Positions 1 to 64,000 of a stretch of 64,000 nucleotides of DNA are shown here, in pieces (within the stretch, counting starts at the first letter, position 1; the number at the start of each line of letters is the position of its first letter). Made by a program: the position numbers and the translations under genes. The stretch is from positions 7,622,587 through 7,686,586 of the forward strand of contig CM120648.1 of assembly GCA_051362555.1 (NCBI GenBank), written 5' to 3'. Under the pieces are notes generated by a model. The model worked only from the letters and a program-made list of their open reading frames with translations. It was not told the origin of the DNA and ran no database searches. This stretch comes from Lingula anatina. Taxonomy: Eukaryota; Animalia; Brachiopoda.

Positions 1-1271
1 ATAAGAAATAATGAGTTTGTCGACTGAAGCACAAGCACACCATCTGTCCCTGTTGAAAAGGTCAAACAAGCAGCTAAGCAAGATCCTTGTTTTCCGTGTA
101 TTATACAAGAGACAAGGACTGAAGTTATTTTAGGCCATATCACAACGACATTCATGGATAATAATGGTTTCTGTGGAGTAATAGGCTCAGTGTCTTTGTT
201 CTAGCCTAAGAATTCCTGCTGTATCAGCTATGATTACATTGTAGATGGATAAAATCTGTGGATTAAATCTGGTGAATAGGACGGATTTAACGTTCATCAT
301 AATGTCTGAATATGTCTGAGTGGCAGGCTATATTGTTATGAAATGAGACTGCCTCAGTAGCAGTGCTGTGACAGTTCTAAAGGCCTTCCTACAGTCTCAG
401 AGCCAAGTGCTAATTAGGCCCTGACCTGAATATGGCATGCCTATATGGAAGGAAGACTATTTAATCCTGTAATTTGATTGAAAATTGAAAATATGCCCCC
501 TCACCACAATAACGGTATGGATTTATATTTGTATACCAATATAAACATGGAAAAATATGCTTTTATGTTTGTATTAATTATGAATTAATTGATGAAAAAA
601 GGCAAAGAATTTATTTAAAAAGTGAGAAAAGTGGTCGTTTCCTCAGTATAGATTCAGGCATTGGTGAAATAACACTTTTTTTTTGACTGATTGTACAATC
701 TGAAAAACTTGAGTATATCACTTTCTCTTTTCAGATTAGAAAGGAAACATTTAAGGAGAATTTTTGCTGTCCATTGAACCAGCTTAGAGCGAGCCACCAC
801 ATAGGATAATAGCTGCGTTCTATAGGGCAGTCCTCACTCAAAAAGGCAGTGGCAGGAACTCAATTCAGCTTGATTTTATCATTTTAAGAGGAAAAAAAAT
901 CCTCCTGCAACTCATTTTGCTCTTTTGTCATTCTTGCCAGACCAGAGAAAGCAGCAAAAGAGTTACTCATAAGAAAAAAAAGGGAAATAATCTACCACAT
1001 AACTCTAGGCACTGGCATTCCTCTGTAGTGATACAAAGTTCTGTAGGGTGGTAATTTTTACAGAACAGGATTTGAAAGATTTTAACGTTAAGTAAAGAAG
1101 GGTGATTTTTTAAGAGGTGATACTGGACCACCATCTTCACATTGAAAAACAGAGCGTTTGCATGTGCTGCATAACACCCTTCTGTTTCACAACCAAAACT
1201 TTTCGTTGGTCAAGTTTTGCCTTTTTAACGGCCTCATCGTGGATTGGATGCCGTATCCCGACGCCAGACCA

Positions 1272-2603
1272 ATGAACATGGGCCAGAAGGTTTCTGGGGG
1301 CGTTAAGCAAAACGGGCGTGAGCCCTCCTATAGAATTCCATATGAGATTGCTTATAACCCTGACTTCCAAAAGCCCAGTCGATTGGATGTTCTACTGGAC
1401 ATGCCTCCTGCGCCGCTTGAAGTCCAAAACCAACAGGCGTGGAATCCGGACGATAGATCATTAAACATATTTGTCAAAGATGATGACAAGTTGACATTCC
1501 ATCGGCACCCCGTCGCACAAAGCACGGACTGTATACGTGGTCGCGTGGGTTACACCCGCGGGCTTCATGTGTGGGAGGTGGTATGGAGTGCACGACAACG
1601 TGGCACACATGCAGTAGTAGGCGTAGCCACGGCCGATGCTCCATTACACTGTGTTGGTTATCAGTCACTTGTCGGGAGCAACTGCGAATCTTGGGGATGG
1701 GACCTCACGAGAAACAAACTCTATCACGACGTAAAGAATAATCCCAGCGTAACATATCCAAATATTTATAACTCAGACGAAACATTCACTGTTCCAGACG
1801 CTTTCTATGTGGTGTTGGACATGGACGAGGGAACGATGAGTTTTATTGTCAATGGCCAATACCTTGGAGTGGCATTTCGTGGTTTAAAAGGAAAGAAGCT
1901 TTATCCTATTGTCAGTGCTGTGTGGGGACACTGTGAAATTACACATCGATACATTAATGGGCTAGATCGTAAGTATTCAAACCTGGGAACTTTTAAGCAT
2001 TTCTTCCCAGCAACAGGAATTTGACAAGTCATTAGTCAGTGACTAATACTGTTGTGTATTAATTATAATATGGGTGAAAATTTTGAGTTATTGCAAGGAA
2101 ATTCTTGTTCTATAGGAGTTATGAAGTGAAATATGTTACTTCATGTCAGATGAGAAAAATGTTTCATTTGAGTATTTGCTATCCGTTTGAAGTTCATTTT
2201 TACAATGGTGGCAAGTCTATATGTTAAATGACTTGAAAAACCTCTTGGTTTGGAGCAAATTCAATTGTTACTTAGTATGTTTGAGGCTATTTTTAGGCAC
2301 TTACATCAATGATACACTGTGATAATCTCTTTCTACAACTGAATACTTTTTCCATGTTCTGATATGAGCTTATTTGATTTTTCATTTCATTTTTGAATCT
2401 TTTTCAAAACATTCATGCCTTAAAAATGAAAAATAATACCCTCTTAAATTTTCAATTTTTGGATTTTTTTTACAGCAGAGCCACTGCCCTTGATGGACAT
2501 TTGCCGCAGAGTAATACGACAACAACTGGGAAAAAATAGACTTCCAGAAATTGAAAAACTGCCCCTTCCGACCCCACTCAAGCAATATCTTCTCTATCAA
2601 TGA
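1272..2603 (+). CDS. SPSB1: SPRY domain-containing SOCS box protein (SPSB1/4, gustavus ortholog); join(1272..1968,2476..2603)
   Basis: [11 protein letters not shown]-terminus and SPRY/B30.2 domain ([14 protein letters not shown]...GLHVWEV...[13 protein letters not shown]...SWGWDL...[14 protein letters not shown]). GTAAG donor at 1969 and TACAG acceptor ending 2475 join the SOCS box [19 protein letters not shown]...[14 protein letters not shown]. An in-frame ATG at 1248 could be the start. 5'UTR acceptor at ~734; AATAAA at 5958. Confidence 0.95.
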
Positions 2604-5600
2604 GGACCGCTGTGTCGCAATCTGCTAGCCTGTACTGGGTGGCCAGGACAAAATGGAACTGATGTCTTTGTCCTGGGCTTTTATTTTTTTTTAATGGTGA
2701 AAAGTTGAGGATTTATGGATATGTGGGGGAAAAATTGGGGGAAGAATGGAGAAAAAGTTCCTGATTAATGGAGAATAGGCCAAGGATAAACTAAGACCAA
2801 GCTGAGTGTTCAGGAACAAATTTGGGGATATATAGTGTTGATTAGAAATATGGAACTGTTTGATGGAGAAAATAAAAGCAAAGCTGCAATATGAAGACAG
2901 GTATGCATGGATGTATAACAGGTGTGAGGAAATACTACGCAGGTGCTTGCAAAACTGCAATGATCATCACATGGCATTTGGTATGTTTTTACTACAGGGT
3001 TTTTGTAACAACAAGATGTCTCCAAGGATATGTCTCTGCCCACAGTGCAGCAGCCTGGAAGTTTTTTAATGGAATTTTTCAATATTTTCGTGTACGACTC
3101 CCTCATTTTTGTGCACATCAGTATCTCTTTTTAATTTATTTTTTAATTATTTTTTCAATTGGAAATATTTTTGCACTTGCGGCGGGAGTCTAGCCTCCAC
3201 TGGCTAGCCATGAGTATGACACAGATGTTTCATTTTGGGTATGTTCAACTCTGCCCCCCTCCATTGCATGGGGAGAAAAAAAAAACAGAGGAGTTGAGCT
3301 CGTCATGTCTGAGATCCCCTAGTGGTAAAGTCACAAGCTGAGTGGAATCCTTTACTTCTATTCATTTCCCATGTTGAATGAGATAAACACTGTAGGGAAG
3401 TGGCTAGTCATGTGTATCAGCGTCCAGTTAAACCATTAAATGACCATATAAAATGACCGTTACATACCTCATGAAAGTAAGCATCATTAAGGGACTCAAC
3501 CAATGACCCTAGAATGAGACAAGTTAAAATAGTTGCCTGGGAAACCCCATTATTTTGAAGGATAAAGTTTTGAAGGTCTTTTTACAGCAACCACACTAAT
3601 AAAGATGACATTCTGTTGGAAGAGAAGTTTGATGATAAAGAGTGTCATTCTGAATTGAAGAGAAGAATCAGGTACAACAAAAGCCTCGCAAAGTGCTAAA
3701 TTCGCCTCTTAAAATAGAGCAAAATCTCATAGATAATGCTGTATTTAAAACAACATGTACTCGGATGAAAGGTTTTATTACTGCAACTTTTTTCTCTTAC
3801 ATATAGATGTTAGTGGTATGTGAATTGAATCGATTTTAACCCACCTCAAGTGGATATCTATTGTTACATTTCATAGCAGTATGATCAGTATAGTATTTGA
3901 TTATTGTGACAAGGTGTTAAAGGCTTAGTGTTGTTAGCACTGTATTACGGAATGTGTGGGTCAAAGAGACACCAGGGAGCATTTTCAATTTTTTAAGATG
4001 AGGTGCAGGTTTGTGAAAAAGGTGAAAAACTCATTTACCTAAATCTTTGGGGTGGTTACACATTACATGATAAATGTATGTCATCTTATGTTAATTTCAG
4101 TATCCTCCATATGCATGGATTTTGCTGTAAAATAGCCACAGTGAGTTTCAGTTGGCTTGATAACAAGAATAAGTGAAATTAATCTTGTTGAGTGTGGTAA
4201 TTTGACGTACTTATGTTAATGTGACATTCATATTTGACCTACTTTTCAAGAAAGTGGTGACCTAATTTTGGTTTAGCTTATTGTAACTTATAAGTGTACA
4301 AACATCACCATTGGGTATATCTTTTCAACCTACTTAAAAAGTATGTCATTGTGGCATGTTTCATTATAGTACCTTCCATTTTACTTTATTATGTAGATTA
4401 TTTTGAACCTTAGCCAATATGATTATAACAACCTTTTTTTGCTGGTCATTGTTGAAATCTGGACTAAGGATAGCATGTGGAAATATTAATTTATTTTGGC
4501 TAGAGAGCAGAAAATGTAGCAAATAGCCAGGTTGCATTATCTGTGTTTTGCAGGTGAATAGTGAAATAACGCAGCACTTGTATTTTTCATCCCATGTTTT
4601 ACAATCTGGATTTGCCTGTACCCCCAATTTGATCTCGTTGAAATAAGTTGACCCCTGTGACCTTGACCCGGTTCCATTATCCAGCACACCATGATCTCAT
4701 TTGATGAACAGCACACAGTCATTATTGCTCCAGATAACAGAGGATACACAAAGGATTCATCCCTTTTCAGGTCACTGTGACTTACATTTTAAAATGTGCA
4801 TCCAGTTGAAACACTTATTTTAGTTCATTTTAAGTGCATGTAGGTCATGATTTGTTTAAATGTCATTTAATACGATTGAGAAACGGGACTTTTAAAATGA
4901 AGTTTGTATGATAATTGGGAAAGATGTAATTTGATGTAAAGATAAAAGTGCAACCCCGTAGCCACTGACATCATGGCAAATAATTTCTGTTAAGCAAAGC
5001 CATTTTATTATGTTTTATTTTAATGAATGTGCAATATTTTGATTATTTATGTTATAAATCCTACTGACAAGATTTGTGCTTAATCATTTCTCCATCATTT
5101 CCTGAAACTTGAGATTTTGATCTTATTAAAAGTAGATTTCTTTGTTAGGATTTGACAAGGTGGTCAGTTTTAGAAACAAGTGAGTGACCTGTTACCCTGC
5201 ATTGCAGCATCTTTGTTTCTCACTAACATGCATTTTAGAAATTATTTATTGTAGCGTACAAAAAAGTTTTCAAAATGCACGAGTCCAGAATTGGGCAGTT
5301 TCTGTCAAAAAAAAATTCTGAACACTCACAAGTTTGACATTTTAGCTATACATGTTGCAATTCAATCATTAAGCCAATTTTTTTTTCTTTTTCTGGAATC
5401 CATGGAGCAGTTAGTTAAAGGCATAATACTAAGACTGCTATCGTCCTATTAGAGCCTGCTTCATCCCCTGTAAAACAAAAAACCTCAAGAGTTAAATACT
5501 CTTTAAGGGTAGTTTTCTCTTCAAGAAAACTTGATCCATTAATATTGGCACTTTTTTTTAATGTTTTATTGCTCTTAATTAATGTTTGTGAACTACTTGT

Positions 5601-6448
5601 AAACAACATTTACTATTTTAAGTGTTTTTTCAGTTGACTCAGTTGTTTTATTATAAGAATGAAAAACACTGTCACCCATCTTCAGACTGTGCCATTGGTG
5701 AAATGATAACCAAATTGCTGTTCAGTTAAAACAGTTATTTTAAATGTTCAGGTAATATGTACTTTTACTTCATCACTGGACTAATAACATGTATAAGGCT
5801 GTTTTTGAAACGGCACTCAAGAAGTGCTGCAGTGCAGTCACACTTTCGAGTAGTTAAAATGGCTGTATGAACAAATTTGATTTGACATTTTTAATTAAGA
5901 TACATTGTCTGTTACCCTTATGTAGTGTTATTATTAGGTATGTAGATTTTTCCATCAAATAAAAAGTGAAAAAACCTACGTGCGGATCTTATTTGCTCTA
6001 TTATTCTTTAAAAAATGAGTGCAGGTTGTTGTCACTTCCCCATGTCATTACTCCTCTACACCATAACTTCCTGCATCAGTACCGCCCACTGGTAATAATG
6101 GTAACACATCAAGCATAATTCTTAATTAATGTTAATGAAGGTACACAACACAAAAGTGATGAATGTTTCTAAGAAATTGTCATTAAAAAATGGATGAAGG
6201 GGAGTACTAGTGTGGGCGAGTATCGATGCAGGTAAAATAATGATTTTCTTCTGGGGAGTAATGATGTGAGGACATATTCATTCAATCAAATGTTTACAAC
6301 ACTTGCTGCATTCTTACTTGACGCCAGCTGTGTGTGGGTGCTGATCTTTCTACTCTGAAGCAATTCAATTATTTGAGCATGAACCCCACATTTTCCCTTC
6401 TGCCTTGACTTCAGAGGGATGGACTTGTCACTTTCTTCTATAGGACTA

Positions 6449-6604
6449 CAGGGGCGGATTTAGGCCGTCTTCTGGGTCTTCCAGAAGACGGTCAGATTTT
6501 TAAGTTTACATTGATGGCAGTCAGCAGAAGACGGTCAAAATGGAGGATGGACCAACAAAGATAATATGGAAGACTGTCAGAAAATATCGCTGGATCCACC
6601 CCTG
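6449..6604 (+). mobile_element. MITE family M1, copy 1 (hAT-like termini)
   Basis: TIR CAGGGGCGGAT...ATCCACCCCTG flanked by direct repeat GACTA; homologous to 18130-18298 and 22520-22687. Confidence 0.85.
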
Positions 6605-6644
6605 GACTAATTGTGTTACTTCAAAAACTTCAACAAATCATCAC

Positions 6645-8958
6645 TATTAATTGTACCACCAGCGTTAGCGCTGGCGGTACACATGGTTTTAGTCCCGTCC
6701 GGTCCTTTCCGCCGGCTCCGCCGGCTCCGTGGCCATGTTACCGTTACCGCTTCTCCTCCTAGACGGTAAGGGCCCCCATACCCATCTCTTGGATTTAGGT
6801 CACCTATAATCTCAACTCGTTCCACGTAAAATTTGGGCTTTGTCGGTATTTGGGTCTAGGTGTGGCATTCATTGCAATGCCCCCTTGTCCAAAAATGGCA
6901 AAATTAAATGCTAATTATCTACCCTACGGAAGGAATTATGGGAAAAATTTCTACAGACGGCTTTCCAAAAGTCATATGTGTAGATTTCAAATATGCCCTT
7001 GGATTTGACTTTTGACCTTTATTTCAAGGTCAAACGGGCCAAAATTTTCAAAAAAATGAATTTTTTTACGAAAAAAAAATTATTTGTGCTGTTATTCAGA
7101 CACCACACAGACTTAACCAATAATATTATTGGAAAATGTTACCCTTCAGGTCATCTTTCATATCCGTGTCAATCGGTGCATTTTCACGGGAGAAGCGGCC
7201 ATAAGATACCGAAACTGAAAACTGTCTCTAATTCAGGAACCGTTAATGCTAGAGACCCATTGCATTTTGTAGAGCATGTAAAGCCCAACACTGGAAGTGG
7301 TCTCCGTTTTTTTGTATTCCATACGGTTTTCGAGTTGCGCTGTATCAAAAAGAACATATTGGTGGTGAAAGCAAAATGTGCAGTACGGTAATGGATAATA
7401 AATTTTAAACCCTGGAAAAATAAAACATAAGGCTTGGTAAAGCAGACAACTTGTGGTCAAAAATGACATTATTTCATCAAATTTGAACTTCTGGAACTTC
7501 AGAGCACCTCCCATTTCAAGAATTTTGACCAAAATGACCTTTTCTTTATTTTAATTAATTTTTTCTGTAGGAAATTTATGGCACATTATGGTAACCCCAA
7601 AATTATAACATTTAGTCCCTTATATCTCCAAAACTGGCAGAGATAGGTCCATAGTTACTATTGAAGTTGAATAGGAAGTCATATATTGGCAATCTAAATG
7701 TGACCTTAAAATTGACCTTTGACCTACTTTTCACCATGAACTGAACTTTGCAAACTTTGCTTCCCTTTTATCTCCAAAACTGGCAGAGGTAGGTCCATAG
7801 TTACTATTGAGGTTGAATAGGAAGTCATATACTGGCAATCTAAATGTGACCTTAAAATTGACCTTTGACCTACTGTTCACCATGAACTGAACTTTGCAAA
7901 TTTTGCTTCCCTTTTATCTCCAAAACTGGCAGAGATAGATTCATAGTTACTATTGAAGTTGAATAGGAAGTCATATACTGGCAATCTTACTGTGACCTTG
8001 AAATTGACCTTTGACCTACTTTTCACCATGAACTGAACTTTGCAAATTTTGCTTCCCTTATATCTCCAAAACTGGCAGAGATAGGTCCATAGTTACTATT
8101 GAAGTTGAATAGGAAGTCATATACTGGCAATCTTACTGTGACCTTGAAATTGACCTTTGACCTACTTTTCACCATGAACTGAACTTTGCAAATTTTGCTT
8201 CCCTTATATCTCCAAAACTGGCAGAGCTAGGTCCATAGTTACTATTGAAGTTGAATAGGAAGTCATATACTGGCAATCTTACTGTGACCTTGAAATTGAC
8301 CTTTGACCTACTTTTCACCATGAACTGAACTTTGCAAATTTTGCTTCCCTTATATCTCCAAAACTGGCAGAGATAGGTCCATAGTTACTCTTGAACTTGA
8401 ATAGGAAGTCATATACTGGCAATCTTAATGTGACCTTGAAATTGACCTTTGACCTACTTTACACCATAAACTGAACTTCGCAACTTTTTAATGCTTTGCA
8501 ACTTTTTAATGCTTTTATTTTCAGAGATACGCCCATGGTTACTATTGAATTTGAATAGAAAGTCATTAGAGGCAATTAACTGTGACCTCTGACCTTCTTT
8601 TCACCATGAACTGAACTTTGCAAATTTTGCTTCCCTTTTATCTCCAAAACTGGCAGAGAAAAGTCCATAGTTACTATTGAACTTGAATAGGAAGACATAT
8701 ACTGGCAATCTTACTGTGACCTTGAAATTGAACTTTGACCTACCTTACGATGAACTTTAATTTGATTGTACCATTTTTAGTTATATATATTTTTTGCATA
8801 TTTTGAAAATTCTTGTTGATTGCATTTTTACAGCTTGTCAAGCACAAGACTGGTGGCTGTGTCCCTTATTTTGTGTATGTGGGGGTCTGTACGAATGCGC
8901 TTGCTCCAGCTGGTGGTACAATATTCGGAGGCGGTATCGCCTCTCTGATCCTCTAGTT
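6645..8958 (-). mobile_element. Helentron-associated non-autonomous element (HINE/DINE-1-like) carrying an internal satellite
   Basis: Subterminal inverted repeat TTGTACCACCAGC (6651) / GCTGGTGGTACAA (8909). Terminal hairpin GTACCACCAGCG-TTAG-CGCTGGCGGTAC, CTAGTT at the other end, and an internal tandem array. Confidence 0.7.
7615..8745. repeat. 146-bp satellite, about 7.5 units
   Basis: TCTCCAAAACTGGCAGAG recurs at 7625, 7771, 7917, 8063, 8209, 8355 (146-bp period), followed by a degenerate unit and another copy at 8641. Confidence 0.95.
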
Positions 8959-10374
8959 TAAACCCCTTTCTATAAAACTTTTTTTTTCAAATTAATGAAA
9001 TTGAATTGTAAGCATGGTGAAGTTGACAATAGGTTGAATGTAAAATTCTTTATTTCCACACCCTTGCATTATTTTTCAATATAAACAAATGTTTTAATAA
9101 TATATTTCCACAGTTACTTCAATTTCTTAATGATGAAAGAACCTAAGAAACTTTTTTGCCAGCGTTCCAGAAACAACATTGGTTAGCTGCATCATTTTCA
9201 TACATGCCAGGTTGTTCCTCTTTGCTACATACCAGTCCTAGAGATGTTATCCTCTGCGAAAATTTGTCCCGTTTAATGCTCACTTACAGTTCTCAATCTG
9301 TCCTAAAACATATCTAAAATAGATTAAGAAACTTGACGTAATTGAATGTTAAATGAGACATTTTCGCAGGGGATGATTCTGAGGCAATGTAGTATTATTT
9401 ACACTTAATTTGGTTTTAGGGTCGATTTTTGGTGAAATGCAGGAAAATTCACCTGGTATGCCTGTCAAATGATATACTGCCACCCTCTCACTATATATGC
9501 CTTGAACATCTCTTGCTGACACTATGGGTGTTCTAGCATATATTGCTCAGGTGAAAATGACACATAATGAAGAAGCTGGCATCTGAGTCTTGGAGTTCAG
9601 GTTGAACTATTTGCACATTGCAGAATAATTCAGGGATATACAGCAAGAAGTTCTCTCTACTAACATAAGTGATGAAGAACTCCCCCTTTATTATCTAGTG
9701 TTTAAAAAACACCACAATGTATAATGCACAACATACCAAACTGACATGAATCCTATAATCAGTCATTTGTATGGTTTTATTCTTGTTGAATACTGCCCTC
9801 TATATTCAAGATAATAACAATGTCTGACATGTTTACAATACAAAGCTTGTTATCAATAAATAATAACATATAATACACCCTTTACCAAGAACACTGAAAC
9901 CTTTGCTGAAATGTAGAGAATATAATTCTACATTGCCTTTTGCAAAATGACCAATTTGTAAGTATATATTATAAAAACATTATGAGCAAATCATGCATGA
10001 AAAAGTTATCTCTTGTATGATAATATCAACATTTTTTAATTGAATCAGTGGGAAAGTGAACGATTTTTTACAACAAAAGAAAAATTCTAATTTGAATTTG
10101 ACTAGGCCTTGCAAAATTTAAGCAAGTGAAGCTTACAATAACTTGGTCTGTAATTTGTTCATCAATCACTCTAAACACCTTTCACCAAAAATCTTCATTT
10201 GTTATTACCAAAAAGGCATGTTTTGTTTTAGAAAAATAGATACTTAACGTTGTTCAAATTTACAGAGTAGCTGTCGTCTGCTCCACAATTGTGTTAGATG
10301 TGACAAATGATTGCACAATTTATTATAATGGAATGCTGCTAGAAAATACTTGTTTACAATGGGACCATTTTCAA

Positions 10375-10434
<60 letters not shown>

Positions 10435-10455
10435 AATAAATAAATAAATAAAATA
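10375..10455. repeat. (AAT)n/(AAAT)n microsatellite
   Basis: Read directly from the sequence. Confidence 0.95.
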
Positions 10456-11636
10456 AACAAAAATAATGATCATTATAATAAAAATGACATGGGGTCCAGG
10501 GGTCACCTAGGCCAATGGTATTTTGACTTCAAAAAAGGCGGAAATCTGCTAATGGTCAGAAAAATCTCATCCCTGTATAAAGATGTCTGATGAACATTTT
10601 AGGAGAATTCGGTGGCAAAATAGCAGCTGTGCAAGCTTGAATGTAGCTTCTGACCCCTGAAAACCATGAAAACCTACACAAAATTTTTGTTAGTCACATA
10701 TTAAGTCATATTTTGTACCTAGTATTAGTAAGTAAAATTAAGCAGCGTTTACAGAACATGAATAATAGCAGGTATCTGATATCATAAGAGAGTCTGAGCA
10801 AATATCATGAAATTCAATATCAAGTAATTTGGCTATCTATCCAGAATAACGATAATTTTAATAAATCTTGGCCAACAGTTTTCTTGTTAATTAAAAAATT
10901 AAAGAAATTTCACCTGCCTGAAAGTTGATTTGAAAATGAAATAATACAAAAGGATATTTTTTTAAAGCAATGCCCATTTTCTGGAAGAATGGAAATTACG
11001 TAAAATGCTTTGTCAACTACTTAATACCTGTTAGCTCAAGAATTGATTATTAAACCAGTTCAGTCCCATACAGTATATGAGTTTAGAAATGTATAGTACA
11101 TGTACATATATATATATTTTTTTTTTACATAAAATATTGTAATAATAAAATAATAGTCTTTACATATCAAAGAGACAAACAGATGAATATATTAAGACTG
11201 CAGTCATATATAAGGACCATTTGTCTTTCAAAAAACAAAGCAGAATGCTAATTCCAAATATCTTCTTTAGATAACTAATTTTCAGTAAATATTCAGTGTT
11301 ATAAAAACAGCTCACAGAGATATATAGTTACCATCCTCCTCCCCTTTGTCCAGAAACGATCAAAACGTGTTTACTGCCTCCTTAATCCTAACCATGTTGT
11401 TGTCTCTTTCAGTTTCTTTCTTAAAGTTTTTATTTTTGTAACCTCGTCAAAGTTCTCAACCTCTTCAACAGTCTCAGACTACCTTGGTGCTCAAAAATTT
11501 GAAACCTTCTTTGACAAAGCTGTATATTACAAACTTTAAAGAACATTACACTTTGGTTACCATCTTCCCTTATGTTTAATCTTACTACAAACTATTAAAC
11601 GAAATGCGTTCAGTCAATGTTGGTACTCGCAGCTAC

Positions 11637-12068
11637 TTAATAGCCTGGTGGGTCTTGCGGTTTTTCTATCGAGTGATGAGGAGAAGCCGTTTCCACATTA
11701 TTACTTGGCACTGGTTGGTCAATGTTTTCATATGGTCCCTTTTGGCCTAAAATCAAACGTGTGCTTTTTTATTTAATAGAATAAGAGATGTGTTATTGAG
11801 TTTTATATATTATTAATTGTATAAGTAGTTTATATTGATATAATCTAACAAAAATGAACTGGGTAGCCAGGTCAGCTAAATATTTAAAGGCATATTCAAC
11901 ACATTTTTAAATATCAATTTCCTACCAATAAGTTTGTTAGTTTAATTCCAATACCCAAGGTTAAAATAAAAAAAACTTAACGGTTAAAAACATAAATCTA
12001 CATGTACACAACAAAAATAGAAACACAATGTCTCTGTCTTTCTCTGTGACACAAACATCCTCACACGC

Positions 12069-12130
<62 letters not shown>

Positions 12131-13533
12131 CTTACCTCCAAATCCTGGGAAGTTGGCAGCATCCAGGCCGGGGATGTTCAGGTCCCCCATGCTGCCCCCC
12201 CTCTCCTGGTACACCCTGTACAGCATGAAGCAGGTGAAAGGCTTAATCAACAGGTTCAGAATGGTCATACTGTGGGGATGTTAAGGTGAATTTTTTTTTC
12301 TTATTTTATCAAAAAAATAATAATGATAATAATGTAAAATATAGCATCACTTTTCTTTTCATTTCAGAGATGAATGTGGACTTTGACATAAAATATATCC
12401 TGTAAATTCAAGATCCAAGCAGCTCAAGCTCAAAAGAGGAGCACTCCCCCCCCCCCCCCCCCCCCAAGAAAAAAAATTAAATAAATAAACCTTCCTGGAA
12501 TACTTTCCTCTCTAAAATTAAAATAAAAATCCATTTGATAATTTAATACAGTGTTCGTAACTACATGAGTCGTATCCATGAAAAGTCATATGTAGAAAAC
12601 CTTAAGACCACTACAATAGTGTATGCATATTTTTTCAACTCAAATATTATCAAACAAAAGTTCAAATATCAAAGTCAGTGTTAACCCATGTTACACAAGA
12701 TATCATGATGGAGCTGCAACAGATAATTTAATTCAACAACATCAGTTCCTTAAATTATTTTATTCTCCGACTTTTAAAGGATACCCCAGGGAAAACCTGT
12801 ATGTGTTCTTCATTGTCCAATCTGAAATTATTAACTGAAATGTTTATATCAAAATTATTCATTTCATGATCATCATTTCACTTACTCAAAGATTCTTGTC
12901 TCATCTTTATTTTAATTCTCTATCTAGATATTATTTTAGTATATATACAGCCGCATTGCATGTTATAGCAAAATGTTGTAAACATCAACCAGATTGTTGA
13001 AACTAGTCCTCTTTTTCATGCATTGAAATTATCAAAATATGCAAAAAAATAAAAATAAAAAAAAAGACAACAAATGACTTGAAATTCTTAACTTATTCAT
13101 TTTTAAGGCATCAGAAATTAACTCTCCACTTTTCTATGATCATATGATAGTTAAGAACTAAACCAAAAAGAAATATCTGGATAAAAAAAGGTTATTGATG
13201 TTGTTATCCAAAAAATACATGTGGCCTTAAATGTTGCTTAACGTTGCCAGTTGTTGGCACATTATCACATGTTAGTTGGGATTATCATGAATGGCCATCT
13301 TAATTGTGTTAGTTGTGATCATACTGTTATCATAATAAACTGTGTTAGCTAGGTGTTAAACACAGGAAAGGTACACTGTTACATATACTAGTACAGGACT
13401 TTTGCAGCAGATCTATTGTTTTAGTTTCATTTATATAAGGGAGTATTTCAACATCCCTTTTTATTGATATAATAAATGTTTCTGTTAACATCTAGTAACA
13501 AATATATAAACAACTGCATTAATAATTGAAAAA

Positions 13534-13583
<50 letters not shown>

Positions 13584-14799
13584 ACTCCCTTACTATTATA
13601 TGAAGCATTTTCATACACTGCCCTGGCTGCTGGTTCAAACAATCCCAGACACACTATATCCTGCAGTATGCTGAACATCATTAGCACCATCAGCTAAAGA
13701 AAGGCAAGACAGTATCATCAGATTAGTACATCATAAACACTGGCTCATCCAGGTTGTCAAGAAAGAGGAAATGGGGTGGGGCGGGGTGATCAAAAACTGC
13801 CCTGATATATTTGTACACTGAAATTGCCCCTGTGTACGGTTTTATCGTTATTTTGCCAAACTATAAGCAGGGGAAAAATAAACACATAAATAAATAAATA
13901 AACAAATAAATATATAATTGGTGTGCCTCCTTTCCCCTATAGCCCAAGCCTGGATCAGCCAGTGAGACAGGGATATATATTACAGTAGATATATATACAG
14001 GGATATATATATTATAGTAGAAATAACATAGAGTACATTCCCATAAACACCATAGATCTTCATGGATCGACCCAACTCTGCATAGATTCTTGCTGAGTGC
14101 AACCAGTTCACGTTGGAAACAAAAGGAGACATGTCATTCAATTAAGCTGATTGCACTAAGCAGGAGTCCCTGCAGAGTTGGGTTGATCCCTGTAGACAGA
14201 TGGTGCCTTTATGGGAATGGGGTCATAGTCAGATCACAGCATGCATTTCAAGCTTGTTTGATCTGGGACTGCTTTCACAAAGAATTTCAATTTATGATAA
14301 TTTTTAGACCAAAATTTTTGTCGGTTCTTTTGTGCAGCAAGCCCCAGAGAAGACCAAGGCTCACATCATCATTAATAATAAATTATTTACCAAGTGAAAA
14401 CAACTTTTCCATAAATTATTGAATTTCACTTTTGGACACGGGAAACAAGAACATTTTTTATCATCCTCAACAATATTCAATTAATTCAAAAATTTTTCAT
14501 TTATTAAAATTTTCCGCCAAAATTACACACACTCAAAGTGCCAAATGATGGTGAGCTTGGAGCTTAGCTATATGATCTGTATATGGAGCTTAGCTATATG
14601 GCCAATATAATTCTTAACTTCCACACTGAAATTCATATTACCTAAAAAGCATGCATAATTTTAAGGCCTGTTTCCATTTGAGATACATTGACCAAACTAT
14701 TTCAGCTATTCTGACAAGATTTCCAACCATAGAAAGTCTGGATCTAAACTCATACTTACATCAATCAAATTGTGACTGGGGAAAAAAAGGTGTGTGTGT

Positions 14800-14830
<31 letters not shown>

Positions 14831-16047
14831 GGGGGGGTGACATGAGCATAGGTTTCAGGAATAAAAAAAAAAAACAACTAAACATTAACAGTGGGACCAA
14901 ATGTCTAACCTGTTAGAACCATCAGAATTGAAATACAAAACGGCCAAATTCCATGATTCCACAGAAAATGTTGGTCGGGCCTCCTATGGTTAGAAATAAT
15001 CATCCCTGCAGCTGAGACAGTGTTATTACAGTCTGATGGAAACATGCCTGTCCATTTATCTTCGATGGTACCCTTATCTTACCCTTATACAAAGGTGTTT
15101 CATACAAGCTATCAGCGGCTGGTTGAAATATTCCTAAGAATATGATATCCATAAGAATACTCAACGTGTTCATGACAAAGTACTGTAAAACAAAAGTGGC
15201 AAAAATCATAAAACTCACATTCATGATTCTTAACTGAGATTCGATGTTACAGTTTTATGGTTATTTTTTTCATTCAGCACTGTAGGTCCCAAAAGCTGAA
15301 ACTGCCTTTACCAAGCATTGATTTTACAAGCGTGTAAAGGCACAAACCTTTATTCTAAGGACCCATTCTTTTTCAATCCAGTTGAAGACTGAAATATATA
15401 TTATATCACAACCCCCTATCTATAACTTTGTAAAACACATAAATTTAAATTACAAATGCTGGGGTAGCGCTAGCACTTTTTTTCACTTAGCCAGATCACC
15501 ACATTTTTGTCAATTTGTTATCAAAATGGTTATAATTTGGCTAAAACAGCTCAAATCAAGCCCTTTTTCTTTAGCCAATTTAAGTCAGTTTTAGCATTTG
15601 ACTAAATTGGTGAGTGTTAGCGCTACCCCAGAAATGCTTGGTATAAAATGATGTGCACAGCGTGCACCAAATAATATCCATTCCAAATGGATGAGGAATC
15701 TATTTCCCGGAAGTTTGCACAGACAGATTTGCATGCATTTGCAAGTGGAAGCACAAAAATCAATGTCATCTGCAAAGTATTGATTTTTAGACTATGGTTA
15801 GAACTGTGGCTGACATGCTTTCTGTGCATTTTCTAATGAATCCTGATAAAACAATGTTCTTCCGCCTTAATTCCAAGCCTTAATGTTCTGAATAATTGGA
15901 ACTGCCACTACCAAGTCATAATGTATCTTCACCAAAACTGGATTTAAGTAAATACTGTAGTTATAATGCAATAACAATATAGACATTGATTTTTTATGAT
16001 TCCCAAATTTTCCTCAATGACAGATTGAGTCATTACCATATGGTATT

Positions 16048-16141
<94 letters not shown>

Positions 16142-19100
16142 CTGGGACCCTCGAAGCACCTCACTGTCATGCCACTAGGCAGTATAACCATGCTGTCATT
16201 ATAGCTATAATTACTTTAACAGCCTAGTGACCTGTTTCAAAAAAGATCTTTTACCAGTAAGTTTTTGGGCTTAGCTAGCTTAGACTAGTAAACCTGGACA
16301 GCAAACTACTAGTACTTAAAAAAGACTTATATTTATTTGTTTGTTTATTTATTTTTTGAAACAGGCCCTGGACATGCACAACCAATACAGTAACATAAAT
16401 ACATATTACAGTTCAACCTTACCAATAATACTGCCTCTATGGACTCTGTATTTATAATAGCCAGAACCCCAACAAATGTTAGCCCCAAATTCATATACTG
16501 ATATGATGGAGACTGGAAGTCCACTAGTAGCGCCCTGAAAGCACAGCATATACCCAAAAAGCATTAATACCAGCCCTAAGCACACACATACACATATACT
16601 AATATGCTCCAAACTGCTGCACCCTGAGATGGACAGCACAATTCTTCTTTTGTTAGTCCCCAAGCTGTTATAATATATACTGGGTAAAATGGAGACTGGA
16701 ACATGGTTAAAATATTGAATGCACCCTGAAAAACACTGCATGGATATAATATGTAGCAATTTGCAAAATATAAGGTATGTTTAATATACAAGTGAGCACT
16801 AAGTAACCCATTATGCGTTCCTACAAAAGCATCAAGTTCATTGTATGACCCATCTAACACCTAACATGTTCTCCTGCTGGGTTACTGGCAAGCAGAATGG
16901 TCCCATGCTGGGTCAATGGCAGACAGAAAGATCCCATGCTGGGTTACTGGCAAGCAGAATGGTCCCATGCTGGGTCAATGGCAGACAGAAAGGTCCCATG
17001 CTAGGTTACTGGCAGGCAGTATGGCCTCATGCTGGGTCTGGCAGCTAAAATGGTCCCTTGCTAGCTCACTGGCAGACAGAAAGGTCCCATGCTAGGTTAC
17101 TGGCAGGCAGAATGGCCTCATGCTGGGTCACTGGCAGGCAGAATGGTCCTATGGTCACTGGCAGCCAGAATGGTCCCATGCTGGGTCACTGGCTGACAGA
17201 AAGGTCCCATGCTAGGTTACTGGCAGGCAGAATGGCCTCATGCTGGGTCACTGGCAGGCAGAATGGTCCTATGGTCACTGGCAGCCAGAATGGTCCCATG
17301 CTGGGTCACTGACAGGCAGAATGGTCCTATGGTCACTGGCAGGCAGCATGGTCCCATGCTAGATGACTGGCAGGCAGAATGGTCCCATGCTGGTCACTGG
17401 CAGACCGCATGGTCCCATGCTAGATCACTGGCAGGCAGAATGCTCTCTTGCTGGGTCACTGACAGACAGAATGGTCCCAGGCAGAGAGAATGATCCAATG
17501 CTAGGCCACCACAAGATTATCTAACATTATTCCAATCAACTGTTCCATGCATTTAGTAAATATATATTTTGTTTTCTGCATGCAAGCCTGCCACCCCAGT
17601 CTACTGCAATCTGAACTCACCAAATGTATGGCTTCTACAGACTTATAAAATATTATTGCCATGCTCCCAACAACTCCCATTACCATATTCATATAGTAAT
17701 AGGAATCGGGGAGGTAGTCTTCGGCCATTGTGGCCCTGAAAATAGATCATGGTTTGTAAACAGAAATAATGTACAGAATGTAGGTCAATGAATGAATGAA
17801 AATAATGTGTTGAAACACGATCAATTATCTGAAATAGAAATTATGTCAAGATTACCAACAATTTCCATTGCCATCTTTCATATATATATTATAACTAGAA
17901 AAGCACTCCGAGACCTCCGCCAAGGCAGCAATTTTTGATTATTATTGATTGAAAAATATTGATTGATTATTGATCCGGATCACCACCATAACTAATCATC
18001 TCTTCCTTGGCCCACTTCTGACAGTTCCTAAAAATTTCATCAAAATCTGTCCATAACTTTTTGAGTTATATTGATGACAGACAGACAAACAAACAAACAA
18101 ACAAACAGGGGTGAAAACATAACCTCCTTCAGGAGCAGATCCAGAGATATTTTCTGACAGTATTCCAAATTTTCTTTGTTGATACATCCTCCATTTCTGA
18201 TGGTGTCCAACAGAAAAAAAAATTGATACCCGTCAATGTAAACTTTAAAATCTGACCGTCTTCCAGAAGACCCAGAAGATGGTCTCAATCTGCCCCTGAC
18301 CTCCTTGGCGGAGGTAAAAATCTGAGAGATGGTCCGGTGGCTGTCACGATGACTCTGAATTAACAGATAGGTCAGCAAGTATCTCGTTTATCATTTCAAG
18401 TCACATATAAATACAGAATTATTCACTGACATGGCAAAAGCATTAGTTAGTTCTTAGAATGACTTGATTTGGACTGAGAAAGAAATTTTTCTCCCAAATT
18501 TGCCTGAAATTGAGATCATGTCCCCAACTCTTTGGTCCCATTGAAGAAATAAGCTACAAATATGATGTCTCAGATGAAATTAAACATGTCTAAATTAATG
18601 AAATGGGAATATGTAAAGAAACTAATGTAATAGTATATATCATTATAATAAGAAATATGTTATTGAATAGATGTTTATCACAATAATATAAAACATTTTC
18701 TAAATTAATTTTTATAAATGATATTCAGACCTCTGGTTGGTTTGATAAATTTGTGGATTTTGACTAAAACCATGCTGGATTTGTCAACTTTTGTAAAATC
18801 AGAAAAAAATGAACAGAACAATTATATAAAACTTATTAATATATCATGACATACAATTAAAGGTCCCACTTACCATGTTGTAAGGATAAAATGGACAATC
18901 ACAACAACCTGAAATAAAAGAAAATTGTATGAGTAAAGAAATCTTCTTATCCCTTCAACATCATTCTGATATTTATCTACATATTAACACAAATTTTCCA
19001 TAGAGAAAAGATTATGAAAATTCTCCAAATTCATGAATTATTGAACTTGATGTTCTATTCTATTTTTAATTTTAAATTCATAAATTTTAATCACTGACCA

Positions 19101-21383
19101 GTCATTTAGATTGACATTTATCTTTACTGAGAAAATGTAACTTTGGAAAGTTTTTCAAAAGTGTACAGTATACCTTTTACATGATATTAATCAAGACCAG
19201 TTCAATGTCAAGATGATGAAAAAAAAGAAAAAATTACCAAAACACAATGACTATAATTCTTCAAATATGTCTTGGTAAAGCAGCTGTTTGATTAATATCT
19301 TCAAAGTAAAGGGTCTGAACTTGATAACTTTATAATAAATCATAAATTATAATATGTCAAAAAGTCAAAGGATTATAGTCTGACTGGTCATACGTTAGTT
19401 TAATATGGTCGTATATAATATCCTGACACTTCCCTCGAGGTTACAGACAAAAATTGGATAAATTTGTTTTTAAAAAATGCTGTCTGGGTCCAACCATGTT
19501 ACGATTATCCTGAACAATAAATTATAACAGTGTAAAGCAGTGCCAAGGATTCAGTACTCTATGTCATGGGATTAAAATAGCCCACACAGTCAGGCTACAA
19601 CCCAGAACTTGATGATTCCACTTAAAAGGCAGTTCCAATCATGCCAAGTCATCCACCTAAATGACACTTTAGCATGCTGGATGCCATCTATGATGCTCTG
19701 CTTGCCTTTTACACTTCATTTTTTACTTCCTACACCATAAAAAAGCCTAATAGAAAAATTCACTTATCAGAAGAATTAATTTATCTCCAAGGTAACTATT
19801 ATAATTACAACATGTAAAATAGAATACCCTGTATGTACCTAGTTTTACCTTCAACCTTCTTTGTATTTGAATAATAAGCTGTAACTAGGCACTCTTCAGG
19901 TCATTTAACGACAGATTAGCCACTTTACTGTGTGTGCTTTTTTTCTTTTTAATCAGATTTGGCCAAAATTTTGAGAAGTGTTTATTTTTAACATTTAATC
20001 CCCTAATGCTTTATCTTTGCAGATATTGTTCTTTATAGATTAGATGCAGTTTTAATTTAATTTATTAATTTCTTAAACAAAATCAACATGGTGATTATGG
20101 CAAATCTTCAAAAAGAAACTTACCTTTTGAAAAGAATGATGAAATTAACAAAACATAATAACCATCACTTTTTAATACATCAATGGTAAAGCAGCCGTTA
20201 ATTTTTTTTAACCAAAGGTTTGAACTTGAAAACTTCATAATAAATCATAAAGTAAAACATGAGAAAGGATAATATACTGTCTGGTCATGTGTTAGTTTAA
20301 TATGGCCATATATCATATCCTGTCACCCCCTCAAGGTTACAGACAAAAATCTGATTTCTGATTTAAATTGAAAAAAGTGCGTTATCTAGATGTGTTTTGT
20401 GAACTTGTTCTTCAACCTTCTGATGTTTATATTTTTTCTCTTGTGATGTTATTTCAGGTATTATGTGACTGTATATCACAAAAGATGCATCGCTACATAT
20501 GCATGATAGATTTTATTCACATAAGACTGAAACAAAAAAAAAGTAAAAACGGGCCTAGCTAGCAAAAGAATACTCATCATGGCACTGTATTTTCTTGCTG
20601 ACTCAAAAGACACTGCATCAAATGACAGGCAAATAAACAGAAGCATGTCCTAAGCACTGCAAGCAGTCCATGTGATATCTGTATTTTGCTTAGGTCATTC
20701 TTACAGTTAAAACCACTGCAAATGCAGAGAGCATTTCATGAATTGTGGGCAGTCTAATGCACTCTTCTTCAACCACCTTGATGGGCAAAAATAATGATAA
20801 AGATTTCTATGATGCTAACAACTAAAATCTCCAAAATTAAAGGGGAGAGTTACCGTGCCTTGAGCTGCACCTCTTGATGACTTTACTTTAAGACTGCCCC
20901 TACTGTACTTTATATTACAAGGACAAACAAAATGAGTAAATTGAGAATTCTACAGTAGTATACAGTAGCCGGGGCTAAGACACAATCAAATACCAGTCTG
21001 CGGTAGCATCAGTCACATTCATCCTTCACATACAATTACTAGTCTGACAATGTCATTTTCAGTAATAAAACAATTTCGGGTCTTCATGCACAATCAACCT
21101 TTAAATGCAGCTTCTACATGATGCATGAATATATATAATCACTAGAGTGACCAAGTCAAATAATGCAGAAATAAATCTGCAAGACTTTGTAACGTTATGA
21201 CATATATGATTTGTTCTGATTGTGACGCTTTTAAAAAGGTTAACCCGGTTGAAATGGCCAAAGCAAAATACGGCAATACGCCCAAATGTATTAAACTAAA
21301 CACTTACTAGCATTCATACATCAATATGTCTGTGTAGGCTATATATTGCATCTCACCTTTAATGTCAATTGCGGTGTATTCAT
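11637..21383 (-). CDS. AGTRAP: Type-1 angiotensin II receptor-associated protein (AGTRAP)-like. Exons: 21357-21383, 18874-18908, [17621-17735 or 16423-16534], [15083-15182 or 13594-13693], 12785-12821, 12136-12269, 11637-11746
   Basis: All introns are GT-AG with compatible phases. Translation MNTPQLTLK|VVVIVHFILTTW|...SxEA|...SILxDI..LG.F.P...|...TYRFSLG|MTILNLLIKPFTCFMLYRVYQERGG...|GQKGPYENIDQP...GY* matches the recalled AGTRAP pattern (LKVI..HWLLTTW...RFGVGMAILSLLLKP...YRERGG...YQTID). Confidence 0.9.
13594..13693 (-). CDS. AGTRAP: AGTRAP alternative exon 4b (100 nt)
   Basis: CTTTAG acceptor, GTAAGG donor; encodes LMVLMMFSILQDIVCLGLFEPAARAVYENASYN. Confidence 0.85.
14036..14225. mobile_element. 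Palindromic MITE family M2
   Basis: CATTCCCATAAA...TTTATGGGAATGGGGTC termini with internal inverted GCTGAGTGCAA/TTGCACTAAGC; related sequence at ~31600-32020, ~35670-35850 and ~56030-56255. Confidence 0.7.
15083..15182 (-). CDS. AGTRAP: AGTRAP alternative exon 4a (100 nt)
   Basis: TTACAG acceptor, GTAAGA donor; encodes YFVMNTLSILMDIIFLGIFQPAADSLYETPLYK. Confidence 0.85.
16051..16140. repeat. (TA)n microsatellite
   Basis: Read directly from the sequence. Confidence 0.95.
16423..16534 (-). CDS. AGTRAP: AGTRAP alternative exon 3b (112 nt)
   Basis: TTTCAG acceptor, GTAAGG donor; encodes (W)ALLVDFQSPSYQYMNLGLTFVGVLAIINTESIEAVLL. Confidence 0.85.
16874..17480. repeat. GC-rich ~31-bp minisatellite in the intron between AGTRAP exons 3a and 3b
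   Basis: About 20 variant copies of GCTGGGTCACTGGCAGGCAGAATGGTCCCAT. Confidence 0.95.
17621..17735 (-). CDS. AGTRAP: AGTRAP alternative exon 3a (115 nt)
   Basis: TTTCAG acceptor, GTGAGT donor; encodes (W)ATMAEDYLPDSYYYMNMVMGVVGSMAIIFYKSVEAIHL. Confidence 0.85.
17893..18320 (+). mobile_element. Short HINE-like element interrupted by an M1 MITE
   Basis: AACTAG start, subterminal inverted ACCTCCGCCAAGG / CCTTGGCGGAGGT, (ACAG)(ACAA)n microsatellite, and 3' hairpin ACCTCC-TTGGC-GGAGGT. Confidence 0.75.
18130..18298 (-). mobile_element. MITE family M1, copy 2 (nested, 8-bp TSD)
   Basis: Reverse-complement homolog of 6449-6604, flanked by ACCTCCTT at 18122-18129 and 18299-18306. Confidence 0.85.
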
Positions 21384-21399
21384 CTTCGTTTTCCTGTTG

Positions 21400-21690
21400 A
21401 ATTTATCCTGGTTTATTTTTATTCGTCCTCAGCGAGCTGCACTTGTCACTGCCTTGTGACTGACTGACCTCGAGCAGAAGAACACTTCCGGATCAAGGTT
21501 ACCCTATTCTGCACAATCCGTTAGAATTTATTTCTCCATTATAAATTCATTTCACAAATTCAAAGGGTACAATATGACATAAATGTGCTATTTTATCTTT
21601 TTGTAAGTTTATTAGTCACTTTAATTTGTTTTTTTCTTATAAAACCGACAAAGAGGGTTGAATGTGGTAACAAGATGGCTGCTTCCATGT
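21400..21690. promoter_or_regulatory. Bidirectional promoter between AGTRAP (-) and the AURKAIP1-like gene (+)
   Basis: AGTRAP ATG at 21383 and the putative first + strand exon at ~21670 are under 300 bp apart. ETS/GABP-type CACTTCCGG at 21483; YY1-type CAAGATGGC at 21671. Confidence 0.6.
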
Positions 21691-22519
21691 AGCAGAACGT
21701 TGTCGATGCACTGATTCATTTTCACCACAAAAGGCTTAACCATAGACTCTTATGCAAGGTGTATTGTCATAAGAGGTAATGTTGGTTGAACAATTTACCT
21801 TATCGTGATTTTGCTATTCGTGACAGGCATCCCATGCTCTCTTTAAATCGGAATTGCGGAGTTTTATTTTACCTGTTGGTGTGCCTGTTGGTGGTGGGGG
21901 TGTCACAAACATTTGTTAAATTTAATGTGTTCGTCAAAATTAGATCAGAACTGATTGAGTCTCAAAATAGTGGTGCAGAAACTTTAAGCGCATTCATAAT
22001 CATATATTGAATTTGAGAAGGAGCACGAAGTTTCATGCGTCAGCATTTCTATTTGCCGTACGGTGTCTGGTACGCACGCTTTGTGCCAACGCATGGAAGG
22101 TGCCTCAAACTAAAATGTTGGTCAGCTATTGAATTTATGCAGGGACTCTCAAATCTCTCAAAACTTACGTTACTTACGCACACAGCTGAAAAGCCAACTA
22201 GTCTTGCTGTTGACAGAGCTGTGAATTTCAGGATATGCTTACATTAGTCTACTCATCTAACAGTGAGATACACGTGTACAGTACACTGCTGTGAAATCAC
22301 GATATACCCATGGAAAAAAGCCATTGATGGACTTCTAAATGCGTAAAAAAGTTCAAATAATGATGCAACATATACTCCCATCAGGAAATAAACTGCAGTG
22401 GAAGTTGGTTGAATCATGTGATTTTTCAAAAGTTTGCTTTAGGAAAGGAAACAATTCCTGACGTATGCACTCAGCAGTCCATCCATGTTTGTCTTAAACA
22501 GCTGTATGGATTTATGGTG

Positions 22520-22687
22520 CAAGGGCGGATTTAGGCAGTCTTATGGGTCTTCCGGAAGATGGTCAGATTTTCAAGTTAACATTGATGGGTATCTAATTTT
22601 TTCTGTCCGAAGACGGTCAAAAATGGAGGATGGATCATCAAAGATAATTTAGAAGACTGTAAGAAAATATCTCTGGATCTGCCCCTG
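22520..22687 (+). mobile_element. MITE family M1, copy 3 (5-bp TSD)
   Basis: CAAGGGCGGAT...ATCTGCCCCTG flanked by TGGTG/TGGTG. Confidence 0.85.
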
Positions 22688-23273
22688 TGGTGGTATCTCT
22701 GGTATATGAGAAGATTAATCTTACCTTGTTCAAAGCTTTGTTGATGACAAGATTGGTTTTCAGCAATGTATGACTTGAGGGGGTGAGAGGTTTACAACCA
22801 AAGAAGTTGAGAGCCCCAGCATCACAGTGGACATGTTAGCTGGCTGTCATTTCACAGTTATAGACACCTATCTTTCATGTTTTAACACAAATGTTTCATA
22901 TCAGAGACCTTAAATAGTAATGTGAACCCATGAAAGTTCATACTACAGTACATTGTGAGCTGAGGCTATTGTAAGGGACCTTTTTTTTTTTTTTTTTTTT
23001 TTTTGTAATCTAATTAGTTGAAAATCTTGAAAGTTTATTGTAAAAACATCTAAAAATTAATCTGTTAACTTTAAAAAGCAGAGACACCAGGTTTTTCAAA
23101 ACAATAATAATTATAATAATAAAAGAAAGAAAAAATTATTTATGCTAGGTTGGGTGAGGGAAGGAGGTCATACTAAAAAATTACACATTTTCTTTCGTAC
23201 TGAATTAGATACACTGTCACAGAATTTCAAATGTATTTCTCTCCATTTTTTAAATGCCAGGATAACCAACAGG

Positions 23274-24781
23274 ATGGCAGCCAGTAGAATGTGTGTGCAA
23301 AGCCTCAGGGTGACCTGTAGAACAAGTAACATACAAGGTGAGGTATTAGAGACCATTCCCACAGACATTTAGATCAATCTATCCTCCTGGGAAGTCTCAC
23401 TAGATTGCTGTCAGCTTAACCCGCTTAAATGTCTGTCCCGCCTACTAAAAGCTGTAAGGGGGTAATAAAGTGTTGTGCACACTCAGCTCCCGGAAGCTGA
23501 CAGCAATTTAGCGTGGCCCCCAGGGATGGATCGATCTAAATCTGTGGGAACCCAGTCTTACACACACTGGTGGGCATCATCCACTTTTATCAACCTTTTC
23601 TCAAGTCTATAAAGAGTAGACTCTTTCCAGACCCCCCCCTTCAGACAGTATGAGCTTAAGATGAAGACCTTGGACAGCAATTTAGCTCATTTTTTATTGT
23701 TTTTTAAAAGCATACAGAGGGCATTTAACTTCCCCCCCCCCTCCCAAACCAATGGTTCACATTGTAGACCCTTGGAAATGTTAATACAAATGGATGATCC
23801 CTGTAAATATATATCTGCATACAATTTTTTTGTTGTTGTTGTAGCAATGGACTGTCAACATTAAATCTATAATATTTTCTAAGTAACATCAATGTAATAT
23901 ACTTGTAAATGTTATGACTGTTACAATAATCTTTGCAGTGCTTGATCTCTCACCTAGTGCTTGATTAACTTTACTCCATCTATGCTGACATTCACAAAAC
24001 AAATACAGAAACCATATTACCACCCTTTTGCAGGAATGTTTTAAAACTTCTGTACAAAGATTTTAATTGCTTAAAATGTTTCTAGCTTTTCTAGATAATT
24101 TTATCTGTAAACAGCACTGAGACGGTAGTGTAGTGCGATTTTAAGAAATAAATATTATTTTTTTTTTTCTCTTCTAATTCAGCATTGGTCCAAATACAAC
24201 CACCTACCATTGCAAATGGGAACTATTCAGCATCATTTCAACAGCTAGGATTTGGTGCCAAGGGCAATAGTAAGCCAACAGCTGTAACTTTAGGACAGAG
24301 CACGGCATTTAAACTGCCATCACTGGACAGCAACAAGTTTTACAAAATAGGTATATTAGATCACCATCAACCCAGTTGGTATGAGTTCCCTACTTTAGCT
24401 CATATGGGGTCTGTCTTGGAGAAAGAGGCTCCACCTTTAAATGAAAACGACTTTAAAGGTGATCCCATGCCTGATGAGGCAACTGTAAGAAAGGAAGCCA
24501 AAAGAATTCAGAAAATACGCAAACGCAGGATAAGAGGTCTCCATTTTAAAAAGAAAAGGAAAAAGAATGGAAGTATAGTTCGTGCTTTACGGATCAGGAA
24601 GCGAGAAAAGCAGGCAGCAAAAATGAAGGAAGAGTTTGCAGCCATTTTGGAGTCGGCAGAAAGGTTTGACCCGTGGGGAGAATTGCAAATGAAAACTAAA
24701 GACTTCAAGAGACTTAGGGTAAAGATGCCGTCTGCTTATAAGGATCTTTATAAAAGGATTCATCAAGTTAGATTACAATGA
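23274..24781 (+). CDS. AURKAIP1: Mitoribosomal mS38 / Aurora kinase A-interacting protein-like; join(23274..23337,24183..24781)
   Basis: Presequence-like N-terminus MAASRMCVQSLRVTCRTS and a phase-1 GT-AG intron. Highly basic helix AKRIQKIRKRRIRGLHFKKKRKK...RIRKREK...AILESAERFDP resembles the mS38 (DUF1713) IRRRKMxxHK region but is divergent. Confidence 0.65.
23355..23552 (+). mobile_element. Palindromic MITE family M3, copy 1
   Basis: TTTAGATCAATCTATCC...GTCTCACTAGATT...TCCCGCCTACTAAAAGCTGTAAGGGGGTAAT...GATCGATCTAAATCT; also at 29836-30050 and 55820-56025. Confidence 0.8.
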
Positions 24782-25413
24782 TGACACTGGGCGTAACGCA
24801 GATTGGAAAGGCACTAAACAAACGACCAACCCCCCATAAAAGGCTTATCATCATAATTGTCAAAGTTTGGTTCTTTAAAATTGATTGACCTTTGTGTCAC
24901 TTATCTGAAAGAAAAAGCATTTTTCTCAAATTATTGCACTGTGTTGATTAAATTGTACTTGTATATCTCAGTGAAAAATATTAAATTGTAGGGCTTTCGT
25001 TTGTATCATACATTTTGAATTAATTTTGAAGACACTCACAATAGGAAAATGGTGAACATGTTGTTTCTCTGTCTTTATAACCCTAGCAGGGCAAATGTCT
25101 AATGATTTCTCAACTAAAATTTCTTTTTATGAAATAAAACACTGAAGAATATATTCATGATATTGTTATTCAGAACTGAGACAGAGGCTGTTAAGCAGCT
25201 CGTGCTTTGCATCATTTTTGAGTTCCGGTGATAGGTTGTAACACTATTTACCCTCAAGTTGTGACTAATGATTGTGTTATAATGTCTGTCCAGTCATTTT
25301 TCACCTAATGTTCTTTGGCTCAGTGTCTATATTCAAAGCACTTTCCAGACAATCGAAAAAAAAAAAATATATATACGACCAGTGTCCCTTTAAATGCCAA
25401 ACCAAATTTTTTA

Positions 25414-26212
25414 GGATTCTAGGACAATTCCCCCCTGGACAATCCCCCCCCCCCCCCCCGGGCTATTCCCCTGGACAATCCCCCCCCCCCAAGAAATATA
25501 TATTTATATACAAATATAAAGTAGAAAGTGTAAAGTTTAAAACATTTCATCCATTTTATTAATATTTTTAGTGTGATAGTACAACTTCATCATGAAACAA
25601 ATTATTTTATAACAAATTCCCTTTTCATGGAGTACAAGTACAGGAAAATTTATTAAATATCTAATCGAAGTATAACCACCTATCCTTCAGGTAAAGGTAG
25701 AGTAAACAGATGAACAGGTAAAAAGATATTTTATGAATATTTTTAGTGTGGCGAGTGGTGGTAGTGGTCAAGCAATTAAATGTGATAAATAGACGAAGGG
25801 ATACCTGGAAAAACGAGAAAATCTGTTTACCCCACCTGTCCCTAGAGATGCACCTTGATTAAAGACTTAATCAAGGGGGGAGTAATAAAGCAATTAAAAG
25901 TAACAGGTAATTCATCAAAGGGCTACCTGGATTAGTGAGATCATCTGTTTAGTCCTCCTTTACCTGGAGATATACTTTGATCATATTTTTAATATAATGT
26001 TCTGTACTTCTATCTTGAAATTTTTATGTACTTGTACACCATAAAAATAATTTGTTTAATAAAATTAATATTATCTATCCTCAAGTTGCATCATCACACT
26101 AAAAAATATTAAGAAAATGGATGAAAAGATTTGAACTTTGTACTATTTACTTTATAAATATTTATTCTTCGGGGGGGGGGGGAATCGTCCGGGGGGGATT
26201 TGTCCTGATACC
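25414..26212. mobile_element. Foldback-type non-autonomous DNA transposon
   Basis: GGACAATTCCCCC repeats at left mirrored by GGGGGATTTGTCC at right, plus long internal inverted segments (CATCCATTTT..TTTTAGTGTGAT / ATCACACTAAAAA..AAAATGGATG). Confidence 0.7.
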
Positions 26213-27017
26213 ATTTTTTAGTTTACTTGAATTTACTGAGAATAGCATTGTTTGGTTAAAAAAAGAGAAAATCTGCGTGATTGGATTGTTTTTACTTTTT
26301 TGTATGCTTTTAGTTTCATTTTTAATGTAGCTCATCTTTTTATTTCTTTATTGATATTATAAGGTGTCTATGTAAGAGATTTGTTTTTTACATGGATTAC
26401 TAGACACACGGTCTTTCAAAAACTAATGAAATATTTCCCAAAGTGTTTCAAATAAGAATATTTTGGGATATAACCATAAAAAGCCTTAAACATTTTTGAG
26501 GACGGAAAATTTTGAAGACACTCGACATGCGAGTAAATAGAATATCTGTGCATTAGTGTTTTCTCTGGTCCTGGCCATTTACGTGGAGAGCATTTGATGA
26601 CAGACAGACAGACAGACAGACAATATGCTGCCGTATGTGATGAACGATTGACAAGATATACGAAGAAACAGGCAATTAAATAAAAAGTTTGAAAAATATT
26701 TCTTTTATATACGTATGAGGTGATAATGTAGTGTGTTCGTCTCTTTCCGTTTGTTTTCGTGTATGTCCGTTTATCTATATAACACGCCCTTTCTCATTTT
26801 GCGGCACATTTGCCTTCTCACGTGTGTTGCATACACTTACAGGTTGACTTGATTGGTTTGTTAGTTATGTTATTTAAAAGTTAAGTTATTATAAGTATAT
26901 TTTTCAGGTTTCCCGTGTGTCGCATACACTTACAGGTCTGATGAATATACCGTCAGTTATTTGAAACACACGTTCTTGAGTCATTCACAAGTCACAGTTA
27001 CTACTGTTAGTATTGTT

Positions 27018-27084
<67 letters not shown>

Positions 27085-27254
27085 GCAAATTTTCCAGAAG
27101 ACGGAGAACTTTTAAATGACCGACTATTTATTTAAAGACATATATGTGAATTTTTTGTGAAAAATCAGTCTGTCGCCCTGGTAGAGGGTACTGTAGTGGT
27201 ATGTCTGTCTATTGTATGTATATACGCATGTCCCATGCTCATCAAGAATGTATC

Positions 27255-30141
27255 TCAGTGCAGAGCTCGCCGACATCTGTATGCCAGGTAGTACCAAGGA
27301 CTATGACTGAACTCTGCCGGGGCCCTGTACGTCTGTATATTTACCCTAGGGTTGAGTTTAGAGTGCTTGCTATACAGCGTGTAGATCACTTGCTGGTCTG
27401 TGCTCATCAGGACTGAAAAGAAAGGAAAACACGATGAACAAAAAAAAAAAAAAATAATAAAAAAATAAATAAATAAGTAAAAAATAATAATAATAACTTG
27501 TTAACTTTTCTTTTCTTTATCAGATAAACGGTATTTCATTGAAGAGACCGTATATTGGATTTAATTTTTATGGTAGGGTTTTGCTTATGCAGTACAATAA
27601 TACCATAGCGTGAAATTACTACGACTTCTAAAAGTAACTTTTACATGATGTGAAAATAAATGGAACGGCATGCAACTTCTCCAAAGACCTCAGTCAATTA
27701 AAGAAGTATGCGTTAAAAGGTAAATGTACCAGATTTCTTTTAGTTTTTAATTCTTTGCAGAGATCTTTAACAAGTACGATACTTAGGAATGATAATTTTT
27801 TAGCTAACTAGCAGAATTAAAGTTATATTATTAATCCCTGTCCTACATTTATAATAATTGTTCTATTCTAATTGCTACGTTCAATTAATGAGTCTGTATT
27901 ACATATCGAAATGGCAACACTACTTGTAATGGCCAGAGTACAATATAGTAATTCTTGCAATTTTCGCGTTCATGGTAGGGGGAGGGGGTCAACTTAAATA
28001 ATTTTACACTGTTTGTCTTACAGTGTTTAATCATCCAGTGCACGCCACGCCGGTAGTCAGTACACAATGTCTGCACTGCCTCGACCCGCCCAATAAAAAA
28101 CGCCCCAACTACCCACACCATATCCAGATACACGATGTTCCTTGGGGTTGGATTTGAATTGGCCTCGATCTCGGTATAAGCCACGTGGCCGTCAATGACG
28201 TCATTGGGTATGCCAACTTCAAACCCTTCTCCTGGAAAAGAGGAAACCTTCAGTACATTTGCTACCTTAAAAGCATGTCACATGATGTAAAATGTATAAA
28301 ATGGATTCAGAGTTATGTCTTTCTAAAATTTTGATAAAACACTTTAGCAGTTGTCGTAAATATATAGACAAAATTAAGCGCTATGTCACTGCAAGAAGAT
28401 AATAAATTACACCTTCTTCGTTTCTCCATATGCCAAAATCCATCCAACACACGTGGGTTGTGCGCACGCGGCCACTTTTGATGGCGTCAGCCATAACTTC
28501 ATATTTGGCGTGCATGGCCACTGAATAATTGGCGTTGATCGTCTGCGGGTGGTACTTAGGGTACCCGACTTGATTAAAAATCGCCTGGATTCTAGGTCTA
28601 AGCCCAAACGCCCAAGAGTCATTTATATTCATTATGATAACATCTGTTTGTAAAGACGGTTGATATGAGCGTCGGAAGAACGTAATTTGTTGTGCTATTT
28701 CTGGCGAATTTGTGTAGAAGATTAAAGGGTTCCGGACCATGGCGATTTTCCCAGCGTTCTGTTGGTAGAAATCCTCCCTACGCAGCAATGTCCCCTTGAT
28801 GAAATTACCCAGGCTAAAAAACGCGGTGACAACGGTGACATTTTTGACGTGTTCGACGGGAAGTTGAATGTCACCAGATCTCCTCTGAAAAGATTCTCCT
28901 TTACTGAGAAATTTTCTAATTGCTATGTCCTTTTTATTAGTTCCGGGTTCCTTACATCGTTGCTCCAGACTCCCATATACCAAGAAAAAGAGTATCTGAA
29001 AATATACGTTTATCTTAATTCACTGATCATCCCCACATTAAACAAAATGTCTGCGTCACTGACTCAAATAAACACTTTTTATGGAATACCACTAATAAAA
29101 GATTAATGCATATTTGCAAACCGGCCGTATACACATATAATATGGTTTCAGATATTCTAAGGTCCTTCCGTTTTTATCTGTTTTAGAAATACATTAGGCT
29201 TATAATGAAAATGAAGTGGATTACCCGATGGTCAAATTAACTTAATTGTTTGTCGGGCAGACGTGGTGATGCACGCAATAAAACAGCACTATTGCTTTCT
29301 ATGGATATTTATCGTCGAGTTTGAAACAGGGAGGTCATTAATTATATTGCAAATCATTTGATTACGGCAATCACATGAAGGTACATGCAGGTCAAGAGTG
29401 CTAATAGACTGGAGCTATGTGGGCGTGATTATGTACTGGTTATCCGAATGGGCATGCCGTTTATTCGCCTGAACACATTGTAATTAATCGATTTGGTCAA
29501 CTATGGCGACCGTCAGTTTATTTTGCCCCCCAAAAAGCACAAAACAAACAGTTATATAAATCGCATTTACTTATATACTATTAGAATCGGCGGAGCTTAA
29601 AGATGGATAGCTTGTATATAAAATGATGTTACGAAGATATAAACTTAAGTCCACTGTGAATTTATTAAAATGCCCCATTGCCGGACAGGGAATGTTTCAA
29701 AAGTGAATTTATTTTTGAACAAGTGAATACACTTGAGATAATGCTTTAACTATCCAAGATTGAGACTTTACTGTTTGACAAAAAGAAAACTAACTTATGT
29801 CCAATACACCACTGTAACCTTTAAATATCTTGCACCCCATTTCCATAGATTTTTAGATCGATCTATCCCTGTGGGGAGTCTCACTAGATTACTGTCAGCT
29901 TGGCCGGCTTAAGCGTCTGTCCCGCCTACTAAAAGCTGTAAGGGGGTAATTAACTATGGTGCCCGCTCGACTGACTGCAATTTAGCGTGAACCCCCAGGG
30001 ACTTAGGTCGATCTAAATCTTAATCTTTAGATCGATCTAAATCTCTGGGAAAGCACCCTTGGTTCCTACCGTTATTAGTAATAACGCTCTGATGAGGCTA
30101 CCCAGGTAATTGCGTGGGCAAACTATTCCACGCCAATCCAT
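27255..30141 (-). CDS. HtrL/YibB-family type II membrane protein, 340 aa; complement(join(27255..27412,28022..28231,28413..28995,30070..30141))
   Basis: N-terminal anchor MDWRGIVCPRNYLGSLIRALLLIT|ILFFLVYG. Motifs VTVVTAFFSLG, NPLIFYT, YSVAMHAKYEVM, WMDFGI, VVGAFFIG and STDQQVIY resemble the HtrL_YibB family (recalled). GT-AG introns in compatible phases; possible 5'UTR exons extend to 30424 and at 32160-32258. Confidence 0.8.
29836..30050 (+). mobile_element. MITE family M3, copy 2 (in an HtrL-like intron)
   Basis: High similarity to 23355-23552 and 55820-56025. Confidence 0.8.
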
Positions 30142-30441
30142 TGGCTGTTTCTTCTATTTGTGCATCCAGATGCCAGGTGCCGTTGATGGTTTTATTTGGC
30201 GCTGAAAAAAAGTGCGTTACTGCAACAAATACAGGTAGGTCCTTGTTGTTTTCTTGACTATTTTCTAATTTATGAGGAGATACAATTACCACGTTAATTT
30301 GACAAACTGCTTGACTGCTCAGGCTGCGAGATGTTCACTGCGTAATTAATGCCATAATGGGAACTAATGTCTCTTTGGTCCATGATGGTCCAAGCGATGC
30401 TGGTCTTAGCTTCCGATAAGTATCCTGAAAATGATAGTTAT

Positions 30442-30989
30442 AGAGCGCATTCTCAACGAATTAAGCCAGGCTTTACAAAGCCGGTGACCTAAAAATGGCG
30501 GACGTACATGAAAGAAAGACCGCCTAATCTTTTAATAGTCTCTCCGCCTCCCCACACGTCGTCCCTGCGGGGTACAGTAATTAAATCTCGACTCCGTTCG
30601 CCATGCGGAAGCTACCTGAGAAATATTAAGTGCGCATGCTCATCAGTTAAACTCGTGGTGAAGAAAGCATGGCGGCTGAAGGCGATCGAAGGAAAAAAGC
30701 TCTTCTGTTCTATTATCTTTGAAAACAGAGACGAAAAAGGAATAATTTGGCCCGTAGAGCAGCAATGAATCGACTATCTACGGAGATAATATCACCAGAG
30801 ATATTCACGGAAATATTAATGTTCGGAGCCGAGATTTAATTACTGTACCCCGCAGGGACGACGTGTGGGGAGGCGTGTGAGAGGCGGAGAGACTATTAAA
30901 AGATTAGGCGGTTTTTCTTTCATGTACGTCCGTCATATTTAGGTCACCGGCTTTGTAAAGCCTGGCTTAATTCGTTGAGAATGCGCTCT
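30442..30989. mobile_element. Long-TIR foldback MITE
   Basis: Near-perfect ~150-bp inverted arms: AGAGCGCATTCTCAACGAATTAAGCCAGGC... / ...GCCTGGCTTAATTCGTTGAGAATGCGCTCT. Confidence 0.85.
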
Positions 30990-31725
30990 GTGACATGATA
31001 AGCATGAGTCAATACTGCTTGCGATCAAAAGTGATTATGCTTACGACACAGGTGAGTTAAAAACTGCAGGGTTCCTTTTGAGATTATTGGGTTGCAAGGT
31101 CCGTAGCCTATCAGGTTTGGAAATCATCCGAGATGGTTTGAAATGAGGCTGTCAGTACGACATGCGAATCTGGCAGAGGTGCTATGCAGAATTAACTTTT
31201 CGGCGACAAGGATAAAAATCAGTGCACTGGGATTGCCGTCAATAGTATTCGTTCCTAACTCTCAGTCTTTTTACATTGTGTCCGATGAAAACCGGACCCT
31301 TTTGCAGATTTACTTTCCAATTGTCAAGCTTTGAATAAAGGGATGACGGGACTTAAAGAGGGTCATTACAGCAAAAAGTTAAGATTTCAGTCCTGTCACA
31401 CATTTTTGTGTCATTCACACATTTTATATTATATTTGCATAACTGTTTATATAACGTTTTAACAGTGTTACATTGTGAGTGTTACACACATTGCTTATAT
31501 CTACATTATACATATAATGGTTTGCAGCAAAAATATGAGGGCAAGTCAAAAGTACACAAGTATAAAGTGTGTTCATAATGAGGCTATCATACTAGCTACT
31601 GCCCATTAACTCCAATGGGACTTTTGCTTAATGTAATCAGATTAACAGGTAAGCACGCCTCCTCCTGGCTTTGTGTAGAACACAGAAAGGCTTGTCTTAA
31701 TACTAGATGGAAACAAGAGGAGGGG

Positions 31726-31979
31726 TAGGGGAGACCGGGGCTAGTTGAACCCCGGGGTAAGTTGCCCCCCCCCCCCATCAAGTCTCTTTAATAAAATTAC
31801 TTTAGGATGCTTAATTATTTCATTTGGACTCACTGCTGACGCTTTCTTAGCACTATTGGATACGGTCACTTTACAAAATGATGTGATCATATTCTTTTAC
31901 CACATAGTTACCGGTACTTTGTCATAAATTGATGGGGGGCCAACTTACCCCGGGGTCCAACTAGCCCCGGTCTCCCCTA
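31726..31979. mobile_element. TA-flanked MITE (Tc1/mariner/pogo-like) nested in an M2 copy
   Basis: TAGGGGAGACCGGGGCTAGTTG...CAACTAGCCCCGGTCTCCCCTA with ~40-bp TIRs; the flanks rejoin to resemble the M2 copy at 56150-56190. Confidence 0.8.
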
Positions 31980-34900
31980 TTAATCGGTCAATATGATTGC
32001 ATTAAGCAAGAATCCTTGTGGAGTGAGTGCGCAGAACCTAGTACGATAGATTCATTGTGAACGCATCCTTAAACAAAAGGTGTGCGTGATTGGCTTGGCT
32101 CAAAGGTTCACTTTTTGTGGAATGAAACAAGGACAATTTAAAGCTCTGTGGCAACTTACTTGCATATAGACCCGATATCATAGTGGCGACTATACTGTAT
32201 TATCAGACCGAGCCTTTTCTCCACGCACAGATTCCCTCCAGCTTAGCTTCCCCAGCAACTGAAAAAATAACAAAAAATCTAAATGTTTTGGTGCATAGTT
32301 CACGGTCATATGAATAAAACTCCAGCCTGGATCGAGAGTCAACTATGCCCCAGTGGAACTAGGTTAATTTACCTGTGGCTAGAAAAGCTTTCAGCGTAAC
32401 AACGTGTGCTGAAATGTTATCCTTTTTTTTTGTACTTGACCATCTTACCATAACGTGTGCGAGCCGATAATGACGCCAATTGCTGACCGACTTTAACTGC
32501 TGTCAGCCAAGTCCGATCCAATTGCGTCGACTCGATAAAGAATGGTGGACGTTTACGTCCGATTGGACTGCAATTCGAAAGGTATGTGATGGACTAAGTC
32601 AACCCCATAAAAGTATTTATTATACATTTGGGAAATAATTAGATGTCATTCGAGAAGCGGAAGTTATCTACAATCAGTAACCAGCCCGGCAACTTTTTTG
32701 ACAGAAGAGATAAAGACGCGTATAGCCAGGGGCACATATTTCACAAAACAACCTAAGGATTTTAAATATGAAAGTAGTTTCCCAGGAGGAGCTAACAAGT
32801 CTTCTTCAAGACTGAGGTAATGAACAGGCAATTCAGTTTAAAATTCAGTTGCTACATGTACATGTACCAAGTCCGTAGGAGTGAACAGAAAAAACTGTCA
32901 ACGGGTAAATCAAATATGTCGTAAAAGAAAATCTTCAACTTATTTAAGTTGTAAGTCCTCGTTTACACTACTTAACTGTGATAGCTAAGCTGACTAATTA
33001 AATAAATCCATTTATTATGTCAGTACTGGCACTGTCAGCGGGTGGAGTGGGGGGGGGGGGGGTGCGCAGGAAAAGTGTCAACAGGTTATATACGGCGATT
33101 TAATCTATCTCGACCACCGTACTTGCAGCACAGAGGCCTATATGTGATACGTATAGCTATGGGTGTCCATCTGTACCATGGTAAGCGTGCATTGTTCAAA
33201 TTTAATTTAAAAAAACATTAAAAAATGACATAAAAAACACAGGGTAAGTCACTGATATTCTAAGGAGTCGAAGTGCTATTTCTGTACCACATTTTTATTC
33301 AACATTTCACATCAATCATCATGTATGCTTTATCTCCGGCAAGTTGGCAATCACATGTTATTTTACACCCTGAAAGCTGGTGTATGTTTTGTCTTTTCGC
33401 CTTAGTTATCAAGTATGATTAAAGACTAGCGCATGTTAATTTGGCCAGTTTTGCTCAAAATCTGTCATAATTTCTACTTTGCATACCGGTCATCAACCAT
33501 GTGGCAAAATGGTTAGTCCAGCATGGCGTGGTTCCCGACCGTCTTTTCTATTTTAATTGTCGAAAAATTTAACTGGCTTTGCCAGTGGTAAAAGTCGATC
33601 AGTGTCTCAGTCTAAAGTGTTGGTCATGCTGACGTAGCCCATCATATGACTGCATGTATGATTATCATATTATTATTTTTTTTTTCAATTTTATTTTACT
33701 TAAGTATTAGCGGCACCCCCTAAATTGGATATGTGACGTGTTTTACTCCTATTCTCTATGCTGTATATATATGTAGTTTTTGGAAGTGTTTGATATATGA
33801 CTGAATACATTCCATCCTCGTAGGCCTAGGCGGAGGGGTTCAGAGTTTGGGGGTGGGGTAAAGAATTATGGTAAACATTGTGGCCGGAAGCAAATTGTCA
33901 TCAAGGTTGTATGTCTTTTCTAAAATTGGGTCAGCTAAGCATGAAGAAAGATTCACTTTTTTCAGAAAAGAAAACTCGCTTTGAATTGTATACGTTAATG
34001 ACGTTGCTCTGAACGGGAACCGGTTGCGAAAGTATGGCTGGAAGATTTGATGCCTGTGTGCGGTAGTTCTGAAATTGATTGCATTGGAGGGGCTATCCTA
34101 ACTACAATCTCTAAGCTTTGTCATTTCCGACTCAAATTTAAATTATTGATAATTACAACATAAATGACTTCATCTCTATCCCATAACTGAGTTCATCTCT
34201 CGTGTTTTAATATTTTACAATGACATCCTGTTTGGTAAATTGACAGAAGTATTAATTGTGAGGGAAAGCATAAATTTGACAAAACTATTTTCACTGACAT
34301 AGAGAACAAAACTTATTATCCCTGTAAATCATCCGCTAAATAGCCCTTTTCCTACCCATGCCATGCTTAATTCGAAACAAGAAATAAATGAAATAATATG
34401 TTATCACTCTTAAAATAAAAGTGAAACAACGTGATGTTAATCTCGTTTTGTCCTCTCACATACTTATTTTGAACACACGACGGCAGATTGTCCAGAATTC
34501 AATTTACCATATTTCGAATTAAATTGTTCGTCTTGTGAGAAAATACTACAATGAATTTATTTCTAATTTAATATCTGACGTTCCCGGTTGGGGAATGATG
34601 AAGACCCACATTCAAGTATTTAACCTTCACTTTGTCTGGCTGCATAACAACGAGAATAAAAATTAAATGGATGTTGTAACTTGGGGATTGGCAAATTCGT
34701 TAAATTGGTTAAGTACCTTGGAACCGGCGAGATAAAGTTTGCCAAGGGTTCCAGTTTCATGTATTAATTCTCGTTTTTATTTATGGATATTTTAATAGAT
34801 CAAGATATTGTTTTAGAATGACTACAGATGTACTAACAGGCAAAAAATGTTCATTAATAACAGGGACAATGCAATGATACAAGACTATATACACGTACAT

Positions 34901-35155
34901 ACCTAGAGATGTTATGTGACCGTGGAGATTCTTAATTTTGTTTTAGGGGTATTTTTCGGTGAAATGTAGACATTTTATCTAAGTTTGTACAGGTATGTCA
35001 CTGCCAACTCTCGTAACACGTGCATTGAACATGTACACCTCTTGCAGTCGTTCGAGGTGTTCTGGCATATTATATAACTCACGTGACAGTGTATTATTTA
35101 TTACACAACAAGTTTGGTTTGACAGAAAACTTGCGTTTGGATTACGGTTATTATA

Positions 35156-35364
35156 CCCCCTTTACACTGGACGGCGTCCTTTCTGCGACCATGAAATTTG
35201 GCATCGCTGTGGTCTTAATTAGGAGGCACGAGCATTAATTTTGTATCAGAATGAATGCTCAATGATCAGCCAGTTGTCGGCACGTAAAATATTATAATTT
35301 TTTAACTCTCAAATGGGGCCGGACTGCTGGACGCAGAAAGGACGCCGTCCAGTGTAAAGGGGCC
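35156..35364. mobile_element. Tourist/PIF-Harbinger-like MITE
   Basis: TIR CCCCTTTACACTGGACGGCGTCCTTTCTGCG / CGCAGAAAGGACGCCGTCCAGTGTAAAGGGG, with TTA nearby. Confidence 0.75.
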
Positions 35365-36492
35365 CTTAGTGCGAGAACGGATTGAGTCTAACATCTTCAT
35401 GTATATGACAATGTGCTTGAAGAATCAGTTCCATGCGACCTAGCACAGGCGATAACCATATGGGCATCGCCTGTCTGAGGTTTGTAGGCCTACGGGTGGC
35501 ATGAATTGTCCAGCATGTCCAGATACCGTCAACGCGTACACTACATGTGTATGTATATACTCAGTATAATATAAAGCAGAAACAATTACCCTGTGCGCAA
35601 AATGTGTGGGTCACCACTCAATCCAATGAAAAGGCGAACCCCTATACATACAATATAGCTCAGCGAATTAGGGCTCATTCCCAATGAAACAATCGATCTA
35701 CGTAGATCGATCCAACCTCGGGGAGACTCTCGCTGAATGCAATCAGTTTGACAGATTAACACGCCTCCTCCTGGCATTGAAAAAAAACCCCATAGAAGCT
35801 GGTGATTATACGAGTACATTGGAATACTAGATAGTTCGCACTGACTCAATATGAACGGCCCCTAAACCAAAGCGACCTAGCTGGTTGGCGGTCAGCCGAG
35901 CTTGACAAAGGTTCGGAACAAAGACTGTATAAAATACAGACTAGCTGCCTTTAAGGCGGAGTGTCCATGTTGGTCAAAATTGTTCTGTGTGAGACTCCAT
36001 TGCACCATTGACGCCGGTGATTACCTCATTTATTCACTTCCTCGCCTATTCAACGTATGGAAATGAAGTCGCTTTGTCACTCGATCGCCGAGACCACTGT
36101 AGTGGGATGTGGCCTTGTCCGTACACATAGCCTATTTAACGCGTCTCACCTGTTGCTCATCTTTATTTCAAAAGTTTGTGGTAAACGGTGATTGACAGAC
36201 GTCTTTCACAACAAGTAGGTTAAAATTTTTTCATTATATACGTTGTAAACATGTTTCTCTACATGTTTGGGGACTATTGATCGACATAAAGGTTGACACG
36301 AAGCCTTTGCTCTCTATTATTTTCAGACTCAAAAGATTCAATAACAAATGTGAAGGTGTTCAAATCCATTAACAGAAATACGTACTGCCTCAAACGCTTT
36401 TTCTCATTTACAACAGGTCTAATCAATCAAAGATTTAATTTTTTAGCATGCTATAATAATATTTTGATTCGGAATATATTTACGATTTTATT

Positions 36493-36562
<70 letters not shown>

Positions 36563-38466
36563 AGGCAGAAGCAAAGTTAACGTATGTTAACGTTTTTATT
36601 TCTAAATCAAAAAGGAATAATGTAGCTTATGAATTTCTCCGTCACTGAAATGCTCCCTTTGTGTTTATTGATGTCATCATCCCATTATGACTGTAGCTGA
36701 GTACTCCTCATTTGCCCAATTATACCATCCACGTATTGCTGGGCAGTGAAGCAACGGAGCGTTACTTGGGCTTAGTTAAGACGATCATTTTTTTGTCTTG
36801 GTGCAACGGGCGTAAACAGGGAGAGAAAACCTGGCACACGGACGCCAGGCGTTGCGGTTTACGACGGTCGTATCCGAGGCCCCGTTGGTGCAACCGGGTC
36901 CTGGAGCTTAGGGGATGCTGTCGCGTGATTGGGAATTGTAATCACCTGAGAGCAGGGTGTTGTCTGCCGGAGGGTGGGTTGGGGGGAGTAGTGTCAGTTA
37001 TTAACTTGGTTTAGGGTGCAGGCATTCTGTTTGATATGGATCTCCCCTCTCACGCCCTGCTAAAACATGGGGTTTTAAGAGTTGCATTTAATTTATGACA
37101 CTTACCAAGGTGTTGGACCATGTATAATTACACTGCAATAGCATGTAGCATAAGTGATGGCACTTTGGGGTGCTGCTGCAGTTTAAATGCGCAAAACACA
37201 CAGAAAAAGTATTATCACAAAAATCACACAAAAATTATAAAGATACATTTTACGTAATTTTGGGGGGCCTACCACATTTGATAATAATGTTGCTAGCGGA
37301 TAACCCAACCCCTAAATCTTCTTTCTGTCTTACCTTAGGGGGGGAGAGTAGATTCAGTTTTTCCCTAGGCGTCCTAAAGCAGCTGATAAACTCAACTCAC
37401 TCTCCACATCCCACTTTATGCAAATTTTTTTAAATATATGATTTAATTTTGAAAAGACAGATGTGTTTATCTCTAAATTTGTGAAATTTCATTGTTGGTT
37501 GATTAAATAGCTAATTTACCAGAACCATTAAGCGTGGTGCACTCTATTAGCTGTTGTAGACTGTTTTTCATACAGGTTAACTTCTTAACAACAAGATATG
37601 GAATTCATCTACTAGTTATGGGCCAAATATTGAATAGAATTTTTTTGGGGGAAGGTACGGTATTAGGTACAAGTTTAGACTCAGGTTTTTGATACCCGCT
37701 CCTTTGAATTTCTTGGTCGTCGGACCTAATTGTGAGTTTTGCTAAGTGTTGGTTTTTTTTTCTTTTTTCTTTTTGATATAGGTACAGCTATGTACCCGTC
37801 CACTGTAAAGGGATATTCAAAACACATAACCGATACGTGTGCCATAATCCGTTATATCCTTTCTAGTTCTCTATAAAACAAAGCTTTGTAATGCCTGCCA
37901 AATGCTTCATTTCATTTTCGAGTGAGAACAATTTCTTTGTGATTGATGATAACATGTAGTGTTATAAAGATAACTTAAGTTGCCCAACGGTTTCTCAAAA
38001 TGACAGCCAGACTGATAGACACATTTTTGAATTCTTCAGCAATCCTTTGGAGTGGAGTTCGCTTGACCTTAATGTGCCACAGAGCTTACCGATCCGAGAA
38101 TAAGACTCCGCTGCCAGACAAATCAAGATTCAACGATTTAAGTACACTAATTGGCGTACACACGGATCAATGTTAAAGGGTAAAATACTAAAGTTGGTTG
38201 GAAGACGCACCAAGACAAAATGATGCAATGATTTAAGTCTGGAGATTCAAGATTTGACGACACAAAGATTAGAGCAGGCGTACAGTCAGTTCCAGCTTGA
38301 AAAATTAAGGACTAGGGTAATCGTACCAACGTGTCAAAATTAAGATTGTTTTGGATACGACAGACGTTTTCTCGACAACGGAGTGCCTCAAAGTGATGTA
38401 CAATTCTACATGATTGTAATACCAGTGTGACCGAACTCTTTTTATCTTCGAGCCAAGTATCATAGT

Positions 38467-39141
38467 ATGATTTGCAGGCCTTATTTACGGTACAGATTAT
38501 TCACCCTTCGATGGATCACCATTCTTGTAGTCTTCTTCACAAACGTGTTGATATTTCAGCAAATGGTTCCGCACTTCAACGAGGACTGTTACCTAACCGA
38601 TGTTAAAATCAAGGCCTTAGAAAGAGCAATCACATACGTAATAGAAGAATACGAGCGCTTAAACCAGACCTATTGGCTTGACTTTGGTACTCTCCTGGGG
38701 GCACATCGACACGCGGGTATTCTGAACCACGACGCCGACGGAGACGTCAGTCGCCTTGTTCCGCCATCTTGGACGGACGAAGCCGAGAGAAACTTCATCG
38801 CGGAGCTAACGAAGCGCCTTACCCGTCGTGGATGCACATTTGAACAGGATCGTTCCATTACTTGTCAAGGTGCACATGTTGATTTAGGCCGATGGAAAAA
38901 GGATACATCTGAGACGTATCTGTACCGATACTATCCCCCATACACTTTTATCCTGAAACCTTTCACCCTCCTCCCGGTCGACTTGACCCTTCCGACGAAA
39001 GCTGTGCGTTTCCTTGGGAGGAATGTTCAAGGTCCAGCCAAGGTGAATGAGTTTTTGACTTTCCGGTACCCCACCCAGAAATATATGACTCTGCCGTACA
39101 AGTGGAAGTGCGCCTTTGACAGACGTCAGAAAACACATTGA
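38467..39141 (+). CDS. LicD/fukutin-FKRP-family nucleotidyltransferase-fold phospho-ligand transferase, type II membrane, single coding exon
   Basis: TM segment WITILVVFFTNVLIF; family motif YWLDFGTLLGAHRHAGILNHDADGD, then VDL and a C-terminal FLG...P....FLTFRY. Confidence 0.85.
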   Translation: MICRPYLRYRLFTLRWITILVVFFTNVLIFQQMVPHFNEDCYLTDVKIKALERAITYVIEEYERLNQTYWLDFGTLLGAHRHAGILNHDADGDVSRLVPPSWTDEAERNFIAELTKRLTRRGCTFEQDRSITCQGAHVDLGRWKKDTSETYLYRYYPPYTFILKPFTLLPVDLTLPTKAVRFLGRNVQGPAKVNEFLTFRYPTQKYMTLPYKWKCAFDRRQKTH

Positions 39142-39375
39142 TTGTTTCTTCTCTGCGTCTTTGTACAATCATAAAAGTAATAATCAAATGAGGGCATAAT
39201 TCAAATCGAGGGGTCCAAGGTTTTCCTGTTTGAAAGCAAACAAAAATTTTCCTGTTGACTGGTTTGAATATATTGGATAGAGAACGCTCATGATCGCCTA
39301 ATTACATAAGATAAGCAGACTAAATAACGTTAATTTTAACGAATCTTGAACTTAGGTCAGCAATTGCAGTTGAGA

Positions 39376-40818
39376 ATGATAATGATAAGACATTGGTTTT
39401 GTGGTCATTTTCTCGTTCTATCTCTGTTTTGCGTATGTCTTTACGTTATGAGAATAACTCTAAATACAAGAGCCGTGTCTTTGTGTGGCGGGAACAGGGA
39501 GTGTGTTCAGAAAGATAGATGGCGTGCAGGATCCCCTTGCTTGCACTCCAGTTATAAAGATGACATCAAAGTGAACTGGATGACCCGATTAGGACCCTTG
39601 ATTGCAAAGAAAAAATTAAGCGACTTGATGTTACCTGGAACACACAACTCAGGTTCGTACTCTATCCACAATGCCAGTTACTTAGTGGAACATTTGCTGG
39701 CGTCTAAAATCGCCCAAGTTGTCGCTCCTAGCTTTTTGATAGGCTGGGTCCGTAACCATGACGGCGATTTCTTCTCCCAGCTTCAGGCGGGATATCGCGT
39801 TTTGGATCTTAGGATTTGTGCATTAAAAGCAGGCGGTGATTTCTACTGGTGGCACGGGATCACGGGGAAGGAAATTTCGGAAGGGTTGGCCTTAATTGCC
39901 CGTTTTGCACGAGAGAATCCCAAAGAGCTCATAATATTAACAGTTTCTCATTTAAATGAGCCTGGCTCTATTTGGGGAGCAGCAAAAGTTTCCATGTCGT
40001 CTGCTGCATTACAGAGACTTGGCAAACATCTGTTTCGGTACCTTGGACCTTACCTGTTACCAGTTCGTTATTTCAACGGGACCAACACAGTGGGGAATAT
40101 ATGGAAAACCAAGAGAAACGTTGCAATTTATTTTGACGGGGTAGAACTTAGTTCCCTCGGGTTCCCTCACCTATATCTGTACAACACAGAGCAGCAGTAT
40201 ATCAAAAGTACTTTTGAGTTTAAAACAAATCCGCGTGATGTTTTCAAAAGTAGAGCAAGAATTTTAGCAATGGACAGGATACGTTACAAGAATGATTTAA
40301 CTTACAGCGCTGTAGTCGTGACCCATCAAACAAAAAACCTAATCGGTGCAGTGTTAGGCTTCCAAGCTGTACAGATAATTATTTTGATCATGTTCTGCTT
40401 CTTGAGCATTAATCGTCTGACTAAGAAAAGACTGCCCCGCAAAGATTATGTTTGGGCGAGAACTTTTGGTATTGTTGCAGTGTTTGTGACTTTTGGTAGT
40501 ACTTTGCCATTACTGCTACGCATGGCGCTAGGGTTTGAAGGCTGTGCGAGTACTTTGTTAGAAATGGCACATTTTGCAAACCGCATGGGAACATGCTGTT
40601 ATAACGATGGGCATGTAACCCCCTCAGTCGTAGAGGATAGAGCAATCACTTTCGTTGATATCAGGGATTCCACCAGTGCTTCAGTAACTGGTATAAACTC
40701 TATGTTGCAATATTGGTGTTTAGAGAAGTACGGCTCATACAAATGCAATATTATCACTGTTGATGACTTCCGATCAAGTAATGCTGTAGATGTTGCCATT
40801 AGTTTTAATAAGAGATGA
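39376..40818 (+). CDS. PI-PLC X-domain-containing (PLCXD-like) protein with extra TM helices, single coding exon
   Basis: Motifs LSDLMLPGTHNSGSY, QLQAGYRVLDLRI, WWHG, FARENPKELIIL and C-terminal NIITVDDF; N-terminal hydrophobic anchor. First ATG at 39376. Confidence 0.85.
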   Translation: MIMIRHWFCGHFLVLSLFCVCLYVMRITLNTRAVSLCGGNRECVQKDRWRAGSPCLHSSYKDDIKVNWMTRLGPLIAKKKLSDLMLPGTHNSGSYSIHNASYLVEHLLASKIAQVVAPSFLIGWVRNHDGDFFSQLQAGYRVLDLRICALKAGGDFYWWHGITGKEISEGLALIARFARENPKELIILTVSHLNEPGSIWGAAKVSMSSAALQRLGKHLFRYLGPYLLPVRYFNGTNTVGNIWKTKRNVAIYFDGVELSSLGFPHLYLYNTEQQYIKSTFEFKTNPRDVFKSRARILAMDRIRYKNDLTYSAVVVTHQTKNLIGAVLGFQAVQIIILIMFCFLSINRLTKKRLPRKDYVWARTFGIVAVFVTFGSTLPLLLRMALGFEGCASTLLEMAHFANRMGTCCYNDGHVTPSVVEDRAITFVDIRDSTSASVTGINSMLQYWCLEKYGSYKCNIITVDDFRSSNAVDVAISFNKR

Positions 40819-43238
40819 ATTGTAAAAATGTCAGGAAATAGGTCAGGGTGCCTCTCCTTGAAAATATTTATATAGTTGATGTTTTCTCGACCTTCAGCTT
40901 TAATGTTGACTACCTTCTTCACTGCCTTTCGAACTCGCAACAACTTTTGGTTTTTGGAAATTTGCAAACAATGAAGCCGTCTAGCTTCCGATCTGAAACC
41001 TAGAGAAATGGGGCTATAGGAGACAGTTAATGGTACGATACAGGAAAAGCAGATCTCCCCCTTAGCAGTTGATCCAACCCAAAGAGCTGGCGGCTCCAGC
41101 GTTTTGTCAAAGGGTGGTAGCAGAAAATGCAGTTGATAAGTAGGCCTACTTACCTGGCAAGTATAAAATGCAAGTTGACGAGGACGATTCGCCCGTAATG
41201 TGTACGGATAGGAAAATACTTGGTTGTTTCGCGTTTCCATTTTTACAGTATTTAAACAAGGGGATAAGAGAGGGATACCTCCAAACAAAATGGCGTGCAC
41301 TTGACCCACATTCCCAATAGATCCGGATGACTTTTGGGTCTAGTTTTTTACTTTATCTTTATACATGTATAACTTTAACATACTAGCCCTGTAACAGTCC
41401 CACGTGTCAAACACACTTATAATAGACCCTTATATCCAAGATACTAATGGTAGGCATACTGGTATGTGCTGCAATTGTATTTTTGATACGTGTGTATTTA
41501 ATTAGAGTTTGAATAATGGATTATGTTTGCGGTGGCAGCAAGTACAAATGTTCACGTTGCTAAATGAGAATAAGTCCATGGACATTTATGTATTAAACCA
41601 GCCGTCTAAAAAGACTCGACTCATTATGCATATACGGGTACAGCTGATGAATTGCTATTTTCATATTAAATGAATATTTCAAAGCCCATTCGCACTGACG
41701 TAGGTCATTAATGGCCATGCAAGCATGATTATTAGCCGTGCCCTGTATAACGCGACCAGCGACTTTCTCCAAACAGGGTTGGCAGGCAATTTTTATTTTC
41801 TTTTATTGATAATTATTATTATTATTTTTATCTTTTAAGCATGTAATGTTTTTTTTTTCAAATGGACAGTATAATCAAATCACAATGTGAAATACGTACA
41901 TTTTACTGTAATTTGCTTTGCACTGTTAGTTTAGGTAGGTATACTAAAAAGGAAATGTGGTAATGTGATTATGAATTAAATATACATTAAATGTTGAACT
42001 AAACGTAACTTAACACAAAGCTCTAGAAGTAGCGTCGTTTGAATACCATGTGTCGATCAAACGTGATCATAGCCACAAACAGCATTAAGGGCAGTTTAAG
42101 AAATATGTGCGTTATAAAAACAAGTTGCATATTTGACTGAAATGATATAATGGACAAAAATATCTTTTATGTGAAGAAATATTTCCTTAAACTTTCATTG
42201 TGTTTGCTCTTTTATTTCTCACTTTTTTATTTAAAAAAAAAAGAACATAAAGCAATGTACAGAAGTCGAAAATGAATTTTTCCCTCTCTTATCTTTGGTT
42301 AATGTCTGTAAGTATTTTCTCACTTACTACTGTGTATAAAAGTTGAAAGGCCGACAGAGAATATTAAAAAAGCTCCAAACCCACGCTTAAGCAATGATTT
42401 TTCAATTTATTCCGCCACCTCCTCGAGCCCAATTCTCGCACTAACTTTCCGGTTCCACGCGAGTTAAGGCAGAACCAAGATCGGTGACCGGCGGAGTGGT
42501 TCGGCCAGTTAATCTGATTATTTGCGCAACACTAATTAATAGATTTTATCTAATTAATTAAAATATTACCAAAAGTATTACTCGTCCTCGGGTATGTTCT
42601 ACAAGAAGTGGGTTAGTGTGCTTTTAAATCCCCCGCCTAGCCGCTTAATTCCACGGTACTCAATATGCGAAAAAAGTATCATTAGAATAGGCTATTTGGT
42701 TTTGTTATTTTAAAGTTTAAACTGTTTTTAATGCCCAAAATGTAAAGGAATGTTTATTGGAACATTTTTATTAGTGTGTTTAGACCTTACACGGGTCCAT
42801 ATGGGTAATCGGTGACCTGTGACATAATTTATTCATTTAGTCGAAATTCGGCTATATGGAGTTTAAACTTGAGCGGGACTTTACTTGATTACCCCTTCTG
42901 GTCGTTCATAAAGGGCATTAGAGACCAACTAGCCTTGACAGTGTTCTACGACTGGTTACAGCTAGTTGTCTTTTAATGTGATATATGCACTTTCACTGGA
43001 GACGATAGCCTTGACAGTGTCCTGCATGTACGACTGGTTACATATAGATGTCTTTTAATGTGATGTATGCACTTTCACTGGAGACGTGTAGGCGCACCAG
43101 TATCAGGTAACACTAAGGTATGCAGTGTTTTTTCCAATGGATCAAGTTAATGTTTCACTGACGCGCTCTAGGACACGGTTCGTAAACACTGCAGTGCAAT
43201 TAATCGTCCCATAACGAGTGATGCACAGGTAGCGTCCA

Positions 43239-45046
43239 CCCAGATAGCAAGCATACGTTGGGCCAACGTAGGGGAATCGTTGGTTTGTTGGCATATAGTT
43301 GGCGTTGGTAGTCATACGTTGGCCCAACGTTGGCCCAACCACATCATAATATGCACAACATAACTGCAATATGCTCACGTTGGCCCAACGTTGGGCCAAC
43401 GTGTGCATATTTATTTCATACGTTGGCCTAACGTTGGGCCAACGTATCCAATTAACAACTCAATAGAAATGAAAAATGTTTCTGTTATAATAAAAATGTT
43501 TCTGTTCACAACTAAGAATCACATTTGCTTATCTATTGATCAGTAACATATAGTTTTTAGAATTAAAAAATATAATTTTTTTTTATGAAGAGTTTGTCAA
43601 ATTCCTTGGGTTAAAAAACAGTTTTCTGCTTTTATTTGTCTTCCAAGCTATACACTCTTATATATAGGTGCAGCACACTCTTCTGTGACTGGTTAGACAA
43701 ATATATTGAGGATACATCCAACTAATTGTGCTTTGCCAAAGATCACACAGGTGCAGGACAGGAAAGAGAGGAAAAACACAAAGATTGAACTCATATGACC
43801 ACTCACACTGACTTGATTTTTAAAGAGACAATGTCTGAGATTTTGCCTGGAGGAAGAGACTGTGATTTTATAGACTTGACATATAACTTATGAAAAGCAT
43901 CTTACCTGACATTAACAAGGGTTTCTGGTTTAAAATTTAATTTAATGAAAATATTTTTAAAAATTGAAATGGGGCAAAAAACACTTTACTAGTAGTAAAA
44001 TGCCTTGACTCCAGGAATAAGGTGAAAAGTCATAGGACTGTTGATATTTTTTCTTGATGTGAATCATGTAACAATTGATATAAGACACACTTATTAATGT
44101 TTAAATTTAATATTATAATATCTTATTAAAATTTTCTTTGCTGTCTTTTTGTATTATATTTCAATTCACATATCATTATTAGTTGGTATAAGGTATTTGT
44201 TTTATGTAATGTTATGAATTAATTAAACAGTTCAAAATATATCACTAATCTTTTGTTTTAACCACAATTATTAATTGACAATTTTCCAGGTGTAGTGTAA
44301 ATGATCACAGGCAGATGTAGTCCTCTGAAGGATTCATCCCTTAGAAAGCTTGCTAATTTTTCAGTCTATCTTGCAGTTTGCAGATTTCAGATGCTCAAGA
44401 TATGTCATCACGACATTGATCTGCCTGTGCATCAGACGTGTAATTACAGTGCCCTACTACCTATATGATTCCAAAAAAAAATATTTTGCCTTTAGCTCAA
44501 TGTTGGGTCACTGTAAATCACTGTGCCCCTGGTTTAAGGTTGGGTCATAATTTGTTGTGCAAATTGCAGATAACTTGGTGACCAGTTGGCCTACCGTTGG
44601 GCCAATGCAGATGCATTGTTGGTTTGAGGTTGGGTAATTGTTGGACTGATGTTGGTTATAAGTAGAACCAACGTAAATGCACTCTTGGTTACAGGTTGGG
44701 AAATTGTTGGGCCAATGTTGGTTATTAGTTGGCCCAATGTAGGGCCAACGCAGTTTGGTTGGGAATACGTTGGACTGATGTTGGTTATTAGTAGAACCAA
44801 CGTAAATACACTGTTGGTTACAGGTTGGGTAATTGTTGGACCAATGTTGGTTATTAGTTGGCCCAATGTAGGGCCAACGCAGTTTGGTTGGGAATACGTT
44901 GGCAATGCGTTGGCATTAAAAAGACGTTCAGCCAACCGTTGGCCAAAGTGAGCACTTAGATGGAAACCCAACGTTGGGCCAACGTTGCACGGTCAACCAA
45001 GGCAACGTTGGGCCAACGTTGGCCCAACGTATGCATGCTATCTGGG
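43239..45046. mobile_element. CACTA/EnSpm-like non-autonomous DNA transposon
   Basis: TIR CCCAGATAGCA / TGCTATCTGGG, 2-bp TSD CA/CA, and many subterminal GTTGGGCCAAC/GTTGGCCCAAC repeats at both ends. Confidence 0.8.
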
Positions 45047-45504
45047 CATGCAGTGCTACCAATGTCGGATTAATTTTACCGCTATTAAAAAAAATCTTTC
45101 TTCCATTTTGTGGAGCACGGTTTTTACGTTCGTGCGGCATGTAGTAAGCATGTTGTGTTCATGCAATGAGAAAAGCCCATCCAGTACGCTAGTACTTATT
45201 TTATTTGTTTACAAGTATTCCAAAAGTTATAATGCATTGTATCCGAATCTGATTATCGGCCCATGAATTACAGATACCGGCATATGGCAGATAGGGCGAA
45301 TTTTTGGCACAAAGCACTCCATGGCTTTTATTTTGTCGTTGACGCTAATGTCAACTCACTTTCTTCATTCATTAACGGCATTATTTCTAAATAATTTTCT
45401 CTTTCCTTGTGATTCTTAATCAGTTTTCATATTTGGCATTTATTGGACGTTTTAGTGACTGAATTAATTAAGTTTTCCCTGTTTTTCAGTTCACCCGCAA
45501 AAAG

Positions 45505-46566
45505 ATGGCAGTCGTCCCCATGAAAATACGGAAAGTCATCATACAAGCATGCGTAATCCTCCTCGCTCTATGGTCCCTTATAAACCTCTATTCTGCATTA
45601 TTTTCCTGCAAGGAAGCCACTCCAGAACCTCCAGCCAATGTTCCGAAACCTGGTGTTGTGATAGACTGGTCATCACTGGTCACTCATACCGAACTTGGGG
45701 GAACTGACCACAGCCCTGACGTCACGAGATTCATCAAGGACAGTTTGATTTTTGCTCCTCAGACGATGGTGTCAGAGTGGCCGGAGAAAGAGGTCAAGGA
45801 CATTTCAAAAGGTCAAAATGTAAAGGACACATCTCAGTTTGGGCAGTCGTCCGCCATTGACAGCATTTTGAACGAGAAACGAAACGGGGTTTTTGTTTCG
45901 GCTGGTGAATGGGATGGGTTGACCTATTCTGACACCATGTATTTGGCGCGAAAACGGAATTGGACAGGGCTTTTAATAGAACCCAACCCTGTCGCTTTTG
46001 TTGAACTTGTTAAGAACCGACCCGAGTCCTTCAAACTGAGTGCCTGTTTAGACTCGGAGTCAAGAAGAAGGACGTATCTAGCTGCTGGAATGTATGGTGG
46101 TTTGGTTGGGAATTTGTTTAATACCCCGGAAGCTCGCCAAGAATTAATGGCAACCGTGGCGAAGTCTTATGAAATATTTTGTTTTCGTTTGGACACCATA
46201 CTTCAAAGTGTGGGCATAGGACACATAGATCTTTTGGTACTTGATATCGAAAATTCAGAGCTGGAAGTTTTACGAACTTTCCCATTTGAAAAGTTTACAA
46301 TCAACATGATCTTGGTGGATTTTAAGGTCCATGACATCCACGGGTTTGGAAGTAAGGATGCCAAAAGAACGGAACAGAAATTTGGGGAAATAAGCGAAAT
46401 ACTTGAACGGTGGGGTTTCCAGGAATGCACAGTGTTTCCCAGGATTCCTCTAAAACTCTCAGCATTAGACGTTTTATATGTAAACAAAAATGTAGATGAC
46501 AGCATATTGTCTCACGAAGGTTATATGCACTACTGCACAAAACATCAGCCTTCTGATAGAAGCTAA
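45505..46566 (+). CDS. FkbM (Methyltransf_21) family / Star-like type II membrane methyltransferase-fold protein
   Basis: TM segment VIIQACVILLALWSLINLY; motifs SQFGQS, NGVFVSAGEWDGLTYSDT...NWTGLLIEPNP, CFRLDTIL, IDLLVLDIENSELEVL. Acceptor at ~45489; AATAAA at 46883 and 46946. Confidence 0.85.
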   Translation: MAVVPMKIRKVIIQACVILLALWSLINLYSALFSCKEATPEPPANVPKPGVVIDWSSLVTHTELGGTDHSPDVTRFIKDSLIFAPQTMVSEWPEKEVKDISKGQNVKDTSQFGQSSAIDSILNEKRNGVFVSAGEWDGLTYSDTMYLARKRNWTGLLIEPNPVAFVELVKNRPESFKLSACLDSESRRRTYLAAGMYGGLVGNLFNTPEARQELMATVAKSYEIFCFRLDTILQSVGIGHIDLLVLDIENSELEVLRTFPFEKFTINMILVDFKVHDIHGFGSKDAKRTEQKFGEISEILERWGFQECTVFPRIPLKLSALDVLYVNKNVDDSILSHEGYMHYCTKHQPSDRS

Positions 46567-48520
46567 TGGCAATATGTCCGCCCCGTGAGCGTGCATTGCA
46601 CATTGTAATTTTAGTAGTACTTGTAGTGATAGAAGTGATAGCATAACGGTCAATCAGTCTGATGTTGAGTCGAATGCATATGTACATGTCCTGGTATATG
46701 CATTTGGTGAAAATGTTGCCCAGTAATGATAATAATAATATTAATAATAGAAGGTGTCCCCATTTAAAATTTCAAGTACATGTGTACTGTACGCATTCGA
46801 AATATCCCGAATACATATTTTGTATCTCTACGCATCCTTAAAAGCTATACCAATCTTTCCAATTTCAAATCTCAAAACCTCAAATAAAAGTAAATGACTT
46901 CGGTTGTTATCTCTAAAATGTACAGAAAGACATAGCCGAAATGGAATAAAAACTGACCATGCAGTCATTTACAACCAATTGCAAATAGTTGATTAAAAAC
47001 ATTTTAATTTAATTTTATTTAAAATACAAGTGCAAAGAAGGGTCGAACAATGATTCGTGAATAGGATAATTTTTTCCAAAGAAAATTCACTTTGGCGTTG
47101 GCTGATTTATCTTGCATGCAATGGGAAACGGGGGTTGAGGGCGGGCACGTAGGCCTACGAACTCCTGTTTTGTCTTCTTGATAGCGAAAAATAATTTCTT
47201 TAAGGGGATGCGGAATACAATACAATATGTTTTATTTTACGTCGGGTAGAAATTAAAGAGAAACATTATCTTTGGATCTTTAATATATTTATATTTAATT
47301 TAACAATTATACGTAATTATAACTGTGAACACGAACAATTTTACACATAATGCTGACTTTTATGTGGATTTTTAACAATAGCCTATAAAGCTACATTTGT
47401 GACAACATTTGAATTTTTTTTTTTTTTTTTTTTTTTTTTTGAGATTTGAAACTCATTATTATTATTATATAGCAAGCAATTTGTTGCCTATATCATGCTT
47501 TTTAGGAGGGAGAAAAAAATGGGAATGATGCGGAATGATAGGGAAATGTGCCGATGTTTAAGTTAGGCATCGCTTGTAAACACAAATGGTTATCTTTTTT
47601 GACGATGCCGAAATCCATTAAATTTGTAGACATAACATTTATTTCAATCATAACACTGCTCAAAAGTGCGTTTTTTTTTTTTTGACAAAAGGGAATCATG
47701 CATCACCTCTTTGTAAGTCGACAATTCCAACCACCCCCCTTTTTTCTTAAAATACAACTTAAATGGCAGACATTCACCTTTTTGTCGTTTCTTTTTCAAT
47801 TTTTTCCATATATATGTTTAAATGGTTCATGAATGTCAGTTCGTGAGCTGTTTGAGCATAGGCCTATACACCACTCAGAGTAGCACGCAGTCCATTGCAT
47901 TACAGTTGAAGCCTACTGATAGGTGGCTGATTATTAAAGGTTTCTGATATGCTTATTGTGTGAAGAAGACTTTTTTACTACTTTTTTTTTAGATCTACCG
48001 GTAGATCTTTAGATATTAAAGATTCTTGTTGATATCCGTTCAATTTTTTATTTTTGCTTTTCGAGGTCTCAAGATCAGATGAGTTGTTAAATCTGTTTTG
48101 ATTGGTTCTCACTTCATACCGAATCTTAATTTTTTTCTGATTGGTTAATAGGGGTGATTGTCTCCTAGGAGACGTCGCACTCGTTTGCTCTATTGCTATC
48201 AATCGGTAAGAATTTTTTTGAGCTCTTAGAAATTATTCTCAATACCACTAACTTTAGGAAATAATGAATCATAAGGTTTAATGCTATTGATTTTTATGTT
48301 ATGTTGTACCTTTCATTATAATTAAGTAAGCAAGTGGGTCTCAGTAAAGAAAAAGAATAAACGTTTAAGTGTAGGCAAACCGACACATGCATTTACAGAA
48401 TAGTTATATTTTATATGTATCTGGCCTTTTATTATTATTTATAGGCTCTGAAAATGTCTGGATTGTTTGTACTATCTTTTGACTTTCAGAGATTTCATAT
48501 GAATATGATTTGGGAGATTC

Positions 48521-48635
48521 TATAAGTTTGATCTTACCATCCAATATTTCATCTGCTTGCAGTCAGATTTCATATTCATATGAATGAAATCTGACTGCAA
48601 GCAGATGAAATATTGGATGGTAAGATCAAACTTAT
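48521..48635. repeat. Near-perfect palindrome with ~55-bp arms
   Basis: TATAAGTTTGATCTTACCATCCAATATTTCATCTGCTTGCAGTCAGATTTCAT mirrored by ATGAAATCTGACTGCAAGCAGATGAAATATTGGATGGTAAGATCAAACTTATA. Confidence 0.9.
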
Positions 48636-49090
48636 ATAAATAGCTATAGACAAAAGAATCTTCAAAAGTCTAGGATGGGTATATATTTATCTTTCACTTC
48701 TCTTTCTTTCTTTTTTTTTGCGTACATTAATTTTATAGTTTCTTGTAATTTATTTAAATATATTATACATCCCTTAATTAGGACTAATGTGAAGGATTTA
48801 TAAATGATTTTGTTAACTTTATCAAGCATGCACTATTTTTATCAAGCATGCACTATTTGTTTTATTCCATTCAAGGTTGTAAAGTGGGAGGTCTTCGAAG
48901 GGGGACCATTTCTGAATAGAATGGCCCCAACCTTCCAAAACTTTGCCGGTGAAGGCAAAGTTTTATGTCACTGGGCCCGCCTCGAGATGGAGCAGGAGTC
49001 CATTACTCCTGCAGGTCGGTTATTGTTTATTGTTGTTCTTTCATGTGTATTTTCTTTAGTATGAATGATAGTCATAATGATGATGAACAG

Positions 49091-49235
49091 CATGGGCGTC
49101 CCCAGGGGGGGCAATGGCCCCCCCTGGAATTTTGGCGGGCATGTTAATTGGGGGTACCCAGCCAATCATTATCTCCCCCTTCAATGACTTTGACCCCCCC
49201 CCCCCCCCCTGGAAAATTTTCTGCAGACGCCCATG
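49091..49235. mobile_element. hAT-type MITE
   Basis: TIR CATGGGCGTC / GACGCCCATG with exact 8-bp TSD ATGAACAG. Confidence 0.85.
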
Positions 49236-51175
49236 ATGAACAGTTGGATGAAGTCTATGAATTGCACCCATTCAGATTCACGCATTTTACTAGCTGGGAC
49301 TCTTTGGGAGATTCTCGCTAAAAGTACAATCCATAGAAACAGCTTAATTGTTTGACAAACCACCTGGCGCAGCTAGAGAGTAATTAACTATGTTCTGATT
49401 AAGCTGATTCCACTGATTACACTGTCCAAAGAATCCCCCCCCCCTTCCAAAGTTGGACAGACCCAACTTGTACAATGTTTGCATCTGAATGCGCCCTAAA
49501 AGTTTGAATTTTTTAAAAAATATACAGGTAGTCTGTAAATTATGTTTGGTTTGAATTGGTTGATATGTAATTGTCTGGTATTTCACTTAGCCCTTCTTGT
49601 ATATGGTACTCTGTTTGTACATGTAATAATTTTTGGTCGTGGTAGTTGAAGAAATAGTTTTCAAGATTTACACTTCTGGTGTTTTTGCTTTCAGTCTCTA
49701 ACTGCACCATGGAGTCTAAGACTTCAAATGACACGGTAAAGAACAAAGTTTTAAAATATATTTAATGTTATACATCTCGGACTTTCCTTTTTTTTATATG
49801 CATTGGTGGAATCATGGTAGCCATTCGTGAAAAAAAAAAATTTGAAAATATTTTTAGAAAGTTTCTTTCCCTTTTCTTGTATAATTTTTATTGCTGTATA
49901 TTTACATTATTCTTTTATTCTCTATTTTCAGGAGGAGAAGACAAGCGTCCAGCTCGTAGGAGTTGCTGGAGAGGCGTTAGAAAACGTCTACGGCGGTTCT
50001 TTACTTTCGGCTGTTGGCGCTAGCGGGGACCACCTTTTTTTCTTTTATTTATATCCTTTTCTTTTTTTTTTTAATTTTTAAAGTACAATTCCCCCTTTTT
50101 TTACAATAATGTTCAAAAGTCCCGAGTTTGTGAAAAAAGAATTTTTTAGTAAATTTTTTAATAAAATGGGAAAAATTGATATAAATAAACATATATATTT
50201 TTTTATAAAAGTAACAACTCCAAATATAATAAAGGGTTGTTGAAAATAAGTAAAAAAATAAGAAAGTTAAAATAACAAATTAGGGATTGGAACATTTGTC
50301 ACTTTGTTTTAATTGTACGCCTTTTTTTATTTTCAGATAGGTCCCATGTGAGCCTATGGGGAGGGCATTTGATGGGTAAGACCTTGGTGGTGAGGTTAAG
50401 ACCAGCTGGTCTGCACAGGGATGGCTATAAGGGGAGAGGAGGAGGCCATCTATTTTTTTTCTTTTACAGACATGAACCAGAGGCATATACTGGCTGGTAT
50501 ACAACAAAAGTGCAATCAAGTATTTGTGATGGGTGTAACTGGAGCAGGCAGATGAAGTTTTTTTTTATGTGTGTGTGTGTGTGTGCATGGGGGGCTGTTT
50601 CTGTTTTCTTCCTTTCTTTCATAATGGACCTAGGGGAAATACATGAAGAGGCAGAGATTGACATATGTATGTGTAGTTTTTCATTTTAACTGGAGCAGGC
50701 ATGACATTCTTTTTTTACGTGTTGAACTTTGTGTGTGTCATAGTAATTTTTTCCAGTTACTTTTAACTCCCTTTTTGTATTTGACTGATTTTAAGAGTAG
50801 GAGGGCTAGGTGCTTCTTTTTCAGAGATTATTTTTCATCTTTTCTATCACTATACATGGTCCAAGAACACATACTATAAGTACTGCAGAGCTAATAGAAG
50901 GTCAGGTCTTTAAAGGAGCAGTCTCCCATCTGCCATAGCATATAGCAAGTAGCTGCCCTTTCTAGCGACAGCATCACAAAGGTACTCTATCAAACTGATA
51001 CTAATGATTTCTGTGGGCTTAGTACATATGGCTTAGAAGTACTGTATTTATGTTATTGGTATACCAAATATATTTTATATAGATACCAGTGTGAACTTAA
51101 TTGAATACCCAGTATTATCAGTATATATTGCAGCTTAATTTGCAATTGTTAAGTTTTTGATGAACTGGCTAAAAA

Positions 51176-51216
<41 letters not shown>

Positions 51217-52171
51217 ACCCTTATAAATCTAACTAAAAAAACTTTTTTTTCAGATCTGAGACAGTTAAGCATGGCAGGGGATATTTTACATTACATGCTT
51301 ATATATATTCGTGGCATCAAAACAACTATCTCAAGGAAGAAACAACTGCTCTTGCATCTTAATTATTACATTTATGTGCATAACAAACATGTAGTTGGAT
51401 GTACAACATTTGCTGACGATGAGTGAAAAGAGACCACCTGTATCCCATGTTTTTGTAGTTCTTTCCCACCTGCATGTTCTGAAGGAAAATCTGTCTTACT
51501 TAAGCCTTAACTAGGGATATGTCAATGTAACAAACAAATTGTTTATGTAAAACAAGTGATTAACAAAAGAATGCAGTGTAATGTAATGAAAATGCCTGAC
51601 TTCAGCTTGTTGAAAATAATTTCCTTTACCTTGGTTCTACATATCTACATGTTGTATATACTAGGTATTTATTTCTAGTGAAATATTGACTTGAGAACGT
51701 TTTTCATACAGTGTACATATTGCTAAGATATTAAAAGTATATATATGAACAGTGGTCGACTTTGTTAATTCTTTGTAGGACCTGTTATGTAAATAACTAC
51801 AGTGTATATAAATACATGTATGAATGTAGGTAAACGAAAGACCAGCTGCAGGCACTCATATTCTGTGTGTATACTCTTTATTCTAAGGGAGCACTTAAAA
51901 ACACAACTGGTAAGGCTTAATGACCTTTATGTTCCATATAATCTCAATTAAGTACTAAAAAGAAAACAGACAAACTTACCAATAATTAATTTATCACATC
52001 CATAAATTTAGTAATCAAACATTCCTGCAAACCAGTTAAAAACTGAAATGCCCAACACAAAGACATACAGACCAGAGTTCCGATAAATATGAAAATAGTA
52101 AAGTTTTTTTTTTCAATTTGAAGATTTGACGTTTGATTAATATAGCAGCTAAACTTTAGAATCAGGCTAGT

Positions 52172-52206
<35 letters not shown>

Positions 52207-52486
52207 CTTTCAGTTTTGTTTTAGAGGGGATGGGCATAAAACGGAAGCATAATGTTTTTTCCTGGGGTCAATAATTAAACTCTCCCATTTACCAAACCAA
52301 TTGTACACCGCTATTTTAATATTTTGAATATATTTCTTTAAAAAGAAAAAAAGGTCTGATTTCCTCAAAATTGGGCACGAAGGGTCGGATGCACTCGTAA
52401 AACCTATCAATTTTGTCTAGCTTACACTCGATATACTGGGGGTACTCTCATGGGCTGAAACTGCACTGAACATAACATTGTGCTCG

Positions 52487-54015
52487 TTTAAATAACAAAC
52501 CTGTAAGCTGCCTCATGTATGCTGATGACCTGGTCCTCATCTCACAAAGTGCCCAAGGACTCCAACACTCTCTAAACCTACTCCACAATTACTGCACCAA
52601 ATGGAAACTTATCATCAATATAGCAAAAACCAAAATCATGATATTTAATAAGGCTGGCCATCTCCTAAAAACCAACCAATTTATGTTAGGCACAAATCCA
52701 GTAGAAAACACCTCCGAATATTGCTACCTCGGCCTGACCTTCACTCCATCCGGCAAATTTACCAAGGCCATGGAGGATGTAAAAAATAAAGCACTCAAAG
52801 TATTTTTCAAATTAAGAAATCAGCTATTTTCAGCGCCCACAAAAATTGCCTTAAAGTTATTCATATCACTCCTACTTCCAATCCTTAGCTATGGGTGCGA
52901 AATTTGGGCCCCTTACCTACTATGTAATTTGACCATTGAAAAATTTTTAAATATATGCGAAAAGCCCCCTGCTGAACTCGTCCACCTAAAAACCTGTAAA
53001 ACCATACTAGGGATTAACAAAAACTCTACTAATCATGCCGCACGTGGTGAGCTAGGCAGCTTCCCCATTCTCATCCAATTACTGTCACTGTCCATCAAAT
53101 ATTGGTGCCACCTGTACAAAACCATATACAATGGTCAGTCTACCTTAGTCACCGATGCTCTGATTGAGAACAGATCCCTATCCTCATCCGGTGTGTTTAC
53201 ATGGTCCTCTGGTATAAAAACTGTACTTAACATGAACAACCTGGGGAATTTATGGTCTAATCCAGTCTCAGTATCTGGTAAGATAGCTCAGACCTTGACC
53301 AAAAAGTCTCTGCACTCTGTATATCAGGACCAGTGGGCCACATTGATGAGCAAAACGGGCAGTGATAATAAATTAAGAACCTATGTTAAATTTAAGAAGG
53401 AATTTGTGTGTGAAAATTACACCCACATGGCCCCAAAAAATATTACGGCTAACTTCTGCAAATTACGTGTGAGCGCCCACAACCTCTCTATTGAACGGGG
53501 CAGGTACTGCAAGCCAAAAATCCCCGCAGAGTTAGGATTGTGCAAACTTTGTGATTCCAATAAAGTAGAAGATGAGTACCACCTCCTGCTAGAGTGTAAA
53601 GCGTATAACTCACTACGTGATTCCTTCAGAGGGCAGCTGTCAGATTTCCTACCCCTGGGCGACCTCAGCAATAATAAACTGTTTAATCTTCTTATGGGTG
53701 CCCAAGACATAGACATTCTTAGAATGGTTATGTGTTTTGTAAATAGATGCTTAAAACAAAGAGAACAGGCCCTCTATTAATGCATTGTACTCTCCCCAAT
53801 GTACTCATTCTAATTCATCACCTTCATGTATAGATTGCCATAAGACATTCCTTATATAACTTATTATAAAGTAACTTATTTAATTTATGCTACATGTAAA
53901 CATTGAAATCATGTATATTTATTTATATACCTGTTTGTACTGTTGTAGTTAGATGTAATTGTCTTTGTCCTTGATTGTACCTTATTTGTAAAGGTGTATC
54001 AATAAAGAATCAATC
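52487..54015 (+). mobile_element. 5'-truncated non-LTR retrotransposon (L2/CR1-group-like); open ORF2 remnant 52515-53780
   Basis: RT catalytic YADD, KTKIMIF and YCYLG motifs; C-terminal KLRVSAHNLSIERGRY and CKLC...EDEYHLLLEC; 3'UTR ending AATAAAGAATCAATC. Confidence 0.9.
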
Positions 54016-54578
54016 CGTTGTGCACAACCAATAACAGCTCAACTACTGCATTCAAGTAACTTGATCAATATCATATCTAACGTTATTGTGTTTTATTTTA
54101 TTTTGGAAGAAATGCTGATTACATTTGTGTTACTATTCATAAAATTAGTTAAGACAGCACACCTGTCGTTTGAGAACTGAGGCGCAAGATGAAACCTACA
54201 ATCGCATTACAGAACAAATTGACTCACACCCGGTTGCGGCTTGTCTTGTCACATGACCGTGACAGTTTCAATATGGTGGACAATTTGTAGAGTTTCCGCT
54301 ACATATCAAGATAAATTCTGAATATTGGTCTAAATATTCAGTTTGCGGACCAATTTCAAAACTCAGGGATAAAAAAATATTAACAAGTTGTTGTAAAACA
54401 CCAGCTTGTGTATTCAACGTTTTATTTAAGGTAAGAAACAGCTCGATTTGCACGAAGGAATGCGAGGTATTTGGGACAATTATTTTGTCGTGATTCAGCC
54501 GACTTACCTTGGAACTATTACAATTTGACTCATAACGTTAGGGTGTGAAGAATTTGAACATTTTACATTAGTTATAAT

Positions 54579-55744
<1,166 letters not shown>

Positions 55745-55781
55745 GTATGTCCTATTTGTAGTGATTCTCTCACAGTATTAG

Positions 55782-56255
55782 GCCCCATTCCCATAGACAC
55801 TATTAGTCTATGGCTCTATTCCCATAGATTTTAGATTGATTTATCCCCGCGGGGAGTCTCACTAGATTACTTTCAGATAATCTGACTTAAATGTCCGTCC
55901 CGCCTACTACAAACTGTAAGGAGGTAATTAACTTTCGTGTCCGCCCGGCTGACAGCTATTTAGCGTGAACCCCCAGGGAGTTAGGTCGATCTAAAGTAGG
56001 TCGATCTAATCTATGGAAATGGGGTGTATATGTAGATCAACTTAACTCTCAAGAAATCTCGCTGAGTGCAATCTGCTTAACTGAATAACACACCTCCTCC
56101 TTGGGTTGAGTAGAATGCAGAAAAGCTGATGATTATGTGAGTACATTGGAAACAAGAGGAGGAGTGTTATTCAGTTAAGCTGATTGCACTCAGCAAGATT
56201 CCCAGCAGAGTTGGATTCATCTATGTAGACTGATGTTGTTAATGGGAATGGGGTC
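55782..56255. mobile_element. Composite M2/M3 MITE cluster in the aPKC intron
   Basis: M3 copy at 55820-56025 lies within or next to an M2 palindrome (CCCCATTCCCAT...ATGGGAATGGGGTC). Confidence 0.75.
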
Positions 56256-59200
56256 TAAGGCATGGTAAAAAAGGATATACTAGTATCTTTTTGAAAGAGG
56301 CCGAGCATTATTTAACCTTTGAGGGATATCATTTCCATCTTTCATCAAAAATCTCATGGAGTGTGGGTACTGTAAGGACAGCCTGCAATCCCCCTTGCTA
56401 AATCTACAGTGGTGTCCTAACTTCCAGAGCTCTTGTAAAGCCTAGATTACATTTATAATCTGGAATTGTCGGTACAATTATTTTTTAAATCGTAAGGAGC
56501 TACGGGCTAAACCGAGTATGTGTACATTACATTGCCTTAAATTTGTATGATTTTGTGCGATTTTGCATGGACACCATCTACCTCCACTCAGACGACGTAC
56601 GCAAAGGTTATTTCAGATGTAATCTAAGCTTAAGTCAGTTTGAGAACCTTTGTTGAAGGGTTGAAATATCAAAAGGAAAAAAAAAGAAGAAAAATAGAAT
56701 GGAAAAAAGGTTATTCTCTCTAGAAACCATTTATTTTAACCATTGTCATACAAGAGACAATAAAAAAAACTGTTATGATAAACTATAATTATTTTTGTGC
56801 AGGTATTGTACATTTGGGTTGTTGAGCAATGTGTTAGATGTGACAGTGGAAGCAATGTGGAAGACCAGTTTGTGAGTTAAGAGCATTTGTTTGCTTTCAC
56901 TCAGAGAATAGTTGAGACTTGCATAAAATCAATCATTTCACACCAAGAAAGGTTAATCTCCTTGGAGCTAGACACCACCCAGAGAGCAGGCTTATTTCTT
57001 TATTAAGATAATAAGATGATTAAAGGTTCAACCTCTCCAGGTTCTAAGTAAGTTTTAGTTCCAATATTTATTTCAAGATATACAGTAACGGAAGTTGGAA
57101 GAAAAGAATTCAGATTTATTTAATCTTGTTGTCAAAAAGAGCATAAAAAAGATTAAGCACTGCCTTAACTTAATTTAAAAATTGCTGTCAGTAAGGCAGT
57201 CCCATTGCTATTGGAAACATGACATAAATTAAATCTGATGTAAACAGGACCAACGACTGGCCTTCAGCCTCTTGTTGTGCTTGTTTTGTAATTAGTCTTC
57301 CATATTGAAGAGCTAGCCTAAGGTTTTATTGCCTGAGGGGCAATGGAATATCTTCATGGAAAACTTTCTCTAAATTTGAACAAATTCATTATTTATAGTC
57401 AGGGTTTTCACTTAAATTTTGAAACAGATAGTGAAAATTCATGTTTTCTTACTGAGACTGGCCATCTAGTATCCATTTGCTTCAGTAATATGTAATAATA
57501 AATATATATGAAAAAAATGGCCTTCCAGAATATAAACAGGAAGTCCAAAAGATGACTGAATGTTTGTCTTGCAAATGCCATCTTAACATAAGAGAAAACA
57601 ATATTTTCTGTTATTCCAAATAAACTGTATTGGATATTATGAATAGTAAACTAGGTGCAAGTCACAAGATTTTATTTAGAAAAGCTTAAATTCATAAACC
57701 TTGAATGAATAAAATGGCTTTAAGAAATGGACAGCTGGAAACCTGACAATGTGTGTAATTTAAGTATTTAGTAACATAATGAGTAGTTTTTGTGATGATG
57801 TAACATAGGTTGATATATGACCCTCAAACAAAGGCCTGATCCTAAGACAGCAACAATCAATACCTTTTTTGCATGCAGTAAGACAGACCGATAGAGTCTG
57901 ATCCAACTCCCAGAGACATCCTCTCATTTATCACCCTGTGCCTTGATAATAAGGTTTGAGCTTTCAGCTCGTAAATGTTAATGTGTGGTATTGACAGCGT
58001 CTCAGTGAAGCCCGGCAGTGCATTATCGTTTGCCTGCTGCAGACAGTGACTAATTCTTTGGATGCACTAAGAAAAAACTGTCCAGCTAATTGATGCCTCT
58101 AAGAAATTGTTCTGAGTATGAAACATTGAATTTCACTTCTATGGGAAATTAGGGCAAACTTGGAATTAACCAGGTTTTCTATACAGCCCAAGTGTGAAGT
58201 AAGGTTTATCATTTTGTGTGACTTGCGCTTTCCCCAATGACTTTATCAAACTTGTATTATAAGTGCATTTTATTCAATTCAAGTTGATATCTGAGTAGTC
58301 CTGAACATTTGTGAACTGGTCCACATTACTTGGCAAAAACATGGATGTAGCCTATCTTGGGCTGGTCAGCCCCCTGGTGAGTGATATGCCACCAGCTGAG
58401 CCTGTCTGATACTTCAAATGTTTTTGAGGAAAGTTGCAAGTTTCGGAAGTGTTCACAACATTTGAGATGTTACCCCAAATATGGCAAGTATAGCATTCTT
58501 GCTTTGGGATGAAGTCGTTTATAGACTATCTTGCTGTAACTATGGCAACACCTCAGGCAAGTATTAGTAGATATTATGACTGGTTCTCTATTTAAAATCT
58601 TTTTATTGAACATTGATGTTTTTGTTATCTGCTATGAGTCACTGATAAGAGACGGGATATTGATGCAAATTTTGAGAGAGTTGGATGAATGTACTGCAAA
58701 GTTACTTGTAGAGATACCACAAATACCATTTTATTTTTGTTTTAAAATTACTGTGGGTTAGAAGATCAAGCACAAGGAGAATCCTCTGAGGTCAAATGGC
58801 CCAAAGTTATGCAAGTTTTCTCAGAATTTGTAAGAACGGGGTCAGAAATTATAGCTGACTGGCGAGTGTGGTAAATTTAAAGTGAGAAAATTAATCCACA
58901 AATATTGAGTACTATAGTTGTCTTCTCGTTATAAATATGTGTTTTGCAGAATTACTAGTACAGTCTTTTGCACAACACTAGGGATTCACTATGTTTTATG
59001 TGCCACTTATGTGTTCCTTCCTAAGATGACATTCCCAGCACATTGGTTTCACCATTACTGCTGAAAGGTTAATCTACCTCACAATGATTCTTGTACTAGT
59101 ACCAGTATGCTTCAGGTCTCAGGTGATTGTCACACAGGGCCAAGAGCCTTAATTGTGCTAAACTGTGATGAGTTAATTACTTAGCCTAGAAATGTCATTT

Positions 59201-59745
59201 TTAAGAGGTATATTATTTATTTTATATTTTTTTCCACTGTGGGTGTGTTTCGTCTTCATGATTAATTAAAAGGTATTAAGTGACGTCTGATGATTGAAGT
59301 TATTATATCTGGGGGTTTTCCATCAAATTGAAGTTTCCTAAATAACAAAAAAACATAGTTATCTTTTATTCCTAAGTCATTGCTCTATAATCCCTGCATT
59401 AATAAATACTTCATATTTTACACCCATTTGCACTATTAGTGAATGATTCAGTTCTTTATGACTGGTCATGCAGTTAGTAAGATTGTCTTGTGTTTATATA
59501 TATATAGGTAGGTAGGTAGATAGATAGATAGATGACACCCCCCCCCCCCCAAAAAAAAAAAAATACTTATTTGAGTGGTTTTTATCATTTTAAGGTCTGA
59601 ATTGGCTACTATTATGAACAAAATCATGACTTTGGGGGCATTTCAGACTGCGGTATGTTAGTCCTTTAAGATATATGAGTCAAAAGTCAAAGGTCTGAAT
59701 GGATGTTATGTTTCTCAAATGCTTAAAAACATGCTGTATTTAAAA

Positions 59746-59787
<42 letters not shown>

Positions 59788-62127
59788 AAAAACATGAGTA
59801 AACACTTATTAACTTATAACACATAGTTCTCTGTCTCTTGTGGTTCAGATCTAAGATCTAATAAACAGAAAGATTGGACAGCGGCATTTTCCCTTTGACC
59901 AGACGTTCGTACGGGTAAACATTGCTCTATTGTTCCCCTTAAGTTGTTTTGATAGCCGGGCTTAATTTTAATCCCCATTGTACCTAACCCGTGTTTAGCG
60001 AATAGCGTGATTTCTCGTGCATTCTCGCGGACGCCACAACGTCGTCAAGTAGATCCGCCATATTGGATAAGCAATGGCACACGTGGAGTTTTTTTATTAA
60101 AAAGTTCTAAAGATGTACAGTTTGTTTACATTTCGTAGTTGTCTTAATACTTTATATTCAGAGGAGGCAATACCCAATAGCGCACTACCTGTAACAACAG
60201 CTGCCATTTTATAGAAATTGACTCAACTTGGAGATATAGCCGGAAACGTGACGAGATCATCAACGTAACAGATAGTGATATTCGATGCCGTTTTGGACAA
60301 TAAGGTCATGCTAATCACTGGGAGAAACTGAATGGTGAAGCTACACCAAAACAGAAACTTGATCTATTATGCCTGTTTGTAAAACTTCGTCACTATTAGC
60401 GGTCATTCTTTTAGAGCATAATCAATTCAAATTCACCAGAATATTCGTAGCAAATCGGTGAAACAAAAAGGACTGAAAAAAAATCCTTTAAGAAAAGTAG
60501 TTTTTAATTTCACTTTCACAAACACTAATTTGGGTACCTACTTCATAATGATAGTGAAAGGTAAGACATATCTTTATACTGACAATCAAATAAAAGTAAA
60601 CTCGTTTTTTCATATTTTTAGAACACATGCAATATAGTTTCCTTGCGACTTCATAATCATGCACATATTTTTAAACTCTGCAAAATCTGTTTTGAAACAT
60701 ATGCCTTTTGAACATCTTCCACAGAATGTATTGGAAGAATAATATGTGTAACAATTTTGTTTTCCATCTCACTAAAAATGACTAAATAAAATATGATTGC
60801 TAAAAAATATCAATAGGCCCTATTTCATCAGATTTAGCATTTAAAACTGATCATTCATTTCCGGCTGATAAAGTAACATAATACAAGTCATATTCTGTTC
60901 ATAAGCATTTTATTATAGATTTAATAAGGCACAGATATTGAAATGCAAATAAAAATGTTAACACCTTTAGATACCACTGACTGTTACACAATCACAACAG
61001 ATAGGTAATTTATTTAGGAGTACTAGTTTCACATGACAAAGAATTATAGCATTTTCCCCCTATTTTGACTTGTTTCAACATTAATATCTCATTCAATAAA
61101 GATTATGCACGTGATGATAATATTTATCTATTGTTAAGAGCATTACTGACTAATACCAACCTAGACTTGACAGTAAACTAAACTTCAGAGTTTACAGAAG
61201 GGAGACAATTTATAGTGATATATTTGTTTTTCATGAAGAACAACATATGGCTAGTTTCATGGTGGTTCATTTGCTGAAATATCAATGTGCCTGTCAGGTT
61301 CTTGAGTAGCACCGAGTTAACTTGACAGAGGTACGTCGTCATCAGAATCACTTCCATTGCAACATATATCTGAAAAAAATATTATCACACAGTTAAAAAG
61401 ATGCTGACGTGTTAATTGCTCATGTTATGTTAAAGTCCACTGTACGGGCAACACTGACCTGGCTTTTCCTGCACTTGTAAAACTATCGAGCAAAAATTAA
61501 ATATTTAATTTCGGGCAGCTTACCATTTTGCTTATTTAATACATCTGTGTGTCTTTTTGATTGTTTACAATCACTTTGCAAACTTGACAGTGGTGCATCT
61601 AAATCATCTGCAACACTTGCATTATGACATTCACCCGAAATAATAAAATAATATTTTACTGTCAAAAAGGTTCTGACATGTGCTAGTCTCTTATTATTTG
61701 TCATTTGTATAATTCCACTCAATCCACTGTGGTGATTGCACCTGCCTTTTTGTATCCGATACTGGTAATAATGTTGTTGGTACAGTGGAAATCCGATACT
61801 TGTAATAATGTTGTCGGTACAGTGGAAATATCTTACTGAGCATGACACACAAGGGACAGATTGATAGTGCCCATGTATGTAAGACATTTTACTTTCAACT
61901 CCATAAACTAAAAAGTTCTAGTTATAGACCAGAAAGCTTACCTTTTGATTTTGCTGCCAGATTTTGCTCTTTATTTTTTCTCCTGCGGGCCTTGACCCAT
62001 TTTAATGGCATCTGAAAACAAAACAAAACAAAATAAAAATAAAAATAAGGATGTGAGGCACATTTTCACGCAATCTTCTCATTACTTAGGTATAAATCCT
62101 GGATAAAAATATCACCAGTTGTAATCC

Positions 62128-62710
62128 CCGCCACCTTGTTTTATTGTCATCTTTACCGATGAATATTTCTAAGAAAAAAAACTAAATTTGAGCTAAGTTT
62201 GACCCTACGGCCTTCCACTACTTTTTTAGATGAACACAGGTTAACTGCCAATGCATAGTACAGATCTAATTTCGTGTTCGGCTGTGCATTTGAAGCCCAT
62301 CGATAACAAAAGTCGCCGCCATCTTGTTTTATTGTCATTTTTACCGTTAAATATTCCTAAGAAAAAAAGCTTAAGTTTAGCTAAGTTTGACCCTACGACC
62401 TTCTACTACTTTTTTAGATGAACACAGTTTAACTGCCAATGCATAGTACAGATCTAATTTCGTGTTCGGCTGTGCATTTGAAGCCCATCGATAACAAAAG
62501 TCGCCGCCATCTTGTGTTATTGTCATTTTTACCGTTAAATATTCCTAAGAAAAAAAGCTAAATTTTAGCTAAGTTTGACCCTACGACCTTCCACTACTTT
62601 TTTAGATGGACACAGTTAAACTGCCAACGCATTGTATAGATCCACTTTCGTGTTCGGCTGTGCATTTTAACCCCGGCGATTATGATCAGGGCCGCCATTT
62701 TGCTTTATTG
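62128..62710. repeat. ~188-bp tandem repeat, 3 copies
   Basis: CGCCA(C/T)CTTG...TATTGTCAT recurs at ~62130, ~62317 and ~62505, with a partial copy at ~62693. Confidence 0.9.
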
Positions 62711-63268
62711 CCCGAAGTATTGTTTTATTTTCATAGAAAACTAAGCTACTATAAATTAAATTATCAACCAATAAAACGACAGTGTTATTCAGTCATCAGT
62801 AATATAAAAACCAACGTACATAAAGTTAAACTCCCCGTGTTAGACCTTAGGTAACAAAGCATTTAAACTCGCTTGTCTGTCGCCATATTGCTAATTTGAA
62901 TGCAACAACGGATTGAAGGCAAATTTTCACGATAATATCTGCTCCAAAATATTGCATATTTTACACACAAGTGAACCCTGTTAGTTTTCCCTTCTGCACA
63001 TACATTCTCAGAGAAACTACAAGACTAAAAGAGGTAATTTACCTACCTTGAAATCGCCCACATGCAACAGAGCTCTACCTGCGCACGATCACAACGCGAC
63101 TGACTACTTCCGCCGTACGAACGTCTTTCCACAGTTAATCGGATTACCCTTTGAAGAATTGCCGAGTGTCCAATCTTTGGTATATTAGATCTTAGTTCAG
63201 ATACATCCCTGGCTGACTCACACAGCAGCTGTGTTCTGCTCTAATGTACCCTGGTCATGATCAGACAG

Positions 63269-63716
63269 TTCTGTTTTAAGTTAGATCATTTGTGAATGCA
63301 CCCTGCATGGAAGGCTGCACTTTTCAATCCTGTGGTGAAGTAAAAAGGTTTTCCAGCTTTCTGTTTTAAGTTAGATCATTTGTGAATGCACACTGCATGG
63401 AAGGCTGCACTTTTCAATCCTGTGGTGAAGTAAAAAGGTTTTCCAGCTTTCTGTTTTAAGTTAGATCATTTGTGAATGCACCCTGCATGGAAGGCTGCAC
63501 TTTTCAATCCTGTGGTGAAGTTAAAAGGTTTTCCAGCTTTCTGTTTTAAGTTAGATCATTTGTGAATGCACCCCGCATGGAAAGCTGCACTTTTCAATTG
63601 GGTGGTGAAGCTAAAAGGTTTTAAAGCTTTCTGTTTTTAGTTAGATCATTTGTGAATGCACCCTGCATGGAAGGCTGACCTTTTGAATCCTGTGGTGAAG
63701 CTAAAAGGTTACCCAG
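63269..63716. repeat. 90-bp tandem repeat, 5 copies
   Basis: CTGTTTTAAGTTAGATCATTTGTGAATGCA recurs at 63271, 63361, 63451, 63541 and 63631. Confidence 0.95.
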
Positions 63717-64000
63717 CATGGCACAGGGCCACAAGTGCCATGCCAGCATAAATCTAACAATTCAGAAAAAAAAAATTAATGGAGAAGAAGCAATTCCTCA
63801 GTATTAAAATTGATAGTCTAATACAGTTAAGTATCTTTTTGCAAGGTTGCAACACAAACCTTAATGGCTGTGGAGCTTGTTACTTATTCATGAAATAATT
63901 TGATCATCTTTTCCTCTATAATAGTATAAAAAAACAAAGAAAAACAAGCAGTCCAGAGAGAGAAAGAGAGAGAGAGAGAGACTTTATACATGCCAGTACA

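Follow-up and report, generated by a model that had tools for sequence, protein, structure and literature searches.

Two adjacent pairs of duplicated exons in the AGTRAP gene of Lingula anatina and their likely alternative use

Introduction

In the AGTRAP gene of the brachiopod Lingula anatina, two neighbouring exons are each present as two diverged copies, and we consider it likely that one exon is picked from each pair, yielding up to four membrane proteins of equal length, with transcripts that include both copies of a pair probably being removed by nonsense-mediated decay. The gene lies on the minus strand of a 64,000-nucleotide stretch (the window; GCA_051362555.1, contig CM120648.1, positions 7,622,587 to 7,686,586), in which an initial annotation made from the letters alone had recognized the two pairs and proposed up to four isoforms. 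This 2x2 arrangement is already annotated in RefSeq, where all four combinations exist as predicted models (isoform X1, 3a with 4b; X2, 3a with 4a; X3, 3b with 4b; X4, 3b with 4a) derived from a different haplotype that departs from the window at four residue positions, one of them in exon 3a (V/I, a conservative change and the only one there). Literature searches, whose scope ended before subscription papers and bioRxiv supplements, found no paper on duplicated AGTRAP exons.

Organization of the gene

The four duplicated exons, each preceded by AG and followed by GT, are stop-free in the expected frame, with phases of 2-to-0 for both exon 3 copies and 0-to-1 for both exon 4 copies. Their positions, lengths, splice sites and phases agree with those first described, as do the shared motifs quoted for them. 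The features of the gene, in the order of transcription, are as follows:

21357..21383, minus strand: exon 1, coding part from the ATG, 27 nt; identical to the RefSeq isoforms except for T3A
18874..18908, minus strand: exon 2, 35 nt, end phase 2, helix 1 (splice and frame analysis, predicted structure)
17621..17735, minus strand: alternative exon 3a, 115 nt; contributes loop 1 and helix 2 and begins helix 3 (RefSeq isoforms X1 and X2)
17546..17584, minus strand: two TGCATG words of RBFOX type, lying 37 and 70 nt past the end of exon 3a; putative regulators
16871..17479, no strand: 31-bp minisatellite of about 20 copies within the intron separating 3a from 3b
16423..16534, minus strand: alternative exon 3b, 112 nt; 3' end joined upstream of 4b in RNA runs X1 and X2
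15083..15182, minus strand: alternative exon 4a, 100 nt; contributes helix 3 and its C-terminal loop, without a sequon; minor form
13594..13693, minus strand: alternative exon 4b, 100 nt; contributes helix 3 and its C-terminal loop, with two N-x-S/T sequons; main form
12785..12821, minus strand: exon 5, 37 nt, phase 1-to-2 (5-6 joint in RNA reads)
12270..12784, minus strand: intron 5-6, 515 nt; donor GTATCCTT, CCTTAAC roughly 10 nt ahead of the AG (spliced in RNA reads)
12136..12269, minus strand: exon 6, 134 nt; helix 4 and the first part of the tail (Pfam E 1.5e-8)
11637..11746, minus strand: exon 7, coding portion up to the stop; YENID tyrosine motif

One of the two exon 4b sequons is created at the 4b-5 junction. 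Exon 5 (12821-12785), the splice partner of exon 4, had been absent from the first description, and the window contains no additional copies of exon 3 or exon 4. Intron 5-6 is a candidate U12-type intron, its donor and branch words matching the consensus; AGTRAP was absent from the searched supplementary files of a minor-intron paper (8 files, searched without a positive control). An inverted repeat at 14048-14205 forms a local hairpin, is covered by reads on both strands and resembles a dispersed repeat.

Homology and constraint within the pairs

The four exons are confirmed to form intact paralogous pairs. Exons 3a and 3b are identical at 66 of 112 aligned nucleotides and 15 of 37 residues, and exons 4a and 4b at 57 of 100 nucleotides and 15 of 33 residues; in both pairs the score was reached by none of 2000 residue shuffles. 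The four comparisons of an exon 3 copy with an exon 4 copy gave no homology (p 0.17-0.88). This absence, together with the order 3a, 3b, 4a, 4b, upholds the proposal of two separate single-exon duplications, and a block duplication does not fit that order with exons 1, 2, 5, 6 and 7 single.

Family membership is clear for the whole protein, the four RefSeq isoforms scoring 130, 123, 131.9 and 124.9 bits against Pfam PF06396 (gathering cut-off 25). Taken singly, exons 3a, 3b and 4a match this family at E 0.016, 2.3e-4 and 0.15, respectively, and exon 4b alone gives no match; when they are scored against a profile of 35 homologues from outside Lingula, all four lie close together, at 24–28 bits. 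This equal fit and the ratios of nonsynonymous to synonymous change, 0.47/1.06 (about 0.44; 33 codons) for the exon 3 pair and 0.47/2.22 (about 0.21; 33 codons, near saturation) for the exon 4 pair, bear out the suggestion that the copies have been under selection. Identity at first, second and third codon positions is 21, 24 and 12 of 33 between 4a and 4b; between 3a and 3b it is 18, 24 and 18 of 33, without a third-position deficit. In simulations of a neutral copy, which model substitutions alone and are silent on recent loss of use, an open frame with both AG and GT survived roughly 4% of the time when d=0.5 and less than 1% of the time when d=1.0. Trees of the exons, built on 32 and 38 columns, have little resolution: 3a and 3b appear as sisters at 88/85, and for exon 4 no tested grouping was rejected (p-AU 0.14-0.28).

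Reading frame and exclusivity

Only five of the 16 exon combinations reach the normal stop, namely the four that take one copy from each pair and one that takes 3a and 3b without either exon 4. The last of these (189 aa, with 3b translated in a shifted frame) does not occur among the RefSeq isoforms and is probably in frame by chance, one of eight unused frames being open. The expectation that including both or neither copy of a pair shifts the frame therefore held for one pair at a time and failed for this fifth path.

Strict mutual exclusivity did not survive as a claim. One form dominates two of the RNA runs, and reads joining 4a to 4b occur (6 in RNA run X4 and 1 in X7), so exclusivity is leaky. 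A frameshift followed by nonsense-mediated decay probably enforces what exclusivity there is. In 60% of human clusters of mutually exclusive exons (MXEs), double inclusion likewise produces a frameshift, and clusters with some joining reads are still accepted as MXEs when the frame shifts (PMC5740500).

Two structural means of enforcing exclusivity were considered. Enforcement by steric hindrance or by U12/U2 incompatibility was rejected in view of inter-copy introns of 1086 and 1389 nt, four GTRAG-type donors and the occurrence of 4a-4b joints. The docking and selector pairing that had been suggested as a check gave nothing that stood out: across eight intron pairs with six shuffles each, the best duplexes were close to those of the shuffles, and of the two that exceeded all shuffles, one did so narrowly and the other carried a 30-nt bulge.

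Transcript evidence and alternative explanations

RNA reads were taken from four of nine Lingula runs (X1, X2, X4 and X7; about 6, 6, 6 and 25% of each) over the region 12135-16040; exons 1, 2, 3a and 3b fall outside it, and 3b is known from loose read ends. Exon 3b was joined upstream of 4b by 37 reads in RNA run X1 and 31 in X2 (agreement 1.0 and 0.98), and 3b-4b is practically the sole form in these two runs, which contain no 4a depth. Reads across the 4a-5 joint numbered 0, 0, 1 and 4, and across the 5-6 joint 28, 32, 16 and 16, in RNA runs X1, X2, X4 and X7, respectively; the use of 4a-5 differs between X1 plus X2 and X7 at a Fisher p of 0.0014, computed from reads that are not independent. 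Exon 4b was covered in all four runs. The 4b-5 joint is missing from the joint table (the end of 4b adjoins an ATT run, and one joint row was dropped at the repeat), and we infer this link from depth and RefSeq. RNA run X7 represents a diverged lineage; of the seven 4b differences listed for it, four are synonymous and both residue changes are conservative.

Both exon 4 copies are thus spliced into RNA, 4a by its joints to exon 5 in RNA runs X4 and X7 and 4b by its depth throughout, and the outcome that would have told against the initial annotation, splicing of one exon 4 copy alone, was not what we found. Its broader claim that the copies are used in RNA stands for 3b, 4a and 4b; 3a lies outside the mapped region, and its use is putative, resting on the RefSeq models and on sequence constraint.

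The strongest competing explanation, which we nevertheless regard as rather unlikely, is that the working protein is 3b+4b only and that 4a (perhaps also 3a) is a frameshifting cassette tuning the level of AGTRAP through decay, or a leak of the splicing machinery. The exclusive use of 4b with 3b upstream in RNA runs X1 and X2 favours it, as do the excess of 4a-4b over 4a-5 joints in X4 (6 to 1) and the frame shift on inclusion of both 4a and 4b, which places a stop codon 212 nt ahead of the final junction. In RNA run X4, however, introns are covered in 27 of 30 bins, so this run is rich in unfinished RNA, and X7, which uses both exon 4 copies, shows the opposite excess (4 to 1 for 4a-5). A poison cassette also needs no conserved protein, yet 3a and 4a fit the family profile like their twins, and dN is well below dS in both pairs.

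Alternatively, both pairs may once have been functional and one copy, most probably 3a, may have gone out of use too recently to have decayed; we think this improbable. No 3a sequence was found upstream of 4b in RNA runs X1 and X2, the exon 3 pair has the higher dN/dS and lacks a third-position excess of change, and the neutral simulation does not address so recent a loss. Against this, two RefSeq isoforms contain 3a, the sole haplotype difference within it is conservative, and it has canonical splice sites, with two TGCATG words downstream. An assembly artefact (tandem haplotypes) or a remnant of tandem gene duplication, for which there is nothing direct beyond a weak helix-4-like stretch in intron 1 (13.7 bits), is largely refuted and very improbable, given copies that are 57–59% identical against differences of about 1–7% among alleles and lineages in the reads, the presence of all four exons in a second assembly, reads that span the genomic distance from 4a to 4b and from 4a to exon 5, and an exon order unlike that of a block duplication.

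Predicted structure and possible function

AlphaFold2 models of two isoforms, together covering all four exons, have the same four helices (pLDDT 84-85). In this predicted bundle, helices 2 and 3, as well as both of the predicted lumenal loops, come from the exons that are swapped, in agreement with the earlier placement of the switch in membrane segments; helices 1 and 4 and the tail with its tyrosine motif are predicted to be fixed across isoforms. The swapped part comprises about 70 of roughly 127 bundle residues. The best structural match to the model was synaptophysin (Z 12.4, rmsd 2.6, 124 aligned), and the synaptophysin, MS4A, synaptogyrin and TARP/claudin folds are, like the AGTRAP model, four-helix accessory membrane proteins, although helical bundles in general give scores of this order (Z 11.5 for one designed de novo), and the matches denote likeness rather than kinship. 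Foldseek ranked TARPs first (E 0.26 and weaker), with no PDB match at E <= 0.001.

Under the preferred explanation, the choice of one exon from each pair would keep the frame, and double-copy transcripts would go to nonsense-mediated decay. The choice itself may be set by tissue- or stage-specific splicing factors, RBFOX-type words following both 3a and 3b, with 3a perhaps used in a tissue that is not dominant in RNA runs X1 and X2. The swap could then change the membrane cargo that is gripped, or glycosylation, while leaving the sorting tail unchanged. Four natural variants with helices 2-3 and their loops exchanged and the tail fixed would constitute a tool for mapping partner-choosing surfaces.

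The gene had also been described as encoding a GPCR-associated adaptor. Membership of the family holds, but the label is a mammalian one and the family reaches Capsaspora. Mammalian ATRAP is known to bind a GPCR tail or further membrane cargo and to alter its internalization, and it has partners other than the angiotensin receptor (PMC9576747, PMC12519218). In its tail the Lingula protein retains YENID, a YxxΦ[D/E] motif like the one recognized by AP-4 in human ATRAP (PMC9576747, PMC12519218). For human AGTRAP, no report of a duplicated-exon switch was found. Binding of AT1R or of the transferrin receptor cannot be transferred by analogy to the Lingula protein.

Comparison with other systems and species

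As a splicing case, Lingula AGTRAP is ordinary in kind: a new instance of tandem duplicated exon substitution, or homologous MXEs, in which genes with several clusters are already known (PMC5740500). It shares with this class tandem paralogous exons that match in length and phase and enter the mature mRNA one at a time, and a frame that shifts when both copies are joined, as some reads show. Other common properties are that substitutions are conservative, that membrane proteins are over-represented, that the arrangement has arisen convergently in separate lineages and that a gene may hold several clusters (PMC9741552, PMC5740500). Neither the main texts nor the searched supplements of these papers yielded AGTRAP, and the statement that no such arrangement was known for vertebrate AGTRAP is supported by 0 matches in 10 human MXE supplementary files, six of which contained a control gene. 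The Lingula gene is unusual in that its two clusters are directly adjacent and over half of the membrane domain is replaced. C. elegans unc-32, encoding a V-ATPase a subunit, also has MXE sets (4a-4c and 7a-7b), with proven regulation; to judge from the exon numbering, constitutive exons lie between these sets, whereas those of Lingula abut and have only candidate regulators (PMC3585155).

A related case was found in the oyster Ostrea edulis, whose AGTRAP isoforms X1 and X2 (XP_048751380, XP_048751387) are distinguished by 14 residues that all fall within 61-93, the part corresponding to Lingula exon 4; unlike Lingula, no exon 3 swap occurs among its four RefSeq isoforms. The two oyster versions cluster with oyster sequences rather than with those of Lingula (weak tree support), and the RefSeq proteins suggest that this is probably an exon 4 duplication separate from that of Lingula. 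If so, it would mark the segment as a recurrent target of selection. In both species, one exon 4 version carries a loop glycosylation sequon and the other lacks it, a lead noticed post hoc. It is conceivable, though we hold it to be a speculative extension with little weight, that the independent brachiopod and oyster duplications constitute an on/off switch of lumenal-loop glycosylation, to which Lingula would have added an RBFOX-driven exon 3 switch, giving a 2x2 tissue code for cargo on a fixed tail.

Differences among the isoforms of Haliotis and Ptychodera are confined to the tail, and when metagenomes were searched with the alignment of the oyster proteins, none of 227 pattern matches was confirmed and no locus was found. 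Oyster proteins from Logan include mixed exon 3 and exon 4 variants in which species and alleles are inseparable; in one such pair, exon 3 is 80% alike and exons 4-7 are identical.

Gene structure and annotation

The initial annotation proposed that AGTRAP holds a 2x2 switch built from two duplicated exon pairs, and all four exons were found at the claimed positions with AG/GT ends and open frames:

17621-17735, minus strand, exon 3a
16423-16534, minus strand, exon 3b
15083-15182, minus strand, exon 4a
13594-13693, minus strand, exon 4b

The coding span starts with the ATG at 21383, ends with the stop at 11637, and consists of nine pieces (1, 2, 3a, 3b, 4a, 4b, 5, 6, and 7). Likeness within each pair far exceeds chance (0 of 2000 shuffles matched it for either pair), and no excess over chance was found between exon 3 copies and exon 4 copies. 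Alleles are ruled out because the copies are 57-59% identical, compared with a divergence of a few percent between reads and the window. Five of the 16 possible inclusion patterns end at the normal stop; four of these take one copy from each pair and encode 184-185 aa. The fifth joins 3a and 3b to exon 5 without exon 4 (189 aa), exon 3b being open in the shifted frame too, and is probably due to chance, since one of the eight unused frames is open.

Searching with exon 6 returned three proteins at 100% identity, all Lingula anatina RefSeq AGTRAP isoforms, with a fourth in the same clusters; all four exceed the Pfam AGTRAP cut-off. These gene models represent every combination (X1, 3a4b; X2, 3a4a; X3, 3b4b; X4, 3b4a), and the arrangement is thus already annotated as database models. 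Overall, four residue positions distinguish them from the window, so they come from another haplotype. By the features tested, the arrangement works like, and belongs to, homologous mutually exclusive exons (MXEs), which are enriched in membrane proteins and have convergent origins (PMC9741552); genes with several MXE clusters are known (PMC5740500). AGTRAP is absent from the searched supplements of both papers, and duplicated AGTRAP exons were not reported in the literature searched. The switch is real, probably functional, modelled in RefSeq, and apparently undescribed in print.

RNA evidence for the exon 4 pair

Nine RNA runs carry the species label, four of which (X1, X2, X4, and X7, unrelated to the RefSeq isoform labels) were aligned to 12135-16040, with exon 3a outside this span. 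Runs X1 and X2 have depth on 4b and none on 4a, and the sequence joined upstream of 4b is the end of 3b (37 reads in X1, agreement 1.0; 31 in X2, agreement 0.98). In X4 and X7, 4a has coverage, with 1 and 4 reads, respectively, linking it to exon 5; 4a use thus varies between samples (p 0.0014, from non-independent reads and samples that differ in study and lineage). The joint between exons 5 and 6 was read 28, 32, 16, and 16 times in X1, X2, X4, and X7. The 4b-5 joint is missing from the joint table, which lost one row at a repeat, and the end of 4b adjoins an ATT run; we therefore infer that link. Intron coverage in X4 (27 of 30 bins) indicates that unfinished RNA is present in that run. X7 represents a diverged lineage, in which four of the seven listed differences in 4b are synonymous, the rest being M-to-L and V-to-I, and the end of exon 5 has silent differences only.

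How exclusion might work

Both 4a and 4b are spliced, as proposed, but their mutual exclusion is not strict: 4a-4b joints were read 6 times in X4 and once in X7, and double inclusion is physically possible. Together with the lengths of the introns between copies (1086 and 1389 nt) and their ordinary donors, these joints rule out steric or spliceosome-type exclusion in pair 4. The suggested docking and selector sequences gave no clear signal, the best intron duplexes being close to those of shuffles. Double inclusion places a stop 200-212 nt upstream of the last junction, and under the usual rule a stop at that distance makes a transcript a substrate for nonsense-mediated decay (NMD). Double-inclusion transcripts would then be removed by NMD through frameshift and early stop. 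Among human MXE clusters, 377 of 629 are of the frameshifting type, with joining reads in 83 of those 377 (PMC5740500).

TGCATG occurs twice downstream of 3a, at 37 and 70 nt, and once downstream of 3b, at 45 nt, with none after 4a or 4b (3 seen versus 0.5 expected, p 0.016, post hoc). TGCATG aids the choice of a neuronal MXE in unc-32 (PMC3585155), and the words near 3a and 3b are candidate splicing signals, offered as a lead only.

Constraint on the copies

The dN/dS comparison of copy with copy gave 0.47/1.06 for exon 3 (last 33 codons) and 0.47/2.22 for exon 4, from small samples and with exon 4 near saturation. A third-position deficit occurs in the exon 4 pair only and is absent from the exon 3 pair. 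Against a profile of 35 non-Lingula homologues, all four exons score 24-28 bits. In a neutral simulation with substitutions only, a copy retained its open frame and the dinucleotides at both splice sites in roughly 4% of trials at d=0.5 and in <1% at d=1.0, a result compatible with recent disuse of a copy.

Protein consequences

AlphaFold2 gave the same four helices for 3a4b and 3b4a (pLDDT 84-85; tail low-confidence), at 3-22, 31-49, 54-86, and 94-127 in 3a4b; older literature has a three-pass model. Exons 3 and 4 supply residues 22-59 and 60-92, or about 70 of the 127 bundle residues. Fold searches returned generic four-helix matches only (best, synaptophysin, Z 12.4). In human ATRAP the tyrosine motif that binds AP-4 is cytosolic (PMC12519218); if the YENID tail is likewise cytosolic, both swapped loops would face the lumen or outside. 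Forms with 4b have two sequons (N-x-S/T) in the loop after helix 3 and 4a forms have none; glycosylation at these sequons is uncertain because the loop is short. Separately, a YxxΦE word occurs only with 3a (17621-17735, minus strand), in the short helix 2-3 loop, to which adaptor access is doubtful.

Comparison with other animals

An exon-by-exon comparison of 62 closer homologues showed clean swaps in Lingula and Ostrea edulis, Lingula being the sole brachiopod identified; other flagged rows are truncations, between-species Haliotis pairs, and one unresolved Logan pair. The 14 residues that distinguish the Ostrea edulis RefSeq isoforms X1 and X2 (P0011 and P0025) all fall within 61-93, the exon 4 stretch, which points to a probable duplication of exon 4 in this oyster too. 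In the trees, both oyster copies cluster with oyster sequences, and 3a and 3b are sisters, with weak support and no alternative rejected; the duplications are likely separate. A loop sequon is present in Ostrea edulis X2, not X1, and in 6 of 37 aligned homologues, two being the Lingula and Ostrea switch forms; its restriction to a single form in both animals would arise by chance roughly 1 time in 20, a coincidence noticed post hoc. Haliotis isoforms (P0043-P0051, P0013, P0017, P0028) have optional tail pieces of 6-14 residues just before the tyrosine motif, conserved in four species and likely microexons.

Neighboring sequence features

Further features of the gene and its surroundings are as follows:

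12270-12784, minus strand, intron 5-6, donor GTATCCTT, CCTTAAC word near the AG, spliced in 4 of 4 runs
20515-20604, minus strand, open stretch in intron 1, matching the helix-4 region of the AGTRAP profile at 13.7 bits
15410-15670 and 14040-14230, intronic elements with many reads from both strands and loose ends
1146-2024, plus strand, SPRY ORF (family match)
28381-29019, minus strand, HtrL_YibB ORF (family match)
38431-39141, plus strand, LicD ORF (family match)
45472-46566, plus strand, FkbM methyltransferase ORF (family match)
52476-53780, plus strand, reverse transcriptase ORF (family match)

The donor and CCTTAAC word of intron 5-6 fit the U12 consensus; AGTRAP was not found in the supplements of one paper on minor introns. 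The intron 1 stretch scores above the real exon 2 and all 30 shuffled windows (best 11.6) and has no DNA likeness to exon 6; it may be an old exon 6 relic or chance. The two intronic elements are dispersed repeats, that at 14040-14230 being an inverted repeat with 59-nt arms. No Pfam match was found for a 492-aa ORF (39340-40818) or a 209-aa ORF (24152-24781). Several neighboring ORFs are long, single-exon, and of families common in bacteria.
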